A stretch of 64,000 nt of DNA. Source: a virus. The notes under the pieces were generated by a model. The model did no database searches. It saw only the letters and a list, made by a program, of their open reading frames with translations, and was not told where the DNA came from. The DNA is taken from IMG/VR virus record IMGVR_UViG_3300009177_000034, positions 5,374 through 69,373 of that record. The stretch is one strand, 5' to 3'. Of this stretch, positions 1 to 64,000 are shown piece by piece (within the stretch, counting starts at the first letter, position 1; each line of letters begins with the position of its first letter). The translations under genes were made by a program, and so were the position numbers.

Positions 1-67
1 AGGCGCGGGGTGAACGGGGTGCGCGTGAGCCGGATGTCGATGGCCAGCACGGGCGTGGGTTTGCCCT

Positions 68-796
68 TCATCGGAGGCCTCCCTGTCGCAGGTTGCCCTC
101 GGCGGCGATCCGCACGTAGGGGTCAAGGTCGGGCTGGCGAAGGAGCCAGCGCAGGTAGTCCTGGGGCACGTCCGCGAACCGCTGGCCGCGGTGCTTGCCG
201 AAGGGCAGCACGACCGGGATGCGCGCGGCCTCCGAGCAGCGCCACAGCGTGCGCCAGTCGGTGATGCGCTCGTCGCGGGCGTCGGCCTGCTCCTGTGCCG
301 CCTCGATGGCCAGCAGGATCTCGGCCAGGATTATGTGACAGTGCCGCACGTCGGTGCGCGCCCCGTGCCCGTGCTCGGCGCGCGTCGCGCGGGCGACCTC
401 AGGGGCGTGCGCGTACAGCAGCGCGCCCAGACTGTAGCTGTCCGTCTCGCCCATGTCCGGCCAGCAGTAGCGCGCCAGCGCCAGCGTGTCGATGCGCCGC
501 ACGGGCGGCGATCCGATGACGGCAATATCAAAGTCGACGTTGTGCGCGATGACATACTCGGTGCCCTCGGGCAGCTTGAACGTCGTCCAGGGTTCACAGT
601 CGCGCACGTCTGCGTCGGTGATGTGGTGGATGGCCATCGCTCCGAAGTCGATGCGTTTCTCGGGGTTGTAGCGGGAATAGAACTCCTCGACAACCTCCAG
701 CGTCGCAATGTCCTTGAGACGTAGCCAGGCGATCTCGACTGGCCGCGCGCCTGGCCCTCGGCCGGTCGTTTCTGTGTCGAGGATGATCGCGCTCAT
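68..796 (-). CDS. DEDDh 3'-5' exonuclease (exonuclease X-like)
   Basis: ILDTETTG, IAHNVDFD and HGARTDV motifs, plus a C-terminal LPFGKHRG..VPQDYLRW subdomain; start reassigned to ATG 796. Confidence 0.9.
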   Translation of the reverse strand: MSAIILDTETTGRGPGARPVEIAWLRLKDIATLEVVEEFYSRYNPEKRIDFGAMAIHHITDADVRDCEPWTTFKLPEGTEYVIAHNVDFDIAVIGSPPVRRIDTLALARYCWPDMGETDSYSLGALLYAHAPEVARATRAEHGHGARTDVRHCHIILAEILLAIEAAQEQADARDERITDWRTLWRCSEAARIPVVLPFGKHRGQRFADVPQDYLRWLLRQPDLDPYVRIAAEGNLRQGGLR

Positions 797-1179
797 GTGG
801 CCGTCCACCGCGTGACGCCACGCCCGATGCGTTGCACATGGCGGCGAGAGATACCGTACGCGCCCATGATCTCGTAGCGGGGCACACCGGCCGCGACGGG
901 ACAGCGAGGGGCATGTCGGTAGTAGGCCGGTCCACTGACGAGACGCGGGCATGGGCACATCATGGGTGGATCAGCAGGGCGACCACGAGCGCCACGAGAC
1001 ACGTCAGGAGCAGCAGCCCGTAGGCCAGGACCTCGCCGCTCATGTCGCCGCCCGGCCTCTGTCGGTCGCGGCAGGCTTCGGCGTGCGGTTCCAGAGGCGG
1101 GCCCGGTCACGCCGGCGCTTCGCCCCGCGCCCCCGCCGCGTCGGTGGGCGCGAGCGGCCTACGTCGCGCTCGGGCAGCT

Positions 1180-1521
1180 TCATGCGGGCTCCTTGGTGGG
1201 GGTGAGCAGGGCATCGTAGCCGCACGTACACGGATCATCGGAAGCGGGGAAGCTCGCGCACGATGGCCGGTGGGACGTGTATTCCCAGTAGGTGTCGCGT
1301 TCCTTCCGCAGCGCGGCCTCCCGCGCCTCGGCCGCTTCTGAACGGGCCATCCACTTCATCCCTGCGGCCTCGGCCTGTGCGGGCGACGGGAGCGCCTCCA
1401 ACTTCTCCACGTGCGCCGCCACGAGGGCTAGGTCGGCGTCGTACTGCGCGCCGCACGAGAAGGGCATGGCTAATTGCGCTCGGCCCAGCCGCTCCAGCGC
1501 CGCCGCGATCTCGGGCGTCAT
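1180..1521 (-). CDS. hypothetical protein
   Basis: 113-aa ORF with natural composition, GAGG upstream, in operon order. Confidence 0.6.
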   Translation of the reverse strand: MTPEIAAALERLGRAQLAMPFSCGAQYDADLALVAAHVEKLEALPSPAQAEAAGMKWMARSEAAEAREAALRKERDTYWEYTSHRPSCASFPASDDPCTCGYDALLTPTKEPA

Positions 1522-1537
1522 CGCGTCCTCGGCTCGA

Positions 1538-2245
1538 TCATGCCGACACGCTCCGGACGGTCCGGGACACGGCCTTGACGCCGGGGATGGCCAGGTGCCC
1601 CTTGAGCGCCCGCGCCTGGGCGTCGAGGAACTGCTGGTTCGGCAGCAGCGCCTCGACCGGCTGCGCGCCCGCGGCGACGGCCTGGATCAGCGCCCACAGG
1701 TTCTCGACCTCCGCCGCCCACGCCTCCCGGGTCGAGATGCCCTCGACGCGGACGGGCGGGCGCACCGCCGACGGGGTGAACACGATGGGCGGCGGGCCGG
1801 CCAGGACCGCGGCGGCCGCCTCGGGTTTGCCCTCCGCCTCCAGCGCCAGGGCCCCGCGCATCTGCGCCTCCTCGCTCGCCCGCTGCGCCAGGATGGCGGC
1901 GTCCCGGGCGGCGGCCTTGGCCCGGGCGCGCTCGGCCTCATCCCAGGCGTCCATCTTCGCCTTCACGTCGCGCTCCGCTTCTTCGAACGGGTCCCGGACG
2001 AGCTTCTTCTGGGCGACGGCGATGCGGTGCGCGGCATGGGCCGCCCGCACGATGGGGTCGAAGATTTCGTCCACCTGCTTCTCGCCCGCCTTGATGGCGC
2101 GCAGCAGCGCCCCGGCCTGCCGGTAGCTGTCGGCGGTGGTGATCTCGACGGCGGCGGCCTGGCCGCTGATGGTCTCGCCCTGCTTGGCGAGCCCGGTGGC
2201 GACGGGCGGCAGGGGCGTGAGGGCCTCGGGGGCGGGTGGGGTCAA
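1538..2245 (-). CDS. coiled-coil phage protein of the recombination module
   Basis: 235-aa helical ORF; TTGA overlap with the upstream nuclease stop. Confidence 0.75.
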   Translation of the reverse strand: MTPPAPEALTPLPPVATGLAKQGETISGQAAAVEITTADSYRQAGALLRAIKAGEKQVDEIFDPIVRAAHAAHRIAVAQKKLVRDPFEEAERDVKAKMDAWDEAERARAKAAARDAAILAQRASEEAQMRGALALEAEGKPEAAAAVLAGPPPIVFTPSAVRPPVRVEGISTREAWAAEVENLWALIQAVAAGAQPVEALLPNQQFLDAQARALKGHLAIPGVKAVSRTVRSVSA

Positions 2246-2820
2246 TGGGTGCCTCGATCCTGGAGCGCCCTGTAAACGAGGAGGGCGGCGAAGAAGGTTT
2301 GCTCGGCGGCCTGGGCCTCGGCCGTCAGGTCGTGGAGGGCGAAGGTGCCGTTCTTCCGAAGCTGGACCACGAACACCGAGGACACGGGGGCCTCAGGGTG
2401 CGTGTCGTTCCACAGGCGCCAGTAGGCCGCGAGTTGGAAGCGGGCCGCCCACAGGTCTGGGTGGTCGGTGAACTTCCAGTCGATGAGGACCGTCGGCAGG
2501 CGGCCCAGGGTTCCCACGCGATCCAAGTGGCCGACATATCCCCACGCCGGATGGAGCAGACGGTGCTCGCTGGCGATGGCCTTGTGCTGCGTCTCGCGCA
2601 CGAAGGCGCGGTAGCCGTCCAGGCCCGGTCGCACCTCGGGGTGGACGCTGGCCTCGTCGAGGCGCCCCGCGGCGTCCAGTTCGCACGCCTTGTGCACCGC
2701 CGTGCCGAGGGCCGCCGCGCGCTCCCGGCTCGGGCCCTGGCTCCAGCCGGTCCAGCCCAAACCCGTCGCGGTCAGAATCTCGCTGACTCTCGGGTAGGCG
2801 ACGCCGTCAATCTCGATCAC
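2242..2820 (-). CDS. PD-(D/E)XK exonuclease (RecB/Cas4-like)
   Basis: YPRVSEIL, GTAVH, GYVGHLDR, LIDWK and QLAAY motifs; GTG start overlaps the upstream stop. Confidence 0.85.
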   Translation of the reverse strand: MIEIDGVAYPRVSEILTATGLGWTGWSQGPSRERAAALGTAVHKACELDAAGRLDEASVHPEVRPGLDGYRAFVRETQHKAIASEHRLLHPAWGYVGHLDRVGTLGRLPTVLIDWKFTDHPDLWAARFQLAAYWRLWNDTHPEAPVSSVFVVQLRKNGTFALHDLTAEAQAAEQTFFAALLVYRALQDRGTH

Positions 2821-3842
2821 AGTTCCCCCGCGACCTCCTTCAACCGGATGATGAACCGCTCGGCCTGCTCGGCGTCCAGCGCCGTGCTGGTCGTCTGCCC
2901 GAACTCCGCCAGGAGGATGCGCTTCGTCTCCCCCTTCTTGACCTTGTCGACGAGGCGCGACAGGCGGAAGTAGGCCAGCATATGCTCCTGCGTCATGCCG
3001 GCCGTCTCGAACAGTTGTCCGTTGATGGTGAACTGGGTGCGGGCCGGCTCGGGCTCGGGGGCGGGCGGCGGGTCGTCGTCGACCGGCGCCCGGCTCACCA
3101 GCGCGAGGCCCTTCCCGGTGCCCGACGGCGCGTCGAGGATGACCGTCTCCGTCGTCGCCTTGCGCTCCTGGGCCTGGCGGATCGACTCGGCCAGCGGCGC
3201 CGTCAGGTCGGGCTCGTCCACCGCGCGCGGCATGAAGCCGTCCGTCGCCGGCGCCGCCGTGGTGGCGGCGACCTCGTCCGCGCCCGCGGGGGCCCGCGCG
3301 TCCCCTAACTCGCCCTCGGTATAGACGGGCACCCCGCCCACCGCCTCCAGACAGAACCACTTCACCCCGTTGCTCATCGCACGGCAGAACTTCATGTTGC
3401 GCGGGAACTTCACGTGGGGGCTGTTCGCGCGGTTCAACCCGGCCATGACAACGTCGGCCTGCTCGTAGCGCGACACGCCCAGCGATTCGCGCTTGCCGTT
3501 GACCACTTCGAAGAACTCGATCTCGCACACGTCGGCGGTATGCTCCCGGATGCGGTAGTCGTACTTGCCCGACCGCTTGATGATGGCCCCGAGGGTGACG
3601 GCCGCGACCTCCGGGTGCCCCTCGACCATGTGGATGGACAGCATGGCCTGGATGGGTTTGAGGCCCAACTCCTGCCCGTAGAGCATCTTCACGATGGCCT
3701 GGCTTTGGGCCTTCACGTCGGGGAAGAACCCGCTCTTGACAAACACCTCGCTCAGGCCCGCAACGGAGAATCCGCTCTCGCCGAGCGCGACCTCGACGGC
3801 GTCTCGCTTGGCTGGCATCGTCCCGCCGTTCTCCTCGGTCAT
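2817..3842 (-). CDS. ssDNA-annealing recombinase (RecT-like)
   Basis: AIVKMLYGQELGLKPIQAM..IHMVEGHP, KFPRNMKFCRA and VYTEGEL motifs; adjacent to the exonuclease. Confidence 0.75.
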   Translation of the reverse strand: MTEENGGTMPAKRDAVEVALGESGFSVAGLSEVFVKSGFFPDVKAQSQAIVKMLYGQELGLKPIQAMLSIHMVEGHPEVAAVTLGAIIKRSGKYDYRIREHTADVCEIEFFEVVNGKRESLGVSRYEQADVVMAGLNRANSPHVKFPRNMKFCRAMSNGVKWFCLEAVGGVPVYTEGELGDARAPAGADEVAATTAAPATDGFMPRAVDEPDLTAPLAESIRQAQERKATTETVILDAPSGTGKGLALVSRAPVDDDPPPAPEPEPARTQFTINGQLFETAGMTQEHMLAYFRLSRLVDKVKKGETKRILLAEFGQTTSTALDAEQAERFIIRLKEVAGEL

Positions 3843-4462
3843 GGCTTCATGCTCCTGCTCCTGACGGCGACTGTGAGGGCATCGGCGACAGACCAGCCGC
3901 GGGTGAGCCTGTGCCGGATGGTGGCCACGAGTAGGCCTTGACGCCTGGCCCACTCGGTGAGACAGTGCGTCTCCTCGCCCAGGGTCAGGAGTCGGTTGGT
4001 TCGCTTGTTCTGCCCCTGCTCGCGCGTGGTCGCCCATCGGACGTTCCCTGGCGCGTACGGGCCGCTCTGGTCCGGGTATCGGTCCAAGGAGTGCTGGGCG
4101 GAGGGGCGGGGCCCTACGGCCCGAAGGAAGGCGGAAAAGTCGCGCCAGTCAGGGCAGACGGAGATGCCGCGCCCGCCGTAGTTCGCGTAGGACTTGTTGC
4201 GCGGGTTGGTGCATCGCTGGACCATCCGTTCCCATGTCTGATACTCGGCTGTTTTGGCGTGCTCTCGGCTGTGCCCGTGACGGGTCGACCTCTCGATGGT
4301 GGCGCATCCACACGAACGCGAGAGGCCTCGGATGAGATGAGTGTGCTGGACCAGCGACTCGGTCCCACACGCGCATCGGCAGAGCCATCGTACCTGTTTG
4401 CGCCGCTTCTCAGGTGCCGCCCGCGACAGCACCGTCCAGCGCCCGACCACCTGGCCGATCAT
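3839..4462 (-). CDS. HNH homing endonuclease
   Basis: GRWTV..WLCRCACG..SCGC..RCTNP..YGGRGI..SLDR..NVRWAT. Confidence 0.9.
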   Translation of the reverse strand: MIGQVVGRWTVLSRAAPEKRRKQVRWLCRCACGTESLVQHTHLIRGLSRSCGCATIERSTRHGHSREHAKTAEYQTWERMVQRCTNPRNKSYANYGGRGISVCPDWRDFSAFLRAVGPRPSAQHSLDRYPDQSGPYAPGNVRWATTREQGQNKRTNRLLTLGEETHCLTEWARRQGLLVATIRHRLTRGWSVADALTVAVRSRSMKP

Positions 4463-4650
4463 GGCGGCGGGACCTCGGGTGTTGGGGGTGGCGGCTTCCG
4501 CTTCGGGCGCGCGACGGTGAGCATCTGGACGCGGGCCGTGGCGAAGTCCAGGGTTTGACGGAGGAGGAACAGGGCCATCGCGTCGAGGGGGCGGTCCAGG
4601 GCGGCCTTCGCGGTCGCCAGGGCGTGCAGGGCCTCTGCCTTGGGTGTCAC
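4459..4650 (-). CDS. small hypothetical protein
   Basis: 63 aa, ATGA coupling to the HNH gene, downstream of the promoter at 4715-4743. Confidence 0.55.
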   Translation of the reverse strand: MTPKAEALHALATAKAALDRPLDAMALFLLRQTLDFATARVQMLTVARPKRKPPPPTPEVPPP

Positions 4651-4714
4651 CGGGGGACCTGCCCTTTCTGTCGGGTCGCCTGTCCCGACGCGCGACTACT
4701 CAGGCGAGGGCGCC

Positions 4715-4743
4715 ATCGTGCGCCCTGATTGTCAGCGTGTCAA
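4715..4743 (-). promoter_or_regulatory. repeated sigma70-type promoter, copy 1
   Basis: TTGACA-cgcTGACAAtcagggcg(17 nt)-CACGAT. Confidence 0.75.
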
Positions 4744-4756
4744 GGGCGGTGGGGCC

Positions 4757-4978
4757 CTAGACCAGGCGCGCGTGCGGAAAGGGCCCTTCGACCAAGCGGG
4801 CGCCTTGGAAGGGGCCTTCCACTAGACGAGCGTGCGCGAATGGGCGGGGGCAGTCGAGGCAGTCGCAGCCCTCGCCGTGGGGCATCAGGGTCGCGCGGTA
4901 CTTGCCCGCTGGGGTCGCTGGGCGCGTCCAGATGGTGGTCTTGGCTGCCGCCTGCCGGGTGCTGCGTGTGTTCTTCAT
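4757..4978 (-). CDS. small protein with HxxxCxCxxC motif and 10-aa repeats
   Basis: ATG 6 nt after the -10 box (probably leaderless); RLVEGPF repeats. Confidence 0.55.
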   Translation of the reverse strand: MKNTRSTRQAAAKTTIWTRPATPAGKYRATLMPHGEGCDCLDCPRPFAHARLVEGPFQGARLVEGPFPHARLV

Positions 4979-4984
4979 GTCCCC

Positions 4985-5013
4985 ATAGTGCGCTCTTGTT
5001 GTCGATATGTCAA
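4985..5013 (-). promoter_or_regulatory. repeated promoter, copy 2
   Basis: TTGACA-tatCGACAAcaagagcg(17 nt)-CACTAT. Confidence 0.7.
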
Positions 5014-5256
5014 CATGGAGATTGGCGACACGGCGGAGCCGCCTGTGATCGGCCCCGCCGCTGCCTGCCCTCGCAAGGGTGGCGCCCAGGCGCCACCAGC
5101 GACAACGAGCCTACGTCGGCTTGGCGGCCCGCGCAAGACGCGCGCGCTCGGCCCGATGAAAGACGCAGGCGCAGAGCGGGCCATGCGGCGGGGCCTCGCG
5201 CGCGGGCGGCGGCGGCGGGGCGACCCCGCGGCGGGGCGGCGGCGGGGGCGGCTTCT

Positions 5257-5709
5257 TCATGCCACCAGGAACTCGTGCCGGCCCTCGACCAGCGTCACGC
5301 GGGCGGCGTCGTACCACGCGGGCAGGTCGCCCAGGCGCCGCCCCGCGCGCGTCGCCGCGGGGTTGAGATAGAACAGCGCCCCGCCCGTCGGGTCGGCCTC
5401 CAGGCGCCAGTAGGCGAGACTGGCCGCGCGCCACGCCGCCTCCCACGAGGCCGGCGCGATGGCCGCCAGGCGCGCCGCGCGCGGGCCGGCGTAGTCGGCG
5501 TTCCAGGCGCTAAACTGCCGGGGGGCGAGGCACACCTGGACGATGCCGTCGCCCTGCGCGTCCATCCGGTTGCGGATGACCCACGCCACCGCCACTTGGC
5601 CACGCGGCGACTCCGACTCGGCCTCTAGCAGGACAGTCGCCGCGTAGAGCAGCAGGCCAGGCCAGGTCCGCGGGTCGGCCAGCGGGGGCAGCGGGAGGAG
5701 GCCGGCCAT
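5257..5709 (-). CDS. SleB-like cell wall hydrolase (probable endolysin)
   Basis: EAESESPRGQVAVAWVIRNR..QFSAWN..DPTGGALFY..GRHEF (Hydrolase_2 pattern). Confidence 0.88.
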   Translation of the reverse strand: MAGLLPLPPLADPRTWPGLLLYAATVLLEAESESPRGQVAVAWVIRNRMDAQGDGIVQVCLAPRQFSAWNADYAGPRAARLAAIAPASWEAAWRAASLAYWRLEADPTGGALFYLNPAATRAGRRLGDLPAWYDAARVTLVEGRHEFLVA

Positions 5710-6980
5710 CAGCGGGTCTCCAGGAGCAGCCCCGTGGGCACGCGGACCAAGAAGGCGTCGAGGCGGTCGCTCCCGTGGTTCGCCGTCCAGACGAACCACT
5801 CGCCCGTCGCATCCAGGTTGCCCTTCGGCAGCTTGCGGTAGTCGTCGCCCCCGCCCGGGGCGTCCAGGTCCACCAGGTTCGGCGCGATCACTACGGCCTC
5901 GCACTGGCCGTCGAGGCGGAACCCGAGAATCTCGTTGTTGCGGGGCTGGCGCTTCCGGTTGGCCCCCGAGCCCACCACGAACTGGCCGTCGGGGCCACCC
6001 GGCTGCGCGTTGGCGTGACTGATGTGGTTGAGGTCAGCGTTCCAGTTCGCCCCCTCGTAGACGACGCGCCCCTGCGGCGCCTGGGCCTCGTCGAGCATCC
6101 AGAGGCGCACGGCGTTCGGCTGGCCGTTCCAGTTGTCGGCGGCGACCATGTAGCCGAAGCCCAGGTCGGAGTGGCCGCCCGCGCCCTTGGGGTCCGTCAG
6201 CACGCGCTGGGTCCCGGCCCAGAGGTCCACGATGACGTTGTCCTCGCCCTCCAGGCCGTCGACGTTCTCCTTGATCACCAGGTAGCGCCCGCTCTTGTCA
6301 AGCTGACACTCGTCGTAGGGCCCCCGGGCGGGGAGGAACACGAAGGCCGTCTCGGGCGGGCGCCCCTCGTAGTAGACGAGGCTCCCGATGGCCGCGTTCG
6401 GCTCGACGGCCTCCTTCACCGTCGCGCTATGGACCCGCCCGTCGGCGCTGCTGTGCCACTGACGGAGGCGCTTCGACAGCGCGCGGTAGGGCGTGATGTC
6501 GACGGCGGCCACCACCGTCGTGACGGCCCGGTCCAGCACGTCGACGCGGTAGAGATGCTCGTCGTCCATGGCGAACAGGAGGTAGGGGTCCGTCGCGTGC
6601 CAATACCAGTTCTCCGCCGTCTGCCATGACAGCGGATGCGACGCGGGGAACACCGGCCCGAGCGGCTCCACCTGGCCGCTGGCCTTGTCGACCTTGTAGA
6701 GCGATGGTCCCGCGCCGCCACGGTTGCGCTCGATGCCGAGCAGCACCAGGAGATGGCTCAGGCCCGCGTGCGCGTTGATCCGGCGCCAGTAGGAGTAACC
6801 CACGTCCCACAGCGCGTCCTGGCCGGCCATGTCCGACGGGTGGGTGAGGCGGATGCCGAGCGTGCCGTAGGGCGCGGGGAACTCGAAGGGGCCGCGGTCG
6901 GGGAGCGTCATCTGACACGGCGGGCGCACGTCGCGCACACTGGGCGCCTCGCGGAATCCGCCGGGGTTCGGCATGGGCAC
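5709..6980 (-). CDS. beta-propeller-like protein
   Basis: 423 aa, repeated beta-strand/Gly-Asp turns; TGATG coupling to the hydrolase gene. Confidence 0.65.
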   Translation of the reverse strand: MPMPNPGGFREAPSVRDVRPPCQMTLPDRGPFEFPAPYGTLGIRLTHPSDMAGQDALWDVGYSYWRRINAHAGLSHLLVLLGIERNRGGAGPSLYKVDKASGQVEPLGPVFPASHPLSWQTAENWYWHATDPYLLFAMDDEHLYRVDVLDRAVTTVVAAVDITPYRALSKRLRQWHSSADGRVHSATVKEAVEPNAAIGSLVYYEGRPPETAFVFLPARGPYDECQLDKSGRYLVIKENVDGLEGEDNVIVDLWAGTQRVLTDPKGAGGHSDLGFGYMVAADNWNGQPNAVRLWMLDEAQAPQGRVVYEGANWNADLNHISHANAQPGGPDGQFVVGSGANRKRQPRNNEILGFRLDGQCEAVVIAPNLVDLDAPGGGDDYRKLPKGNLDATGEWFVWTANHGSDRLDAFLVRVPTGLLLETR

Positions 6981-7074
6981 GGCGGCCGACGACCCGCGCG
7001 CCGGGAAGGCGGCCCGCCGAGGCGGTGGACTGCCCTCGACGGGGCCCGACGCGGGGGCCGCCGACCTGTCGGAG

Positions 7075-7326
7075 CTAGCGGTTGCGCTGCGCCTGCGGGT
7101 TGTTCGGGTCCGGGGTGCCCCCGCCCGGCGTGTTGTCGGTGACGGCCTGCGCCCACTGCGTCGCCTTGCTGTCCATCTCGGTGGCGAGCGCCTGGAGGGC
7201 CGCCGGGTCGTTCGCCGCGTCCCGCACCTGCTGCGCGAACCCGCGCATCAGGGCCTCCACGGCGTTGCCCGCGTTGGTCATGCCGGTGACGGAGGTCTTC
7301 AAGCGGTCGATGTCGGCCTGGGCCAT
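7075..7326 (-). CDS. small helical protein
   Basis: GGGAG RBS; MAQADIDRLKTSV..NDPAALQALA. Confidence 0.7.
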   Translation of the reverse strand: MAQADIDRLKTSVTGMTNAGNAVEALMRGFAQQVRDAANDPAALQALATEMDSKATQWAQAVTDNTPGGGTPDPNNPQAQRNR

Positions 7327-7349
7327 AGTGGTGTCTCCCTTCGGAGGGG

Positions 7350-7562
7350 TTAGGGTTGGGTGGCGGCGTCGGCCGCCTGCGTCCACCGGGCGGTCGTCGC
7401 GGCCATCTGCTCGGACAGCGCCGTCAGGGCCGCACGGTCGGTGCCGAGGGCGTCGATCTTGCCGACCAGGTCGACGAGCACCAGGCGCAGGGCCTCTAGC
7501 TGCTCGGTGGTCGGCGGCAAGGGGGGCTCGAACTTGACGTGGTGATAGACGTGGATGTCCAT
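7350..7562 (-). CDS. small helical protein
   Basis: GGAGG RBS; C-terminal half resembles the adjacent protein (DxAALxAL..M....W.QA). Confidence 0.65.
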   Translation of the reverse strand: MDIHVYHHVKFEPPLPPTTEQLEALRLVLVDLVGKIDALGTDRAALTALSEQMAATTARWTQAADAATQP

Positions 7563-7587
7563 AGGGTCCTCCCCCGCATAGTGCAGC

Positions 7588-7731
7588 CTACAGGCGGCCA
7601 GTGACAAGCAGGATGACGAGGATCAGGACGACGAGGCCGACGGCGCCGCCGCCGAGGACCGGGCCGCCGTAGTGCCAGCCCGGCACCGCGAAGAGCAGGA
7701 CGACGATGAGCAGGACCCAGAGAATGTTCAT
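7588..7731 (-). CDS. small membrane protein (DUF3309-like)
   Basis: MNILWVLLIVVLLFAVPGWHYGGPVLGGGAVGLVVLILVILLVTGRL; below the ORF-track size cutoff. Confidence 0.7.
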   Translation of the reverse strand: MNILWVLLIVVLLFAVPGWHYGGPVLGGGAVGLVVLILVILLVTGRL

Positions 7732-7889
7732 TTGCCCAGCACCCCGCTATACCCCAGCACAATCACCAGCGACCAGAAGGCCAGGCCCGCGGCGACCAGG
7801 CGGTTCCAGTAGGGCTGGATCGGCGGCATCGTCGCGAGCACGAAGCAGACGAACGCGAACACCATCAGGATCATGGGCACGGGTGCCAT
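7728..7889 (-). CDS. small two-TM membrane protein
   Basis: MAPVPMILMVFAFVCFVLA..RLVAAGLAFWSLVIVLGYSGVLGK; ATGA coupling. Confidence 0.65.
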   Translation of the reverse strand: MAPVPMILMVFAFVCFVLATMPPIQPYWNRLVAAGLAFWSLVIVLGYSGVLGK

Positions 7890-7904
7890 GGAGTCCCCCT
7901 GTTG

Positions 7905-9509
7905 TCAGCGTGGCACGGACGCGCGCACGACGCCGTCCAGGGACAGCGTCACCGTGCTGGCCGTGACCTCGCACCGGAGCGTGAAGGTCGAGCCCGCGGG
8001 GCACGGCGTGGTGCCGAGCGGGCACTTCGTCGGGTTCGGCACCGGCGCCAGGGCGCCGAGCGGGGTGGCCACCACCAGCGTCGTGCCGGTCAGGCGGGAG
8101 ATGCGGAGGCCGCTGGTCCCGCCCCACAGGCGCGCGCAGCGGTAGCCGGGCACGTCGACCTCGTACCTGGCGCCGGCGAGGCCGCGGTGCACGAAGGGCG
8201 TCGTCACGTCCGCACTGCCCGGCGGCGGCGGGGGCGGCGGTGGGGGTGGCGGCGGCGGCGGGGGCGGGGCGACGGCGCCGCCGATGACAACCTCGGCCCC
8301 CGCGCTCGGCGACGCGCTCCGCACCTCGACGGTGATCTGGCTCACCGGGTCCGTCCAGGGCACGCCGACGGGCAGCGGGGAGCCCGGCGCGCCCACGCCC
8401 GGGGTCATGTCGAGGAGGAAGATGCCGTTGCTGCTGCCGCCCGTCTGCAGATGCACCAGCGTCCCGCCCGGGATGGTGTTCCCCGCGTTGACGCCGCGGT
8501 ACTCCAGGTAGAGGGCGTCCCCGGTGCCGGTGCGCCGCAGTTCCAGGGCGCTCGCGTTCGTCTCGTAGGGCAGCAGGCGATAGGTCCCCGCCGTCACGAC
8601 GCGCGGCTGCACCCACCCGGCGATCTTCTTCTGGGCCGCGTTCGGGTGGAGCGCGGCGCCGCCCATCACGTCGGCGGTGTCGCCGTACTCGCTCGTCGCG
8701 CAGCCCGAGGCCTTGAGCGGGACCGTGCCGCATTGCATCGAGTGCGAGTGCCACCAGCCGAGGTTGTGCCCGAGTTCGTGGAGCGACAGCATGGCGTAGG
8801 CCGTCGAGCCGTTGATCCACGCGCTCGACGGGTTGCCGCCGACGGTGCCCAGGCCAGCCCAGGGGCACGCGGCGCTCGACGGCTGCGCGTAGAGCTTGTG
8901 CATGTAGCGCGACAGGTCCACGCCGGCCGCGCGCGCCGCCGCGTCGGCCTTGCTGGCGTTGCCCCAGTAGTCGCAGGCCCCCGACGTGGCCGCGATGGCG
9001 AACGGCCCGACCGCCGTGACGGCCATGTCGAGGGCGCCGTAGGAGACCTCGCGATAGAACCGCGTGATCTCCGCCGCAGTTCCGGCGACGGCGGCGGGGG
9101 AGCGGGCGAGGTTCGGCTTGTCGGCGTAGTCGAGCAGGATCAGCACGACGGCGTGCGTGCCCCCGACGAGGCCGAGCGTCTGGGCGGCGCCGCCGGCGCG
9201 CTGGACGAGCGGGACGACGGTCCACTTCGGGCCCGGCTCGCGCGTGATGCGGACGCGGTCCCCGGACTGAAAGCGCGTGTCCGCCGCCGTGGTGCGGCGG
9301 AACACGAAGCAGCCGCCCGTGTCGGGGCAGACGCTGTAGACGTAGTGGCCGCCGCCGTGGCCGTCGTCAACGTGGAGCACGCGCACGACGCCGTCCAGGG
9401 TGACGCCGACCGGGGCCGCGGCCACCCGGGCGGGCGCCGCGGGGGCCACCGCCGGGGTGGCGAGGGCGCCCAGGAGCAGCAGCAGGCCCGCGAGCGCCTC
9501 GGCCCTCAT
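7905..9509 (-). CDS. secreted zinc metalloprotease (M11 gametolysin/M6-like)
   Basis: signal peptide, HELGHNLGWWH, EYGD..DVMG Met-turn, poly-Pro linker. Confidence 0.85.
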   Translation of the reverse strand: MRAEALAGLLLLLGALATPAVAPAAPARVAAAPVGVTLDGVVRVLHVDDGHGGGHYVYSVCPDTGGCFVFRRTTAADTRFQSGDRVRITREPGPKWTVVPLVQRAGGAAQTLGLVGGTHAVVLILLDYADKPNLARSPAAVAGTAAEITRFYREVSYGALDMAVTAVGPFAIAATSGACDYWGNASKADAAARAAGVDLSRYMHKLYAQPSSAACPWAGLGTVGGNPSSAWINGSTAYAMLSLHELGHNLGWWHSHSMQCGTVPLKASGCATSEYGDTADVMGGAALHPNAAQKKIAGWVQPRVVTAGTYRLLPYETNASALELRRTGTGDALYLEYRGVNAGNTIPGGTLVHLQTGGSSNGIFLLDMTPGVGAPGSPLPVGVPWTDPVSQITVEVRSASPSAGAEVVIGGAVAPPPPPPPPPPPPPPPPGSADVTTPFVHRGLAGARYEVDVPGYRCARLWGGTSGLRISRLTGTTLVVATPLGALAPVPNPTKCPLGTTPCPAGSTFTLRCEVTASTVTLSLDGVVRASVPR

Positions 9510-9694
9510 GCCACCCGCCGCAGGCCGCGCGCGTACTGGTTGTCCTCGCGGAGCCGCACGTTCTCCTCCAGCAGACTCACGCACTTGAGGCGCCAGTAGT
9601 CGGCCAGGTCCAGGGCGATCTCGATGTTCGACCGGCGCGCGGGCGGCGCCGGCGTCACCGGCCGCCCGGGCTGGCCCCGCCCCGCCTGGTTCAC
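9506..9694 (-). CDS. small coiled-coil protein
   Basis: GTGA and ATGA overlaps with both neighbours. Confidence 0.5.
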   Translation of the reverse strand: MNQAGRGQPGRPVTPAPPARRSNIEIALDLADYWRLKCVSLLEENVRLREDNQYARGLRRVA

Positions 9695-9996
9695 GAGCGG
9701 GTCCGCCGCTCCGCCGTGGGCGGCGGGGCCAGGGGCGGCATCGGGACGGGCGGGAGGTCGGCCAGCACCGCGAGCGCCTGGTCCACGCTCATGTCGAGCA
9801 TGGCCTGCGCGGCGGCCTTCTGCGCGGGCGTCGCCGCGGGGTGGTCGTTCAGGCGGCCGAGCAGGTCCTTCCACATGTCCAGCAGCGCGGCGTAGGCGTT
9901 GAGGGCCATCGGACGGATCGTGGTATACCCCTCGCCGAGCAGCTTCATGGCGGGGCCGATCAGTTGGAGCGCACCGAGGATCGCGGCAATGCTCAT
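9691..9996 (-). CDS. hypothetical protein
   Basis: AGGAGG RBS, 101 aa. Confidence 0.7.
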   Translation of the reverse strand: MSIAAILGALQLIGPAMKLLGEGYTTIRPMALNAYAALLDMWKDLLGRLNDHPAATPAQKAAAQAMLDMSVDQALAVLADLPPVPMPPLAPPPTAERRTRS

Positions 9997-10026
9997 AGGG
10001 GCCTCCTATGCTAGGTTGTCCGGGCG

Positions 10027-10488
10027 ATGGCGGGCCACGCACGGCGTCCAATGTCGGAGCGCTTCTGGGCGAAGGTCGATAGGAACGGCCCCCTGCATCC
10101 CGTCCTCGGCACGTCGTGCTGGCTCTGGATGGGGGCGCAAGACCGAGGCGGCTACGGACGGCTTGGTCGGCCAGGAAAGCACGGGGGCACTGTCTTGGCG
10201 CACCGATATAGCTTTGCCCTGCACGGCGGCAGCGAAGAACTCCTTGTGCTCCACCGATGCGATAGGCCCGCCTGCGTGAACCCCTCCCACTTGTTCAGCG
10301 GGACCGACGCCGACAACCTCGCGGATGCGCTGTCGAAAGGGCGTGCTTCTTGTCTCCGGTTGGCCGCCATCACCCACTGCCCGCGAGGACACGAGTACTC
10401 CTCGGAGAACATCTACCGGAGCCCCAGGAACCAGAGTCGCGCATGCCGCCAGTGTCGCCGCGCCCGCGATCTGGCCCGACCTCGGTGA
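10027..10488 (+). CDS. HNH homing endonuclease, antisense to the operon
   Basis: [42 protein letters not shown]. Confidence 0.92.
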
Positions 10489-10493
10489 GGGCG

Positions 10494-10859
10494 TCACTTT
10501 TTAGAATCCACCACCGAGCGGAGGGCGACATACCGCGACTCCAGGGTGGCAAGCTGCCCGTCCACGGTCGCGCGGGCGGCCGCGTCCGGGCCGCTGCGGA
10601 CGGCGCGCCACTGGGTCGTGAGGGCGGGGAGCGCCGTCTTGGCGCCGGCGACGTAGGCGTTCCAGGCCGTCACTTCGGCGGGCGTGACCTTGTTCGCCGC
10701 GCTCAGGGCCACATAGTCGGCCTGGGTCGTGACGATGCCGGTGGCGAGCGTCAGCAGGCGGTCGTCGGCCGTCGGGGCCGGCGGCGTCGACAGCGACGCG
10801 CAGCCGACGACGATGAAGGCCAGGGCCAGCAGCACGGGGAGCAGGAGGAGTCGACGCAT
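10494..10859 (-). CDS. lipoprotein (possible spanin component)
   Basis: MRR-hydrophobic-VVGC lipobox; AAGGAG RBS. Confidence 0.7.
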   Translation of the reverse strand: MRRLLLLPVLLALAFIVVGCASLSTPPAPTADDRLLTLATGIVTTQADYVALSAANKVTPAEVTAWNAYVAGAKTALPALTTQWRAVRSGPDAAARATVDGQLATLESRYVALRSVVDSKK

Positions 10860-10972
10860 GGCGGGGTTCTCCTTCGCCCAGTCGGGCGGGTTGAAGGCGG
10901 AGTGGTGCCACCAGTAGACCCGACGCGGGGGCCCGGCAACAGGGGACCTTAGTCCACCGTCGCCTGGCCCCC

Positions 10973-11377
10973 TCACGGCCCCTTCGGTCCGATCTGCTTT
11001 TGCAGGTCCGCGATCCGGTCTTTCGTTTCCTGCTGGGTCGGTTCCTTGATCGAGGCGTACGCCTGCGAGGCGTTCCAGCGCGCCATGATCTCCACCGCCA
11101 GCACCGGGGCCACCGCCGCCTTGACTTCCGGGGCCAGGTCCGGGCTGGTCTTGACGTACTCCAGGATGGCCTCCGGTGACTTCGGGTGCAGCCGGGGGTT
11201 GGTCACCGAGTACATCGTCGCGGCGACAACGAAGCCGTACACGCCGCCCATCGCGAGTTCGAACCACGTCGCCGTCCGGTTCAGTTGGTAGGCGCCCGAA
11301 AACCCGCTGATGAACGCCAGCACGTGCAGCGCGATCTCTTGCAGGGTGACGGTCTGGATGGATTCACGGAGGGTCAT
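10973..11377 (-). CDS. putative holin
   Basis: two N-terminal hydrophobic segments and a charged C-terminus; lysis region. Confidence 0.5.
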   Translation of the reverse strand: MTLRESIQTVTLQEIALHVLAFISGFSGAYQLNRTATWFELAMGGVYGFVVAATMYSVTNPRLHPKSPEAILEYVKTSPDLAPEVKAAVAPVLAVEIMARWNASQAYASIKEPTQQETKDRIADLQKQIGPKGP

Positions 11378-11387
11378 GCGCGGCCTT

Positions 11388-12248
11388 TCATCGCGGGCGG
11401 GTCGTCGACCGCGTGTCCGTCTCGGTGCCGCCGCCGCTCGGGTTGAAGCCGCCGGGCGACGGCGGGGCATAGATCACTTGCGGCGTCGGCGCCGTGAGCC
11501 GCGCCATGAGCGGCGCGCCGATCAGGGCGACGATGAGCCCGCCCACGGCGAGGAGGATCGCCACCGTCGAGGAGATGCCCTCGCTTTTGCCGGTGTTCGT
11601 CGACTGCGTGCGCGCCATGGCCTCGACGAGCCCCTGGAGCTTATCCATCTGCGGGTCGACGACCGTCTGCTTCCCCTTGCCCTCGGACAGCGCGAGTTCG
11701 ATGGCCTGCAGGCGCTTGGTGGTGTCGTTGTACTGCGCGGAACTGCGCGCCTCCGCCGCCAGGGCCGTGTCGGAGACCTGCTTCTGGAGCGTCGTGGCCA
11801 CGTCCGTCGTCTGCGCCGCGAGCGTCGAGATGGCCAGGTTGGCCGCCGTCGTGGCCTTCGCCACGTCCTCGCGGTCGACCTGGCGGATGCTGTCCAGGCG
11901 GCCCGCCTCCGCGTGCAGGAGCTTGTTCTGGAAGTCCTCGCGCATGGTGGCGATTTGGGTCTCAAGCTGGGCGCGCAGCAGGAGCAGTTCCTTGGTGTGC
12001 GCGTGCTGGAGGTCCGAGATTTCCCGGTCCTTTTCGCGCAGGTCGTCCTGGCGGCGCACCGCCGCCTCGTTCAGGGCAATGACGTTCGCGGTCGGATCGA
12101 TGACGGGATTCCCCAGGAAGTCCACCCCTTGGCCGTGGGGCGGGACGGTGACGGTGCCCCGCGGCGCCGGCGGCGGCGTGCGCGTCATCGCGCGGCGGAC
12201 CGCGCTGGGCGGCGCGTCGTCTGGCTTCGTCTCCCGTCGTCGGCTCAC
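11388..12248 (-). CDS. coiled-coil protein with C-terminal TM helix
   Basis: long heptad region followed by VAILLAVGGLIVALIG. Confidence 0.7.
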   Translation of the reverse strand: MSRRRETKPDDAPPSAVRRAMTRTPPPAPRGTVTVPPHGQGVDFLGNPVIDPTANVIALNEAAVRRQDDLREKDREISDLQHAHTKELLLLRAQLETQIATMREDFQNKLLHAEAGRLDSIRQVDREDVAKATTAANLAISTLAAQTTDVATTLQKQVSDTALAAEARSSAQYNDTTKRLQAIELALSEGKGKQTVVDPQMDKLQGLVEAMARTQSTNTGKSEGISSTVAILLAVGGLIVALIGAPLMARLTAPTPQVIYAPPSPGGFNPSGGGTETDTRSTTRPR

Positions 12249-12333
12249 CTCGGGCCGTCCCCTGGGCGCTGCGGTCGCGGTGCCGCCCCTAGCATAGCGG
12301 CCCGGCCGCGGCGGGCCCCTATTCCACGTGCCG

Positions 12334-12885
12334 TCACCCGGCCTCCGCCGCGAAGGTGGCGACGCGGTGCTGCACCGTCGAGGCCCCCGGCGTCAGGACG
12401 AAGAAGCCGACGGCCCCCGTGCACACCTGGCCGACCGCCGCGGCGAGTTGCACCTGGTTCAGCGTCAGCGACACGGCCGCGCCGAGGGCCTCGGCCTCCA
12501 GGGCGAACGGCACGTGCGGCGTGGGGTTGGCCACCCGCGCCGCCCGGAGGACCTGCTCCCGCCCGTTGACGACCTCGGCGATGCGGACGAGCGGGCTCCC
12601 GCCGGCCTGGCGGTAGACGGTCAGGAAGTTCAAGGGGTCCTGATAGCGGAGCAGCAGGCCGAAGCGGGGCCCCTGGGCCACGTCGCCGCACGTGAAGCGC
12701 GCCCGGACCGTCTGGTCCGCCGTCGCCACGTCCAGGCGGAGGGCGACGTGGAGGCCCGGGCGCGGCCAGGTCTCGGCGGCCCCCTGGTGGATCGCGTACC
12801 CCCCGAGGGGCACCGTCCAGTCGGTCGCGAGGGGGCCGTCGGGGCGGTCGAAGAAGTCGGCGACGAGGCGGGGCGCTGGCGGCAT
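12334..12885 (-). CDS. beta-sandwich (lectin/LamG-like) tail-associated protein
   Basis: DFFDRPDG start, beta-rich, GAVGF motif; GGAGAG RBS. Confidence 0.55.
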   Translation of the reverse strand: MPPAPRLVADFFDRPDGPLATDWTVPLGGYAIHQGAAETWPRPGLHVALRLDVATADQTVRARFTCGDVAQGPRFGLLLRYQDPLNFLTVYRQAGGSPLVRIAEVVNGREQVLRAARVANPTPHVPFALEAEALGAAVSLTLNQVQLAAAVGQVCTGAVGFFVLTPGASTVQHRVATFAAEAG

Positions 12886-12900
12886 GGGGTCGCCCTCTCC

Positions 12901-15546
12901 CTAGCGTTCGGGGCGGATGGTCTGCAGCGAGGGCCCCTGGGTGGCCCGGCGCTCGACACCCCCCGTCCGCGGCAGCGTGGCGCCCCGCTCCACCTCGACC
13001 AGCCCGGGCACGCCCGGCGCCGTGGGCGCGAGACTGACGAGCTTGCCCTTCGGCGTCAGCGTGGCGTCGACCTCGGGGTAGAACTTCGTGGTGGGGTCGA
13101 GTGTCGGCAGCCCTTTCGCGTCCCAGGCGACGATAAAGCGCCCGCCATCGGCGAGCGCCCCGGGCCGGGGCACGGGCGGATACGTCAGCGCGCGGAGGGC
13201 CCGCTCGGCCGGGGGTGGCGCGTCGCGCGTGTAGAGCATGTCGGGCCGCAGCAGGTGCCAGTACCGCTCCCCGGCGTGGCTCGGGGTGCCCGCATGGGCG
13301 GGGTCCGGGTCCTCGGGCAGAAACTCGTCGAGCACGAGGCGCTTCGGATTCGTCGGCGTGTCGTCGGCGTGCGTCACCAGCGCGATGCGGCGCGTGGCCC
13401 CCGTCGTCAGGTTCGACAGCAGCGCCTCGCGCCACTGCTCGCTGAATGCCGCGCCGAGGGGCTGATACGACCGATACCACAGCGCGTGGGACAGGCTCGC
13501 GCTCAACACCCGCTGCTCGGGCGAGGAGAACCGACGCAGCTCGACCCACCAGCCGCTCTCGGCCGTCCCGCCCGCGGCCAGCGGCACCACCTTGTGCGTA
13601 TCCAGGTCGACGGACCAGGCGCTCATCCAGCTTCGGGCGAGGCCCGCGCCCGTCGGCGTGTAGGACTTGAACGCGAGCAGAATGACGCGCCCGAGGGCCA
13701 GCGTGGGCGCCTGGCCGGGCGTGGCGGGCCGCAGGCGCCCGGGCACGTAGAAGCCCGAGAAGGCAATTCCCGTGGTGCGCTCGGTGATGGTCTCGTGTTG
13801 GGTCACGGTCAGATGCGCGTTGTAGTAGCTGGCGGCCAGCGTGTCGGCCGAGTCCGAGTAGTAGCCGTCCCCGAGGTTGGCGTCGCTGGCGTGCCCGTTC
13901 ATGTGCGTCAGCGCGGTGCTGGGCCCGGGGTACTGGCCCCGATAGACCAGCGTCTCGTCGCGCGTGGCAAACCAGCGCTTGGTCAGGTCCGGGCCCATGG
14001 GCGCCTCGCCCAGGGCCGCGAGCAGGGCGGGATCGACGCACACGTCCGCGCGCGCATAGGTGCGCTCCGCCGCCCAGGCCACGGTGGGCGTCGTCAAGGG
14101 GGTCACGGCGGGGTCGACAAACGCCCCGGTGCCGAAGCTGACGCCCCCCAGCCCCGCCCCGCCGATGGTGCCCGTGTGGACCGTGCCCTCGTACCCGTCG
14201 GGAGCGGTCGCCATGGCGACCGGCAGGAACTCCCACACGCCCCCCTCGAACGGGGCCCAGCGCCCGGCGGGCCAGCGGGACGGATCGAAGGTCCGCGTCT
14301 GCGTGGTGTCGGTGGTGACCGGGACGCGGTCGACCGTCGCGCTGCCCACGGCGAGCAGGTTGCGCACGGTATCGGTGAGCGTGGCGTCGACCGCCGTTTT
14401 CCACAGCACCGTGCCCGTCGTGCCATTGATGAGGAACAGGTGGCGCTCGTCGGGCTCCAGGCGCACGGTGCTCGCGACGCCCGGCGCGACGACGCCCGTG
14501 GGGATCGGCGTCGTGACCGCCCACAGGTCGACGGTCACGGTATAGATCAGGTCATGGGCGTCGTTCAGCGTGACGCCGAGCATGTGGGCGCTCGGCTGCT
14601 TGAACAGCGGCGGCCCGTAGGGCGCAAACCGGGCTTCGGTCAGCCGCACCGGCCACGTCGCCGTCACGGCATAACTCGCGGGGTTCTGGGGATCATCCCC
14701 CACCGTTGTCGTCCGCGCGTCGGTCACGTCCACGTCTGCGCCGAGCAGGCCCAGGCCGTCGGCGGGGACCGGCGTATGGCCCGCATCGCTCAAAGTCTCC
14801 GGCCACGCGCGCGGCGTCGTGACTTCGGTCGCGACCTCGGTCACGGTCAGGCGGGTGCGCGTGCGCGTGCCGGTCGCCGTGCCCGTCAGCGTGAGCAGCA
14901 GCGGCTCTTTGTCCCACGGGTGCTCCGTCCGCACGTAGCTCACCGCGCCGACGCGCGCGCCTTGCGGCTTGTTGGGCGTGCGCGCCAGCGTGAACACGCT
15001 GTAGGTGTCGGACGGCCCCGCCCAGCGCGCGACGAACGACGCGCCGTCCGTGCCCCATTGCACGAAGTCGAAGCCCGGAAAGAGGTCGCTCGTCCGCGCG
15101 TCCATGAACTCCCGCACGGTGGGGGCCGGGCCGCCGCCCGTCGCGCCGGCCATGCGGAGGGGTTGGACGGTGCGCGCGTTGCGAAACCAGACCGTCCCGT
15201 CCACCTGGTGGATGAAGATCTCCTCGACGAGGGGGTCCGTGACCGCCCCGAGCGGCGGCACGGGCATCCCACGGCGGGCCTCGTGCTTCAGGACGAGCCG
15301 CCGCCGCGGCGTCCGCGTCGTGGCCCCCGGCGGGCGGCTGTAGAGGACGGGCACCTGGTCGCCGGCCTCGATGCCCTTCGCCACCCCGCTGGTGCGGAGG
15401 GCGTCGCCGCCCACCAGCACGTCGCCGTCGCCCAGGACGGCCTGCACCGGCTCCGTCTTGACGAAGGGGACCTTGCGCTTGCCCAGGATGTAGTCCAGGG
15501 CCGCGGTGATCGCGGCCGTCAGGTTCGGGCTGTCGCCGCTCGCCAT
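12901..15546 (-). CDS. minor tail protein
   Basis: 881 aa, Thr-rich, distal tail module. Confidence 0.7.
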   Translation of the reverse strand: MASGDSPNLTAAITAALDYILGKRKVPFVKTEPVQAVLGDGDVLVGGDALRTSGVAKGIEAGDQVPVLYSRPPGATTRTPRRRLVLKHEARRGMPVPPLGAVTDPLVEEIFIHQVDGTVWFRNARTVQPLRMAGATGGGPAPTVREFMDARTSDLFPGFDFVQWGTDGASFVARWAGPSDTYSVFTLARTPNKPQGARVGAVSYVRTEHPWDKEPLLLTLTGTATGTRTRTRLTVTEVATEVTTPRAWPETLSDAGHTPVPADGLGLLGADVDVTDARTTTVGDDPQNPASYAVTATWPVRLTEARFAPYGPPLFKQPSAHMLGVTLNDAHDLIYTVTVDLWAVTTPIPTGVVAPGVASTVRLEPDERHLFLINGTTGTVLWKTAVDATLTDTVRNLLAVGSATVDRVPVTTDTTQTRTFDPSRWPAGRWAPFEGGVWEFLPVAMATAPDGYEGTVHTGTIGGAGLGGVSFGTGAFVDPAVTPLTTPTVAWAAERTYARADVCVDPALLAALGEAPMGPDLTKRWFATRDETLVYRGQYPGPSTALTHMNGHASDANLGDGYYSDSADTLAASYYNAHLTVTQHETITERTTGIAFSGFYVPGRLRPATPGQAPTLALGRVILLAFKSYTPTGAGLARSWMSAWSVDLDTHKVVPLAAGGTAESGWWVELRRFSSPEQRVLSASLSHALWYRSYQPLGAAFSEQWREALLSNLTTGATRRIALVTHADDTPTNPKRLVLDEFLPEDPDPAHAGTPSHAGERYWHLLRPDMLYTRDAPPPAERALRALTYPPVPRPGALADGGRFIVAWDAKGLPTLDPTTKFYPEVDATLTPKGKLVSLAPTAPGVPGLVEVERGATLPRTGGVERRATQGPSLQTIRPER

Positions 15547-15547
15547 G

Positions 15548-15787
15548 TCACGGCCCCCCTAGCAGGGTATATTTGCCGCCCGTCGACTTGACCAGGTGCA
15601 CGACCATCCCGGCCTGCATCGGCTGGTCTGTCGCGGGCTGGACGAGCACGATGAGGCCCTCGACCCGGCAGTAGACGCTGCCGTCGACGCGCAGTTCGGT
15701 GACGACGCCCGTCCGCACGATCTGATTTTGCTTCGCGACGAGCGCCTGCACCGCGCCCGTGAGCGTCGTCGACGTGCGGGCGGCCAT
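15548..15787 (-). CDS. small tail-tip protein (OB-fold-like)
   Basis: RTGVVTEL.VDGSV; TGATG coupling. Confidence 0.6.
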   Translation of the reverse strand: MAARTSTTLTGAVQALVAKQNQIVRTGVVTELRVDGSVYCRVEGLIVLVQPATDQPMQAGMVVHLVKSTGGKYTLLGGP

Positions 15788-18700
15788 CAGAGCGTCCCCG
15801 TCGGCGTCCAGGCCAGCGCGCGCATGTCCTTGGTGAAGGCCGGCGGGGTGGCGCCCTCGTCGTAGGTCAGCGTCAGGGTCTGCAGCAGGGCGGGCGGCAG
15901 CGGCAGCGGGTCGCCGGCGCCGTCGACGACGCCCGTGAACTGGACGATGGAGCCGCGCCGCACCCACGGGATGTTCACCCCCACGAAGGACAGTTCGACC
16001 TGCCACAGGCCCGACGTGGCCCGCAGTTGCGCCAGGATGAACTGGAGGTCGTCCATGTCGAGGTTCTCGTTCTCGTAGCTGACGGCCTCGGCGCCGAGCG
16101 CGCTGCTGATCCGGGCCACGAGCGTGAAGCGGTCGGGCTCGTCCTCGGGCCCGCCCTCGACGGTGATGTGGGCCCGGGTGGTGACGGCCTTGTAGGTGAT
16201 GCTGTCGAGGGGTTGGAAGAAGGCCGTCACCGTGAAGGTGGCCGAGTCCTCGGTCCAGACCACCGTCCCGTCGGCCACCGTCCCGCTCACCGGCCAGGCC
16301 GGCGTCGTGGGGCCCGTCGTGCCCGGCGTCGACGCGCGGAAGAACTGGCCGGCCCCGACGCGGACGGTGTCGCCCGCGGCGTAGACCGTGCCCCCCGCCC
16401 AGGCCCCGCGGCTGGCCGTGACCAGGCCGCGGCTCACCGTGCGGCCGGCCCCCGGGGTGTAGGTGAAGGTGCCCGGGACCACCAGGTGCTCGGGCCCGGG
16501 CGTCACGGCCACGGCCGTGAGCGCCGCGTCCAGGAGGGCCCCGGTCGCCATGGGGCTCGGCGGGTCCCAGCGAATCTCGGGCTCCAGCAGGCCCAGGGTG
16601 TCCGTGACGCTCGCGCCGATGCTGACGACCTGCGTCGTCTCGACGGCCTTGTAGCGCGTCAGGTCGTCGGGCGTGAACGTCAGCGTGATCTCGATGCCGG
16701 TCTGGAGGGCCCACTCCACGGTGAAGTCGGTCACGCTGGTCGGCGCCGCCGGGTCCGAGGCGTCGGGCCAGTCGGGGGCCCCGCCGCCGCTGGTGCCGGC
16801 CGCCGCCACGCGCCAGACGCGCCCGCCGCCGCCGACGGAGTCGCCGCTGCTGTAGACCGTCCCCGGCTCCCACCCGCGGCTGGCGGCGACGAGGCCGTAG
16901 CTGACCAGGGTCCCCGGCCCGGGGCTGTAGGCGTAGGTGCCGCTGACCGGCAGGTGCGCCTCGTCGTCGGGCACGGGGTCGTCATGCGGGATGGTGGGGT
17001 CCACGGCCAGGGCGTTGCACGCCGGCGCGAGGGGGCCGTCGAGGCCGATGGGCCCCGGCGTCCAGCGCAGGTCGGGGGTCAGCAGGTCCGAGGCGTCCTC
17101 GTCGTCCATGTCCGTGACGTTGATGCTCTGCTCGGCCGTGACGACCTTCCAGGTGGCGGCGTCCTCAGGGTAGAAGGTGACGCGGAGGGTGATGTCGCTG
17201 GCGTTCACCTGCCAGACGACCGTCCCGTCCGGGACACTGGGCGTCGGCGGGAAGGTGCCGCTGCCCGGCGGGGTCTCAACCGGCGCGGCGGGCCAGGCGG
17301 GGGCGCCGCCGCCCGAGGTCCCGGGCACCGCGGCGCGCCAGACGCGCCCGGCGGCCGCCACGGAGTCGCCGCTCGCATAGACCGTGGCCGCCTCCCACCC
17401 GCCGCGGCTGGCCATCACCAGGCCGGGGCCCGCGATGGTGTCGAACGGCAGGCTGTACTCGAAGGTGCCGTAGACCGGCAGGTGCGCGGCGTCCGGGGTG
17501 ACGGCCGAGGCGTTGCAGGCCGCGTCGAGGGTGTCGCCCAGGTGGACCGCCCCGGGCACCCAGCGAATCTCGGGCGCCTTGAGGCCCAGGCCCTCGCCCA
17601 TGCGGACGTAGCGGGACTCCGTCGCCCCGCGGTAGACCGTCGTGTCGTCGGGGACGAAGAAGGCCTGGAGGACGAACGAGTCCGAGTCCTCGATCCACGT
17701 CACCGTGCCGTCGGCGACGGGCACGGCCGGGTCGGGCAGGACGCGGACCGGCCAGGCGGGCGGGCCGCCGCCGCTCGTGCCGCCCGTCGTCGCCCGGAAG
17801 AACTGGCTCCCGCCCGCGGAGACCTGGTCGCCGCTGGCGTAGATGGTGTCGGCCTCCCAGGCCGGCGCGCCGACGAGGCCCAGGTCGGCGACGGTGCCCG
17901 CCGGCGGGCCGAAGGTGAAGGTCCCGGGGACGATGGTGGCGGCCGGGTCCGGGGTGACGGCGAGGGCCTGGAAGCACTCGGGCGGCAGCGGCTGGCCCGC
18001 CGCCACCTCGCTCGGGGGGTCCCACCGGATCTCGGGTTCGATCAGCGAGCCGAAGCCGTCGATGGTGATGCTCGCCTCCGCCGTGACGGTCTTCCAGCGC
18101 GTCGTGTCGGCGGGGGTGAAGGTGGCCGTCAGGGTGATGTCGGTCATGTTCACGGCCCACTCGACGGTGCCGTCCGACACGCTGGGCGTCGGGGGAAAGG
18201 TCCCGCTGTCGGGCGGGGTCTCGACGGGGAGCGGCGGCCAGTCCGGGGGCCCGCTGCCCGACGTGCCGGGGGTGGTCACGCGCCAGACGCGCCCGTCGGC
18301 GCTCACGGACTGGCCCGACTTGTAGATGGTGTCCGCCGCCCAGGGGCCCTTGCTCGCCACGATGGCGGCGGGGTCGGCGAGGGTCTCGGGGCCGGGGCTG
18401 TAGGCGAACTCGCCGGCCACGGGCAGGTGCGCGTCGTCGGGCGTCACGGCGGTGGCGTTGCAGGCCGGGGCGAGGGGTTCGCCGACGCTCACGGTGCCCG
18501 GCTCCCACCGAATCTCGGGCTCCAGCAGGCCCGCCCCCGGGGCGCTGTGGAAGGCGTGCACGGCCTCGGCCGAGGCGTAGACGGCGGGGTCGTCCGGGGT
18601 GAAGGTCGCCGTCACCAGGAACGAGGCGGAGTCGTCCTCCCAGGCCACCGTGCCGTCGCCGATGCCGTCGACGTGCCCCTCGGCGTCGGCCGTCGGCCAG

Positions 18701-19152
18701 GCCGGCTCGGCCCCGCCGCTCGTCCCGGGCGTCGTCGCGCGCCAGACGCCGACGCCGCCGCTGACGCGGTCGCCGCTGGCGTAGACCGTGCCCGGGGCCC
18801 AGGCCCCCTTGTTGGCGCTGACGAGCGCCGCGCCGGCCAGCGTGCCGGGGCCGGGCGCGTACGCGAAGGCCCCCGGGACGACCGTGTGCGCGGCGTCCGG
18901 GGTGACGGCGATGGCGTTGAGGGCGGGGTCAATGGGTTTGCCCGTGGCGAGCGCGTCGCTCGGCGGGTCCCAGCGAATCTCGGGCTCGATCAGGGTGGCC
19001 GGGTCCTTCGTGCCCGTGACGCCGGCCCCGGTCCCCCCGCTGATCACCCCGCCCGGGCGCTGCCCCGACCCCATCGTCTCGTCGCGCTGCACCAGCGCCC
19101 AGGCCGCCGTCCCGCGCAGGTCGGGGTCCTTGATGGACTCCAGCTTCTCCAC
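15787..19152 (-). CDS. tail hub protein, C-terminal part (6 Ig-like/CBM repeats); continues the upstream ORF across a frameshift
   Basis: protein-like sequence begins at VEKLESIKDPD; ends with a hub-like FVGVNIPWVRRGSIV..QTLTLTY segment. Confidence 0.75.
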   Translation of the reverse strand: MEKLESIKDPDLRGTAAWALVQRDETMGSGQRPGGVISGGTGAGVTGTKDPATLIEPEIRWDPPSDALATGKPIDPALNAIAVTPDAAHTVVPGAFAYAPGPGTLAGAALVSANKGAWAPGTVYASGDRVSGGVGVWRATTPGTSGGAEPAWPTADAEGHVDGIGDGTVAWEDDSASFLVTATFTPDDPAVYASAEAVHAFHSAPGAGLLEPEIRWEPGTVSVGEPLAPACNATAVTPDDAHLPVAGEFAYSPGPETLADPAAIVASKGPWAADTIYKSGQSVSADGRVWRVTTPGTSGSGPPDWPPLPVETPPDSGTFPPTPSVSDGTVEWAVNMTDITLTATFTPADTTRWKTVTAEASITIDGFGSLIEPEIRWDPPSEVAAGQPLPPECFQALAVTPDPAATIVPGTFTFGPPAGTVADLGLVGAPAWEADTIYASGDQVSAGGSQFFRATTGGTSGGGPPAWPVRVLPDPAVPVADGTVTWIEDSDSFVLQAFFVPDDTTVYRGATESRYVRMGEGLGLKAPEIRWVPGAVHLGDTLDAACNASAVTPDAAHLPVYGTFEYSLPFDTIAGPGLVMASRGGWEAATVYASGDSVAAAGRVWRAAVPGTSGGGAPAWPAAPVETPPGSGTFPPTPSVPDGTVVWQVNASDITLRVTFYPEDAATWKVVTAEQSINVTDMDDEDASDLLTPDLRWTPGPIGLDGPLAPACNALAVDPTIPHDDPVPDDEAHLPVSGTYAYSPGPGTLVSYGLVAASRGWEPGTVYSSGDSVGGGGRVWRVAAAGTSGGGAPDWPDASDPAAPTSVTDFTVEWALQTGIEITLTFTPDDLTRYKAVETTQVVSIGASVTDTLGLLEPEIRWDPPSPMATGALLDAALTAVAVTPGPEHLVVPGTFTYTPGAGRTVSRGLVTASRGAWAGGTVYAAGDTVRVGAGQFFRASTPGTTGPTTPAWPVSGTVADGTVVWTEDSATFTVTAFFQPLDSITYKAVTTRAHITVEGGPEDEPDRFTLVARISSALGAEAVSYENENLDMDDLQFILAQLRATSGLWQVELSFVGVNIPWVRRGSIVQFTGVVDGAGDPLPLPPALLQTLTLTYDEGATPPAFTKDMRALAWTPTGTL
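16160..18990 (-). repeat. six ~155-165 aa tandem repeats (Ig/MBG-like domain with an inserted CBM5/12-like module)
   Basis: PEIRW.P...NA.AVTPD..H..V.G.F.Y.P..GT...W.A.TVY.SGD.V...W/FRA...GTSG...P.WP...DGTV.W...ATFTP.D recurs six times. Confidence 0.9.
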
Positions 19153-20648
19153 ACCACCTTGACCAGCAGCGGCCCCATCGGCTGGTAGCTCTTGGTCTCC
19201 AGGGTGCTGTCCACCAGGTTGCCGACGCCCGACTGGGTGCCCGCGTCCTCCCGCTTCTTGGTCAGCGTCGCCGAGCCCGTCAGGAAGCGGAGGGCGTCGT
19301 AGGCGTGCCCGGTCTCGGCGCTCTCGATCCGGTCCCAGGTGCGGCCCCCGGAGACGGAGACGTAGCCCCACGTCACGCTCTCCTCGCTCAGACAGAGCGG
19401 CTGGTTCTTGAGCGCGCCCGTGACGGGGTCCACGTCGGACGGCTCCCAGGTGAGCGTCTTGCGCGTCTCCCCGGTCTTTTCCGTGCGGCCGCCGAGGGGG
19501 CCCTGCTCGGCGGCGCGCCCGAACGTCTCCTTCACCTGGTCGAGCATGAGGTCGCCGGCCGTCCGGTAGGTCGTCGTCTCGATCACCGTGGCCAGCAGCG
19601 CGCCGTCCGTGCCGTAGGACTTGTTCTCCGACACCGTCACATACGTGGCCGAGCGGCGCGGGTCCAGCGGCGGCGGCCCGGGCTCCTCGGCCCAGGCCAG
19701 GGTGCCGTCGACGATGGTGACGCCCGCGCCCAGGGCCACGGGCTCGACGGCGCCGCTCGTGCCGGCCGTGTGCACGACGACAATCTGGTCCGTCGACAGG
19801 CGGAGGCGGTCCCCGACGGCGTAGGCCGTCAGCGGGGCCCACGGCAGCGGCTCGGCGACGGGCGCGACATCGGCGAGGAGCGGGCGCCCGTCCGGGCCCG
19901 CGCGCATCGGGGCCAGCGGCGCCGACGCGGCGGGCGTCGGGGGCGGCAGCGGGATGCCCCGCCGCGCCCCCGTCAGCGTCACCAGGCCGACCCGCGGCGT
20001 CCGGAACTTGTGGACCGTCAGCGCCCCGATGCGGCCCTCGCGCAGGGTGAACGTGTTGAACGCGGGCGCGACCGGGGCCAGGGTGCGCGGGCGGCACACG
20101 AGCACGCTGCCCTCCACGATCACGTCGACGCCCAGCGCCTCCGTCTGGTTCCAGGGTTCGACGAGGTCGCGCACCAGGTCCAGGCAGCGGCCGACGGCGT
20201 CGAAGCGGTCGCGGATGACGTAGTCGCGGCACTCCCACGCCAGCGTCAGGCCCGCGGCGGTGCAAATCTCGCGGGCCACGTCCGAGGCCCGGTAGTACCC
20301 GACCCGCTGCTCGACGGTGTTCGTCCCCGAGACCGTCGTCGCGGGGGCGCTCGCGAGGTACTGGACGGCGTAGGTGCGCTCCTGGAGGCGCCACATTTGG
20401 TCCCGCCCGGTCACGCGCGCGGTCAGGCCGTCCGGGTCCAGGGCCAGGTGGTAGTGGTCGACGCTGCCGCCCTCGATCAGGCGCACCAGGTAGGCCACGC
20501 CGTCGCGGAGGAAGCCGGCGTCGAGCGTCACGCGGTCCTGGGCGGAGGCCGCGCGGAACACGTCCGCCGTGGGCAGGTCCGCCGTGTAGGCGTCGGCGGG
20601 CAGGGCCAGCGAACTCTCGACGGTGAAGGCGCGCGGATGCAGGTCCAT
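19044..20648 (-). CDS. tail hub (Tal-like) protein, N-terminal part
   Basis: ADAYTADL..VTGRD..ASDVAREIC..AGL pattern; coding character lost after LLVKVV (~19155). Confidence 0.75.
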   Translation of the reverse strand: MDLHPRAFTVESSLALPADAYTADLPTADVFRAASAQDRVTLDAGFLRDGVAYLVRLIEGGSVDHYHLALDPDGLTARVTGRDQMWRLQERTYAVQYLASAPATTVSGTNTVEQRVGYYRASDVAREICTAAGLTLAWECRDYVIRDRFDAVGRCLDLVRDLVEPWNQTEALGVDVIVEGSVLVCRPRTLAPVAPAFNTFTLREGRIGALTVHKFRTPRVGLVTLTGARRGIPLPPPTPAASAPLAPMRAGPDGRPLLADVAPVAEPLPWAPLTAYAVGDRLRLSTDQIVVVHTAGTSGAVEPVALGAGVTIVDGTLAWAEEPGPPPLDPRRSATYVTVSENKSYGTDGALLATVIETTTYRTAGDLMLDQVKETFGRAAEQGPLGGRTEKTGETRKTLTWEPSDVDPVTGALKNQPLCLSEESVTWGYVSVSGGRTWDRIESAETGHAYDALRFLTGSATLTKKREDAGTQSGVGNLVDSTLETKSYQPMGPLLVKVVWRSWSPSRTPTCAGRRPGRWCSATRRWGRGSARAG

Positions 20649-21475
20649 CAGGGCCGCTTGGTGGCGACGGCCACGGGGTGCTGGAGGTCCTCATCGAACG
20701 CCTCGCGCAGGCGCCGGGGCAGCACCGCCCACGAGAGCCAGAGGGGCGGGATCGCGGGCGCGACGCGCCAGCCGAGCGGGAAGGAGCGGACGAAGCTGGT
20801 GGGCTGGACGGTCCAGGCCAGCGGGCACTCGACCGCGAAGGGGCTGTCGATGGCCCACGTGAGCCAGAACGTCGCCGGCGCCAGGCCCGCCCACTCCACC
20901 GGGGCCCCGACGGTCAGAGCGAGCGGGACCGCCGCGCCCGCCGCCTCCAGGGGGAGCGCGCTCAGCAGGCGTGGCGTGGCGAGGGCCTCCCACGCCAGGG
21001 CGGCCCCCGCGGCGCGCTGGCCGCCCCAGGCCAGGGGGGTCGTGGCGCGCTGGACGAGGGCCCCGGTCCAGGCCAGGGGCACCCGGGCGCCCGCCGTCAC
21101 CCCGCCGACGGCCTCGACCGGCAGCCCGGCCCCCGTGGCGACGAGGGCCACGACGCTGGCGTAGGCCAGCGGGAGCGTCACCGCCACGCCCACCGCGCCG
21201 CCCGACCCCAGGCCCAGCGTCGCGCGCAGGGCCAGCGCGCGGGTCCACTCGGTGGGGAGCGCGACGCGCGCGGCCAGCGACCCCAGGCTCGCCAGCGGGA
21301 GGGGCGCCCGCGCGGCGAGGCCGCCCGCCCAGGCCGCCGGCAACGCGGCCGTGACCCGCAGGGCGACGCCCGCCAGGCCCACGACGGGGGCGCCCTGATA
21401 CCAGGTCGAGAAGCCGGGGCTCCCCGAGACCAGGACGGGGGCCCCGCGATACCATGCCGCGAACGCGTCCGCCAC
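20648..21475 (-). CDS. minor tail protein with Ala/Leu/Pro/Trp pseudo-repeats
   Basis: AAGGAG RBS, GTG start, TGATG coupling. Confidence 0.65.
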   Translation of the reverse strand: MADAFAAWYRGAPVLVSGSPGFSTWYQGAPVVGLAGVALRVTAALPAAWAGGLAARAPLPLASLGSLAARVALPTEWTRALALRATLGLGSGGAVGVAVTLPLAYASVVALVATGAGLPVEAVGGVTAGARVPLAWTGALVQRATTPLAWGGQRAAGAALAWEALATPRLLSALPLEAAGAAVPLALTVGAPVEWAGLAPATFWLTWAIDSPFAVECPLAWTVQPTSFVRSFPLGWRVAPAIPPLWLSWAVLPRRLREAFDEDLQHPVAVATKRP

Positions 21476-21490
21476 GACGGGGGCGCTCCT

Positions 21491-22708
21491 TTACGTCACC
21501 GTGAGGTTGTCCCACCAGACGCGGAACTCCCCCTGCTGCCGCTTGAACCGATGGACGGCGACGGCCCCCGCCCGCCACGCCGTGAACGGCACCGTGATGG
21601 TCTGCCAGGCGGTCCCCGCCGCCGCGGCCACGGCCACGTCGGCCAGCAACCCGATGTCCGCGTTGGCCTTGACGAGCACCTGCGGCCGCAGCGCCGCGCC
21701 GGGGTCGGCCTCCAGGCGACAGTCCAGGGTCAGCGTCCGCGCGCCCGCGCTGACGCCCACGAGGATGCCCTCCAGCATGCCGTACTCGTATTGCACCTGG
21801 CTCGGGGGCGTCGGGTTGCCGGTGCTGTCGTCGCGCTGCGACTTGTTGATCCACTTGCCCTTCGGGTTCCCCGTCCAGGAGCCGATCCCCACGCTGGTGC
21901 CCCCGCCCGCGAACAGCCCGCCCGGATCGCCGTCCGGGTAGCCCGTGGGGCCCCCCGCGCTTTGCAGGAGCGGCAGCGTGTCGTTCATCCGCACGCCCCG
22001 CAGGCCCCCGCCGCATTGACAGGTGAGCGCCGCGTCGCGCGGCGGGTTGTCCGGCGTCGGGAGCGCGGCATCCACTTTCAATTCGAGGCCAATGGCGCAC
22101 GTGATCCCGGAGGTGCCAAAGGTGCCCGTCGGGCTCAGGTCGAGCGTGGCATGCGCGCGGAACATCGCGCCGAGTGACAGCCCCACACCCGCAATGACCG
22201 GCAGCGCCGCCCAGCCGGCCGTGCTATTCGTCCACGTGGCGCTCACGTTGTCCAGCGCCGCGAGGATGGCCACGTTGCGGGCGGCGCCGACCGCCGCCAG
22301 CGTCACCGTCGGCGCCGTCGTCGCCGCTTGCGTCGTGCTCACCGCCTGCACCACGCCCTGGTTGGTCGTCTGGTCGAGGGTCAACGGCGCCCGCAGCACG
22401 GCCAGATTCGCGATGGTTTGCGCGACCCCGCCAAAGTCCGCCGTCAGCACACCCGCCGCCGCCGAGGCCGCGACCCCACGAAACGCGGTCAGGCGATGCC
22501 CCGCTGCCGCACTGGCGCGCGTGGCGATCTGCGTCCACGTCACGTTGAGCCCGTTCGTCCCCGTCAGCGTCGGGGTCCCCGCCGCCGCGACCGCATTCGC
22601 GACAAAGACGAGGTACAGCGCCCCGCTCACGGGTGTGATGCTGTTGCTGGCGAGCGTGGTCCCGCTCCCGGTTTGCGTGTCGACCTGGACCGGAAACGTC
22701 GCCGCCAT
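21491..22708 (-). CDS. minor tail / receptor-binding protein
   Basis: 405 aa, Thr/Ala-rich beta protein. Confidence 0.7.
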   Translation of the reverse strand: MAATFPVQVDTQTGSGTTLASNSITPVSGALYLVFVANAVAAAGTPTLTGTNGLNVTWTQIATRASAAAGHRLTAFRGVAASAAAGVLTADFGGVAQTIANLAVLRAPLTLDQTTNQGVVQAVSTTQAATTAPTVTLAAVGAARNVAILAALDNVSATWTNSTAGWAALPVIAGVGLSLGAMFRAHATLDLSPTGTFGTSGITCAIGLELKVDAALPTPDNPPRDAALTCQCGGGLRGVRMNDTLPLLQSAGGPTGYPDGDPGGLFAGGGTSVGIGSWTGNPKGKWINKSQRDDSTGNPTPPSQVQYEYGMLEGILVGVSAGARTLTLDCRLEADPGAALRPQVLVKANADIGLLADVAVAAAAGTAWQTITVPFTAWRAGAVAVHRFKRQQGEFRVWWDNLTVT

Positions 22709-24058
22709 TCAATTCGTGTCCCAGGTGTTGCTCGTTTCAAGCACGACGACGCTATTCGCGGCCCCGGCGTTATCGGCCACGGCCTTGACCACGACAAACG
22801 TCTTGCCCGCGTACACCCCGGACCCCGAGAAGGTGTCCCCGTCGGTGAAGTTGGCGATGGCGTGCAACGGATACCAGAACCCGCGCAGCCGCCCGCGAAG
22901 GGTCGCCGACGCCTCGTTGATCCACACCGGGCTCAGCCAGAGCCCGCCATCGGCCCCGTTCGGAAACTGGACCGTGCCATTCATCGAAGTCCCACTAGAG
23001 GACTTGGCCACGTCGCCGGTGAAGCCGACGGAGATGCCCCCCCCCAGGCCGGTATACGCGCGATCCATATACTTCCCGGCCTGAACCTGCGTCATCGTAC
23101 TGTGAAGGACCGCGAGGCACTGGGCCGAGGTCGCGGAGTTTTCGGTGGCCTGGCCCGCCACGATGTTGCGGTAGCTGTCGTTCGGCACCAGACTGTAAAT
23201 GTCCCCGAAGGCGTGCCCGTAGTAGCGACCGGCCAAGTCCCCCGAGGAGATGAACAGGTAGCACGTCCGGTCGTCGGCCAGGATCGTGTAGGCCCGCGCC
23301 GTGGCATCCGTCGGCGTCGCAACGGACTTGCGAATGAACGTCAGCGCCGTCGTGGGAAACGGCCCGGTCCCTGTCGACAGCGCGCTCATGGTTTCGTAGC
23401 CGACCAGGCGCGCCTCCTTGGTCGTCCCCGCGCCAGGGCCGTTGTCGTTGATCTCAAAGAACACGAGATTGCCGCCGCCCTGCTGATAGGCGCAAATGTT
23501 CCCGGTGGGGCCATACGCCTGCGTCCAGCCGGTGATAGTCGCGTACTGCACCAGCGGGTTCGTCGTCCAGGACCCGGCGGTGAAGCGCACGCGCACCCAG
23601 TAGACGGTGACGCTGTTGACGGCGCGCGTGGCCCAGTCGCTCGGGATCGTCCACGTGACCGAGCCGTCCGCCGTGAGCCCCGTGGTTCCGTCGGCCACGG
23701 TGAGCGCGGTCCACGCGGTGCCGTTCCAGTACTCCCACGCCAGCGTCACCGCCGCGTTCTGGACCCCGGGCGTCGCGAGCTTGAGCTTGAGCCGGTCAAA
23801 GCGGGACGACAGCCCAAAGTAGGCTTCGTCCACCGTCACGGTCGGGCCCTGGAACAGCGCGAACGTCCCCGCGTTCGCCGCCGTGGCCTGGCTGCGCGCC
23901 TTGAGGGTGTGGTCGACGAACGCCGCCCCGGAGACCGCCGTGAACAGCGAATTGATGATGAGGCACCCGTTCAACGCCGTCAGCAGCGTCCCCGCCGTGG
24001 ACGACGGGCCCGCCGGCGCCCCGGTATCCGTCGAGCGAAACAGGATCGGCGAGGGCAT
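22709..24058 (-). CDS. minor tail protein
   Basis: STDTGAP..GTLLTALNGCLI..GWT N-terminus; inserted WEYWNGTAW..DGT domain. Confidence 0.75.
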   Translation of the reverse strand: MPSPILFRSTDTGAPAGPSSTAGTLLTALNGCLIINSLFTAVSGAAFVDHTLKARSQATAANAGTFALFQGPTVTVDEAYFGLSSRFDRLKLKLATPGVQNAAVTLAWEYWNGTAWTALTVADGTTGLTADGSVTWTIPSDWATRAVNSVTVYWVRVRFTAGSWTTNPLVQYATITGWTQAYGPTGNICAYQQGGGNLVFFEINDNGPGAGTTKEARLVGYETMSALSTGTGPFPTTALTFIRKSVATPTDATARAYTILADDRTCYLFISSGDLAGRYYGHAFGDIYSLVPNDSYRNIVAGQATENSATSAQCLAVLHSTMTQVQAGKYMDRAYTGLGGGISVGFTGDVAKSSSGTSMNGTVQFPNGADGGLWLSPVWINEASATLRGRLRGFWYPLHAIANFTDGDTFSGSGVYAGKTFVVVKAVADNAGAANSVVVLETSNTWDTN

Positions 24059-24061
24059 CGC

Positions 24062-25042
24062 CTACACCGTCGTCCCGGCCAGGGCCAGCGACCAGGTCGT
24101 GTTCAGCGCGGGGGCGCCGGCCGCGAGGGCGAGCTTGATCCAGACGCCGACCGCCTCGCCCGCCGCGAGTTGCGCGCCCGCGGGGGTCTGGGCCGCGGAC
24201 GAGAACGTCCCCACGCCGCTCGCCAGCGCGACCAGGCGCGTGTTGGCGCCGTTGGTGCCCGTGCCGTCGTTCGTGGTCTCCAGCGTGAACGTCACCAGCG
24301 TGGACGGGTCCGCGCTCTCCGTGACCGTCGCCCCGAGCAGGGCGAGCGTGGCATGGCAGTTCTTGAAAAACACCTTCTCGTGCAGCGCCCGCGCCGCCCC
24401 GCCGGGCGCGTCGGCGGCGGCGCCGTAGAAGATGCGGCGGACCGTCAGCGCCTCGTTCGGGGCCTTCTCGAAGAAGAACCCCTCGGCGAGGCGGAACGTG
24501 CTGGTCGCATCTGGCGGGGTCGTCCAGGCGCTGCTCACCGTGGCGAGCCGCGCGGGGCCACCGTAGCCGATGACCTGGCGCACCTGCCCGGCGCCCGTGC
24601 CGCCCGTGAGGCGGATGATCTGCCCGCGGTAGGCGTCGTCGACGGCCGAGGCGCCCGCGTCGAGCGTGATGTCGGCGGCGCTCCCCGCCGTCGCCGTGTT
24701 GCTCCGGACCGCCGTCTGATTCTCGACGGCCACGTTCCCCGCGCACGTCCCGCTTTTCACCGCCTTGAGGAGCCGCTCCATCGTCGCCGTGTAGACGACC
24801 GGCGTCAGCCCGGTCAGGGTTTTGACCTCGGTCTGGAGCGCCCCGCCCGCGTCCCGATAGGTGACGGTGACGGTGGGGGTGGTGTCGGCCGCGCTGTCGC
24901 TGACAAGTTGGACGCTGCCGCTCACGTCGACGAACACCACGCGCACGCCCAGCGCGATGGCCCCGCCGATGGCGGTCGTCACGTCGTCCTCGGGCATGAC
25001 AGCCGAGCCATAGAGGCGGAGGTCGCGGAGAAGAATGCTCAT
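24062..25042 (-). CDS. minor tail protein
   Basis: AAGGAG RBS; ITLDAGASAVDDAY.G..I..GTGAGQVR.I..Y insert domain. Confidence 0.75.
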   Translation of the reverse strand: MSILLRDLRLYGSAVMPEDDVTTAIGGAIALGVRVVFVDVSGSVQLVSDSAADTTPTVTVTYRDAGGALQTEVKTLTGLTPVVYTATMERLLKAVKSGTCAGNVAVENQTAVRSNTATAGSAADITLDAGASAVDDAYRGQIIRLTGGTGAGQVRQVIGYGGPARLATVSSAWTTPPDATSTFRLAEGFFFEKAPNEALTVRRIFYGAAADAPGGAARALHEKVFFKNCHATLALLGATVTESADPSTLVTFTLETTNDGTGTNGANTRLVALASGVGTFSSAAQTPAGAQLAAGEAVGVWIKLALAAGAPALNTTWSLALAGTTV

Positions 25043-25076
25043 GGGCGGGGCTCCTTGTGGCGGCGCGCGGCGCCGC

Positions 25077-25808
25077 TCATTCGACAAACTCGATGGCGGC
25101 CAGGCGCGGATTGTAGCGGGCGTCGGCCGCGGCGGGGGCCACGCGCCCGATCCACAGGAACGCCCACCCGCCCGGCGGCACGGCCCCGAGCAGGACCGGG
25201 TTGCGCGACAGCGTCCCGCTGACACCGTAGGTCGGGGCGGCGCCCCCGGTGGTGTTCGCGGCGGGCGGCACGCCGGCGGTGGCCGCGCTGCCGTCGTCCT
25301 CGACGGTGACGCTGCCGCTCCCCGCGGGGGCGGCGATCAGCGTGGCCCCGCTGTAGGTCCCCGGCGCCAGGGTGCGGTAGAGGCGGTAGCCCGACGCCCC
25401 CGGCACGGCGGCCCAGGTCCAGGTGATCACCTTCGTCGGGTCGTCCAGCGACACCGACACCTCGCCGCTGGCGACCGTCTCGCCCGCCCCGTTGAGGGCC
25501 GTGACGACGGCGCCCACCAGGGCCACGGCGGCCCAGACGCCCCCCGCGCCCGTCGCCGACAGGACGGCCCCGAGGCCCGTCGGGGGCGACAGCGTCCCGG
25601 TGTCGAGGCCGATCCGCAACTGGCTCGCCCCGTCGTTGAGGCCCGTGGCCTTGATGCGCGCCTGCCAGGTCGACGGCCACGCCTCGTCGCCCGTGTTGCG
25701 GATGCCGAGCTTGAACGGCGTGTCGGTGCTGCCGCCGAGCAGTTCGGGGAGTTCCTTCCCGGGGATCGGCGTGCCGCCGTCGCTGTCGTAGAACGTGGCG
25801 TTTCGCAT
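25077..25808 (-). CDS. minor tail protein with Fn3-like insert
   Basis: VTALNGAGET.AS..TWAAVPGASGYRLYR. Confidence 0.72.
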   Translation of the reverse strand: MRNATFYDSDGGTPIPGKELPELLGGSTDTPFKLGIRNTGDEAWPSTWQARIKATGLNDGASQLRIGLDTGTLSPPTGLGAVLSATGAGGVWAAVALVGAVVTALNGAGETVASGEVSVSLDDPTKVITWTWAAVPGASGYRLYRTLAPGTYSGATLIAAPAGSGSVTVEDDGSAATAGVPPAANTTGGAAPTYGVSGTLSRNPVLLGAVPPGGWAFLWIGRVAPAAADARYNPRLAAIEFVE

Positions 25809-25914
25809 CAGCGTGTCTCCGCGCTAGGATGCATCGGCCTATGCCCGCCCGCCAAGGAACGCCGTCGACGGGTTGGACGCGAGCGCGGAAGGACCGAATC
25901 GGCGCCTCCAAAAC

Positions 25915-27207
25915 TCAACGTGGCCACCGCTGGCCTCCCATGTGAGCGTAGCGGTCTTTCAGGCAGATGAGATGGGCCTCGATGTAGGGGCACGCGTTGT
26001 CGCGGTGCCACTGGGACGGGTAGATCTCCTGCACGCGACTCTCCGCGAAGCGCGCGGTCAGCGCGGGCACATACCTGGCGAACGCTGGGTCTGTCACGTA
26101 CAGGAAGCTGTTCTTCACGTAGTACGCGCAATGGGTCGGGTCCTGGAACGCCCCCTGCCCGAGCGCGGACGGCGTCATTGACAGGAACCATCCGCCGGGC
26201 GCGAGCACGCGCCACGCCTCGTTGAAAACGTGGATCTTGTCAGGAATGTGCTCCAGCGCGTCGTGGGCCCGGAGCACCCCCACGCTGCTGTCCGCCAGCG
26301 GCCAGCGGCCGCGCAGGTCGGCGACGATGCCACCCGGCGTCGGGGTCACATCGAGCGGCACGAAGCCCGGCGCCGGGTCCAGGCCCCCGCACAGGTCGAC
26401 GCAGGCCAGGCCCGCGTCGCGCGCGCCCTTGACGGCCAGCGGCCAGACGTGGCGGTTGTAGACGGCCTCCGTCCACTGCCGGATCTCGGCGTTCCGCGTC
26501 GCCACCGCGTTGCCGCCGTGCACCCGGTACAGGTAGAGCGGGCGCGGGATGCGCTCGATGCGCTGGCCCGCCAGGTAGCCGCGGCACAGGAGGTCGTGGT
26601 CGTCGGCGAAGGGCAGGGCGCGGTCGTGGCCGCCGACGGCGGCGTAGGCGGCGCGCGTCCAGGCGCGGACGTGGTTCGGCGCCCAGTCGACGTAGCGGAG
26701 GTTCTGGGGCGTCACCGGCGGCGCCGCCATCGCGACGAGCGCATGCCCCGCGTACGTCATGGGATAGGACGCCCACCCGAAGTCCGCGCTGTAGGTGTTC
26801 GGGGCCCAGGTGCCGTGGTGGAACTCGGCGAAGTCGCTGTAGACCACGTCCGCCCCCGCGCCGAGGGCGGCCACCACGTCCGCGAGGGCGTCGGGCGTCA
26901 GCAGGTCGTCGGCGTCGAGTTCCAGGAAGATCGCGCCCGCCGCCTGCTGACAGCAGGCCTGCTTGAGGGCGCCGACCCCCTGGAGGTCGGGCGGCGCCGG
27001 CCAGGTCCGCACGCGCGCGTCGCGCGTGATCTCGGCGGGCAGCACGCCGCCGTGGTTGGTCAGGACCAGCCACTCCCAGTGCGCGTAGGTCTGGCGGCGG
27101 AGCGACTGCCAGGCCTCGGCCACGAAGGCGTTCCCCGCGGCGTGGAGCGGGGTGATCACCGACACGAGCGGGCCGGCGGGCCGCGTCCCGTTGCGCCGCG
27201 CGCCCAT
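25915..27207 (-). CDS. GT2 glycosyltransferase fused to a SAM methyltransferase-like domain
   Basis: VSVITP..LELDADD (DxD)..DDHDL..LYLYRVH, then DLCGG..DL..WPLADSSV..HDALEH..RVLAPGG. Confidence 0.88.
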   Translation of the reverse strand: MGARRNGTRPAGPLVSVITPLHAAGNAFVAEAWQSLRRQTYAHWEWLVLTNHGGVLPAEITRDARVRTWPAPPDLQGVGALKQACCQQAAGAIFLELDADDLLTPDALADVVAALGAGADVVYSDFAEFHHGTWAPNTYSADFGWASYPMTYAGHALVAMAAPPVTPQNLRYVDWAPNHVRAWTRAAYAAVGGHDRALPFADDHDLLCRGYLAGQRIERIPRPLYLYRVHGGNAVATRNAEIRQWTEAVYNRHVWPLAVKGARDAGLACVDLCGGLDPAPGFVPLDVTPTPGGIVADLRGRWPLADSSVGVLRAHDALEHIPDKIHVFNEAWRVLAPGGWFLSMTPSALGQGAFQDPTHCAYYVKNSFLYVTDPAFARYVPALTARFAESRVQEIYPSQWHRDNACPYIEAHLICLKDRYAHMGGQRWPR

Positions 27208-27326
27208 CAGGCGCCACCCCCGGCCGCGAGGGCCGCGTCGAGGGCGGCGCGATGCGGGACGGCCCGCGGCGGCGTCCCGGGCCACGGCTGGGGCGCGACC
27301 GAGGCCAAGGGGACCGGCTCGGGCAT
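27207..27326 (-). CDS. 39-aa peptide
   Basis: GGAGG RBS and TGATG coupling to the glycosyltransferase gene. Confidence 0.4.
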   Translation of the reverse strand: MPEPVPLASVAPQPWPGTPPRAVPHRAALDAALAAGGGA

Positions 27327-27344
27327 CGTGGGGTGTCCTCCCTT

Positions 27345-29252
27345 TTACGGCGCGCGGAACGCGAGCATCGTCGACACGATTTGGGTGATGTCGCTCGTCG
27401 CCGCGCCCTGGCCGGTGAACTTGACCGTCGTCGTGCTCGTCCAGTCAATCCCCGTCAACGCGGTCTGCCCGATGACGCGCTCCAGCGCGTTCGCGCCGCT
27501 CAGGCTTCGGAACACCGTCCCGAACACGCGCGCGCTCGTCGCGCCCACGTAGACGATCCGGACATCAACGAGGAGAAACCCGTTCGCAGGCGCCGTCGTC
27601 ACCGTGTTCAGCACAATCTCCGTGCCGCCGACGACGAGCTTCATCGTTTTTGTGTTCGCGTTGTTCGCGACCTGGAGATTCGCCACGACGTGCAGCCCGC
27701 TATCGGTCACGAGCGTGTTCGCCGGGACCGTCCAGGTATGCAGCGTCGTTTCGACGGTCGTCCCGTTCGCCACGCTCGCGCCAGAGATGTACCCCCGCGT
27801 CGTGACCGTGATCGCGGGGTCGGCGCCCGAGATGACGATGCCGCCCGCGCCGGTCAGGACCACGGGCGGATGATCCAGCGTCGTCCCGGTCATCGTCAGG
27901 CCCGTCCCGAGCGTGATCTCCTGCGGGTCGCCCGCCCCCCCGGCGCTGCCGCGGCCGAGGAGCTTACTCGCCGCCGAGACATCCTGGATCTTGGCATACG
28001 TGACCGTGTTACTCGGGATCTGGCTCGCGGCGATTGAGTCCGTCAGCCCCGAGAATAACGTCGTGCCGGCGCCCCCCTGCGGCCCGGTCAACCCCTGCGG
28101 GCCCTGCGCGCCCGTGGCGCCCGCCGCCCCCTGAGCGCCCTGCGGGCCCGTCGCGCCCACGACGCCCTGGGCTCCCTGAGCGCCGGGGCTGCCGGTCGTG
28201 CCGGTGGCCCCCTGCGGCCCCGCGGCGCCTTGCGCGCCCGTGGCGCCCGCGTCGCCCTGGGAACCCGCCGCCCCCGCCGCGCCTTGCGGACCCGCCGTGC
28301 CCTGCGCGCCCGTGGCCCCCTGAGGGCCGGCGGCGCCCTGGGGGCCCTGGGGGCCGGTGCTCCCGGTCGTGCCGGTCGCGCCCTGCGCCCCGGTCGCGCC
28401 CGCGTCCCCCTGCGGCCCCGCGGCGCCGACCGCACCCTGTGGGCCTTGCGGGCCCGTCGCGCCCGTGGCCCCGAGGGCGCCCTGCGCGCCGGTCGCCCCG
28501 GCCGCGCCCTGGGGGCCCGTCGACCCCACGGCGCCCTGCGGCCCGGCGACGCCCTGGGTGCCCTGCGCGCCCGCGCTGCCGACGCTCCCGGGTGCGCCCT
28601 GCGGACCCGCCGCCCCCTGGGCACCCGCCGCGCCGCCGGCCCCCTGCGGGCCGGTGCCGCCTGGCCCCCCCTGCGGTCCCGCCGTCCCCTGCGGACCCTG
28701 GGCGCCGCCGCCCTCGCCGTCGCCGCCCCCGCTGGCGCCCTGCGGCCCCTGCGCGCCGGGCGACCCTTGCGGCCCCTGCGGGCCGGGCGGGGGCACGGGC
28801 GGCGTCCAGGCCAGGGCGGCCAGCGGCACCGTGCCCGTGTAGTCCTGGCCGCGGAGGACGGCAATCGCCAGGATCTCCAGGTCCAGCGTGTACTCGTAGA
28901 GTTCGGGCATGCCCCGCGCCTTGACAGGGCTCCACGTCTCGATGCGGACCGTGCAGTCGTTGCCCTCGCTGTCCTGGAGGCGCCAGGCCTCGCCGCGGAG
29001 CGCGTCGTTCCAGTCCATGTCACGGACCACGTCGACGTTGAGCCACTGCGTTCCCGACTCCAGGTGGATGACGGCGTCGCGCGCGTGCTTGCCGAACTCC
29101 TGCGTCGTGACGCTCCCGCCGAGGCCCCGGTACTTCGCCTGCCGCTTCGGCCACACGAAGCCGTAGCTCGTCGGGTCCGTCGTCAGCGTGACGGAGCGGC
29201 CCAGGGTGCCGAGGGCGGTCAGGATCACGGTGCCGCGGGTGGGGATGGCCAC
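27345..29252 (-). CDS. distal-tail-like protein fused to a collagen-like fibre
   Basis: first structural gene after the tape measure; long Gly-X-Y tract; beta-rich C-terminus. Confidence 0.8.
28060..28790 (-). repeat. collagen Gly-X-Y repeat
   Basis: [12 protein letters not shown] triplets. Confidence 0.95.
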
Positions 29253-29284
29253 TAAGACCGTGCCTCCTGCGCTAGGATGCGGCC

Positions 29285-29794
29285 ATGCGACAACGACCGC
29301 TCGCCTATCGGCGGTACTGGCTCATGCGCGCGCGATGCGAGAATCCCCGCAACAATCGCTTCCGCCTCTATGGTGCGCGCGGCATCACAGTCTGCGCCGA
29401 ATGGCGCGCCGACTACGCGGCCTTCCTGCGTGACATGGGGCCGTGTCCGTCGCGCGCGCACTCGCTCGACCGGATCGACCCGGACGGCAACTACGAGCCC
29501 GGAAACTGTCGCTGGGCGACGGCGACGGAGCAGGCCCGCAACCACCGGAACGCGCGGCTCCTGACGCATGACGGGCAGACGCGCTGCCTCGCCGAGTGGG
29601 CCGAGCACGTCGGCCTGTCGACGGGGACGCTCTGGTATCGACTGCGTGCCGGGTGGCCGCTGGCGCTCGCGCTGTCGGCCCCGCTCGGGGCCGTGCGGCA
29701 CGAGATCCCCGTCGAGGTCCGGCGGGCGGCGGGACGGGCAGGAGCGCGGGCGCGGTGGCATCCTAGCTCCTCTGTCTCTCGGCATCCAAGCTAG
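29285..29794 (+). CDS. HNH homing endonuclease, antisense to the operon
   Basis: [39 protein letters not shown]. Confidence 0.9.
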
Positions 29795-32735
29795 ACATCA
29801 GGCGGCTCGTGAACTTGGCGTAGATCGAATCGGCCATCTTCGACGTGCCCGCGGTGATCTTGGCGTCGGCGTCGGAGAGGAAGGTATCGAGGACGCCGAG
29901 CGCGCCGCTGAGCCCTTGGCCGAGGCCGTCGGACAGGGCCGCGCCTGCGCCCGCGCCCAGTTGCCCGAAGTTCGTCTCGACCTTGTCCGTCGCGGTGTTG
30001 ATCTTGTTGAGTTCGCTGACGATGTCGTTGGTGGCGGCGCCCACCTTCGACCCGATGCCCGCGCCGGCCACCCCGACCTGGCCGAGGCTGCTGGCCGCGG
30101 CGCCCGCGGTGTTGGGGATGCCCGCTAGGTCGTTACCCAGCTTGTCCATCATGGTCGCGGACATGGACTTGAAGGTCTGGCCCTTGGCCGTCATGTCCGC
30201 GATGGCGGCCCCCATCTTGTGCATGTTGGCGATGTCCGCCTCGCTGGCGCTGCCACCCCTCTGCAGGGTGGCGAGGGTCTTGGCGGCGGCCAGGCGCTGC
30301 TGCTCGAACGACTGCTCCATGCCGGCCAGGGACATCATCTTCTGCCCCTTGGCCGCCAGCCCCGCGATGCCGATGTCCAGGGCGGCCTTGGCCGACGCGG
30401 CCACGCTGGCCTGCAGGGCCCTGACGGCGGTGGCCCACTTCGTCTCGGCCTCGATCCGCTTCTTGGACCCAGCCTCGTAGTTCTGGGTCTGCGCGGCCAT
30501 GAAGGCGACGGACGCCGCCTCGCTGGCCCCCTGCATCGCCGCCGTGCGGTCGAACAGGGCCTGCTCCAGCGCCAGCTTCGCCTCGAACGCCTGCTTAGCG
30601 AACCCGATGCGCTGATCCGCCGACAGTTTCTCGTTGCTGGCCTGGGCGTCCAGGAAGCCGATGTGCTTCTGCGCGCTGACCGCTCCCATGGACGCCAGGC
30701 TGTCGTAGTAGCCGGCGGCCTTGGCCTGAAGCTGGCCGTACATGGCGAACGCCTGCTCGGCATACTGGCGGCGCTGCGCCTGCGACAGGTTCTCGTCCTG
30801 GGCGGCGCGCTGCAGCCGGGACAGTTGCCCGGCGTAGTCGGCCTCCCCCATCGCCGCCTTGTGGGCGTAGGTCGCCACGTCGAGCGCCACCGACTCCGCG
30901 GCGCGGGCGCGGCGGTCGGCCACGATGGCGGCGTCGTCGGCCCGCAGCGCCGCCGCCGTCCGCTGCGACAGCGCGATCCGCGTGTTCTCCGTCTGCGTGT
31001 CGAGCGCGACCAGGGCCGCCGCGGCCGCGGTGCGCTCGGGCAGGGTGCTCTCGGGCGCGGCGAGCTTCGTCTGGAGGGCCGCGCGCTGGGCGGCGGCCAC
31101 AGCCTCGATGCCCGCCAGTTCCGCCGCCGTCGTCGCCAGGATGCCGGCCCGGCGCTGCTCCTGGTAGGCGGCGAACCCGCGCTCGCTCTCGCCGAAGAAC
31201 GCGGCGTCGGCGGCGGCGGCCTGGTGCGCGGCCTCGACGCTGGCGGCGGCGGCCTGGGCGGCGCCCGTCGCGCGCGCGGCGTTGAGGCCGGCCAGCTTCT
31301 CCGTCTGCGCGATGTCGGCCAGTGTCGCGGCCGTCTTGGCGGCGGCGGCGGCCTCCTCGACGGCGCGCACCGCCGTCGTCGTGGCGACCTTGGCGGCCCC
31401 CGCCGTGCGGACGCCGGCGACCTCCTTGCTCCGGAGGGTCTCCTTGAGGTCCGCCAGTTGCCGCTCGGCCGCGGCCTCGGCGGCCTGGGCCTTCGCGGGG
31501 TCGCCCCCGACCCACTTCAACTGCTCGGCGGCCACCTTGGCCTTGGCCGCGGCGACGGCGACCTCGGCCTCCTTGATGAGGCCCGCGATCCGCGACGCGC
31601 TGCCCTTCGCGGCGACGGCGGCCTCCTCCGCGTCGGCGGCGGCCAGGCGCTTGATGTTGGTGATCTGCTCGTCGTAGAGGCGGGCCACCTCCTCCAGCGA
31701 CTGCGCCCGCTTGATGTCGCCGCCGATGGCGGCGTTGCGCGCCGTCAGTTCCGCGCGCTCGGCGGCCAGCGCGTCCTTGATCCGCAGCAGCGAGCCGAGG
31801 TAGCCGGTGTTGGCCTCGATGGCCAGCTTGACCTTCGTGGCCGTCGTCCCCATCACGGTGTCGATGAGGTTCGACGCGGCGGCCAGGGCCATCTGCGCGA
31901 TGGTGGCGCCCTCGACCTCGCCCTTGCCGAGCTTGGCGTTGGTGGCGAAGTCGCTGAGGGCGCGGGTGCCCGCCGTCAACGCGGCGGTCGCCATCGTGGT
32001 GTCCTTCGTCAGCGTGGCGAACGCGATGTCCCGCGTCGCCTGGTTCGCCTCCTCCGCCTTGGCGATGAACAGGCCGAGGGCGATGGCCGCGCCGCCCATC
32101 GCGAGGCCGGTGCCCAGCGTCGCCAGGCTCATGCCCGACAGCGACGCCGCCACGCCCCGGATGGCGCCGCCCGCGGGGCCCAGGCCGCCGACGAGGGGCA
32201 GGGCGGCGCCCGCGACCTTCCGGAGGCCGTCCGCGGAGATGGCCGCGGCCTGGCCCGCCGACGCCAGCGCCGGGCCCGCCTGGCGCACCGGGCCCATGAA
32301 GGCCTCGAACTGCTGCTTGGCCCGGCCCGCCTCGATGTTGGCCTTGCCGAAGGACGACCCGAGCACCTGGAGCTTGGCGGCCTGCGTGCCGACGAAGGCG
32401 TTGTGCTCGCGCATCGTCCGGGCGAGCGCGTCCTCCGACCCCGTGAGGGCCTTGGCGCGGGCGGCGGCCTCGTCGTAGGCGCTGCCCAGGGCCTTCGTCG
32501 CGGGCACCGCGGCGCCGACGGCGGTCCCCGCGGCCTTGCCCGCCGTGCCCAGGGCCTCGGCGGTCGCGCTGGCGCTGGCCGTGACGGCGGCGGTGGCCTT
32601 GCTCGCCTCCGCGGCGACGGCCCCCGTGAGGGCCTTGGACGTGTCGAGGACGCGGGCCTTGGTGGCCTGGTACTGCTTGTCGTCGCCCGAGAATCGGACG
32701 ATGGCAACGGCGAGTTCCTGGCCCTCACCGGCCAC
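29763..32735 (-). CDS. tape measure protein
   Basis: 990-aa Ala-rich helical protein downstream of the chaperones. Confidence 0.88.
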   Translation of the reverse strand: MAGEGQELAVAIVRFSGDDKQYQATKARVLDTSKALTGAVAAEASKATAAVTASASATAEALGTAGKAAGTAVGAAVPATKALGSAYDEAAARAKALTGSEDALARTMREHNAFVGTQAAKLQVLGSSFGKANIEAGRAKQQFEAFMGPVRQAGPALASAGQAAAISADGLRKVAGAALPLVGGLGPAGGAIRGVAASLSGMSLATLGTGLAMGGAAIALGLFIAKAEEANQATRDIAFATLTKDTTMATAALTAGTRALSDFATNAKLGKGEVEGATIAQMALAAASNLIDTVMGTTATKVKLAIEANTGYLGSLLRIKDALAAERAELTARNAAIGGDIKRAQSLEEVARLYDEQITNIKRLAAADAEEAAVAAKGSASRIAGLIKEAEVAVAAAKAKVAAEQLKWVGGDPAKAQAAEAAAERQLADLKETLRSKEVAGVRTAGAAKVATTTAVRAVEEAAAAAKTAATLADIAQTEKLAGLNAARATGAAQAAAASVEAAHQAAAADAAFFGESERGFAAYQEQRRAGILATTAAELAGIEAVAAAQRAALQTKLAAPESTLPERTAAAAALVALDTQTENTRIALSQRTAAALRADDAAIVADRRARAAESVALDVATYAHKAAMGEADYAGQLSRLQRAAQDENLSQAQRRQYAEQAFAMYGQLQAKAAGYYDSLASMGAVSAQKHIGFLDAQASNEKLSADQRIGFAKQAFEAKLALEQALFDRTAAMQGASEAASVAFMAAQTQNYEAGSKKRIEAETKWATAVRALQASVAASAKAALDIGIAGLAAKGQKMMSLAGMEQSFEQQRLAAAKTLATLQRGGSASEADIANMHKMGAAIADMTAKGQTFKSMSATMMDKLGNDLAGIPNTAGAAASSLGQVGVAGAGIGSKVGAATNDIVSELNKINTATDKVETNFGQLGAGAGAALSDGLGQGLSGALGVLDTFLSDADAKITAGTSKMADSIYAKFTSRLMSSLDAERQRS

Positions 32736-33117
32736 GGGGGGTCCCCTGGCGGAAGCCCTGCGCGTTGAGGAAGGCGTGGATGCGCTCCGGGGGCACGCGC
32801 TGGGCCCCGGCCCGGTGCGCGGGCGCCGGCGGCTCGTCGCGCGCCAGCGTGGCCCAGGCGGCCAGGCGCTCGCGGCGCGCCTCCAGCGACAACCAGACGA
32901 ACCCTGCCGTCACGGCCTCCTCCGGGCGCGCGCGCGCCACGTTGCGCTCGTGGGCGTCGAGCATGGCCCGCACGAACCGGCTGGACTTGTCGAGCATGTA
33001 CTCCCAGGTCCAGCCGAACGCCGCCGCGGCGGCCGCTAGGTCGTCAAAGAGGCCGAGGCCCCCGAGTTGTCCCCCGGCACCGTAGGCGGTGCCGGCACCG
33101 TAGGGCGGGCGCCCCCC
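32725..33117 (-). CDS. tail assembly chaperone extension (gpT-like, -1 frame)
   Basis: FGWTWEYML motif; open -1 frame relative to the chaperone gene. Confidence 0.65.
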   Translation of the reverse strand, partial: GGRPPYGAGTAYGAGGQLGGLGLFDDLAAAAAAFGWTWEYMLDKSSRFVRAMLDAHERNVARARPEEAVTAGFVWLSLEARRERLAAWATLARDEPPAPAHRAGAQRVPPERIHAFLNAQGFRQGTPRGR

Positions 33118-33554
33118 TCCAGCTTCTCCCGCAGCGCCCACAGGTCCCGCAGGGGCGGGCAGTCGCCGTGGTCGCACGCCTCGGCGCACGGCTTGTCGCG
33201 CCCGTCGAGCATGCGCCCCAGGGTCTCGACCAGCGGGGGCGGCTCGGAGGAGAGCGTGGCCTGGAAGAAGTCCAGGCGCGTGCGGTACGGCATGTCCGCC
33301 AGGACCGCGTCCGTCAGCGTCGGGCACAGGAGCTTGAGGCTTTCGCCCAGGCGCTCGCTGTGCTCGGCCACCGATAGCTCGGTCCCCGCCGGCGGGTTGT
33401 CGAGTTCCAGGAGGCGCAGCACCTCCCGCTGCGGCATGTCGACGATGCTCCGGACCGGATAGGAAACCACCGGGTCTCCATACAGCACAACGCCGCGGGG
33501 CTCCGGGCGCAGCACCCGGAGGTCCCGCAACACCCGCGGCGTCGACTCGGCCAT
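33036..33554 (-). CDS. tail assembly chaperone (gpG-like)
   Basis: position between tail tube and tape measure. Confidence 0.7.
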   Translation of the reverse strand: MAESTPRVLRDLRVLRPEPRGVVLYGDPVVSYPVRSIVDMPQREVLRLLELDNPPAGTELSVAEHSERLGESLKLLCPTLTDAVLADMPYRTRLDFFQATLSSEPPPLVETLGRMLDGRDKPCAEACDHGDCPPLRDLWALREKLEGGARPTVPAPPTVPGDNSGASASLTT

Positions 33555-33557
33555 CTG

Positions 33558-34424
33558 CTAGGCCGCGGCCTCGCCCATGGTGCCGAACTCGTTGGCGGCA
33601 TCCGAGGGCCAGACCATGAACGTGACGGTGATCAGGCGCTGCTGCGTCGGGTGGAACGGGATCTTGGTCTCCGACGCCGCCGGCGACGCCTCGGGGAACA
33701 CGAAGATGTCGTTGGGGTCCGTCGACTCCTCGCCGCCCTTGATCTTCACGATGCGGAGTTCCTTGGACAGGGTCCGCACCGACAGGCCGACGCGATTCTT
33801 GAACGTCAGCAGGCCCACGCCCGGCGTCAGCGTGGCCGCCGTCCAGGTGAGGGTGGCCGCCGTCTTGGTCGTGGCGATGGCGTCCCCCGTGCTCGCCTTC
33901 GGGGTCAGGGTCAGGACGGTCGCCGACGTGGCCGCCGCCGAGACGAGCGGGTGGGGCAGCGCCACGGAGTAGTCCGTGCCCGCGACGCCGCCCGACTTGT
34001 TGATGGCGTGGACCAGGTTCAGCAGCGACGCCGCCGCCGTGGCGCCCATCAGGACCTCGCCCTCCAGCGGCGTGAGCGCCGACTGGAACGTATAGGTCTT
34101 GTCGCCGATGACCACGGTATCGCCGTCCGTCACCTGGACGCCCGACGAGGTCAGGGTGCCCGTGGGCATCCCGCTCCGGATGGCGTTGACCAGGCCGACG
34201 GCGAACTTCGACACGCTGATCTCCGCCAGCGGCACCTCGACCGTCACGCCCGCCCCCGACACGACGGCGTCGAGCGGGGTGTCGCCCGCCTGGGCGCCCT
34301 TGAGTTCGGTGACGCGCGTGGCGATGTTGAGCATCACGTCCTCGCCCAGATACCCGAGGCTCACGCCGTCGAAGTACACGTTGGCCGGGCCCGCCTCTAG
34401 TGCATGCCGATCTACGCCTTCCAT
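33558..34424 (-). CDS. major tail (tube) protein with inserted domain
   Basis: GPANVYF..LGY..D, VEVPLAE, VTFMVWP; AAGGGGG RBS. Confidence 0.8.
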   Translation of the reverse strand: MEGVDRHALEAGPANVYFDGVSLGYLGEDVMLNIATRVTELKGAQAGDTPLDAVVSGAGVTVEVPLAEISVSKFAVGLVNAIRSGMPTGTLTSSGVQVTDGDTVVIGDKTYTFQSALTPLEGEVLMGATAAASLLNLVHAINKSGGVAGTDYSVALPHPLVSAAATSATVLTLTPKASTGDAIATTKTAATLTWTAATLTPGVGLLTFKNRVGLSVRTLSKELRIVKIKGGEESTDPNDIFVFPEASPAASETKIPFHPTQQRLITVTFMVWPSDAANEFGTMGEAAA

Positions 34425-34427
34425 GGC

Positions 34428-34841
34428 CTACCCCCTTACGTCGCGCGGGATGCCGCGGACGTTCTGCAGCGCGACCAGCCACGCTGGACGCGGACGCATG
34501 CGCGCCGTGCCAAGTTCAAGAAGCAGCACATACCCCGCGGCGACGGCGCTCGTCACGCCCGCCCGCACCACCCGCCGGAATCCCGCGCCCGTCCCCGTCG
34601 CCGCCACGCTGTGAATCAGCGTCCGCAGGTCGGGCGACGGCGGCTCCCCGGGCGCGCTGGCCTTGTGGAAGCGCCCCGGGTTGGCGCGGCGATACCCCCG
34701 CCCGCCCGCCGGCGCCGTCTGCATCAGGCGCTGCACCTCGTCGGCGTAGAAGGCGCCCATCTGGTCCAGGACGCGGGCCGCCCGCGCCGCCGTCGTGGGC
34801 TCAAAGCCGGGCGCCACGCGGAACTCCCAGGTGGCCGCCAT
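34428..34841 (-). CDS. tail completion protein (HK97 gp10-like)
   Basis: HKASAPGEPP.PD..L..S..LELGT.RM.PRP. Confidence 0.82.
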   Translation of the reverse strand: MAATWEFRVAPGFEPTTAARAARVLDQMGAFYADEVQRLMQTAPAGGRGYRRANPGRFHKASAPGEPPSPDLRTLIHSVAATGTGAGFRRVVRAGVTSAVAAGYVLLLELGTARMRPRPAWLVALQNVRGIPRDVRG

Positions 34842-35278
34842 CAGGCCACCGCCGCCACGAGGTCGAAGGCCAGCACGTTGAACTGGAGCGTCTTGCGGAC
34901 GATGGTCGGGTCGGGCTCGATGGTGTCGCGCTGGCTCGCCAGGTGGAGCGCGCACACGTTGAGGCCCGGCGTCGGCATCGGCGCCAGGCCGGCCTCGGCG
35001 CTGGCCGTCTGGTCGAGCAGCGTCGCCACGCGCGCGGCGATGGCCTCCGCCGCGTCCAGGTCGTGGGCCCACACGTCGAGCGTGAACGAGGCCTCCACCC
35101 GCGGCAACTGCTCGTAGGGGTGGAAGGCCGTGTCCATGTAGGTGACGGAGGGCACCTGGACCGCCATCCGCACGAAGCGGTGGAACACCGCCGGGCCGCC
35201 CAGGAGGACCACCAGGGCCGGGTCGCCCACGAGGCGCATCCGCAGGGCCGTCCGCAGCGCCGTCATCGTCGGCACCAT
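34841..35278 (-). CDS. tail terminator protein
   Basis: P.VTY..FTLDVWA..AEAIA pattern; synteny. Confidence 0.72.
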   Translation of the reverse strand: MVPTMTALRTALRMRLVGDPALVVLLGGPAVFHRFVRMAVQVPSVTYMDTAFHPYEQLPRVEASFTLDVWAHDLDAAEAIAARVATLLDQTASAEAGLAPMPTPGLNVCALHLASQRDTIEPDPTIVRKTLQFNVLAFDLVAAVA

Positions 35279-35682
35279 CAGACCACCTCCAGCGGCAGCC
35301 ACGCGGTGGCCAGCACCGCGGTGGCCAGCAGCGGGCCGACGGCGATGCGCTCGCACTCGACGAGCAGGTGGCTCGGGCCCAGGTCGTCATGGACCAGGCG
35401 CACGAAGGCGGCCAGGTAGGTGACGCCCTCGACGTGGAGCCGGTCCTGGACCTGCACCGGGGCGCCCAGCAGGAACAGCGCGCGGCAGCCCGCCACGACG
35501 CGCAGGCCGGCCTCGCCCTGGGGCGACGCGCCGGTCAGCGCGGACAGGCGACAGGGCACGCCCGCGGCCAGGGGGAGGAAGTCCCGGCGCGTCACGCCCG
35601 TGGCCGAGGGCACCACGTCGAGGGCCCGGAGGACGGTGGCCCGGTGCGTCAGGAGGTCCGCGATCTCGTCGCCGAGGCGCAT
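35278..35682 (-). CDS. head closure (stopper) protein
   Basis: VPCRL..DRL.VEG.TY..HL.V pattern; synteny. Confidence 0.72.
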   Translation of the reverse strand: MRLGDEIADLLTHRATVLRALDVVPSATGVTRRDFLPLAAGVPCRLSALTGASPQGEAGLRVVAGCRALFLLGAPVQVQDRLHVEGVTYLAAFVRLVHDDLGPSHLLVECERIAVGPLLATAVLATAWLPLEVV

Positions 35683-36128
35683 CAGCGGTGGTCCCCCTCC
35701 AGGACGGTGCGCGGGCTGCCGCTCCGGTTGTCGAACAGGCCGGGCCGCAGCGACAGCGGAATCCAGTCCGCGTTCCCCCGGAGGCGCTCGACATCGCTCC
35801 GCGAGATGCCGCCCGCCGTCGGGAACTGGTGCAGCAGGCTGCCCGCGCCCCCGCGCTCCAGGAGCCAGTCGATGCGCGCCTGGACCTCGCTGGCCGCCCA
35901 GTAGCTCACGGACACGTCGCCGGCCGAGCGCGAGGCGTAGCGACTGGAGGCGAGATAGGCCACCGTAAGCGCCCCGGCGGCGGCGAGCCAGACGTTGTCC
36001 TCCTCCTGGAGGAGGAGGAAGTCGAGTTCGCCGTCATCGAACAGCGGGTGCGCGCTGTCGGTATCGCGAATCAGAAATCTGACCTGGTCGCGCGGCGCCG
36101 TCAGGGCCGGGTCATAGGTCCACGGCAT
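35682..36128 (-). CDS. head-tail adaptor
   Basis: WTY..DQVRFLI.DTD..LF.D.EL. Confidence 0.78.
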   Translation of the reverse strand: MPWTYDPALTAPRDQVRFLIRDTDSAHPLFDDGELDFLLLQEEDNVWLAAAGALTVAYLASSRYASRSAGDVSVSYWAASEVQARIDWLLERGGAGSLLHQFPTAGGISRSDVERLRGNADWIPLSLRPGLFDNRSGSPRTVLEGDHR

Positions 36129-36129
36129 G

Positions 36130-36837
36130 CTAGCCCCGGAAGGCGCGGTAGAGGCGGGCGGTCCAGGTGCGCGCGGCGCCCGTGATGGTCTGGGCCCCCG
36201 ACACGGAGACGCTGGCGAACGACAGGTGCGTGGAGGCCTCCGTCGTGGCGACGGTCGTGCCGGCGGCGCGCGCCGTCAGCAGGATCGTATGGGCCACGAC
36301 CGGGCCCGCGGACACCAGCGGGTGCGCCGCGGCGACCTGGTAGTCGGTCCCGAGCACGCCCCCGGCCCTGTTGATCGCGCGCGACAGGTTCAGCAGCGTG
36401 GCGTCGGCGCTGGCGCCGATCAGCACCTCGCCCTCGGCGGGCGTCAGGGCCGTGGCCTTGAACGTGTAGGTCGTGGTCCCGATGGTCACGGTGTCGTTGG
36501 CCGTCGGCACGACGGTGTCAGACGTGAGCAGGGCCGTCGCCACCGTCGGCAGGAGCGTGTTGCGGAACGTCAGGCGCACCAGGTCGGCGCCCTGGCCCGC
36601 GGTGCCCACGACCTCCAGGCCCGCCTCCAGGTCGGCCGGCGGGAAGAACACCGGGCGCACCCAGCGCGAGACGACGGCGCCGGGGAGGGCCACGTCGACG
36701 GTGCCCTCGGCCTGGGCGGCCAGCACGGGGGGCGTCACCGAGACGACCGACGCGAGCGCGCGCGCCGCGGGGTAGCCGAACAGGTAGCCGTGGCGGCCGT
36801 AGTGCCGCGCCTGCCGGTCAGTGAACAGGTTGCTCAT
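36130..36837 (-). CDS. virion decoration protein with inserted domain
   Basis: follows the capsid genes; shares a ~115-aa domain with the tail tube. Confidence 0.65.
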   Translation of the reverse strand: MSNLFTDRQARHYGRHGYLFGYPAARALASVVSVTPPVLAAQAEGTVDVALPGAVVSRWVRPVFFPPADLEAGLEVVGTAGQGADLVRLTFRNTLLPTVATALLTSDTVVPTANDTVTIGTTTYTFKATALTPAEGEVLIGASADATLLNLSRAINRAGGVLGTDYQVAAAHPLVSAGPVVAHTILLTARAAGTTVATTEASTHLSFASVSVSGAQTITGAARTWTARLYRAFRG

Positions 36838-37249
36838 CGCCCCTCCGCTTCACTTTGCCGCCGCCCTTGCCCTTGGTGGCGCCGGCGGGTTCGAGGCCGC
36901 CCTGGCCGTCCAGGACGAGCGGGGGCGTGTCGGCGGCGTCCAGGTCGGCGTCCGTCGCCTCCCGCATCCACCGGGCCGCGATCAGCGTGGCGACGTTGCG
37001 CCAGCCGTCCCAGTCCACGACCGTGCCCACCGCGAGCGTCTCGCCCTCATGGAGGAACGGGCGGAGCACGACGCCGAAGCGCGCCGCGTCGACCAGGCCC
37101 TCGGCGGTCGGGCGGAGCCAGCGCCCCTCGATGAGCCGCTGGCCGTTGCGCCAGGCCTCGACCGTGGCCGCGGGCACCCGGTCGCCGCCCTGATACTGCC
37201 GGCCGCCCTCCTGAAAGGGGCGGCCGACGACGTAGAACTGCGCGCCCAT
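36818..37249 (-). CDS. head-associated protein with internal duplication
   Basis: VV.RPF..G......G..V....WRN...LI..RW.R occurs twice. Confidence 0.7.
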   Translation of the reverse strand: MGAQFYVVGRPFQEGGRQYQGGDRVPAATVEAWRNGQRLIEGRWLRPTAEGLVDAARFGVVLRPFLHEGETLAVGTVVDWDGWRNVATLIAARWMREATDADLDAADTPPLVLDGQGGLEPAGATKGKGGGKVKRRGDEQPVH

Positions 37250-37251
37250 CG

Positions 37252-38223
37252 CTAGGCGATGACGTTGGACCAGAAGTAGGCCAGTTCCGGGGCCACGACC
37301 TTGTTGCTGACCGCCGTCTCCGCCTCGATGCGCTCCGCGCCGAGCCCGAGGAGCGGGATCGGGATGCGGTAGGTGGCCACGGTGGTGCCGAGGCCGCCGC
37401 TGACGCCCTTCCAGACGAACTGGTAGCCGGCGGACGGGGCCAGGAGCGAGGGCGACTGGGCCGCGTAGGCCAGCAGGGCATGCTTGCCGAAGGCGAAGTC
37501 GTAGGTCTCGACGGCGGCGCCCTCGTTGTTGGTGGCCTTGATGGCCTTCGCCACCAGGACGCGCTCGACCCCGAACAGCGCGGCCAGCACCGAGTCCGTC
37601 ACCATCGTCGGCGCCGCGGGGCTGCTGCTGTACTTGATCCGGTCGATGATGTCGGGGTGGTCCAGGAGGGCGTTGTAGACGCCGAAGCCCAGGACCAGGG
37701 TGTTCGGCTCGTAGCCCGTCTGGCCCAGGATCAGGGCCTTCGCCGCGCGCACGTTGCCGATGGGGTTCGACGTGGCGTAGCTGTCCCAGTTGACGGCGGT
37801 CGTGTCGTCGGTGCCCCAGACGCCCGTCTTGAAGAACTCCTCGGCCCACTGCAATTCCATGCGGAGCAGGAGCTTGCCCGCCACGAACTCCGCGGCGTCG
37901 CGGTCCATGTCCAGGGGCTCGTCCGCGTTGGCGCGCTCCTGGGGGCCCACGTCCTTGTGGAACGCCATGACCTCGGCCATGTAGCTCCCGTACGACAGCC
38001 GGTAGCCGCCGCCCGCGCTCTCCGTCAGCGAGGCGCGCGGCTTCGCATCGTCCCGCAACCAGTCGTTCCGGTTGTAGATGCGGTACATGTCGCTTTTCTT
38101 GTCGACAAGCACGCGCGGGAAGACCTTCGCGGCGATGAACTGTTCCGCGTTCTGGGTGTACTTGACGCTGATCTGCGTCAGGACGCGGTCGATGTGAAGC
38201 TGCTGAACTGTCGGCTGCGGCAT
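37252..38223 (-). CDS. major capsid protein
   Basis: D.VLTQISV.Y..FIA.KVFP.V..PNTLVLG..HPDII..PSAGY pattern; AAGGAGG RBS. Confidence 0.9.
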   Translation of the reverse strand: MPQPTVQQLHIDRVLTQISVKYTQNAEQFIAAKVFPRVLVDKKSDMYRIYNRNDWLRDDAKPRASLTESAGGGYRLSYGSYMAEVMAFHKDVGPQERANADEPLDMDRDAAEFVAGKLLLRMELQWAEEFFKTGVWGTDDTTAVNWDSYATSNPIGNVRAAKALILGQTGYEPNTLVLGFGVYNALLDHPDIIDRIKYSSSPAAPTMVTDSVLAALFGVERVLVAKAIKATNNEGAAVETYDFAFGKHALLAYAAQSPSLLAPSAGYQFVWKGVSGGLGTTVATYRIPIPLLGLGAERIEAETAVSNKVVAPELAYFWSNVIA

Positions 38224-38320
38224 GAGAGGCCTCCTTGAGGATCAAGGCGGCTCCCACCGCGGCGTCGGCTCGACGGCTCCGGGGTGCGGGTGTGGAAGCG
38301 GGCTTGCTCGGGACCGGGGT

Positions 38321-38536
38321 CTAGTGGCTCAGGCTACGCCATTTCTCCGCGATAGCGGTGATGCCGCGCACATGGCGCAGCAGGTCGTGGGTCAAGTCCC
38401 GTCGCTCGGGCGACAGGGTGCCCGACCGCAGCGACGCCTCGGCCTGGCGCTCCATCTCCCAGGCCTGCTCGCCAAAGCTGAGCATCGGGAGCAGCGGGCG
38501 CAGGGCCCGGGCCGGCGCGGGCGGTGCCGTGGCCAC
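38321..38536 (-). CDS. small hypothetical protein
   Basis: GGAGG RBS, GTG start, helical C-terminus. Confidence 0.5.
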   Translation of the reverse strand: MATAPPAPARALRPLLPMLSFGEQAWEMERQAEASLRSGTLSPERRDLTHDLLRHVRGITAIAEKWRSLSH

Positions 38537-38550
38537 TGGGAACCCCTCCG

Positions 38551-38919
38551 CTAGGCCCCGCGCGGGACCGCGCAGTTGATGAGGACCGTGGCGATCTCGC
38601 CCGCGGCCCCCGCGCCCTGCATCACCTGGCCCACCGGGGTCCCCGAGACCGCGGCCTGGCCGTCGACGCTGTGCGCGATGCGGTTCCCCGCCACGAGGGC
38701 GGCGTTGGCGCTGACCTTCGTGATGCCCTCGTAGCAGACGTTCGCCGCCTGCCCGACGTTCGGCGTGTCCTGGAGGACCCCGATGGTGTCGTCGGTGGTG
38801 GCCGAGACGAGGCCGACGGTGTTCTCGCCGGTCAGCTTGACGAACTTGAACTGGTGGAGGCGCAGGTCCTCCGACGCGGTGACGGCGACCAGACGCTGCT
38901 GCGGGCCTTCGTATGCCAT
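38551..38919 (-). CDS. capsid cement/decoration protein (DUF2190-like)
   Basis: A.EDL...FKFVK..IGVLQ..P..G..A.V...GITKV. Confidence 0.8.
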   Translation of the reverse strand: MAYEGPQQRLVAVTASEDLRLHQFKFVKLTGENTVGLVSATTDDTIGVLQDTPNVGQAANVCYEGITKVSANAALVAGNRIAHSVDGQAAVSGTPVGQVMQGAGAAGEIATVLINCAVPRGA

Positions 38920-38952
38920 AGGGCTCCCCTTTCAGTCGTGAAGGCGCACGCC

Positions 38953-40035
38953 CTAGTGGCGGGCCCGCTGCTCGTCGACGTAGCGCTTGTAGAGGTCCGG
39001 GTGGGCCTTCGTCACCTGGTCGACGGCGGCGCTGTAGTCCAGCTTGCCGTCGGCCTTGGCGATGAGGCCCTGGGCCTTGGCGTCGATCTCGCTCCAGGCA
39101 TCGCCCGTGCCGCCGCCGCTCTGGTCCGAGCCGGCGGCCTTGAAGAGGCCCGCGGCGATCATGCCCGCGTCGGCGGCGCGCAGCAGTTCGGTGACGCGCT
39201 TGGCCACGTCGGGGGACAGCTTCTCGTCGATCTCGCGGAGGACCGCGTGGTCGTCGTCGGCCTTGATCGGCAGGCCCTTGAACGTCGCGCACTTGGCCAC
39301 GTACTCGGCGGTGAGGCGCGCGTCCTTCTCGGCCTTGGCGATGCCCTCCACGACCTCCAGGCGCTTCTTCAATTCCACGCTCTCGGCGGTGGCGTCGTCG
39401 AGGCGCTTCTGGATGTCGTCCGGGGCGGGGGTCTTGTCAGTCTCGGTGGCGGCCATGGGGTCTCCCTTCATCGTGACGGCGGGGATGGCGTGGGGCGCAG
39501 CGTTGGGGTCCGGATTCAGCGGTTGCGGGACGGCCAGCGGCTGCACCAGCGCGGGGTCCACCGGGCCCTTGCCGCGCACGGCCAGGAACGACTCCAGCAT
39601 CTGCGTCAGCTTGCCCAGCGCGTCGGCGAGCCAGGCGCCCTCGGTCGCGGGCACCGCCTTGTCGTCCTTCGGCTCCTTGGGCGGGTCGGCCTTCGGCGCC
39701 TCGGGGGGCGTCTCGACGGCGGCCGCCTTCGGCGCCTCGGGCGGGAACGGCTCCGCCTTCTTGACGCCGAGCTTCTCCATCGTCTGGTCGAACAGGGCCC
39801 GGAACCCGGACACCTTGGCGATCATCTCGGGCGTGGCGACAGGGGTCGGCTCGGTCATGGCGGCGTCCCTCTTGAACAGCACAACGTGAGCGCCCTCGCC
39901 GGTGGCGGAGTCTATCGAGGCCCCCCGGTCGACGAGGTCGATCCGCTGGTAGCGGAGGTTCGTGAGGCGGCGCGCCTTGCGCGGGCCCTTCGGAAGGGTA
40001 TTGACGTGCACGCCGTCCACGGTCGGCTGGGGCAT
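38953..40035 (-). CDS. scaffolding protein
   Basis: IDLVDRGA..A.VVLFKR N-terminus, coiled coil, HPDLY C-terminus. Confidence 0.78.
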   Translation of the reverse strand: MPQPTVDGVHVNTLPKGPRKARRLTNLRYQRIDLVDRGASIDSATGEGAHVVLFKRDAAMTEPTPVATPEMIAKVSGFRALFDQTMEKLGVKKAEPFPPEAPKAAAVETPPEAPKADPPKEPKDDKAVPATEGAWLADALGKLTQMLESFLAVRGKGPVDPALVQPLAVPQPLNPDPNAAPHAIPAVTMKGDPMAATETDKTPAPDDIQKRLDDATAESVELKKRLEVVEGIAKAEKDARLTAEYVAKCATFKGLPIKADDDHAVLREIDEKLSPDVAKRVTELLRAADAGMIAAGLFKAAGSDQSGGGTGDAWSEIDAKAQGLIAKADGKLDYSAAVDQVTKAHPDLYKRYVDEQRARH

Positions 40036-40514
40036 CAGGCTACCTCGCAGCGGAGCGTCAGCGGCGCCAGGTCGTCGTCCTCGGGCATCTCCACGATCTT
40101 CACGTCGGCCCCGCCCTCGACGCTGAACATCAGGCGGTCCCCGCGCACCACCCGCTGGTAGGTCGCCTCGGGCACCTCGTAGCCCACGAAGTGGCCGACC
40201 GGGAGGACGCCGTCGGGGATGCCGAGGGCCTTGATCTTCTCGGGGGTGAAGGCCATCGACTCGATCAGGCGCGACTGGGCGACGCCCTCGTGCATCTCGC
40301 CGCCCAGGCCCACGCCCTTGAGGACGAAGTCGTAGGCGGCCTCCTCGATGTCCTCGGGTTCCGTCACGTCGCCCTGCTTGTCAACGAAGACCTTCCCGTC
40401 ACGGGTGCGACTGATAATGGCCCACCCCCAGACGCGACGAGGCGATGCGGATTTGAACACTACGTCGAGTTCCCAGGCTACGGAGACTGGAGTTGGCATG
40501 TGATCTGACAGCAC
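40035..40514 (-). CDS. prohead serine protease (XkdF-like)
   Basis: RVWGWA..DKQGD..IEEAAY.F..EMH..ES..FSVEG. Confidence 0.85.
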   Translation of the reverse strand: MLSDHMPTPVSVAWELDVVFKSASPRRVWGWAIISRTRDGKVFVDKQGDVTEPEDIEEAAYDFVLKGVGLGGEMHEGVAQSRLIESMAFTPEKIKALGIPDGVLPVGHFVGYEVPEATYQRVVRGDRLMFSVEGGADVKIVEMPEDDDLAPLTLRCEVA

Positions 40515-40552
40515 GCTACCACACTCTAGAGAGTGGACTACTACTCCTCGTG

Positions 40553-41053
40553 CTACTCCAGGGCGTCCTGCCGCATGGGGCGCCGCCGGTTTCGAGCCTG
40601 CTCTGCCCGTGTTGCCCAGCGAAGGTTCCCCGCCTCGTACCCCCGGCCATTGTCGACGCGGTCAAGCGTATGAGCCGGGGAGGGGCGCGGGCCGACGTGG
40701 GCGAAGAACGTCTCGAAGTTGAGCATGGCTGGCGCCACGGCAATCCCGCGTCCGGCGTAGTCTTTCGCCTGCGGATGGTCTGGGCGACACCGTCGGATCA
40801 TATTCTGGTGGGCCAGGTACTCCGGGAGGCGGCTCCCTCCGTAGCGGAGCGAGCGTTCTCGGGTCAACTCCAGGCTGGCGCAGCCGCACGAGGTTGTGTG
40901 GCCGCTTTTGAGGTTGCCCTGGTCGACGATGCGCTCGTTCCCGCAGGCGCACCGCACCTGCCACGTCTTGAGATAATGCGGCCGCGTCGGACCGGCGCCG
41001 ACAACAGTCAGCCGGCCAAACGTGCTGCCCACCTCGACGGCGTCGGACCGCAC
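40553..41053 (-). CDS. HNH homing endonuclease
   Basis: FGRLTV..RCACG..SCGC..YAGRGI..TLDRVDN..YEAGNLRWAT. Confidence 0.9.
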   Translation of the reverse strand: MRSDAVEVGSTFGRLTVVGAGPTRPHYLKTWQVRCACGNERIVDQGNLKSGHTTSCGCASLELTRERSLRYGGSRLPEYLAHQNMIRRCRPDHPQAKDYAGRGIAVAPAMLNFETFFAHVGPRPSPAHTLDRVDNGRGYEAGNLRWATRAEQARNRRRPMRQDALE

Positions 41054-41333
41054 TGGCGCGCTACTCCAGGGCCGACCGGGGCACCGTCACGCTCCGGGGG
41101 CGCCCCGTCGCGTCGACGACCCGGACCCGCCGCCCGCGCCCGCTCACGCGGGTCACCGTGCCGGCGAGGCCGGCCGCCCAGGCCAGCGACGGGCGGAGGG
41201 CGTTGGCTGCGGGCAGGGTCACCGCGCCGCCCCGCACGTCCGCCTCGGCCTCTGCCGCCGCCACCGGGTCTGTCATGCGTCTGAGTCTACGCTGCGGCGC
41301 GTACGAAGCGGGCGCGTTCATTCAGCGCTCGAT

Positions 41334-43130
41334 TCACTCGGCTCTGGCCCGCGGCTCCAGCACCAGCGAGCACCGGCAGTTCTGGGTGATAATGCCACCG
41401 GCCATGTAGAACCCATCCCCCGTCTGGAGGTTGTAGACCGGCCCATGGAACGCATACGCCTCGACCATGCGAACGCGATCCGGCTCTACGTCGGTGGCCT
41501 CTCGGAGAATGCGCTCGCCCAGCGCCTCGGCGTCTCGCGCAGCGTCATCGCCCGACGGCTGGCCGCCCACGGGATACCGCGGCGCTCCCAGAGCGAGGCG
41601 GAGCGGCTCAAGTGGCAAGGCATGACCCCCGCGCAACGCCAGCGCCAGGTCCGCGCAGCGCACGCCGCGGCCACAGGGCGCACGGTCCCGCTGGCGACCA
41701 AACTGCGACTCGCGGCGACTCGGGAGGCTCGGGCACAGTTCGGAAGCGCGGAGGAGGCGCGCCTCGCGGGGATGCTCCAGCAGCGAGGCGTCGTCGTGAC
41801 CCCGCAGCGAGCCATCGGCCCATATAACTGCGACCTGGGAGCCGGCCCCGTCGCCGTGGAAGTCTTCGGCGGCAACTGGCACACGCGTGGGCGGCGCTAC
41901 GCGCGCCAAGCGGAGCGCACGCGCCACATCCTCAATGCGGGCTGGCATCTCCTCGTGGTGGTCGTGACACGAGCGGCCCCACTGACGGAGGCGACTGCTG
42001 ATTACGTCGCTGCCTACGTGGAGGCGGCCCGCCTGGACCCAGCCGCCCGGCGTGAGTATCGGATGGTTCGGGGTGCAGGCCAGACGCTTACCGCTGGCGG
42101 TGCGGAGGATGACCATATCGCCCTGGTAGATGCGGGCACTCGTCGCCGCAATCCGCGAACCGGGCGCTACGAGCGCGTCACCCGGTAGGCAGTTCGGATG
42201 CGCCGGCGGGCCCTCAGGGAACGCCTGGCCGATGGGGCGCGTCTCGCCGTCCAGTTCCCGGCACCGCTCGCAGGCGCTCGCGTCCTGGATGCGCCAGACC
42301 TGGACGTGGTCGGGCGGCAGCAGGTCGAGGGCGTCCAGGACCGCCCACCCCTCCACCAGGCCGGCCTGCGCCGCCGCCCACGTCTCCGTCGCGGCAATGG
42401 TCAGCGTCCGGGCGGCCCGGAGTTCCTCGCCGTAGACGGCCAGGGCCGCGCGAATCTGCGGGCGCGACAGGCGACCGTCCGCCAGGAGGCGCGTGCGCTC
42501 GGCCTGCAGCGCCGCCGCCTGGGCCTCCGTCAGGCCGACCATCGTCCGGAGTTCGGCCGCCGTCTCCTCGACGGACAGGCCGGCGCGGATGCTGCCCGCG
42601 ATCACGGCGCGGATGGCCGCGCGCGTGCCCGCCGTCACCTCGGCCACCGCGGCGGCCGCGCGCCGCTCGGCCCAGTCCGCGGCGGCGGCGCGGACGATGG
42701 CCAGGTCGGCCGCCTCGGTCCCGTCGGGCCCGCCGTCGTGCCGGGCGCCGGCGCGGAGGGCCGTCAGGAAGGCCGCGCCCAGGGCCACGACCAGGCCGGC
42801 CAGCAGCGCCCGCTCATGCTCCTGCCACGGCAGGTCGTCCACCTGGGCGTCCGTCAGGTCGGCCTCCGGGGAGTCGAGCCAGGCGCGCACGCGCTGCTCG
42901 GAGAACTGCTCGCGCAGTTGCGTCACGGCGGCCTGGTAGGTGGCGGCCACGTCGCGCTCCGCCCGCTGCGCGGCCCGCTCCAGGGCGGCCACGAGGGCGG
43001 GGTTGTCGGCCTTCGCCAGGTGCGCGTCCGCGAGGTCGAGGAAGCGGTCCAGCGCCGCCAGCAGCGGCGCCAGGCTCACGCGAGGAGTTGCCACGGGCAT
43101 CATCCGACCCGGGCTTCTTTCTTCACTCAC
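41334..43130 (-). CDS. MuF-like minor head protein, intein-containing
   Basis: RTLTIAATE..W...D..ACERC..LDG..PPAHPN|CRC motif split by an intein. Confidence 0.88.
   Translation of the reverse strand: MSEERSPGRMMPVATPRVSLAPLLAALDRFLDLADAHLAKADNPALVAALERAAQRAERDVAATYQAAVTQLREQFSEQRVRAWLDSPEADLTDAQVDDLPWQEHERALLAGLVVALGAAFLTALRAGARHDGGPDGTEAADLAIVRAAAADWAERRAAAAVAEVTAGTRAAIRAVIAGSIRAGLSVEETAAELRTMVGLTEAQAAALQAERTRLLADGRLSRPQIRAALAVYGEELRAARTLTIAATETWAAAQAGLVEGWAVLDALDLLPPDHVQVWRIQDASACERCRELDGETRPIGQAFPEGPPAHPNCLPGDALVAPGSRIAATSARIYQGDMVILRTASGKRLACTPNHPILTPGGWVQAGRLHVGSDVISSRLRQWGRSCHDHHEEMPARIEDVARALRLARVAPPTRVPVAAEDFHGDGAGSQVAVIWADGSLRGHDDASLLEHPREARLLRASELCPSLPSRRESQFGRQRDRAPCGRGVRCADLALALRGGHALPLEPLRLALGAPRYPVGGQPSGDDAARDAEALGERILREATDVEPDRVRMVEAYAFHGPVYNLQTGDGFYMAGGIITQNCRCSLVLEPRARAE
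41379..42191 (-). mobile_element. 271-aa intein in MuF with no in-frame endonuclease
   Basis: CLPGDALV (block A), CTPNHPILT..GW (B), VYNLQT..FYMAGGIITQN|C (F/G); removal restores HPNCRC. Confidence 0.92.
41445..42188 (+). CDS. HTH + Vsr/DUF559-like endonuclease encoded antisense inside the intein
   Basis: LY..GLS...LAQRLGVSRSVI.RRL...GI.RR HTH; EARL..ML..G....Q..IGPY.CD....AVEVFGGNWH...ILNAGW nuclease motif. Confidence 0.88.
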   Translation: MERIRLDHANAIRLYVGGLSENALAQRLGVSRSVIARRLAAHGIPRRSQSEAERLKWQGMTPAQRQRQVRAAHAAATGRTVPLATKLRLAATREARAQFGSAEEARLAGMLQQRGVVVTPQRAIGPYNCDLGAGPVAVEVFGGNWHTRGRRYARQAERTRHILNAGWHLLVVVVTRAAPLTEATADYVAAYVEAARLDPAARREYRMVRGAGQTLTAGGAEDDHIALVDAGTRRRNPRTGRYERVTR

Positions 43131-45138
43131 TTACTGGCATCGAACTCGTGGGCCTGGGCGACGATGGTACCGCCAGCGCCACATAAATCGGCCTGTCGCC
43201 GTCGGCCTTGCCAACCTTAACCTCCTTCCAACGCACGTTCCCAATCGGTGACTCGGACGGAACGAACGCCGCATCCGCTACCCAGGCCCGCTTGATCCAC
43301 TCTGGCGGGATGTCGCCCTTGATCTTCAGCGCCGTCCGCTTCCCGGTCTGTGCTGGGTCCTCTACGATTCGGTGTTTCTCCGACGCGGGGACATGCACTT
43401 CCAAGACAACCGCTGTCGCGTTCTCGGCCGAGTGCTGCGCCGCGTACGTAGCGAACGCGACAGCGGTCTGATGATCGTGCGCGAGGAATACGTGCCCCGT
43501 CTCCGTACCAGGCCACGCCTGCCCCGCCTTATCACCCTTGAGCCCGGTCGAGAGAATCGACGCAAGGTTGGCGCTACTCGTCCCATGCGTACCGATGATC
43601 GCGCCGGCTCCGCCCCCGCTCCCGGAGGAAAACTCCCCGGTGCTGGCGTCGTGGTTCGGGTTGCCCTCCTTGCGGACGACGACCGACGCGGCGACGGCCT
43701 GGCGCAGTTCGCGGACGGCCCGCACGAACTCCCGCCGCTCCGCGTGGTAGGCCCAGGCCGGCGCGGGCCCCGCGGCCTTGGCGATCTCGCCCTTGTCCCG
43801 CGTCGGCAGCTTCGCCGCGGCCATCAGCGCCGCCTCTAGCTCGGGCTCGGGGAATAATTCCATCCCGGCCCCGGACAGTTGGCCGATGAAGGCGCCCAGT
43901 TCCGACAGGTTCGGGGTGTCGATGGCGCCGTGGGCCAGCTTCGGCATCCGCTCGGAGCCCCACCCGTTGAGCGCCATCAGGCGCGGGATGGCGTGGCGGT
44001 TGAACACCTCGGCGATGGTGTCCAGGAACGACGCCAGGGCCAGGCCGAACAGGCGGGCCTTGTTCTCGTGCAGCGAGAACGACCCCGTGCCCTCGTGGCC
44101 GACGAGGATGAAGTCGGCCAGGACGGTCATGGCGATGCGCTGCTCGTAGCGGCCGATGATCTCGGTCGTGTCGTACTGCCGGCGCGAGCCCGTCGACAGC
44201 AGGGAGAACTCCAGCCAGTGCGGCAGGACCGCCCCCTCCTGCTCGTCGCGGCGCACCGAGCGGACGAACGTCTCGATCTTGTCCTTGAGCGCGTTGGCGT
44301 CGGGCGTCCCGGTCCAGATGTCGGGGCCGAGGGCCTTGCCGGTCGTCGGGTCCGTCTTGATTTGGGCCACGGGGTAGCCGGCCAGGTCGCGCTCCAGGCC
44401 GATGGCCTCGTACTCCTGGACGCGCTTCGCCAGGAACCACGAGCGGTAGGCGCCGCGCAGGATGCTGCGGCCCTCCGGGTTGCCCTTCCACGACGTGGGG
44501 CGGAACAGCAGCGACTTCTCGACGGGCAGCGTGACGATCTGGAACTTCGGCGGGGCCAGTTGCACCATCGCCTGGACGCCGCCCTCCTCGTCGAACTCCC
44601 AGTGCAGCAGCGAGTCCTGGGCGCGCGTGCTGATCTTGCGCCAGCCGATGCGGCCGTCGCCGTAGCGGCTGCGGCGCGTCGGGTCCGGGTCCTCGGCCAG
44701 GCGGCGCTTGTAGACGATCTCCGCCCAGTGCCAGCCGTAGGGCAGCATCGACAGCACCTCGGCGATGAGGTCCGCCCACGTGATATTCATATCGTCCAGG
44801 CACGAGTTCACGAACTGCGCGCGCAACTGGTCGCCCACGTCGGCGCTGGCCGCGTCGACCCGCCACGTCACCTGGCGCACGAGGTACTCGATGGCGAACA
44901 GCATCGCGTTGACCACGGCGTCGTTCTCCCGCATCTCGCGGTAGACGACCGCGGCCTGGCGCCCCTGGAGGACGCGCAGGAACTCCTCGACGACGTAGCC
45001 CGAGTAGCGCTTGAGGCCGGTGGAGCCTAGCTCGATGAACGGGTTGGTCGGGGCGTAGCCCGAGACGACGCCCGGCGTCGGGTCGGCGGGCACGACGACG
45101 CCCGGGGGCAGCGGCCCGCCGTTCGTGCTAGACGGCAT
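43123..45138 (-). CDS. portal protein with C-terminal ADP-ribosyltransferase-like extension
   Basis: ELGSTGL..YREM..D..NPEGRSILR.AY..ERDLAG..IP.L..LN portal motifs, then NPNHD..GEF linker and HGT..VFL..GDIPPEWI. Confidence 0.88.
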   Translation of the reverse strand: MPSSTNGGPLPPGVVVPADPTPGVVSGYAPTNPFIELGSTGLKRYSGYVVEEFLRVLQGRQAAVVYREMRENDAVVNAMLFAIEYLVRQVTWRVDAASADVGDQLRAQFVNSCLDDMNITWADLIAEVLSMLPYGWHWAEIVYKRRLAEDPDPTRRSRYGDGRIGWRKISTRAQDSLLHWEFDEEGGVQAMVQLAPPKFQIVTLPVEKSLLFRPTSWKGNPEGRSILRGAYRSWFLAKRVQEYEAIGLERDLAGYPVAQIKTDPTTGKALGPDIWTGTPDANALKDKIETFVRSVRRDEQEGAVLPHWLEFSLLSTGSRRQYDTTEIIGRYEQRIAMTVLADFILVGHEGTGSFSLHENKARLFGLALASFLDTIAEVFNRHAIPRLMALNGWGSERMPKLAHGAIDTPNLSELGAFIGQLSGAGMELFPEPELEAALMAAAKLPTRDKGEIAKAAGPAPAWAYHAERREFVRAVRELRQAVAASVVVRKEGNPNHDASTGEFSSGSGGGAGAIIGTHGTSSANLASILSTGLKGDKAGQAWPGTETGHVFLAHDHQTAVAFATYAAQHSAENATAVVLEVHVPASEKHRIVEDPAQTGKRTALKIKGDIPPEWIKRAWVADAAFVPSESPIGNVRWKEVKVGKADGDRPIYVALAVPSSPRPTSSMPVSE

Positions 45139-45307
45139 GGCCGACGTGCCGGTCCCGGTACTCGGCCAGGCGGACCAGGACGCGGACGGCCGCCGTGCTG
45201 ACGGTGACGACGCGCCGCTCGGGGTCGTAGCGCACGCGCCCGAGCACCTCGTCGTCGAGCCAGGCCGGCTCGCGGGCCTCCAAATACTCGTTCGGCGTCA
45301 CGATCAC
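45128..45307 (-). CDS. small hypothetical protein
   Basis: 59-aa GTG-start ORF filling the gap between terL and portal. Confidence 0.45.
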   Translation of the reverse strand: MIVTPNEYLEAREPAWLDDEVLGRVRYDPERRVVTVSTAAVRVLVRLAEYRDRHVGHAV

Positions 45308-45326
45308 GCCGGGCGCCGGGGCCGCA

Positions 45327-47918
45327 CTAGATGCTGCCCCGCCAGTTGTCGCGCAGGAGGGCGACCGGGAAGCCGGTCGTGTCGGGGCCGCGGAGCAGTT
45401 CGGCGGCGAAGGCCTGGACGACCGCGTCGCCGTCGTCGGTGGAGCGCTCCTCGCCGGTCTCTCGCTTGATGCGCTTGATCACGTCGTCCTTGCTCTCCAC
45501 CTGAATCTTGCCGCCCGACATGACCCGCCAGCGGGGCGCGGTCAGGTCCCCGGTTAGCCTATCATCCGGGGGCAGCGCGACCGTAGGACCAAACGCGGGG
45601 TCCAGGCGCTCGCGCAGGCCCCACCAGGCGGCGGAGCGGAGGTTGGCGAAGCCCAACTCTCCAGAGCGGTCCAGAGCCTCGCACTTCGCCGACGCCGTGA
45701 AGGCGACGACGGAGGCCGAGCGGGCCAGCGCGTAGTCCTCGGCGATCTGCTCGCGGACGCGGTGGAACACGCCCGCGCCGATGCCCGTGCTGTCGACGAT
45801 GCCCCGGCCGCCGCGGGCGCGGAGGACGCCCAGGAGCGCCCCCGCCGTCACCATCGTGTCGCGGCGGGGCAGGCGGCGGAGGGCGGCCAGCACGTCGCCC
45901 GCGCGCAGGGCCAGGACGCTCCGGTCGGCCTGCTCGCCCTCGCCCCCCACGTCGCACCCCACCGCCGTCAGGGCGCCCGTGTCGGGGTCGCCGCCGCCCT
46001 CGCGCCAGGCGTGCCACCGCTCGTTGGCCGCCTCGATCCAGGCCAGCGGGACGACGCCGTCCGTCTCGCTGGCCGCGAACTCGCCCAGGACGCGGTTGGC
46101 GTAGACGGGGGAGGTCGCGCCCCACTGCTCGGCGCGCATCCGCGCCCACTCCGCCGACATGCGGCCCGAGGCGATGGTCTCGTCCCGCGTGATGTGGCGC
46201 GTCCACCAGTCGTCGTAGCCGGCGCGGCGGGCGTGGATGTCGTAGAAGCGCCCGTGGGGTTCGCCCGGGGTCGAGATGATCAGCGCCAGGGCCTCGCGCC
46301 CGGTGTCCTGGCCGGCGCCGCTGAACGCGCCCTCGGCGGCGTCGAAGGTCTCGCTGCGGATGGTCTTCGCCTCGTCGAAGATGTAGAGCATGTGGTCGGC
46401 GTGGGCCCCCTCGATCAGGGCCGGCTCGTCGCTGGCCACGGCGAAGGCGGCGCCGCCCGACAGCTTGAGCGACATGCCGGTCAGTTCCAGGTGGCGGTCG
46501 AACGGCGCGCGGCCGATGACCTCCCAGCGGAGGCGGCGGGCCCACTTGTGGACCTCGGGCCAGAGGTAGCGCTCCAACTGTCTCCAGACGGAGGCCGTCG
46601 AGACGCACTTCCAGTCCAGGCCCTCGCGCGTCAGGGCGAACCACAGGATGGCCTGCGCGGCCATCGCCGTGTTGTGCGTGACGATGCCGTCGTTGCAGAG
46701 GTAGAGGCCGTCGGGCGCGTCGACGGTGATGCACCGCTGCGCGGCCGCGCCCGCGGGGGCGATGGCGGCGATCCATCGTTGGAGGTATCGCTTCTGCGAG
46801 ACGAACCGCATCCGCTCCCGCTTCCGCTCGACCAGGACCCAGTCGCCCGCCGGCATCGTGAGCCGAACGTTGTAGACGGGCCCGTAGGCGTTGCGCGTCT
46901 CGCTCCGTCGGGCTTTCCCGCCGAGGGACCGCGCGAGCCATGCGACCCCGTCCGCGAGCGCCGGACTGACCGAGTTGTAGACGAGTTGGCCCTCCCGCGT
47001 GACCCAGCCGTCCGTATCCAGGAGCCCGCGCAGCATCGCTTCGCGGTGCGGGCGGGCGTTTTCAAGGTAGACCCGGGGGATGAACTTGGTGTGCGAGCCG
47101 CACTCGTACAGCCCGAGGGTCCGCAGCCCGGGCAGCAACCCGTGGACCCAGACGCCGCCCGCCGCCACCGGCCGGAGGACATACCCCGCCGCCTCGATTT
47201 GCCGGTGGATCTCCTTGTCACGCGCGTGCATGTAGCCCGTGCGTCGCCCCCCGTCGCCCAGCCAGGTGCCGAGGGTATAGGGGTCAACGGGCACCCACCT
47301 GGGCGGATAGTCCCACCCTGTGACGGGGATATGAAAACGACGCGCGCGACCGATCCCGTTGGAGCGGGTGACTCCCGAGGCGCTGAGGGCCTCGGTCGTG
47401 AACGTCTGCCACGGGGGAGGCCGCCCCGACCAGTCGGAGGACGTGCCACGCTGGACGGCCCACTCGTGCTCGGCTGAGCAGAGGGTCGAGGCGCCGTCGT
47501 CGAACGTCACGCGATAGACCGGGCGCACGCCCCACGGCCACACCGCCATGACGCGCACCGGCTGGCCTGATGACCCGAACACGCGGTCCCCGACCTGGAG
47601 GTCGCCGAAGCGCCGCCGTCCGTCGGGCGTGTCAATGTCAAGGTCGTCTGGTTGGGCCTTCCCCGGCCCGTGCGGCCCGCGGACGGCGGCCCGGCGCGCC
47701 GTCACCAGGTGGCGGAGGATGTCGCGCTGGTAGGCCGTCTGGCCCTCGCCGCGGAGCCAGGTGAACGCCTCGTCGGTGAACGCCACCGGGTCCCGGCGCC
47801 AGCGGGCCATCTGCTGGGCGTGCGACTCGCCCTCGGCACGGAGGGCGGCGCGCCGCTGGCGCTCGGCGCGGAGTTCCTCGGCCGTCGGGGGACCGTACCA
47901 GGCGGGCGGGCGGCTCAT
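45327..47918 (-). CDS. terL: terminase large subunit, intein-containing
   Basis: YQ..IL, Walker A GPHGPGK|T, IFDEA, ISTP, GCDV and DDGDA motifs. Confidence 0.93.
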   Translation of the reverse strand: MSRPPAWYGPPTAEELRAERQRRAALRAEGESHAQQMARWRRDPVAFTDEAFTWLRGEGQTAYQRDILRHLVTARRAAVRGPHGPGKAQPDDLDIDTPDGRRRFGDLQVGDRVFGSSGQPVRVMAVWPWGVRPVYRVTFDDGASTLCSAEHEWAVQRGTSSDWSGRPPPWQTFTTEALSASGVTRSNGIGRARRFHIPVTGWDYPPRWVPVDPYTLGTWLGDGGRRTGYMHARDKEIHRQIEAAGYVLRPVAAGGVWVHGLLPGLRTLGLYECGSHTKFIPRVYLENARPHREAMLRGLLDTDGWVTREGQLVYNSVSPALADGVAWLARSLGGKARRSETRNAYGPVYNVRLTMPAGDWVLVERKRERMRFVSQKRYLQRWIAAIAPAGAAAQRCITVDAPDGLYLCNDGIVTHNTAMAAQAILWFALTREGLDWKCVSTASVWRQLERYLWPEVHKWARRLRWEVIGRAPFDRHLELTGMSLKLSGGAAFAVASDEPALIEGAHADHMLYIFDEAKTIRSETFDAAEGAFSGAGQDTGREALALIISTPGEPHGRFYDIHARRAGYDDWWTRHITRDETIASGRMSAEWARMRAEQWGATSPVYANRVLGEFAASETDGVVPLAWIEAANERWHAWREGGGDPDTGALTAVGCDVGGEGEQADRSVLALRAGDVLAALRRLPRRDTMVTAGALLGVLRARGGRGIVDSTGIGAGVFHRVREQIAEDYALARSASVVAFTASAKCEALDRSGELGFANLRSAAWWGLRERLDPAFGPTVALPPDDRLTGDLTAPRWRVMSGGKIQVESKDDVIKRIKRETGEERSTDDGDAVVQAFAAELLRGPDTTGFPVALLRDNWRGSI
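46671..47657 (-). mobile_element. 329-aa class 3 intein with LAGLIDADG endonuclease in the TerL Walker A motif
   Basis: Ala1 (AQP), block B EHEW, block F RCITV, terminal VTHN|T; LGTWLGDG and LRGLLDTDG. Confidence 0.92.
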
Positions 47919-48083
47919 GCGCGGGCCTCTGGCCTCACCAAGCGCCACCCGCGGCCATGACAGCCGGGGCAGACGCGCATCGCCGCCGTCGGCAGGCCCA
48001 GGTGGCAGGGCATCGAGTCCATCCGCTCCCGCCCCAGGCGCCCGCAGCCGACGCACCAGGCCTCGCGGCGGAGGGGCGGGGGG

Positions 48084-48524
48084 TCATGGGAGCCCGGTGA
48101 GGAGGACGCGGCGGACGAGGGCATCCGGGGCGTCGCGCGGGGCCCAGAGGCGGTAGCCGCCCACGTACACCATCTGCCCGCGTATCGGCACCAACAGCGC
48201 CGGCGGCATCAGGCCGGCGAAGCGGTTGGAGGCGGGGAGCGGGTTGGCGAACTCTGACGCCGAAGCGTAAAACCCGCCGCCCAGGCCCACGTTCCGCTCC
48301 GCGGGGTCATAGCTCAGGCCCGACGGCTCGGGCGGCCAGGCGAAGGGCTCGTCCGTTGGGGGCGGGGGCGGCGGCGGCGGGGGCGGCACCACCACGGGCG
48401 GCCCCACCGGCTCCACGCGCGGCACCGGGCCAGTCCCCTCGATGAGGATGCTGTCCGCGTCCACGTCGCGCACGAAGCGCACGAAGCCGTCAATCTGCAT
48501 CCGCCAGGTGACGGGGTCGCTCAT
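48084..48524 (-). CDS. hypothetical Pro-rich protein
   Basis: ATGA coupling, 146 aa. Confidence 0.6.
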   Translation of the reverse strand: MSDPVTWRMQIDGFVRFVRDVDADSILIEGTGPVPRVEPVGPPVVVPPPPPPPPPPTDEPFAWPPEPSGLSYDPAERNVGLGGGFYASASEFANPLPASNRFAGLMPPALLVPIRGQMVYVGGYRLWAPRDAPDALVRRVLLTGLP

Positions 48525-48739
48525 GCCGTCCTCGGCACCCGGCGCTGGGCGGGCTCGTCGGTGCGGACCCGCTGGCGCTCCGTCGTCGCGGGGTGGCGGC
48601 GGGCGTAGTCGGCCGTCACCAGGCGCCCGGTCTTCGAACTGCGGTAGACGGTGATCCGCCGCTTCTCCGGGCTGCGGCGGCGCGTCCGGGCGTGGGACCG
48701 GGCGGCGCGGGGTTGCCGGCGCGTCGGCTTGGTCGGCAT
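48521..48739 (-). CDS. small basic protein
   Basis: AAGGAG RBS; RSSKTGRLVT..YA.RHP.TT motif. Confidence 0.65.
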   Translation of the reverse strand: MPTKPTRRQPRAARSHARTRRRSPEKRRITVYRSSKTGRLVTADYARRHPATTERQRVRTDEPAQRRVPRTA

Positions 48740-48943
48740 GGGCAGGCTCCTTTCAGGGGACCTCGGGGGCGGCCAGCTTGCCGACCCCGGCGCAGGTGCG
48801 GCGGCCCGGGCGGCGCGGGTCGGTGTGCGGCGGCAGCAGGGCGGAGGGCACCGTCAGCGGGAACACCCGCCGACACTCGGGGCAGCGGCCGTGGCCGGGC
48901 GGGGGCGCCTTCGGCCGCGGGGGTGGCGTCGCGCCGGGGCGGC

Positions 48944-49345
48944 TCATGGGGCGACCTTGGCCCAGAGCGTCTCCCAGGCGGCTAGCTCGTCGTCGGTCAG
49001 CTTCGTCAGGTCCGGGCGCTGGCCCACGAAGCCGGAAAGCTCCGTCTTGTCCTTGCGGCCCCAGCGGTCGGTGGCCCGCCGCTCCAGCCACCACTGCAGC
49101 GCCTTGGCGTCCTTCTCGCCGAACTTCATCATCCGGCCGACGGCGAGGATCTCGGCGTCGAGTTCTGCGTCAAGCACTGCTTGGCGAAACGCCTCATATA
49201 TCGCGCCCTTCCGATGCATCCACTTCGACATGGTCGTGGGGTCTAACCCCACGCGCTGGGCGGCGATTTCCCGGAAGTTCCCAGCGCGCAGGTAGCGCAC
49301 AATCTTTTCCACCAACTCGGGCGTGCAACGGGTTGGCCTACCCAT
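48944..49345 (-). CDS. terS: terminase small subunit
   Basis: MGRPT..TPE....I...L..GN....AA HTH and WWLERR; upstream of terL. Confidence 0.75.
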   Translation of the reverse strand: MGRPTRCTPELVEKIVRYLRAGNFREIAAQRVGLDPTTMSKWMHRKGAIYEAFRQAVLDAELDAEILAVGRMMKFGEKDAKALQWWLERRATDRWGRKDKTELSGFVGQRPDLTKLTDDELAAWETLWAKVAP

Positions 49346-49874
49346 CGGGGACCTCGTTCAGCCGGGCGTAGTCACCGAAGCGCCGACGGGCCGCCCTGTT
49401 GTAGGCGCGCGCGGCCTCCGCCTCGGTGGCGAAGGTGCCGACGGAGCGGGTCTGGAGACGCGCCTCCCAACGGCCAGACGCACGCTGGCGGACGCCCAAG
49501 AACCGACTCGCCCGGCCACGGGTGAGACTGTCGCGCCGCCCTGCGAGATTCTGGCTCCGGGTGGCCAGGCGCAGATTGGCGCTCCGGTTATCCACCACCA
49601 TGTCGGCCTCGCGGTGTTCGCGGTGGTCCACGTCCTCCCGCCGCCGTAGCCGTCGGCCGAGCTTGGCTTCTAGCAACACGCGATGCACCCAGGCCATCGG
49701 GCCCCCACGGCGCCCCGTCCGCACATGCGCGACTGCGTACACTCGGGCCACACTGCCGTCCCGGCGGCGCACCACGCTGGCGCAGGCCTTCCCGAGGCCA
49801 GCGGCAGCCAGGATCGCGGGCGCGTCGTCGTCCAGGAGCATCGTGTAGCCCCTCGTCAGAGAAACCTCAACCAC
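49338..49874 (-). CDS. HNH-AP2 homing endonuclease
   Basis: LTRG..LDD..HR..VDH..DNR..NLRLAT..QN..GV..WEA..GTF.TE.EAARAYN. Confidence 0.88.
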   Translation of the reverse strand: MVEVSLTRGYTMLLDDDAPAILAAAGLGKACASVVRRRDGSVARVYAVAHVRTGRRGGPMAWVHRVLLEAKLGRRLRRREDVDHREHREADMVVDNRSANLRLATRSQNLAGRRDSLTRGRASRFLGVRQRASGRWEARLQTRSVGTFATEAEAARAYNRAARRRFGDYARLNEVPDG

Positions 49875-50286
49875 GGGTGTCCACCAGAGGCCGGGCGGCG
49901 TCCAGGGCCGCCCAGGGCACCACGAGGGCGCCCTCCCGGAAGGGCGTCAGGCGCGCGATGACGACCTGGCTCTCACTCTCGCCGACGATGCGGGTCGGGA
50001 CGAGCGTCACGATCTGGTAGCCGAAGCGGGCCAGGCGGGTCGCCTCGGTCGGGGTGAGCCACCACGCCAGGCCGGCCAGCGATCGGCAGGCGCTCCCCAG
50101 GTGCTCGCCCGGGAAGGCGCGGAGCGGGACGGAGGCGAGCGACCAGCCGAGTTCCTCCCAGAACGGACGGGGGCGCGGCGGGGCGTCGCCGTCCTCGGCG
50201 TCCGACCAGCGGCGCGAGAAGCCGGGGCGGAAGGGCCCGCGCCCCTCGGCGTCCTGGACCCGCCAGACGGGGGCGAGCCTATCCAT
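49867..50286 (-). CDS. hypothetical protein
   Basis: VWRVQD.EGRGPF N-terminus, 139 aa, overlaps neighbours. Confidence 0.65.
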   Translation of the reverse strand: MDRLAPVWRVQDAEGRGPFRPGFSRRWSDAEDGDAPPRPRPFWEELGWSLASVPLRAFPGEHLGSACRSLAGLAWWLTPTEATRLARFGYQIVTLVPTRIVGESESQVVIARLTPFREGALVVPWAALDAARPLVDTRG

Positions 50287-50622
50287 AGGCGTCCACGAGG
50301 CCGCAGGCGGCGGCGGCGAGGCAGACGAGGGCGGCCCAGCCCCAGGGGTCCTCCTCCCGGTCGGTCCAGGCCGAGACCACCAGGCAGACGACGCCGACGC
50401 CGCCCGTGACGAGCCAAAAGGCCTTCACCGTCCGGGCCCCCCACGCCTGGCGTTCAGTCGGTCAGTCATGGCCGCTTGTCCGGGGCGTCCTTGGCGCGCG
50501 GCGGCGGCGGACGGCGGGCGCCGGGCACGACCCGCCCGGGGCGCTGCGAGGAGGCCGCGGCACTCGACCGGCGCCGTCGTCGCGCCCCCCGTCGCCCGGG
50601 CGTCGTCTGCACCGGCGGCCCC

Positions 50623-51939
50623 TCATGCCAGGGTCGGGGTCAGGCCCATGCCGGCCAGGCGCTCCAGCACCACCGCCACGTAGCGCGGCTCGATCTCCAA
50701 GCCGTAACACCGGCGGCCCAACTGCTGGGCGGCGACGAACTGCGACCCGCTCCCCGCCATGGGCTCGTAGGCCAGTTCCCCCGGGCGCAGGTGGTTCAGG
50801 ATCGGCTGGGCGAACAGGGCGACGGGTTTCTGCGTCGGGTGCGCCCCATCGCGCTCGCGGCCCATCTCCCACACCGTGTCCTGGTCCCGGCCGCGCAGCC
50901 ACACGCAGCGCCGGCCGCGAATCCACCCGTAGAAGCACAGTTCGTGGCGCCAGTGGTAGTCGCCGCGGCCCATGATCAGCGACGGCTTCACCCAGATGAT
51001 CTGCCGGTGGATCAGGATGTCGGCAGCGGCGGCGGCGGCGGCGAAGAAGGTGCCCTGCGTGAGCATCGGGTGCCAGAGGTAGAAGGCCGGGTTGGGGCAC
51101 AGCACCGGCACGGCGGTGCGGATGACGGCCTCCAGGAACGCCTGCAGGCGAGGGCCGTCCACCTCGTCGTTCTGCATCTGCTCGCTGGGCCGCCGGCTGT
51201 AGTCCGTCACGCCCGCCGCGTCGCCCGTGCGCTTGGCGTTGCCGCGACGCCGCGAGTTGGCGATGTTGCCGTAGTCCACGCCGTAGGGCGGGTCGGTGTT
51301 CATCAGGCCCGCGCGCTCGTCGCCCATCAGGGCGGCCACCTCCTCGGCGCTCGTGGCATCCCCGCAGCGCAGGCGATGCGCGCCGATGACCCACGTCTGC
51401 CCGCGCGCCGTGTTCCACTTGCGCTGCAGGACCTCCGCCTGCTCCAGCAACGGGCCGGGGTCGTCCTCGACGGTCTCCTCCGGGGCGAGCCCGCGCAGCA
51501 GGTCGTCGATGTCGTCCTGGTCGTAGCCGGTGCCGGCCAGCCCGTCCTGCGCGGCGAGGTCGGCGAGCATGGCGGCCAGGCCTGCGTCGTCCCAGCCGCC
51601 CACCTCGCTGAGCCGGTTGTCGGCGATGAGGTAGGCCTCGGCATCGGCATCCGTCTCGAAGCTGACGCCCCGCAGCACGGGCACGAGCCAGGCATCTCCT
51701 TCCACCCGGATGCGCGCTGGCGCCGGCCCGCCCGCGGCCTTGCGCTGCTGCAGGGCGTCTAGCCGGCCACCCCCCGCTACCAGCCGCCCGGTGCGCTCGT
51801 TGACCAGCAAGGGCGCCACGAAGCCGAAGCGGTCGAGGGAGGCCCCGAGCGCGGCGAGGTCGTGAGCCTTAGGGTTCCGCGGCGCGCGCACGATGGCCGC
51901 CAGGTCCATGTACTCCACACGCGGCGCGCTCGTCGTCAT
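50623..51939 (-). CDS. ParB-domain N6/N4 DNA methyltransferase 1
   Basis: RNPKAH..GF..P..GGGRL; TDPPY; HPTQKP; EPMAGSGS. Confidence 0.92.
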   Translation of the reverse strand: MTTSAPRVEYMDLAAIVRAPRNPKAHDLAALGASLDRFGFVAPLLVNERTGRLVAGGGRLDALQQRKAAGGPAPARIRVEGDAWLVPVLRGVSFETDADAEAYLIADNRLSEVGGWDDAGLAAMLADLAAQDGLAGTGYDQDDIDDLLRGLAPEETVEDDPGPLLEQAEVLQRKWNTARGQTWVIGAHRLRCGDATSAEEVAALMGDERAGLMNTDPPYGVDYGNIANSRRRGNAKRTGDAAGVTDYSRRPSEQMQNDEVDGPRLQAFLEAVIRTAVPVLCPNPAFYLWHPMLTQGTFFAAAAAAADILIHRQIIWVKPSLIMGRGDYHWRHELCFYGWIRGRRCVWLRGRDQDTVWEMGRERDGAHPTQKPVALFAQPILNHLRPGELAYEPMAGSGSQFVAAQQLGRRCYGLEIEPRYVAVVLERLAGMGLTPTLA

Positions 51940-53159
51940 GCCAGCGCCGGCGTGAGGCCGAGGCCCTGCAGCCGCTCCAGGATCACGGCGACATACCTGG
52001 GCTCGATCTCCAGGCCATAGCAGCGGCGGCCCGACTGCTCGGCCGCCACCAGCGCCGTGCCGCTCCCGCTGAAGGCGTCCGCGACCACGTCGCCGACAGC
52101 GCTGTAGCTGTCGAAGAGGTCGGCCCACATTTGCAGCGGCTTCGGGCACGGGTGGTACGGGCTCAGCGACCCCATGCCTTCCGCGCGTTGCGGCGGCACC
52201 GGGTGGTCGAACACGTCGTTGGCCCTTCCTCGCAGCCACCCCTCGCCGAAGAACAGCACCGGCTCCCAGCACCACCAGCGCGACACCTTGCCGTTTGTCA
52301 TCGCGTTGGTCTTGGTCCACGGCGCGACATGGTAGGGGTCGAACCAGCGCAGCCAGGAGGCTAGGTTGACGCAGCCAGGGGTGACGATCTGTCGGGCCGT
52401 CACGCCCTGCCACTGGCCGAACCAGGCCCGCGTGAACGCCTCGTAGGCGCGCACGTCCTTGTCGTCGCCCGTCGTGCCGCCGCCGTAGTCCTTGCCGACG
52501 TTGTAGGGCGGGTCCGTGGCGAGCAGAGCGCCGCGCGCGCCGTCCATCAGGCGGGCGACATCGGCTGCCTGGGTGGCGTCACCGCACAGCACGCGATGGC
52601 GACCCACGGTCCACAGTTGCCCGGGCTCGGTGCGCCACTTGGCCTGCAACTCCCCGGCGCGGTCGAGGTCGACGCCCGGGTCCTCCGTCCCGTTGGCGCT
52701 GTGCCCGAGGTCGCGCAGCAGCGCGTCCACGTCGTCCTGCTCGTAGCCGGTGCCTGGCAGGGCGTCCTGGGCGGCCAGGTCCGACAGCAGCGCCCCGAGG
52801 CCGGCCGCATCCCACCCGCCCAACTCGACCAGGCGGTTGTCCGCCACCAGGTAGGCCTCGGCCTCGGCGTCGGTGGCGAAGCTGACGCCGCGCAGGACCG
52901 GGACGAGCCAGGCGTCACCCTCGACCCGGATGCGCGCAGGCGGGGCCCCGCCGCTGGCCTTGCGCTGCTGGAGGGCGTCCAGGCGCCCGCCGCCGGCGAC
53001 CAGCCGGCCCGTGCGCTCGTTCACCAGGAGCGGGGCGACGAAGCCGAAGCGGTCCAGGGAGGCCGACAGGGCCGAGATGTCATGGGACTTCGGGTTCCTG
53101 GGCGCCCGGACTATCGTGCCCAGGTCCATGTATTCGACTCTCGGCTGCTGGTCAGGCAC
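51936..53159 (-). CDS. ParB-domain N6/N4 DNA methyltransferase 2
   Basis: same ParB N-terminus; TDPPY; HPCPKP; DAFSGSGT; GTG start inferred. Confidence 0.9.
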   Translation of the reverse strand: MPDQQPRVEYMDLGTIVRAPRNPKSHDISALSASLDRFGFVAPLLVNERTGRLVAGGGRLDALQQRKASGGAPPARIRVEGDAWLVPVLRGVSFATDAEAEAYLVADNRLVELGGWDAAGLGALLSDLAAQDALPGTGYEQDDVDALLRDLGHSANGTEDPGVDLDRAGELQAKWRTEPGQLWTVGRHRVLCGDATQAADVARLMDGARGALLATDPPYNVGKDYGGGTTGDDKDVRAYEAFTRAWFGQWQGVTARQIVTPGCVNLASWLRWFDPYHVAPWTKTNAMTNGKVSRWWCWEPVLFFGEGWLRGRANDVFDHPVPPQRAEGMGSLSPYHPCPKPLQMWADLFDSYSAVGDVVADAFSGSGTALVAAEQSGRRCYGLEIEPRYVAVILERLQGLGLTPALA

Positions 53160-53667
53160 GGGCTCGGCGCTCCAACTTGAGGGCCTTCGACGCTTCGTAG
53201 TCTTGGCGCTGTCGCGCCCGGGCGTCCGCACTGGTGGGGACACCTCGCCCGGCCTTGCGGCGCTGAAACGCGACGGCCTGCTCGACCTCGGCTCGCTTGA
53301 TCCGCACATGCTCGCGGATGGCCTCCAACACCACGAGGGCTTGGCCATGCGTGTAGATGAGGTTCCAGGCTCCGCTCCCTGCCTTCGCGTGGCCCTTGTA
53401 GGCCGAGCTTCGGAAGGTCAGATGGCCACCGCCGAACCTCGCCCGAATCTCATGGAGGATCGCCGGGTCCCGTTGCGTGAACGCCGCTGAGATGAAGAAC
53501 TCCTCGGGGTGCGTCCGGTCCGTCGAGTGGGCCTTCCGCCGGTAGATACCGACGGAGCCGTCCCCGTCGAAGAACCCGGCCAGCCAGCGGAGGTCCAGCG
53601 GGGCCCGGACGATGGCGGCCAGGTCCATGTATTCCACGCGCGGGGTGCCGAGGCCCTCCGTGCTCAT
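53152..53667 (-). CDS. free-standing LAGLIDADG endonuclease
   Basis: WLAGFFDGDGS..TQRD..L..I...FGG..W..IK. Confidence 0.88.
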   Translation of the reverse strand: MSTEGLGTPRVEYMDLAAIVRAPLDLRWLAGFFDGDGSVGIYRRKAHSTDRTHPEEFFISAAFTQRDPAILHEIRARFGGGHLTFRSSAYKGHAKAGSGAWNLIYTHGQALVVLEAIREHVRIKRAEVEQAVAFQRRKAGRGVPTSADARARQRQDYEASKALKLERRARA

Positions 53668-53668
53668 G

Positions 53669-54007
53669 TCAGCGGGGCCCCGCGAAGGCGCGCGGCATGC
53701 TCTTCGACTCCAGGTGCCGGGCCCGCCACTGCGCGGCCACCTGCCGCACGATCACATCGGCGCGATGGTTGGCCGGCCGCGGCGCGCCGCAGCGGACGCA
53801 CGTCGGGCTCCGCGTGCCGACGGCGCCGTAGACGGTGAAGAAGTGGCGGCGATGCCCGGGGCAGGGCCGCCCCCGGCGCCCGCCCAGGCCCCAACTCAGG
53901 GCGATGTCGGTCAGCGTCGACGACGCGCCGAGCAGGCCGCACGCCTGGAGGAAGATCAGCACGCGGCGCTGGCGCGCGCGGAGCCGGGCGCGCGCGGCCG
54001 GGGTCAT
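53669..54007 (-). CDS. hypothetical protein (possible Zn finger)
   Basis: C..H...CVRCG; ATGA coupling. Confidence 0.5.
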   Translation of the reverse strand: MTPAARARLRARQRRVLIFLQACGLLGASSTLTDIALSWGLGGRRGRPCPGHRRHFFTVYGAVGTRSPTCVRCGAPRPANHRADVIVRQVAAQWRARHLESKSMPRAFAGPR

Positions 54008-54135
54008 GCGGCGGCCTCCTCGTCGTCGTCCTCATCCTCGTCGTCGTCCTCGTGGTCGTCGTCGCGGTCGTCATCTGGAGCGGGGCGCGGCGTCGGCGGG
54101 ACCGGGGCAAAGGCGAGGCGCGGGGTGATTGGCAT
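54004..54135 (-). CDS. small acidic peptide
   Basis: TAGAAT box and GGAGG RBS upstream; D/E tract. Confidence 0.5.
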   Translation of the reverse strand: MPITPRLAFAPVPPTPRPAPDDDRDDDHEDDDEDEDDDEEAAA

Positions 54136-54217
54136 GGCGCCCTCCGATTCTACGGCAGAGGGCGGGCCTGACCCGCATGTTGCGGCCAAGCCCGCCCCCG
54201 GGTCAGAGGTTAGCGGC

Positions 54218-55123
54218 CTAGTCGGGGATGCAGAGCGCCGGCGTGTTCAGGTGCGTCCCGAGGGGGCAGACGCAGGGCAGGACCACCGGCGGCGGCTCGT
54301 TGCGGACGGGCTCGATGCTCAGGCGGCGCGCCACCAGTTCGGTGTCGCCCGTGATCGCCAGGCCCGTGTGGGGGTGGATTTCGCCGGCCATCGAGAAGAT
54401 GACCACGTTGTCGAGGGTGCCCGCCTGCCCGATATGCACGTTGTTGCCGGGCCCGGAGGGCGTCTGGATGAACAGGTCGCGGAGGGTCGCGTTGGTCGGT
54501 TCGGTGTTGACCTGGCCGAGTACGTTGACGTTGGCCCGCACGCCCGCGCTGTCGGTCTCAATGGTGCCGTCGTGCAGCACGCGGACTTCGCGGACGTTGT
54601 AGGTCCCGCCCGCCGTCAGGATCAGGGTCCCGCCCGCGTTGACGCGGACGATGCCGTAGCAGCCGGGCGCGAGGCTCAGCGTGGCCCCCGCGGCCACGGT
54701 GACGTTGGCCGCCGTCTTGACACAGTTGTCGACGACGTTGACCGTCGGGATGGAGGCCAGGCAGGCCGCCGACGGCGCGAAGTTCCCGGGGCCGACCTGG
54801 GTCTGGTCCAGGCAGGTCCCGCCCGCGAAGATGATCTTGTTCGCCACGCACTTGTCGACGACGGCCCCCGTCCCGAGGAAGATCTGGTTGGCCGTGATCG
54901 TGCCCTTGATGATGTTCTTCGCGCCGACGTGCACCTCGCCCGTCGGGTTGGTGAGCAGGATGTTGCCCGTCAGGTTCACCGGGCCATTCTCGAAGTCGAT
55001 GTCGTTCGTGCCCACCAGGATGAAGTGGCCCCCGCACTCCGGGAGGTTCACCGCGGCCGCCGGGGCCGCCCCCGCCAGGCCGACCAGTAGTGCCAGCATC
55101 CCAACCAGTGCTGCTCGTCTCAT
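54218..55123 (-). CDS. secreted Cys-containing beta-helix-like protein
   Basis: signal peptide MRR..AAAV; Asn/Gly/Ile-rich repeats. Confidence 0.72.
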   Translation of the reverse strand: MRRAALVGMLALLVGLAGAAPAAAVNLPECGGHFILVGTNDIDFENGPVNLTGNILLTNPTGEVHVGAKNIIKGTITANQIFLGTGAVVDKCVANKIIFAGGTCLDQTQVGPGNFAPSAACLASIPTVNVVDNCVKTAANVTVAAGATLSLAPGCYGIVRVNAGGTLILTAGGTYNVREVRVLHDGTIETDSAGVRANVNVLGQVNTEPTNATLRDLFIQTPSGPGNNVHIGQAGTLDNVVIFSMAGEIHPHTGLAITGDTELVARRLSIEPVRNEPPPVVLPCVCPLGTHLNTPALCIPD

Positions 55124-55410
55124 GTGCTCCCTTTCCCTTTCCCATCAGGTGAAGTAGCGTCGTCCGTGGCCAGCGCGTCGTCGCCGATTCTCGCCTCCTC
55201 CCCCGCCCGCAGCACGACCCCGTCGCGCCGCAGCGTCGCCTCGACTATGTCCGTGAACTCGCCGCTCCGCACCTGGCGGAGGGCGTCCCGCAGCAGGATG
55301 GCCCGCGTCAGCAGCCGGCGCGCCTCGTCCTGCGAGGCCGCGAGGTCCGCGGCCAGGCGCCGCTCTAGCGCGGCGCTCCGCGCCGCCTCCTGGGCCGCCC
55401 CGCGGGTCAT
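55120..55410 (-). CDS. hypothetical protein
   Basis: ATGA couplings on both sides. Confidence 0.6.
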   Translation of the reverse strand: MTRGAAQEAARSAALERRLAADLAASQDEARRLLTRAILLRDALRQVRSGEFTDIVEATLRRDGVVLRAGEEARIGDDALATDDATSPDGKGKGST

Positions 55411-55680
55411 CGCTCGTCGTCCTGCCCCATCCCGAGCGCCCGCAGGCGCCGCTGGACGGTGGCCTCGCTCAGCATCTTGACGGCCCAGCGGAGGGCCTTG
55501 AGTTCCGCCCGGGACCGCTGCATCGCATGCGGCCGCTCCAGCCCGTCCCGCACCCGGGCGGCGAGGTAGTCAATCCGCCGCTCGATGGTGTCCAGGAACC
55601 GATGGCCCACCAGGTCGTCGGCGGCGACGCGCGCCCTGTTATCGCGCACCGGGCTCCCGGGCGTCAACGGTCGTCTCCGG

Positions 55681-55887
55681 TCATTGCACGTCCACCGTCG
55701 CCATCGTCAGGCGGAGGACGGCGTCGTAGCTGTCGCAGGCCAGCGCGGCCCGCCCGTACTCGTCGGCCGCCTGCGCGAAGCCGGCCCGACGGAGGGCCTT
55801 GGTGACACGGCCCACAATACTGAAAACGTTTCCATCTTCGCCCGACAGTTGGACCCGGACCTCCGCGGGGGTTGCGGGGGCGCTCAT
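55681..55887 (-). CDS. conserved small phage protein
   Basis: LSGEDGNVFSIVGRV.KALRRAG motif. Confidence 0.75.
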   Translation of the reverse strand: MSAPATPAEVRVQLSGEDGNVFSIVGRVTKALRRAGFAQAADEYGRAALACDSYDAVLRLTMATVDVQ

Positions 55888-56108
55888 GCGCCCGCCTCGA
55901 TGACGCGGTAGGAGAAGGTGGCGAACGACCGGCGGTTGATCGCGTTCAGGCTATCGGCGTGGTTCTGGGCGGCCTTGCGCGACGTGTAGACGCTGACGCG
56001 CCCGGCCTCTTTCAGGAGGGCCTCGCGGGTGCCGGTGACGCCGCCGCTGACGCGGCAGAGGATGTGGAAGGTGCCGGCGTCCTGTTCGGGGATGCGATTC
56101 GTGGTCAT
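55884..56108 (-). CDS. hypothetical protein
   Basis: first gene after promoter/leader cassette; AAGGAG RBS. Confidence 0.7.
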   Translation of the reverse strand: MTTNRIPEQDAGTFHILCRVSGGVTGTREALLKEAGRVSVYTSRKAAQNHADSLNAINRRSFATFSYRVIEAGA

Positions 56109-56115
56109 GTTGTAG

Positions 56116-56191
56116 CTCCTTGCTGCGCGGCTTGGCGGCGCCGGCTGCCTGTCGATGTCCTGACTATGCGCCGCTCTTGTCAGCGTGTCAA
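56116..56191 (-). promoter_or_regulatory. repeated promoter (copy 3) plus leader hairpin
   Basis: TTGACA-17-CATAGT, then GGCAGCCGGCGCCGCCAAGCCGCGCAGCAAGGAG. Confidence 0.8.
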
Positions 56192-56526
56192 GCGCGAACC
56201 TTCGGCGGGCGCGCCTTCCCCGCGGGGCGTCGGGCCCGGCGCTGGCCCGCCCGGGGGGCGCCGCCGGCCTTCGGGTGCTGGCTCGGCTGCCGGTAGTCAG
56301 GCTTCCACTCCCAGAGTGTGGCTAGCGGAATCATGATGCGGTCGCCCAGCATGCGGAACTTCAGGGCGCCGCGGACCGTGGCGTAGCGGGCGGCCTGGCG
56401 CGAGACGCCGTGGGCGCGGGCGGCCGCCGACGCCGTGATGCAGGGCACGCCGTCGACCTGGTAGACGGGCTCCTCGGGCGGCACCTTGCGGCCCCGGGAG
56501 AGAGACTTTGTCGCGCTGGTAACCAT
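56188..56526 (-). CDS. winged-HTH (excisionase/MerR-like) DNA-binding protein
   Basis: ITASAAARAHGVSRQA....RGAL....G.RIMIP. Confidence 0.72.
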   Translation of the reverse strand: MVTSATKSLSRGRKVPPEEPVYQVDGVPCITASAAARAHGVSRQAARYATVRGALKFRMLGDRIMIPLATLWEWKPDYRQPSQHPKAGGAPRAGQRRARRPAGKARPPKVRA

Positions 56527-56773
56527 TGGTTCCTCCTCTGACAAACCTACCCGTCCTGCGACAGGGATGCTACTCGGGGGTGTCGACGCGGCGCACCGCC
56601 CGACGGCCCCGCACCCAGGCGGCCCAGGCGGCGACGCGCTCGGCCTCCTCGGGCGTCGCGCAGGCGATCTGATACCCCTTGATGGGGGACCGCACGATCA
56701 GCGGCCCGCGGGGACCCTGCCGGCGGGCGGGGGCCGCGTCCGAGGCGGCGACGGGCTCCGCGTCCATGCCGCC

Positions 56774-56803
56774 ACTCTACGGCGTCTGTTGTCGCCCTGT
56801 CAA
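56774..56803 (-). promoter_or_regulatory. repeated promoter, copy 4 (probably leaderless)
   Basis: TTGACA-gggCGACAAca..(18 nt)-TAGAGT, ATG 6 nt later. Confidence 0.7.
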
Positions 56804-57011
56804 TCGCCCTCGATCTTGTCGGCCGCCCGCGCCAGGACCGCCTGCTCGTCCGGGTCGTCGCCGTCCCAGGGCCACTCGCCGGCCAGGACGAAGCGGGCGG
56901 CGCGGGCCAGGAGTTCGCGCTCCTGCGGCGTCAGGCGAGGGCGGCGGGGCGGCCGGCCCGGCGCCTGGAAGGGGTTCCCGTGGTCGTCCGCCGCGTAGTA
57001 GGTGCGGGCCA

Positions 57012-57257
57012 TCAGCGTGCCGCCGTCCACAGGTCGGTGCGGTGGTCGAGGCGGCGCCAGAACACGACGCCCGGCTTGGCCGTGGCCGTCGCGATCTCGC
57101 CCTTGTTGCCGGTTTCGCCGAGGCAGAACAGTTGCCGGGACGACTTGACCCCCGCGCAGCGTGCCGCCTCGGCCTGGGAGCGGGCGGCGACAATCTCGCG
57201 CGTCTGGCCCGCGCTGCGGTAGCTTTGCCAGCCGTAGACCTTGAGTGGACGCGCCAT
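57012..57257 (-). CDS. hypothetical protein
   Basis: MARPLKVYGWQ; TGATG couplings. Confidence 0.6.
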   Translation of the reverse strand: MARPLKVYGWQSYRSAGQTREIVAARSQAEAARCAGVKSSRQLFCLGETGNKGEIATATAKPGVVFWRRLDHRTDLWTAAR

Positions 57258-57682
57258 CAGTCGCCCTCCCGGACGCGCTGCCAGAGGAAGTTCCCGGTCG
57301 CGCCCTCGCCGGCCATCGCGCGGGCCTCGGACCAGGCCTTGAAGCACTTGTCGCACAGGCGCTCGGGGTCCCCGGTCACGTCCTTGATGCCGCTCACATG
57401 GACACCGCACAGGGCGTGCGCGTAGGGTTCGGCCGGGACCAGGTGCTCGCGCGCGTTCGTGCGCTGCACGTACCCGATGCTGAGGCCGGGCACCCGAAGC
57501 TCCCAGGGCTCGTAGACGCCCAGGCCGAGGGCCGACTGGGCCTCCCGGATCATGCGGGCGGCGCGCCCGCGGCTCGTCGAGTACTTGACGGCGACCCATC
57601 CGGCCTCGTCGGTGTTCTTCCGCTCCAGCTTGGCGTAGACGGCCAGGCTCGCCATGACGGCCTCGGCGCGGGCGCGGGTCAT
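57257..57682 (-). CDS. hypothetical protein with Zn ribbon
   Basis: H..ALCG..LCDKC. Confidence 0.6.
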   Translation of the reverse strand: MTRARAEAVMASLAVYAKLERKNTDEAGWVAVKYSTSRGRAARMIREAQSALGLGVYEPWELRVPGLSIGYVQRTNAREHLVPAEPYAHALCGVHVSGIKDVTGDPERLCDKCFKAWSEARAMAGEGATGNFLWQRVREGD

Positions 57683-58083
57683 GGCCGCGGCTCCAGGCGG
57701 CCCGCATCGAGCCCGGCCACGTAGTGCTGCTCCAGCGCCCATGGGTAGGTGCGGCGATGGTCCTGACCGCTCCGCCCGTCGACCACGCCGTCCTGGTAGG
57801 CAGCCTGGGCCTCCGGGGTGCGGGCGGCGCGGGCCGCGTCGAGCGCCATCATCGCCGCCCGGATGGCGGCCGACTCCAGCGCGGCGGCCTCGGCCTCGGG
57901 CTGCGTGAGCAGGCCGTAGGCGTGGGCGTGGGCGCAGGGGCCCGTGACCGTGCGGAGGTTGCCCTCGGCGTCGAAGGTCGCCGTCAGCATCGTGGGCCGC
58001 CCGGTGGCGGACGGCAGGCAGAGCGGGCAGGCGAAGGTGACGGTCGTCGTGATGCGCGGTGGCGGCGGCGGGCGGCGGCTCAT
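57679..58083 (-). CDS. CPLC..CAH protein
   Basis: ATGA couplings; resembles the adjacent gene. Confidence 0.6.
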   Translation of the reverse strand: MSRRPPPPPRITTTVTFACPLCLPSATGRPTMLTATFDAEGNLRTVTGPCAHAHAYGLLTQPEAEAAALESAAIRAAMMALDAARAARTPEAQAAYQDGVVDGRSGQDHRRTYPWALEQHYVAGLDAGRLEPRP

Positions 58084-58391
58084 CGCTCGCTCTCCCACTT
58101 CTCCTCCAGCGTGTCGTAGGCCGCGTCCTGGCTGTCCTCCCAGGCCGCCTCGCAGGCCTCGATGACGGCCCGGTCCACGGCCTGGGTCATGGCGCGGCCG
58201 CCGTCGCCGCGGAGCTTGCCGGCCTGGAAGGCCTCGGCGTGGGCGCAGCCGACCAGCGTCTCGACGATGGGGCTGCTCGGGACCTCCCCGTCCCAGCGGC
58301 CCCGGGGCGTCGGCTCCAGGGTGCCCGTCACCTCGGGCTCGCTCGCGCAGAGGGGGCAGGTGAAGGCGAAGGTCAGGCCGGGGCGGCTCAT
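58080..58391 (-). CDS. CPLC..CAH protein
   Basis: ATGA couplings. Confidence 0.62.
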   Translation of the reverse strand: MSRPGLTFAFTCPLCASEPEVTGTLEPTPRGRWDGEVPSSPIVETLVGCAHAEAFQAGKLRGDGGRAMTQAVDRAVIEACEAAWEDSQDAAYDTLEEKWESER

Positions 58392-58585
58392 GCGCCTTGG
58401 ATCGTGCGGGCGTAGGCCAGCGCACGCTCCAGGGAGGGGTAGATGATCGCGCTGCCGACGAACTGGCCGGCCTGGTCGTCCCGGACCGTGACCGAGAACC
58501 CCGCCTCGATCTGCGCGACGACCGCCGTGATGCCGACGTTGACGGTGTCGGGGTGGCTTAGCTCTGCGAGGATGATTGACTTCAT
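58388..58585 (-). CDS. hypothetical protein
   Basis: first gene after promoter/leader cassette. Confidence 0.65.
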   Translation of the reverse strand: MKSIILAELSHPDTVNVGITAVVAQIEAGFSVTVRDDQAGQFVGSAIIYPSLERALAYARTIQGA

Positions 58586-58594
58586 GGTGTCTCC

Positions 58595-58671
58595 CCTTGC
58601 TGCGCGCCTTGTCGGGGGCGGCTCCCTCTCGCCTACGACCTCATCATGCGCCGTTGTTGTCAGCGTGTCAA
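58595..58671 (-). promoter_or_regulatory. repeated promoter (copy 5) plus variant leader hairpin
   Basis: TTGACA-17-CATGAT; stem CGCC/GGCG. Confidence 0.78.
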
Positions 58672-58701
58672 GGGGCGGCGCGGGCCGCCCCCGGAATCCG
58701 C

Positions 58702-59706
58702 CTAGCGGGCGCCCGCCAGTTCCAGGCCCGCCGTCAGCGCCCGCGCCTTCGTGTCGGCGTAGCCGCCGAACAGCACCGACTGCTGCCGCCGAGCGGAAAC
58801 CTCGCCCGACTTGAGGACAGGGTAGACGTGGTCTGTCCATTCGGTCACTGCATTGAACGCGCCCCAGACGGTGCCCGCGACGCCCGCGATCTCGCTGCCC
58901 TGCCCGGCGCCGTCGTAGAGGGCCAGGACCGCCGCCTGGTGGGCCTCCCAGCGGGCCAGCTTCTCGTCCTCGACCAGGGTGCCCTCGACGGCGGGGCTCG
59001 GGAAGACCCCCGCGAAGTAGGCGAGGGCGCCCGTGTGCGTCAGCGGCGTGGCGGCCAGCGCGCGGTAGGCGTCGGCCGTCGACTGGCTCTGCTTCTTGGC
59101 GAGGCCCAGGGCCGTGAGGGCCTCGTCGATCCTGAGCTTGGCGTTCGTCGTGTGGCGGATGTAGATGTCGGCGGCCGCCTTCCAGTTCGCCCCGAGGGCG
59201 ACAGAAAGCGTGTTGTTGCACACAACGCGGACCGGCGTCAGCTTGCCGGCGAGGCCATGGTAGCCGTCGTGGCCCCAGGCCAGCAGCATGAACTCGGAGA
59301 TAACGTCGCCCTTGACGACCTCGAAGGTCTCCGGGAGGCGCGCCAGCATCCAGCACCGCTGCCCCTCGTCCAGGGCCCCGGCGACCTCGACGTTGGCGCC
59401 CGCGCCGATCAGGGCGTCCATGACCTCCCCGGCCTGGGCGTTCTGGATGGGGTGATACCGCTCCGACGTGACCGCGAAGGTGAGGTCCTTGTCGTCGCGG
59501 CGGAGGGCCTTGAAGCCGGGGATGGGCGCCGGCGACCCGGCGAGGAAGATGGGTTGCTGGGAGACGGTCCAGAGGAGGCCGGCCTTCTCTAGCATGTCGC
59601 CCGCGGTCTGGAGGCCGCCGACCTGGGTGCCGAGGCCGTGCCAGGGGGTCTCGCCGGCGTAGGCCATCTCGATGCGGCCGTCCTTGCTGCTGAGTTTATG
59701 GGCCAT
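58702..59706 (-). CDS. DUF932 family protein
   Basis: MAH..MAY.GETPWHGLG..AGL.W.V..QN..HDG..TPVRVVCNNTL..IRHT..GT.WG..NAVTE..DH. Confidence 0.9.
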   Translation of the reverse strand: MAHKLSSKDGRIEMAYAGETPWHGLGTQVGGLQTAGDMLEKAGLLWTVSQQPIFLAGSPAPIPGFKALRRDDKDLTFAVTSERYHPIQNAQAGEVMDALIGAGANVEVAGALDEGQRCWMLARLPETFEVVKGDVISEFMLLAWGHDGYHGLAGKLTPVRVVCNNTLSVALGANWKAAADIYIRHTTNAKLRIDEALTALGLAKKQSQSTADAYRALAATPLTHTGALAYFAGVFPSPAVEGTLVEDEKLARWEAHQAAVLALYDGAGQGSEIAGVAGTVWGAFNAVTEWTDHVYPVLKSGEVSARRQQSVLFGGYADTKARALTAGLELAGAR

Positions 59707-59713
59707 GATGGTG

Positions 59714-59793
59714 CTCCTTGTCTGCGCGGCTTGTGGGCGCCGGCTGCCCCTCGTCTACGAATCCACTCTGCGCCCTTGTTGTCAGCGTGTCAA
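59714..59793 (-). promoter_or_regulatory. repeated promoter (copy 6) plus leader hairpin
   Basis: TTGACA-17-CAGAGT and leader. Confidence 0.8.
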
Positions 59794-59803
59794 GGGGGCG
59801 GCC

Positions 59804-59965
59804 TCAGCGGACGGCCGCGCAGGACCCGCAGATGACCCGCGGGTTGCTGTAGCGGGTCAGGTGCGCGCAGGTGTCGACGGCGCAGACGCTGCAGACGGCG
59901 TGCTGGACCGGGAGCTTCTTCCGGGCGATCCGGCGACAGGCCCCGCAGTAGCGGCGGCGGGTCAC
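59804..59965 (-). CDS. small Zn-finger protein
   Basis: three CxxC motifs plus CxH; GTGA coupling. Confidence 0.5.
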   Translation of the reverse strand: MTRRRYCGACRRIARKKLPVQHAVCSVCAVDTCAHLTRYSNPRVICGSCAAVR

Positions 59966-60190
59966 AGCCGCGGCTTTCCGGGGACCAGTTCCCCCGCTGC
60001 GTGCTGGCGGCAGTAGCCGGTTCCTAGTGGCGCCCGAGCGCATTGTCGAAAACCCCACCCACCGGGCTCCGCGATCCGCGCCTGACAACGATTCGACCGC
60101 AGGACGATGCAATGAGGGAGACAGGCCTTCTTGCGCTTGTCGATACCGCATACGCCGTGCGTCTCGCAGAGGTTCACCGGGGCGCCCATG

Positions 60191-60349
60191 CTACCGGCCC
60201 GCCTTCGCCGCGCGGAGGGCCGCCGTCGCGCAGGGCTCGCAGATGCCGTGCGAGTTGGCGACCGAGCCGTAGGAGATGATGGCCTCGCACCATGAGCAGA
60301 CCACCGGGTGGCCGGCGGCCGTCGTGCTGTAGGTCGTGTCGGTGTTCAT
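60191..60349 (-). CDS. small Zn-finger protein
   Basis: VCSWC..SHGICEPC; follows the leader RBS. Confidence 0.65.
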   Translation of the reverse strand: MNTDTTYSTTAAGHPVVCSWCEAIISYGSVANSHGICEPCATAALRAAKAGR

Positions 60350-60358
60350 GGGGTGTCG

Positions 60359-60434
60359 CTCCTTGCTGCGCGGCTTCGTGGCGCCGGCTGCCTGTCTACG
60401 TCCTCACTATGCGCCGTTGTTGTCGGCGTGTCAA
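60359..60434 (-). promoter_or_regulatory. repeated promoter (copy 7) plus leader hairpin
   Basis: TTGACA-17-CATAGT and leader. Confidence 0.8.
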
Positions 60435-60808
60435 GCGCATAGGGTGACGTGGCCCACTCCTCGACGGGCGGGCACGGGCAGTCGTGGACGTGCGCCTGGT
60501 GCCAGCGGCACCAGTAGTCGCCGCAGCGACAGCGCACCCAGGGCGCCGGCGCCGTCATGCGCCCAGGCGCGCCAGGAGGGCGCGGGCGCGGCACCCGTCG
60601 CAGGGCTGGTAGATTTCCCCGCAGGCGCCGGCCAGCGGCGCGACGCATGGCACCGCCGCGGCGACGCGCGCCAGGTAGAGTAGCTCGCCCGACTCGTCAA
60701 CCAGCGCCGCCGGCGTGACGGTCAGGAACAGGGCCCGGGCGGCGTCCTGGAGGTCGCTGGCCGTCAGTTCGGCGGGGCCGCGGCCCAGGGTCAGCGGCCC
60801 CCGGCGGC

Positions 60809-61096
60809 TCATGCGTTCACCGGGATGATGCGGTAGTCGCCGTAGAGGGGGCCGGTGTACTGGTTGGCTGCCGTCGTGCTGGCCTTCTTGGCGGCCAGGT
60901 CCTCGCGGCCGTGCCAGGACAGGGTCTCCCAGGTGGGCTGCGCCAGTTCCCGGCGCTCCTGGTGGAGGTCCGTCTCGGTCTTGACCCAGATGCACCGGGC
61001 GACTCGGAGGGCGGCCAGGATGTGCGTGTAGTCGTGGTCCGTCGTGCGCGTCGCAGTCGTGCCGTCCGGGAGGGTCGCCGTCAGTTTCTTCTTCAT
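60809..61096 (-). CDS. hypothetical protein
   Basis: AAGGAG RBS; LPDG...TRTT...YTH motif. Confidence 0.7.
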   Translation of the reverse strand: MKKKLTATLPDGTTATRTTDHDYTHILAALRVARCIWVKTETDLHQERRELAQPTWETLSWHGREDLAAKKASTTAANQYTGPLYGDYRIIPVNA

Positions 61097-61103
61097 GGTG
61101 GTT

Positions 61104-61181
61104 CTCCTTGCTGCGCGGCTTGGCGGCGCCGGCTGCCCCTCCCTACGAACCCATCATCGCATGCTGTTGTCAGCATGTCAA
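61104..61181 (-). promoter_or_regulatory. repeated promoter (copy 8) plus leader hairpin
   Basis: TTGACA-17-GATGAT; leader identical to copy 3 over 34 nt. Confidence 0.78.
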
Positions 61182-61734
61182 GACGGATTCGCGGCGGGGC
61201 GTCCGAGCGGCGCCCAGGGCGCCAGACGCAGGAGGGCCTGGAGGGCGACCAGCACCCGCGGGCACTCGCGGTGGTGCGTCGCCGCCGTGCAGCCCGGGCG
61301 GCAGCGGGTCTCGTTGAGCCGGTTCACGATCTGGGTCGCATGGTCCCACGCGGTCGACGGCGGAGCGGGCAAGCGGGCCTCCCTGGGGGTGGAGGGGGTG
61401 CGGGGGTCAACGGGTGGTCCGGAGCAGGATAAACCGGCCGCCGCCGTTCGGAATCGTGCCGACGACCTGGACCGGGACCGAGTAGTTCGCCGCCGTCACC
61501 AGCAGGTAGCGCTTGCCGGTGACGAGGCGGGCGGCCCGGCCGTGGTGGCCCTTGCCCTTCTTCATCGTCGGGCGCTTCACCAGGGCCTCCGGGAGCCGCG
61601 CGGGGCCTGGCCGGTCAGGGCGCTCAGCGCCGCCTGGACCTCGTAGTAGACGGCGGGGAGGTCGGGCGGGTCCACGTGGGTGTCGAACCAGTCCAGGACC
61701 TCGCTGTAGAGCAGGGCCTGCTGCTCGTCCGCGT

Positions 61735-62064
61735 TCACTCGGCCACCTCGCGGATTTCGACCTTGACGACCCGGGCGTAGGCGGGGACCGTCCCCTTGCG
61801 GATGGCGGCGGCGTCGACCCGGTGGCGGTAGTCGACGACGGCCTGCGTGGTCTCGCGCGCGTTCGTCAGCGTCCGCATCAGGTCCAGGCGCTCGGCGCCG
61901 TCGGCGTCGACGATGACGGCGACGTAGCCGACGCGGCGCAGGCCCTCGGCCTCGCGGGGCGGGATGCTGACGGTCAGGCGGCGGCCCTTGAAGGGCGCGG
62001 TGGCGAGCGGGGTGGCGATGGTGCGCGCCTTGGCGGCGGCGTAGCGGGTGGCGGATGGCGTCAT
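61735..62064 (-). CDS. hypothetical protein
   Basis: first gene after promoter/leader cassette. Confidence 0.65.
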   Translation of the reverse strand: MTPSATRYAAAKARTIATPLATAPFKGRRLTVSIPPREAEGLRRVGYVAVIVDADGAERLDLMRTLTNARETTQAVVDYRHRVDAAAIRKGTVPAYARVVKVEIREVAE

Positions 62065-62070
62065 GGGGTC

Positions 62071-62152
62071 CCTTTCCTGCGGCGGCTTGGCGGCGCCGGC
62101 TGCCGTGCTGCCCTACCACCCCAGCATCGCATGGTTGTTGTCAGCGTGTCAA
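62071..62152 (-). promoter_or_regulatory. repeated promoter (copy 9) plus leader hairpin
   Basis: TTGACAcgcTGACAAca and leader; -10 box weak. Confidence 0.75.
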
Positions 62153-62661
62153 GCGGTCGCGTCCAGGGTTATTTGGACCAGGGGCGGCATCTTGTCGGCG
62201 CCAAAGCGCAGCGCGAAGCGGTCCCAGATGCGCCGATACTCGCCATAGTCGGCGTGCAGTTGCTTCTCCCGCGCCCGCACGGTCTCCGCGGCCTCGCTAT
62301 CTGTCAGGAACGCCTCGGAGATCCAGAGTTGCGTGCTCCCCAGCAGCACCGGGTATTTGTACGGGAACCCCGTCGCGGGGTCGTTGTCGCCTAGCGTCCC
62401 GCGGACATACTCCACCGCCGCACGTCGCGCCCAGCGGTCTAGTTGCGCTTGACTGAAAAGGTGCAGGTCGAGGCATTTCTCGTAGACCTCCACGGCGGAC
62501 ACGCGGCCCCCCAGGTCGTCGTGGACCTGCCGAATCTTGGCGGCCAGGATGGCGTCGGTGAAGGCCTCCGCCGTGGTTGGCCGCCCGGGTCCCGGGTTCG
62601 CCTTCGTGGTCGGCCTGCTTTTCTGGCTTCTCTTTTTGGCTTGTGCGCGTCGTCGTCTCAT
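62149..62661 (-). CDS. hypothetical protein
   Basis: 170 aa, ATGA coupling to the ParB-like gene. Confidence 0.65.
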   Translation of the reverse strand: MRRRRAQAKKRSQKSRPTTKANPGPGRPTTAEAFTDAILAAKIRQVHDDLGGRVSAVEVYEKCLDLHLFSQAQLDRWARRAAVEYVRGTLGDNDPATGFPYKYPVLLGSTQLWISEAFLTDSEAAETVRAREKQLHADYGEYRRIWDRFALRFGADKMPPLVQITLDATA

Positions 62662-63623
62662 ATCGGGTGAGCCCCCGTCTCCTTGATGAGTTGCTGCAAC
62701 ACCGTGTCTACGAGCCCGCGCACCCGCGTGATCTCAGGCACGAAGGCGCGCACGCGACAATGGCGGACGGCCTTGTCCAGCGCGTAGCGCGCCTCGCTCA
62801 GGTGCCCGAGCGCCGGGTCCGGGAGAGGCGGCAGCGCCGCCGCCGCCGCCTGGGCGTTGCTCCGCACGTGCGGGTCCGTCGAGACGATGCCGGTGTAGAT
62901 CGCCTTGCGCGCGGTCCGGTCCATGGCGGCCAGATTTTCGAGGACGGCGATGGCGCGCTTGGCAGGCACCCCATCGTCGTCGAGGAGCATCGCCAGCGAG
63001 GCATGCTCGGCCTCCGTGAAATGCTTGTCGACCAGGGCCCCCGCCTCCAGCACGTGATGCTGAATCCAGCCGTCGCGCTGCATGAACGGGAAGCGCTCGG
63101 CAATCTCAACGTGGCGCTCCTTGCGCTTCCGCTCTCGGGGAGACACGCCGGTCTCTTTGGCGACCTCGATTTGCGAGGCCGCTTTCTTCGTCCCCTTTGG
63201 TCTACCCGGAGGCTTCCCGGTCGTGCGGGGTTTTTTCGGCAACGTGCCGATTAAATCCTGCACCGCTGTCGCCTTCGCCTTGAGCCGCGCCTCCGCTTGA
63301 TGGATCGCGGCGAGCTTCTCCTTCGAGACCTCGTAGGTGTCGAGGTCGTCGCGCTCGGTGTTCTCGTCGAGTTCGATGGCGCGCAACTCGGCGTCATCGC
63401 ACTGGCTCACGTCGCGCGCAGGAATGCTCTCCCAGCCGAGCAGGCGGCACGCCTCCAGCCGCCGCTGGCCGGCGATCAACTCGTGGCCCCGCACCAGGAT
63501 GGGATGGAGGAGGCCGTGCGCCTCGATGCTCCGCGCGAGGCTCCGTAGCTTGCGGGGGCGGTTCCGGCGTCGCTCGCCGACGAGGACCGCGGCGATGCTG
63601 ACGCGCTGCTCGGGTTGAATCAC
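62658..63623 (-). CDS. ParB-like protein
   Basis: LARSI..HGLLHPILV..LIAGQRRLEA..LGW..ENT.R; later HTH; GTG start. Confidence 0.85.
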   Translation of the reverse strand: MIQPEQRVSIAAVLVGERRRNRPRKLRSLARSIEAHGLLHPILVRGHELIAGQRRLEACRLLGWESIPARDVSQCDDAELRAIELDENTERDDLDTYEVSKEKLAAIHQAEARLKAKATAVQDLIGTLPKKPRTTGKPPGRPKGTKKAASQIEVAKETGVSPRERKRKERHVEIAERFPFMQRDGWIQHHVLEAGALVDKHFTEAEHASLAMLLDDDGVPAKRAIAVLENLAAMDRTARKAIYTGIVSTDPHVRSNAQAAAAALPPLPDPALGHLSEARYALDKAVRHCRVRAFVPEITRVRGLVDTVLQQLIKETGAHPI

Positions 63624-64000
63624 GGCGTTCCTTTCGTCCGTGCGGCCCCGCGTGACTGCGGCGGCACGCGGAGTTCCCCGCTCTCCACGTCGAAGGCCGG
63701 GCCATGGTAGACGCGGAACCGCGAGCGGCCCGCGTAGGTGAGCAGGAGGTCGTCGTCCCGGGGCGGCCAGGCCGACGCCAGAATCTTCTTCCGGTGGGCC
63801 GACAGCGACGTGGGCTCCGTGATCTGGACGAAGCGCACCAGGCCCGAGGCCTCGACGACGACCAGGTCCCAGACGTTGAAGAAGTCGTGCCGCATCGAGC
63901 GCGGGATGCGCTCCGCGAAGGGGCGGGCGCACGCCGCGCAGGCCCCGGGGCGCGCGTCCTTCTTCGGAATCCAGACCACCACCTTGGGGGCCGTCTCCAC
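63620..64000 (-). CDS. PD-(D/E)XK nuclease (resolvase-like), possibly 5'-truncated
   Basis: DFFNVWDLVVV...VRFVQIT. Confidence 0.5.
   Translation of the reverse strand: METAPKVVVWIPKKDARPGACAACARPFAERIPRSMRHDFFNVWDLVVVEASGLVRFVQITEPTSLSAHRKKILASAWPPRDDDLLLTYAGRSRFRVYHGPAFDVESGELRVPPQSRGAARTKGTP

What the first reader, a model, noticed from the sequence alone, without database searches (positions are those of the whole stretch)
10006..10497. Antisense HNH gene covered by a sense-strand bridging ORF coupled at both ends
Seen: the + strand HNH (10027-10488) is codon-aligned with a minus ORF (10497-10006). That ORF's GTG overlaps the upstream lipoprotein stop (GTGA), and its TAG is part of the next gene's RBS (TAGGAGG). 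The HNH has its own extended -10 (TGcTAGGTT, 10009-10017). Established: codon-aligned antisense frames are often open in GC-rich genes. Inference: the exact coupling at both ends keeps ribosomes on the operon mRNA and makes the insertion non-polar.
Basis: partly seen in the sequence, partly recalled or inferred. Interest (0 to 1): 0.7.

Follow-up and report, generated by a model that had tools for sequence, protein, structure and literature searches.

The report
Stop-free bridge over backward HNH gene
A selfish DNA-cutting (HNH) gene sits backwards between two late genes of a soil phage, and the operon strand across it is one unbroken reading frame that starts on the stop of the gene before it and ends on that gene's old stop codon, which may let ribosomes cross the insert, although translation has not been shown.

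Summary
The + strand gene 10027-10488 is a real, intact HNH endonuclease. The minus ORF 10497-10006 is its codon-aligned mirror frame, with no protein signature of its own.

New here: a contig from another metagenome lacks the HNH. In it the lipoprotein gene ends at the same TAG (10008-10006) that now ends the bridge. So the TAG-in-RBS signal is inherited. The insert is about 485 bp, and the GTGA start exists only in the HNH-bearing allele.

At this locus alone the open frame is unremarkable (chance about 0.25). A second backward HNH (29285-29794) and a short relic (25808-25945) in the same genome show the same layout.

My survey of 22 backward HNH clusters from other phages found:
- open mirror frames in 7, against 3.8 expected (P 0.046, not robust to stricter filters);
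- frames open and coupled at both ends in 4, against 0.47 expected (P 0.0002, criteria partly post hoc);
- stops in the frame in 15 of 22.

I rate a translated, non-polar bridge at about 0.5 and an unselected by-product at about 0.4. There are no expression data. The scan has noted the same pattern before on other DNA. I found no published description.

The parts
10027..10488 (+). Free-standing HNH endonuclease gene (153 aa; possible alternative start at 10051)
   Evidence: phrog_826 E 4.1e-38. Pfam HNH_3 scores 19.9 bits, below its 24.8 cut-off. 136 tblastn-confirmed relatives in IMG/VR. All 24 positions that match it in >=85% of 61 aligned sequences include the H/N core and the Cys/His zinc motifs. 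GC3 is 0.77, against 0.92-0.94 in the neighbours.
10006..10497 (-). Bridge ORF (163 codons plus stop), the codon-aligned mirror frame of the HNH gene
   Evidence: GC1/2/3 is 0.76/0.58/0.67, which is the HNH pattern mirrored. No Pfam or PHROG family. It is open because the HNH has 0 TTA/CTA/TCA codons among 15 Leu and 12 Ser.
10494..10497 (-). GTGA: the bridge start GTG overlaps the lipoprotein stop TGA
   Evidence: In the HNH-less allele the same place reads GCC CGA, with no start and no stop (my hand reading).
10006..10008 (-). TAG: the bridge stop, which is also the ancestral stop codon of the lipoprotein gene and overlaps the g101 SD
   Evidence: In the HNH-less contig of run X4 the lipoprotein frame ends on this TAG (hand translation).
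10010..10494 (.). Inserted HNH cassette, net 485 bp (boundary ambiguous by one A: 10009-10493 or 10010-10494)
   Evidence: one contig joins 10009 to 10521 with 26 other letters between. Those 26 letters encode a C-terminus homologous to the one at 10520-10497.
10010..10018 (+). GCTAGGTTG motif, a putative -10 region 9 nt before the HNH ATG (leaderless or near-leaderless mRNA inferred)
   Evidence: GCTAGGWTG occurs exactly 5 times in the window against 0.30 expected; 0 of 100 shuffles reach 5. Copies also sit before HNH2 and before the relic ORF.
10494..10859 (-). Upstream lipoprotein gene (121 aa)
   Evidence: GC3 is 0.92. Its only match among 5.8 billion proteins is itself.
9691..9996 (-). 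Downstream gene g101 (101 aa) with SD AGGAGG at 10007-10002
   Evidence: GC3 is 0.94. No family hit.
29252..29794 (.). Second backward HNH (29285-29794, +) with its own bridge. The bridge ATG at 29761 lies 1 nt after the tape-measure TAG and follows GAGGAG. The bridge TAG at 29254-29252 overlaps the next gene's GTG.
   Evidence: phrog_3377 E 1.9e-50. 0 TTA/CTA/TCA codons. The bridge has no PHROG hit.
25808..25945 (.). Short relic: a GCTAGGATG motif, a 34-aa + ORF, and a minus frame running from TTGA (25918) to TGATG (25810-25806)

Best explanation
SHOWN
- A compact mobile cassette of about 485 bp carries a GCTAGGTTG promoter-like motif and an intact HNH endonuclease gene.
- It was inserted backwards exactly at the junction where the lipoprotein stop codon (TAG) overlaps the ribosome-binding site of g101, in the late operon of a 72% GC soil phage.
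- The HNH has no TTA, CTA or TCA codon, so its mirror frame on the operon strand is open.
- That frame starts at a GTG overlapping the new lipoprotein stop (GTGA). It ends on the old lipoprotein stop, 9 nt before the g101 ATG.

INFERRED
- Ribosomes that finish the lipoprotein re-initiate at the overlapping GTG.
- They translate the 163-codon frame as a pass-through whose product has no function of its own.
- They terminate on the g101 ribosome-binding site.
- This restores the chain of translational coupling that the insertion broke, and keeps the roughly 500 nt of antisense-HNH RNA covered by ribosomes.
- Selection acts as a filter. Backward inserts that happen to be bridged in this way are less harmful and persist more often. 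The bridge is helpful rather than obligatory.
For: 1. Anatomy.

2. Before-and-after alleles.
- One contig of run X4 lacks the cassette. It shows 8 differences over 10521-10776, and the 4 that are listed all fall at lipoprotein third codon positions.
- In that contig the lipoprotein frame ends on TAG 10008-10006, directly on the g101 SD.
- Identical HNH-bearing contigs cover both junctions in 4 of 4 other runs.
- The GTGA exists only in the HNH-bearing allele.

3. Recurrence in this genome.
- HNH2 and the relic have the same start-on-stop and stop-on-start layout.
- By my arithmetic the joint chance for the two HNH loci is about 0.01. This uses open 0.27-0.48 times 1 frame of 3 that has both signals.

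4. Independent loci.
- Of 22 backward HNH clusters, 7 have a fully open mirror frame against 3.77 expected (P 0.046).
- 9 have some open operon-strand frame against 3.88 expected (P 0.0034; controls 43 of 238).
- 4 (L222, L246, L275, L046) are open and coupled at both ends against 0.47 expected (P 0.00024).
- Exact overlaps: L222 atgccTAG and TGAatg; L246 GTGA and TAGtg. Both have GC3 of 0.54-0.59, where the pooled controls are open in 6 of 47.

5. Context. In L246, L250, L046 and L260 the flanking genes are tail or connector genes.

6. The bridge ORFs are not proteins of any known family: 0 of 7 have a PHROG hit.
Against: - There are no expression data of any kind.
- At this locus alone the open frame has a chance of about 0.25. 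2 of 5 sense HNH genes in the same genome are equally stop-free.
- Native genes of this genome are so poor in TTA/CTA/TCA (0.37 per 100 codons) that a 154-codon mirror frame would be open 57% of the time.
- The TAG and RBS are inherited, not evolved for the bridge.
- The GTG has no SD. g101 has a strong SD of its own and needs no relay.
- The operon-strand RNA over the cassette has C/G 0.96, against 1.24-1.31 in the flanking genes. It is not an obvious Rho loading site.
- 15 of 22 backward HNH clusters have stops in the mirror frame, and 13 of 22 have no open frame at all. A bridge is therefore not required.
- The enrichment is fragile. It is 4 of 11 against 2.91 (P 0.31) when both neighbours are >=100 aa. 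It is 6 of 21 against 3.71 (P 0.12) without L250, which shares its context with L222. The raw Fisher test gives P 0.19.
- The newest sets gave 1 of 4 against 0.89.
- Controls of the L222 clade are open in 6 of 32 at GC3 0.5-0.65. The baseline for three of the open cases may therefore be about 0.19, not 0.09.
- The coupling windows were fixed after I had seen 6 of the 7 open loci. The any-frame statistic was defined after seeing the data.
- Gene calls in the survey are a home-made GC3/length heuristic.
Confidence: 0.5

Rival explanations
1. Unselected by-product. The cassette landed at a coupled gene junction. Its mirror frame is open only because GC-rich genes seldom use TTA/CTA/TCA. The frame stops at the inherited lipoprotein stop by a one-in-three frame coincidence, and it starts at a GTG that any ...G TGA gene end provides. 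Whether or not a few ribosomes use it, it has no effect on fitness. g101 is translated from its own SD, and transcription runs through regardless.
For: - Chance of an open frame is about 0.25 here. 2 of 5 sense HNH genes in the genome are open. Native genes give 0.57.
- The TAG is inherited.
- g101 has its own SD AGGAGG.
- 15 of 22 backward HNHs elsewhere are not bridged.
- The enrichment disappears under stricter neighbour filters.
- There is a clade effect on the baseline.
- C/G over the cassette is 0.96.
- Large mirror ORFs cover ordinary genes in this window, for example + 7902-9599 over the M11 peptidase gene and + 12328-15591.
Against: - Two HNH loci and one relic in the same genome are all coupled at both ends.
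- 4 of 22 independent backward clusters are open and doubly coupled against 0.47 expected.
- There are open frames in mid-GC loci (L222, L246, L250) where pooled controls are open in 6 of 47, or 6 of 32 within their own clade at GC3 0.5-0.65.
- In 6 of the 7 antisense loci where exactly one frame carries both local signals, that frame is the mirror frame.
Confidence: 0.38
2. Programmed -1 frameshift. The lipoprotein gene ends T AAA AAG TGA, close to the X XXY YYZ slippery pattern, and the -1 frame is the bridge frame. A fraction of ribosomes would slip and make a lipoprotein with a 160-residue extension instead of terminating and re-initiating.
For: The sequence TCT AAA AAG TGA at 10505-10494, and the frame relation, are seen. 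A stop codon directly follows the heptamer.
Against: - The first letter is T, not A, so P-site re-pairing would be imperfect.
- There is no structure signal downstream: MFE -41.0 against a shuffle mean of -42.2, z +0.34.
- The other bridged loci show no such heptamer.
- The HNH-less allele has no heptamer.
Confidence: 0.05
3. The minus ORF is the real protein-coding gene, and the HNH reading is the shadow or a dead remnant.
For: The ORF has operon-like start and stop placement.
Against: - The HNH matches phrog_826 at E 4e-38 and keeps all conserved catalytic and zinc residues.
- The minus frame has GC3 0.67, against 0.92-0.94 for real minus-strand genes.
- It has no family hit.
- The whole segment is absent from a related allele.
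Confidence: 0.02

Closest known systems
Free-standing homing endonuclease genes of T4-type phages (seg and mob genes; review PMC2988022, passages read). This includes segD, which lies antisense between late genes 23 and 24, and mobE, which is coupled to nrdA by UAAUGA.
   Same: An endonuclease gene inserted between essential phage genes. The review states the principle that an invader must fit the host's expression programme. Start/stop overlaps are used for coupling. There is one known backward case (segD).
   Different: In T4 the coupling concerns the endonuclease's own translation in the sense direction. For segD the review describes flanking terminators and no operon-strand ORF. Here the coupled ORF lies on the other strand and would serve the host operon.
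ShiLan-type hidden out-of-frame HNH insertions in actinophage methylase genes (PMC11855218, abstract and passages read)
   Same: An HNH gene lies in a frame other than the one the host translates, and the host frame stays free of stops across the insert.
   Different: There the insert is on the same strand, inside the host gene, and is read in-frame as part of the host protein. Here the HNH is on the opposite strand. The host gene stops (TGA), and a separate ORF in the -1 frame takes over.
Inteins with antisense homing endonucleases in actinobacteriophages (bioRxiv 10.1101/2025.01.02.630785, passages read).
   Same: An endonuclease is encoded antisense to a frame that must be translated across it.
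   Different: There the translated frame is an intein that splices out of an essential protein. Here there are no splicing domains, the insert is intergenic, and translation of the frame is not proven.
Ambigrammatic narnaviruses (PMC8316113, PMC8155312; only the search listing and the starts of the abstracts were seen)
   Same: A codon-aligned reverse ORF made by avoiding the three codons that mirror stops. It is reported there to need translation but not to encode a functional protein. This is the same logic as a pass-through bridge.
   Different: Those are RNA viruses of eukaryotes, the reverse ORF spans the whole genome, and no operon or coupling is involved.
Shadow ORFs of GC-rich genes, and pseudo-ambigrams produced by GC3 bias (PMC13262655, PMC8850804; search listing only)
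   Same: Long open mirror frames arise without selection when TTA/CTA/TCA are rare, as in this 72% GC genome.
   Different: Shadow ORFs are not expected to start on the previous gene's stop and end on the next gene's start. They are also not expected in loci with mid-range GC (L222, L246).

Membership tests
HNH endonuclease (phrog_826 / Pfam HNH_3 type) | Significant match to the family profile | tested here: met
   phrog_826 E 4.1e-38, with six further HNH PHROGs. Pfam HNH_3 reaches only 19.9 bits against a cut-off of 24.8, so the Pfam threshold itself is not reached.
HNH endonuclease (phrog_826 / Pfam HNH_3 type) | Conserved His/Asn core and Cys/His zinc ligands present | tested here: met
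   H59, H76, C78, C83, H88, N97, H117, C118, H122, C140 and C143 are each shared with >=85% of 61 aligned sequences. Which residue is catalytic is recalled, not tested.
Free-standing homing endonuclease gene | Present in some and absent from other closely related genomes at the same site | tested here: met
   One contig lacks the cassette and identical contigs carry it in 4 of 4 runs. Only 21 letters of the HNH-less contig lie on the g101 side, so this rests on a short anchor plus the reading-frame fit.
Free-standing homing endonuclease gene | Cleaves the empty site and spreads by repair (homing) | not testable with these tools
Foreign composition (GC3 0.77 against 0.93) is consistent with mobility.
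Translationally coupled operon ORF | Start overlaps or abuts the upstream stop, and stop overlaps or abuts the downstream start or SD | tested here: met
   GTGA at 10497-10494. TAG lies within AGGAGG, 9 nt before the ATG at 9996.
Translationally coupled operon ORF | The frame is translated | not testable with these tools
   No RNA or ribosome data could be laid on the locus.
Ambigram-like selected mirror ORF | The mirror frame is open more often than codon usage predicts | tested here: inconclusive
   This locus: chance about 0.25. Independent backward clusters: 7 of 22 against 3.77 (P 0.046), but 4 of 11 against 2.91 (P 0.31) under a stricter filter. Open and coupled: 4 of 22 against 0.47.
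In-frame nested insertion (ShiLan-type or intein-type) | The host gene's own reading frame continues through the insert | tested here: not met
   The lipoprotein frame stops at TGA 10496-10494. The bridge is in the -1 frame.
Programmed -1 ribosomal frameshift site | An X XXY YYZ heptamer followed by a stimulatory structure | tested here: not met
   The heptamer is T AAA AAG (first letter off). The downstream fold has z +0.34 against shuffles.

The most novel reading that the evidence does not exclude
Backward (antisense) homing-endonuclease cassettes in phage operons persist preferentially, or evolve, so that the operon strand across them is a stop-free frame with these properties:
- it is re-initiated at the upstream gene's stop;
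- it ends on the downstream gene's start;
- its product is meaningless, and only its translation matters (protection from polarity, and delivery of ribosomes).

This would be the free-standing, intergenic counterpart of antisense-endonuclease inteins and of ambigrammatic RNA viruses. It would be a general rule for how selfish genes can be carried in reverse inside tightly coupled operons.
Probability: 0.4. Interest if true: 0.8.

Novelty: new variant of a known kind. Interest (0 to 1): 0.6.

Why it matters
If ribosomes really cross backward selfish genes on a purpose-free frame, three things follow.

- It would be a new way in which mobile endonuclease genes limit their cost to the host.
- It would be a class of ORFs that are translated for the sake of translation, which annotation pipelines either miss or mislabel as hypothetical proteins.
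- It would be a simple rule for engineering reverse-oriented cargo into phage operons without polar effects.

This locus adds something that the bare pattern lacks: a natural before-and-after pair. The HNH-less allele shows the original stop-on-RBS coupling. The HNH-bearing allele shows how the mirror frame re-links it. That defines clean constructs for a test.

Tried and rejected
Close relatives of the phage, sought to find the empty site:
- megablast of 8500-12500 against 50,697 phage records found nothing;
- g101 and the M11 peptidase found no relative in IMG/VR;
- the 286-aa protein found one distant locus, L082, without synteny;
- the lipoprotein matched only itself among 5.8 billion proteins.

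Expression:
- No RNA holder was listed for 9400-11100, so expression could not be examined.
- All laid runs were contigs. Parts without cover say nothing.

Other checks:
- The sigma-70 scan found no promoter and only one weak terminator-like site inside the HNH.
- The first Poisson regression of TTA/CTA/TCA counts on orientation (10 backward against 55 forward clusters) gave no effect (coefficient -0.22, P 0.34). It is dominated by a few backward genes with 5-7 such codons.
- A pooled-codon-usage estimate of the open-frame chance (0.05-0.09) was set aside. The empirical fraction is higher, so genes are heterogeneous.
- tblastn of HNH2 against the annotated phage collection (927 records) was not followed up. 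Orientation relative to the neighbours would need one call per record.
- The copy of GCTAGGTTG at 52360 has no + ORF longer than 40 aa starting within 60 nt.
- The protein-coding reading of the bridge was rejected.

Limits of the survey:
- Neighbour genes were called by my own heuristic: ORFs >=40 aa, ranked by GC3>GC1>GC2 at >=58% GC and otherwise by length, with neighbours within 350 nt.
- Loci whose HNH ORF ran off the locus or lacked a start were dropped before clustering. I did not print their number.
- The 20 clusters with one unknown neighbour and one minus-strand neighbour (classes -? and ?-) were left out of both groups. One of them, L260, is described separately.
- Supplementary files of the papers were not opened.
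Full report
WHAT IS THERE

The window is bases 5374-69373 of a 69,373-bp virus record with direct terminal repeats. It is 72.5% GC, and nearly all strong coding signal lies on the minus strand.

- A + ORF at 10027-10488 (153 aa) and a minus ORF at 10497-10006 (163 aa, GTG start). Their codons coincide, since 10027-10006 = 21.
- The GTG overlaps the TGA of the upstream minus-strand gene as GTGA. A TAA in the same frame lies two codons further up.
- The ORF ends at TAG 10008-10006 within TAGGAGGCCCCTATG, so the stop overlaps the SD of the next gene, g101 (ATG 9996).
- The upstream gene, from its ATG at 10859, starts MRRLLLLPVLLALAFIVVGC. By eye this is a lipoprotein signal.

WHICH STRAND CODES

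The + gene is a real HNH endonuclease:
- phrog_826 at E 4.1e-38, with six further HNH PHROGs.
- Pfam HNH_3 is only sub-threshold, 19.9 against 24.8 bits.
- 136 tblastn-confirmed relatives in IMG/VR, at most 48% identical among the 80 that were kept.
- It retains all 24 positions shared by >=85% of 61 aligned sequences, including the His/Asn core and the Cys/His motifs.

Its GC3 is 0.77, against 0.92-0.94 in the neighbours, so it looks foreign.

The minus ORF has the mirrored pattern (GC1 0.76, GC3 0.67) and no Pfam or PHROG hit. It is open because the HNH uses none of TTA, CTA or TCA among its 15 Leu and 12 Ser codons.

A NATURAL BEFORE-AND-AFTER PAIR

Nineteen metagenome runs hold at least part of this stretch. 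I laid the contigs of four of them.
- In all four, contigs without a single difference cover the HNH and one or both junctions: X2 9966-10412; X4 9779-10059 and 10233-10549; X3 10333-10709; X5 10410-10869.
- One X4 contig of 308 nt differs. It matches 10521-10776 with 8 differences. The 4 that are listed all fall at third positions of lipoprotein codons.
- That contig joins 10521 to 10009, with 26 other letters in between.

Read by hand on the minus strand, its lipoprotein frame continues ...YVAL-KAVADAKAR and stops on TAG 10008-10006. The window has ...YVAL-RSVVDSKK-TGA at the matching place. From this:
- The two C-termini are homologous.
- The net insertion is 485 bp (10010-10494, give or take one A).
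- The TAG that ends the bridge is the ancestral lipoprotein stop, sitting directly on the g101 SD.
- The window has AAG TGA (hence GTGA) where the HNH-less allele has GCC CGA.

Caveat: only 21 letters of that contig lie on the g101 side. The reading rests on that short anchor plus the exact fit of the frame.

IS THE LOCUS BEYOND CHANCE?

The open frame alone is not:
- 9 of 37 control HNH genes within 0.07 of its GC3 are stop-free in the mirror frame.
- The logistic baseline gives 0.27-0.28.
- 2 of 5 sense HNH genes of the same genome are stop-free.
- Native genes here carry 0.37 such codons per 100, which would leave a 154-codon mirror frame open 57% of the time.

For the ends, only one of the three minus frames has both a start at the lipoprotein stop and a stop in the 30 nt before g101. 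Two of the three have a stop there. By my arithmetic the whole layout has a chance of about 0.09.

RECURRENCE IN THE GENOME

- A second backward HNH at 29285-29794 (phrog_3377, E 1.9e-50; no TTA/CTA/TCA). Its mirror frame has an ATG (29761) 1 nt after the tape-measure TAG, behind GAGGAG. It ends in a TAG that overlaps the next gene's GTG.
- A short relic at 25808-25945. A 36-codon minus frame runs from TTGA to TGATG across a 34-aa + ORF.

All three + units are preceded by GCTAGGWTG, placed 2-3 nt from the minus-strand SD of the downstream gene. The motif occurs exactly 5 times in the window against 0.30 expected, and 0 of 100 shuffles reach 5.

The joint chance for the two HNH loci is about 0.01 by my arithmetic. 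These loci generated the hypothesis, so they cannot also test it.

I did not make a full census of + strand genes.

INDEPENDENT SURVEY

I collected HNH loci from public contigs with five queries:
- the two window HNHs;
- the HNHs of L222, L275 and L260.

This gave 471 loci with a hit and 280 clusters at 80% identity with a complete HNH ORF. With my own crude neighbour calls, 22 clusters are backward to both neighbours, and 238 serve as controls.

Open mirror frame:
- Fully open in 7 of 22 backward clusters, against 3.77 expected from a logistic baseline on GC3 and length (P 0.046).
- Controls by rising GC3 bin: 1/66, 6/47, 8/55, 13/44, 13/26. Backward: 0/2, 3/7, 2/8, 0/2, 2/3.

Results against the enrichment:
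- With both neighbours >=100 aa: 4 of 11 against 2.91 (P 0.31).
- Without L250, which shares its context with L222: 6 of 21 against 3.71 (P 0.12).
- Raw Fisher test: P 0.19.
- The two newest sets alone: 1 of 4 against 0.89.
- Controls of the L222 clade are open in 6 of 32 at GC3 0.5-0.65, against 1 of 23 in the clade of the window's HNH. This raises the baseline for three of the open cases.
- 15 of 22 backward clusters have stops in the frame.

Results for it:
- Some operon-strand frame is open across the HNH body in 9 of 22, against 3.88 expected (P 0.0034; controls 43 of 238). This statistic was defined after seeing the data.
- Coupling windows were written down, after I had seen 6 of the 7 open loci. 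With them, the mirror frame has a start at the upstream stop in 5 of 7 open loci (2.33 expected, P 0.03) and a stop at the downstream start in 5 of 7 (3.33 expected, P 0.13).
- Open and coupled at both ends: 4 of 22, against 0.47 expected (P 0.00024). Among the open loci: 4 of 7 against 1.33 (P 0.012).

The exact junctions:
- L222: atgccTAG and TGAatg.
- L246: GTGA and TAGtg.
- L250: TAAtg behind aggag.
- L260: TAAtg, then 343 codons.
- L275: TAGcgcATG.
- L451 and L069: ATGA.

Where PHROGs give a name, the flanks are tail or connector genes (L246, L250, L046, L260). None of the 7 bridge ORFs tested has a PHROG hit.

HOW IT MOST LIKELY WORKS

Shown:
- A mobile HNH cassette went in backwards at a stop-on-RBS junction.
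- The mirror frame now links the new lipoprotein stop to the old one.

Inferred:
- Terminating ribosomes re-initiate at the overlapping GTG.
- They read the frame as a pass-through and terminate on the g101 SD.
- The message stays covered by ribosomes and coupling is restored.
- Selection works as a filter on which backward inserts survive.

I put this at about 0.5. The unselected by-product reading gets about 0.4, for these reasons:
- the locus alone is not improbable;
- the stop signal is inherited;
- g101 has its own SD;
- the RNA over the cassette is not C-rich (C/G 0.96 against 1.24-1.31);
- most backward HNHs are unbridged;
- my statistics are exploratory.

A -1 frameshift at T AAA AAG TGA is a minor alternative with no structural support (z +0.34).

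WHAT IS KNOWN

- The T4 review (PMC2988022, passages) states that invading endonuclease genes must fit the host's expression programme. It describes sense-strand coupling (mobE, UAAUGA). It names segD as the one backward gene, between late genes 23 and 24, without any operon-strand ORF.
- ShiLan-type insertions keep the host frame open across a same-strand, out-of-frame HNH (PMC11855218).
- Actinophage inteins can carry antisense endonucleases (bioRxiv 10.1101/2025.01.02.630785).
- Ambigrammatic narnaviruses are the nearest functional analogue (PMC8316113, PMC8155312; listing and abstract starts only).
- Four full-text searches found no description of an intergenic backward endonuclease gene bridged by a coupled ORF.
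- Earlier notes of this scan describe the same pattern in at least eight other genomes. I used them as leads only.

VERDICT

The HNH itself is an ordinary new member of its family. The bridge is a candidate new variant of how homing endonuclease genes are accommodated. It is worth a direct test, and the two alleles found here supply the constructs.

Noticed in passing
window 29271-29280 and 29758-29767: A 10-bp inverted repeat (GCTAGGATGC / GCATCCTAGC) brackets the second backward HNH. The right copy contains the tape-measure TAG and the bridge ATG. The HNH2 ORF runs 27 nt past it into the tape-measure gene's 3' end, although homology ends near residue 150.
   Followed up: partly
window 10494-10505, minus strand: The lipoprotein gene ends TCT AAA AAG TGA. 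T AAA AAG is one letter away from a classic -1 slippery heptamer, and the -1 frame is the bridge frame. There is no downstream structure signal.
   Followed up: partly
window 52360-52368: A fifth exact copy of GCTAGGWTG lies on the + strand inside the methyltransferase region. No + ORF longer than 40 aa starts within 60 nt.
   Followed up: partly
window 9207-9633: Contigs of 3 of 4 other runs (X2, X3, X5) join 9207 to 9633, skipping 425 nt, with the same 36 other letters between them. This looks like a structural variant at the 5' end of the M11 peptidase gene and the spacer before g101 (the anchor on one side is only 21 letters).
   Followed up: no
window 7905-9584, minus strand: A 559-aa protein with a gametolysin-type M11 metallopeptidase domain (PF05548, E 2.2e-17), an HELGH motif and a run of about 18 prolines. 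It sits where a lysis enzyme might be expected.
   Followed up: no
G000 contig 1: 389-1991, and window 40553-41086, 49338-49946, 53155-53751: The 69-kb genome carries at least six further HNH-type genes in the sense orientation. This is an unusually heavy load of endonuclease genes.
   Followed up: partly
L260:2452-3480, minus strand: In an unrelated phage, the operon-strand frame starting at TAATG on the upstream stop runs 343 codons. That is the whole backward HNH plus 171 more codons, ending 12 nt before the major tail protein gene. It has no PHROG hit.
   Followed up: partly
Loci L046, L144, L222, L246, L275, L294, L450: In the 7 backward loci where exactly one operon-strand frame carries both a start at the upstream stop and a stop at the downstream start, that frame is the HNH mirror frame in 6. 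This includes two loci (L144, L294) whose mirror frame is full of stops. Part of this may come from the lower stop density of mirror frames.
   Followed up: no
Phage records H4, H7, H16, H55: In several annotated Ralstonia phages, the feature under an HNH2-like tblastn match is named DarB-like antirestriction, Rz-like spanin or endolysin rather than HNH. These may be mis-annotations or annotated mirror ORFs.
   Followed up: no

Follow-up and report, generated by a model that had tools for sequence, protein, structure and literature searches.

Can a single stretch of phage DNA encode a protein-splicing element in one direction and, in the other, the nuclease that would mobilize it? This question is raised by a head-morphogenesis gene in the 64,000-nucleotide stretch analysed here (the window), which comes from a 69,373-bp record of an uncultured virus with terminal repeats and a GC content of about 0.71. 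On the minus strand, a MuF gene is interrupted by an intein, and the plus strand of the intein DNA carries an open reading frame for a nuclease; this layout is confirmed. The stretch is present, at least in part, in 19 of 20 listed rhizosphere-metagenome DNA runs.

The intein and the nuclease gene at the MuF locus

The MuF precursor gene (41334..43130, minus strand) is a single 598-aa ORF that reads through the whole element, ...PPAHPN/CLPGDALV...GGIITQN/CRCSLV... with slashes at the intein borders, and the intein is thus contiguous, not split. An N-extein of 313 aa ending in PPAHPN (42192..43130) leads into a class-1 intein of 271 aa (41379..42191), which runs from Cys1 (42191-42189) to Gln270-Asn271 (Asn271 at 41381-41379) and is followed by a +1 Cys (41378-41376) that opens the C-extein (CRCSLVLEPRARAE; 41334..41378 with the stop codon). 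The N-extein matches the PHROG category 'head morphogenesis' (E 9e-17), a portal gene lies directly upstream of the MuF gene (Pfam Portal_Mu, E 7e-28), and Pfam Phage_Mu_F (PF04233) gives a weak match of 21.3 bits against a curated cut-off of 29.6. The insertion site, HPN/CRC, is the C-terminal HPxCRC-type motif of MuF, which would become contiguous once the intein is spliced out, and intein-less MuF relatives carry HPGCRC, HPQCRC or HPNCRS at the motif. No close relatives of the window N-extein were found in viral contigs, and megablast of positions 40000-45200 against the phage collection returned no match.

A first-pass annotation, made from the letters of this DNA, had proposed intact splicing blocks around an unrecognisable linker, and this description was borne out. 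C1, T40, N42, H43 and N271 are invariant among the aligned inteins (Cys1 across all 36), and the class-1 features are present: the Cys1 nucleophile, block B with T40-P-N-H43, and Asn271 before a +1 Cys. In the AF2 model, a HINT N-lobe with block A and block B TPNH (residues 1-70; 41982..42191; pLDDT 81-95) and a C-lobe with blocks F and G, ...FHGPVYNLQT...IITQN (residues 233-271; 41379..41495; pLDDT 77-95), align with HINT structures at Z 12.3-12.5 and rmsd 2.0-2.2 Å over 107-108 residues. Every one of the top 50 VIA rows for this model is a HINT domain of the intein, Hedgehog or bacterial-intein-like kind, and the best 28 listed Foldseek rows (to rank 30) are all inteins; Pfam Intein_splicing scores 20.5 bits in the minus frame, below its cut-off of 35.8 (E 4.5e-4). 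Between the lobes, a stretch antisense to the nuclease active site (residues 80-128; 41808..41954; pLDDT 51-85) is conserved in the minus frame, with the consensus ...PVPVxAEDFHGDGxGSxVAIVxAD. It is probably not part of the HINT core, because only 107-108 residues align with solved inteins, a number that fits residues 1-70 plus 233-271. The linker that follows (residues 129-232; 41496..41807) appears to be unconstrained read-through of the nuclease antisense, and has no recognisable structure (pLDDT below 50 over 130-232). The penultimate residue is indeed Gln, as first read, whereas 66 of 71 unique family inteins have His there and 5 have another residue. This does not bar the window copy from the inteins, because the penultimate His is dispensable in many phage inteins: phage class-1 inteins are described as often missing it while retaining splicing (Kelley et al. 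2016).

The plus-strand gene (41445..42188) starts with ATG at 41445, ends with TAG at 42186-42188 and encodes 247 aa. As originally annotated, it is nested entirely in the intein and codon-aligned with the intein frame (42191-41445+1 = 747 = 3 x 249), and the TAG that ends it reads on the other strand as CTA, the Leu codon at intein position 2. Its product had been read as a helix-turn-helix (HTH) region joined to a Vsr-type nuclease, and the predicted structure agrees. The AF2 model (mean pLDDT 89.5, pTM 0.70) has six helices over residues 8-96 within an N-terminal putative DNA-binding region (residues 1-98; 41445..41738), a Vsr-like nuclease domain (residues 99-197; 41739..42035), and a C-terminal tail antisense to the HINT N-lobe (residues 198-247; 42036..42185) with predicted beta strands at residues 204-246 (pLDDT 66-91). 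VIA matches the protein to Vsr (1cw0, Z 10.6, rmsd 2.4 Å over 112 residues; 1vsr, Z 10.1), to I-Bth0305I (3r3p, Z 9.8) and to 3hrl (Z 9.0), followed by two mitoribosome chains (Z 8.6 and 7.7) and a remainder at 6.6 or less, and it aligns the HTH region with resolvase and Mos1 HTH domains at Z of about 5. Foldseek on the nuclease domain gives E 3.4e-4, and profile comparison against the PDB finds 3hrl (E 0.004) and 3r3p (E 0.02). The Pfam matches, REase_MTES_1575 (E 2e-5) and several HTH families, all lie below curated cut-offs. D130 (41832-41834), E139 (41859-41861) and H146 (41880-41882) are invariant alignment columns, and D130 and H146, invariant in 24 sequences, line up with the two I-Bth0305I residues that had been changed for crystallisation (D196A and H213A in 3r3p). 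Of the EDxHD motif, E104, D130, E139 and H146 are conserved, and, judged from the sequence alignment, no conserved Asp is evident after H146.

Two reading frames and the constraint on each

Is the second frame more than an accident of composition? Taken by itself, the window lends the two open frames no statistical significance; they are unsurprising, because at 71% GC few antisense stops are expected (0.6 in the minus frame and 1.0 in the plus frame at window codon usage). Whichever frame is read, GC1 and GC3 lie near 0.78, and codon-position GC therefore does not separate the frames. The plus ORF could then be a non-coding by-product of GC-rich DNA, in which codon-aligned antisense frames tend to stay open. 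That the feature is more than chance follows from homology, predicted fold and related loci.

Relatives are abundant. Searching with the plus protein by tblastn yielded 119 phage records (112 at 80% coverage or more), and 95 metagenome proteins and 1,477 representatives of 50%-identity clusters match it at E <= 1e-30; beyond the phage records, the family occurs in at least 562 stretches of viral contigs and, in bacterial genome records of many lineages, at 48 loci. The nuclease is absent from PHROGs. Loci for comparison were picked by similarity to the plus protein, a choice that biases toward intact plus frames but not toward open minus frames. Left out were L006 and L031, with a mis-set C-terminal border (omitted from the stop, codon, signal and synonymous-site statistics), L008 and L010, cut by contig ends, and, from the intein set, L052, which lacks an intein. 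Collapsing identical DNA copies reduced 81 loci to 73.

Across the family both frames are open and conserved. No stop interrupts the codon-aligned antisense frame in 83 of 84 loci, nor in 47 of 48 loci from bacterial genomes, which makes 130 of 132 at GC contents from 0.36 to 0.72, and the other two minus frames of the same loci contain 3-37 stops. For the 58 unique loci whose exteins have 25 or more Leu and Ser codons combined, extein codon usage predicts about 264 minus-frame stops, and none was observed. Homologues at GC 0.36-0.5 keep both frames open where 5-14 stops per locus would be expected in either. Frequent stops in homologous plus frames had been named at the outset as evidence that would count against a coding plus strand; the 71 unique inteins hold 104, of which 56 fall at codon 2, 9 in codons 3-30 and 37 in the last 25 codons, leaving only 2 elsewhere. 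The plus frame is, moreover, the more conserved of the two over about 170 codons, and its product has a confidently predicted fold that matches Vsr.

Two relatives of the nuclease, L052 and L113, are free-standing, each convergent with and just downstream of an intein-less MuF gene, and the nuclease can therefore exist without the intein. Neither has an open antisense frame. The C-terminal tail is present in both. To see whether the tail is conserved only through the HINT frame, its identity was compared with that of the core: the tail-to-core ratio is 0.57 in L052, where the family averages 0.85 and goes down to 0.51. The stop-free related loci, the stop expectation, and the predicted fold with its Vsr match refute the by-product explanation, against which the free-standing genes also speak and to which we give next to no probability; the plus ORF is best read as a gene, and the proposal of a dual-coding mobile element, with intein and nuclease on opposite strands, has strong comparative support.

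How is constraint divided between the two strands? Conservation is stronger in the minus frame at intein residues 1-50 and 251-271 and in the plus frame at 61-110 and 121-240, and minus-frame entropy is highest in the linker. Synonymous sites were compared among the 68 loci in which 100 extein codons without a stop precede the intein; in none of their 2,268 possible pairs does intein identity exceed 50%. In amino-acid-matched comparison with the extein, minus-frame synonymous sites in the HINT N-lobe are 1.6-1.8 times as conserved as the control (lower value 1.59), and the plus-frame ratio is 1.53 in the nuclease core (intein residues 80-128) and at control level, 0.97-1.06, in the HTH/linker zone; the pairs are non-independent, and these ratios carry no p-value.

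One reading of these patterns goes further, and we hold it as a serious but tentative possibility: the overlap would not be a nuclease gene lying in a meaningless spacer, but the product of purifying selection in both frames and of an origin by merger of endonuclease and intein. Constraint appears to act on both frames across about 125 codons, which correspond to intein residues 1-128 and nuclease residues 122-247. The Vsr-like catalytic domain would then lie, complete and with its tail, on the back of the intein's conserved residues 1-128, which comprise the HINT N-lobe and a further conserved segment. The origin would be a merger between an intein and a free-standing, MuF-targeting endonuclease gene, at the site which that endonuclease cleaves. 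'Collaborative homing' is a route proposed for mobile group I introns, and such a merger would be its intein counterpart. If this reading is true, the pair would belong with the largest cases of natural antisense dual coding in phages, and it would be testable in cultured E. coli and Salmonella phages.

Embedded signals, probable mobility and the state of the window copy

The translation signals of the nuclease gene are embedded in conserved intein blocks. A Shine-Dalgarno-like GGAGG (41426..41430, plus strand) lies antisense to the block-F Leu-Gln (YNLQ), 14 nt before the ATG, the longer of two family spacings: the start codon is 8 nt downstream of such a motif in 32 loci and 14 nt downstream in 22. 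The Leu codon of block F was tallied in the 62 loci with a recognisable Y/F/H-N/T-L motif and 10 or more Leu codons in their exteins: CTC accounts for 42, where 14.8 would be expected (z 8.6). At intein codon 2, either TTA or CTA is found in 56 of the 71 unique inteins. With ribosome-binding site and start antisense to block F and the stop antisense to codon 2, all three travel inside the intein. Of the two signals first proposed, the GGAGG stands, but TAGACC as a -10 box is unsupported: a sigma-70 promoter and terminator scan of 41000-42400 returned 0 sites. The suggestion that the nuclease is uncoupled from late-gene timing is likewise unsupported: it was pure inference, no promoter was found and the listed sequencing runs include none of RNA.

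Very probably, the window copy and its related loci belong to a large family of mobile elements in the conserved HPx/C(R/D/E)C motif of phage MuF (head-morphogenesis or minor capsid) genes, each made of a class-1 intein and an antisense Vsr-like homing endonuclease. Some 100 residues resembling meaningless read-through separate the N-part of the HINT splicing domain from its C-part, and the opposite strand encodes, in exact codon register, a homing endonuclease of the free-standing type, with HTH helices and a Vsr/EDxHD-like nuclease domain. The MuF precursor would be translated through the antisense of the nuclease gene, which is possible because the backward stops TTA, CTA and TCA are avoided, and the intein would then excise itself and restore HPN-CRC, a putative step, the more so with Gln in place of the penultimate His. 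The nuclease, expressed from a putative antisense transcript, may cut or nick intein-less MuF alleles of co-infecting phages, and repair would copy the whole element into the cut allele.

Presence of the element is patchy among close relatives. Salmonella virus VSiA has an intein-less MuF gene (...PPAHPN-CRS...), and nucleotide identity between it and an intein-bearing allele drops from 96-98% further out to 71-76% inside 30 codons of the insertion site, a gradient that, judged from sequence, looks co-conversion-like. Might the nuclease serve another purpose, attacking or excluding competing phages or acting as a regulator through its HTH, with an incidental link to the intein? The two free-standing relatives beside intein-less MuF genes would suit such a role, but the gene is nested in an intein in 130 of 132 loci, almost all at one MuF site, its translation signals are confined within the intein borders, and the gradient in the Salmonella pair fits homing. 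We consider a non-homing role very improbable and favour a homing endonuclease.

That the window copy is itself active we only infer. It could instead be a relic: a member of the family as proposed, but fixed and inert, with a silent or inactive nuclease and an intein that splices, perhaps slowly, with Gln270. The departure from the His of 66 of 71 unique inteins would fit such decay, as could the only other Gln copy, L048, which has a plus-frame stop inside the HTH region; so would the 14-nt Shine-Dalgarno spacing, the empty promoter scan, and the fact that no intein-less allele appears among the metagenome contigs compared over the region. Contigs from four metagenome runs over 41000-43200 bridge both intein junctions, and none has a joint that skips exactly the intein, a result uninformative on absence. 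The listed contig joints in this interval are short-sided and resemble other organisms or repeats. Most VSR-like cases also look vertically inherited, according to the text of Gosselin et al. (10.1101/2025.01.02.630785). Yet the window ORF is complete and carries every invariant residue of the nuclease family, including D130, E139 and H146; its spacing is common to 22 loci; the block-F His is present (FHG); and phage inteins that lack the penultimate His often still splice, as Kelley et al. (2016) describe. We therefore regard a relic as unlikely, though not negligibly so, and prefer a functional element.

Relation to known systems and implications

The layout is not new, contrary to the first-pass annotation, which knew of no description: full inteins of actinobacteriophages with anti-sense VSR-like homing endonucleases were described by Gosselin, Arsenault and Gogarten (bioRxiv 10.1101/2025.01.02.630785), and the window holds one more copy of that architecture. 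As in the text of that preprint, the intein is contiguous, the Vsr-like endonuclease is antisense and the in-frame middle has no recognisable structure; the Z score of 10.6 against PDB 1CW0 is the same as ours, and an HHpred-type link to 3R3P is likewise given. Minor capsid (MuF) is among its host proteins, with carriers of the VSR-like type given in its Figure 3E and supplementary tables. The survey there covers PhagesDB only, and the preprint's text has no stop-avoidance statistic, frame-by-frame conservation map or analysis of embedded ribosome-binding site, start and stop, and no cases beyond actinophages or free-standing relatives beside MuF. In the literature searched, antisense Vsr-like intein endonucleases were found only in this 2025 preprint and none outside actinophages, a statement on which its supplementary tables could bear. 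What is possibly additional here is the spread far beyond actinophages, the two free-standing relatives beside intein-less MuF genes and the evidence for dual constraint.

Other systems share parts of this design. Antisense LAGLIDADG inteins, in Synechocystis dnaX and a Chloroflexus SpoVR-like gene (Gorbalenya 1998 and Gogarten 2002, as cited in 10.1101/2025.01.02.630785; the dnaX intein is also the subject of a 2026 preprint, 10.64898/2026.09.14.751524), are described as likewise holding an endonuclease within intein DNA but outside the intein's own frame, with another nuclease family and other host genes. 'Fractured genes' are reported to carry split inteins whose two halves flank a free-standing endonuclease gene, Vsr-like or GIY-YIG (Dassa et al. 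2009, PMC2677866); a Vsr-like endonuclease with its own start and stop in intein DNA, mainly phage-derived there, is the shared feature, but the window host gene is one continuous ORF and its nuclease is antisense, not on the same strand between two ORFs. The EDxHD homing endonuclease I-Bth0305I, from a recA group I intron (Taylor et al. 2011, PMC3239194), is described with the same order of an N-terminal HTH/NUMOD-type region and a C-terminal Vsr-like domain with conserved catalytic Asp and His, although the window nuclease sits in an intein rather than a group I intron and the sequence similarity is marginal (E 0.02).

Closest to experiment are the Guernseyvirinae, in which an intein of the capsid-morphogenesis gene has been reported for E. 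coli phage Snoke (PMC6776784), Salmonella UPWr_S phages (PMC8425127) and vKMB36 (PMC11162368). Their element is homologous and shares the MuF site with the window, whose plus protein is 33-37% identical to its counterparts in these genomes; the texts of these papers and the Snoke GenBank annotation mention the intein only, with no antisense nuclease. Among four phage records examined, one annotates the overlapping ORF as hypothetical and three annotate nothing. Most records miss the nuclease gene, which gives the finding a bearing on annotation.

A selfish element of this kind packs a splicing domain and its mobility enzyme into shared bases on opposite strands, with the ribosome-binding site, start and stop of the nuclease carved from conserved intein blocks. 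For intein biology, it bears on the model of splicing first and later invasion by an endonuclease, and, with relatives in cultured coliphages and Salmonella phages, it provides a tractable setting in which to study antisense expression, homing and what dual coding costs.

A nuclease gene antisense to a MuF intein

The window comes from a 69,373-bp record of an uncultured virus, bounded by direct terminal repeats; the stretch has a GC content of ~71%, and its sequence is present in rhizosphere metagenome runs. In minus-strand order it carries a Mu-type portal gene (43123-45138; Pfam Portal_Mu, E 7e-28), a MuF/head-morphogenesis gene of 598 aa (41334-43130; PHROG E 9e-17 for the N-terminal part, with weak Pfam matches), an HNH endonuclease gene of 166 aa (40553-41053; phrog_374, E 8.6e-45, with no Pfam hit at E <= 0.01) and an XkdF-type protease gene. 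The MuF gene contains a 271-aa intein (42191..41379, minus strand) that starts with Cys, has TPNH at 40-43 and ends in Gln-Asn before a Cys, so that the junctions in the 598-aa product, marked here by slashes, read ...PPAHPN/CLPGDALV...IITQN/CRC... Wholly within this intein, and in its codon register, the plus strand holds an ORF for a predicted 247-aa nuclease, running from an ATG at 41445 to a TAG at 42186-42188 that is complementary to intein codon 2; GGAGG lies 14 nt upstream of the ATG. Everything that the first-pass annotation had described of this layout (the intein borders, the nested plus-strand frame, the TAG at codon 2 and the GGAGG) holds, and its proposed -10 box (TAGACC) found no support, a sigma-70 scan of 41000-42400 returning 0 sites. 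Because the HNH gene lies directly 3' of MuF on the same strand, the MuF region carries two different homing-type nuclease genes.

Coding in both frames

Could two overlapping open frames arise by chance? That they exceed chance is not supportable from the window alone, where its GC content predicts no more than 0.6 and 1.0 antisense stops and GC1 is close to GC3 in both frames. The case rests on the plus protein as a family, on the minus protein as an intein, and on related loci.

The plus protein is a real protein family. Relatives are found in 119 phage records (tblastn), in at least 562 IMG/VR stretches and at 48 loci in bacterial genome records (several isolates; many metagenome-assembled genomes) whose labels span numerous lineages; 95 metagenome proteins and 1,477 cluster representatives (50% identity) match it at E <= 1e-30. 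Its predicted fold (24-sequence alignment) has a mean pLDDT of 89.5. In the model, residues 99-218 superpose on Vsr over 112 residues (Z 10.6, rmsd 2.4 A), as well as on I-Bth0305I (Z 9.8) and the DUF559-like 3hrl (Z 9.0), and Foldseek and profile searches agree with the Vsr-type match. D130, E139 and H146 are invariant in the family alignment, D130 and H146 aligning with two positions that were mutated in the crystallised I-Bth0305I. Residues 1-96 are modelled as helical, with weak HTH matches. At several related loci (L034-L036, L049 and L051) the nuclease frame ends already at intein codon 28, short of codon 2, leaving a tail ~26 residues shorter, so at least part of the C-terminal tail may be dispensable. 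A search of PHROGs v4 gave the nuclease no PHROG of its own, with weak hits to HTH parts only; the intein frame matches the 'head protein' phrog_15127 (E 2.8e-24), and PHROGs v4 thus mirrors the missing annotation of the antisense gene.

The minus protein is an intein, its splicing being predicted. In the model (36 sequences), confidence is high over residues 1-70 and 233-271 and falls below pLDDT 50 at 130-232; the model matches intein and Hedgehog HINT domains with Z up to 12.5. Gln270, the penultimate residue, is shared by 2 of 71 unique inteins, and since a penultimate His is often missing from phage class-1 inteins with splicing retained (Kelley et al. 2016), we consider it unusual, not disqualifying. 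The only other penultimate-Gln member, the IMG/VR locus L048, has a plus-frame stop in the HTH region (intein codon 219 of 274) and, as a single case, may be a decaying copy.

Among the related loci, which range in GC from 0.36 to 0.72, the codon-aligned antisense frame is free of stops over the match in 83 of 84 (three phage records, 80 IMG/VR loci and the window) and in 47 of the 48 bacterial-genome loci; the remaining two minus frames hold 3-37 stops. Nearly all share the insertion point, the MuF site HPx/C...HN/C(R/D/E)C. Across 58 unique loci, ~264 minus-frame stops would be expected from each locus's own extein codon usage and 0 are observed, in a sample that was chosen by similarity to the plus protein and is hence biased toward intact plus frames, not toward open minus frames. 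Of the 104 plus-frame stops in 71 unique inteins, 56 fall on codon 2, 9 lie between codons 3 and 30, 37 occur within the final 25 codons, which lie upstream of the nuclease start, and 2 are found elsewhere.

Shared DNA and embedded translation signals

Conservation is clearly divided between the two frames. By column entropy over 73 unique inteins, the minus frame is more conserved over intein residues 1-50 and 251-271 and the plus frame over 61-110 and 121-240, with a tie at 111-120. We measured synonymous constraint as the rate of codon identity where two sequences share an amino acid, relative to the flanking extein of the same 2,268 pairs matched by amino-acid type; these pairs are not independent, and the ratios are descriptive, carrying no p-value. 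Constraint reached 1.59x the control in the HINT N-lobe, 1.82x at intein residues 56-69 and 1.53x over the nuclease core (plus residues 122-170, minus residues 80-128; window 41808-41954), and was 0.97-1.06x over nuclease residues 10-121, measured in the plus frame. A ratio near 1 within the same element serves as an internal control and argues against a simple age effect. This zonation sets the nuclease's HTH half against an intein linker that is free and disordered, and the catalytic half and tail seem to lie over DNA constrained in both frames. Only 107-108 intein residues align to solved HINT domains; residues 80-128, which have a conserved minus-frame motif of their own and moderate AF2 confidence, seem to fall outside that core.

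The predicted translation signals of the nuclease are self-contained in the mobile unit, given their positions inside the intein. Block F uses CTC for its Leu (YNL) in 42 of 62 loci (14.8 expected, z 8.6), which places GAGG or GGAGG on the plus strand; either motif occurs there in 36/62 loci, and GGAGA in 5 more. A start codon, ATG or GTG and in most cases complementary to a block F His codon, follows at 8 nt in 32 loci and at 14 nt in 22, including the window. At the other end, intein codon 2 is a Leu codon in 61 of the 71 unique inteins, TTA or CTA in 56, and supplies the nuclease stop in 55/71.

Known systems, mobility and free-standing relatives

The first-pass annotation knew of no description of this layout, but it is already known: a 2025 preprint (Gosselin, Arsenault and Gogarten, bioRxiv 10.1101/2025.01.02.630785) reports 63 non-canonical inteins from PhagesDB, among them antisense VSR-like endonucleases in full inteins. 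Its VSR-like endonuclease likewise matches 1CW0 at Z 10.6, with an HHpred link to 3R3P; it states that all endonucleases of minor-capsid inteins are non-canonical, and its citations for antisense LAGLIDADG inteins date from 1998 and 2002. In Dassa et al. 2009 the Vsr-like gene sits between the halves of a split intein and shares their strand, whereas that of the window is on the opposite strand of an unsplit intein. For the Guernseyvirinae capsid-morphogenesis gene, the accessible text of PMC6776784, PMC8425127 and PMC11162368 notes an intein and does not mention an antisense gene. What may go beyond the preprint's main text is the reach into phages or prophages of many bacterial lineages (by genome-record labels), cultured coliphages and Salmonella phages; the stop-avoidance statistics, embedded signals and zoned, partly double constraint; and the free-standing nuclease relatives beside MuF.

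Two Salmonella phages carry filled and empty alleles. The N-extein of SaI_NFG_5577 (L001) matches 30 records, one of which, Salmonella virus VSiA (L086), encodes an intein-less 347-aa MuF (...PPAHPN-CRS...) that is exactly the predicted spliced product. Far from the site the two alleles share 96-98% nucleotide identity, falling to 71-76% over the 30 codons before it and 73% over the 10 codons after, with the last 36 residues before the insertion identical. This drop resembles co-conversion, being the pattern that would be expected of homing from a divergent donor.

At two further loci, L052 (2845-3705, plus strand) and L113 (2486-3181, plus strand), the same nuclease family occurs as an ordinary free-standing gene, convergent with an intein-less MuF and overlapping its 3' end. 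The MuF motif is intact (HPGCRC and HPQCRC, respectively), the codon-aligned antisense frame of the nuclease has 5 and 2 stops, and the next gene in L052 encodes an XkdF protease, a neighbourhood like that of the window. These genes suggest that the link of the nuclease to MuF did not depend on the intein, and they may represent either forerunners of the nested form or copies that escaped from it.

The antisense nuclease within the MuF intein is a real finding and a further copy in an extensive family. That the nuclease would be uncoupled from late-gene timing, as the first-pass annotation proposed, is conjecture; the annotation's core mechanism, a dual-coding mobile element in which splicing and homing would be expressed from opposite strands, is the best explanation.
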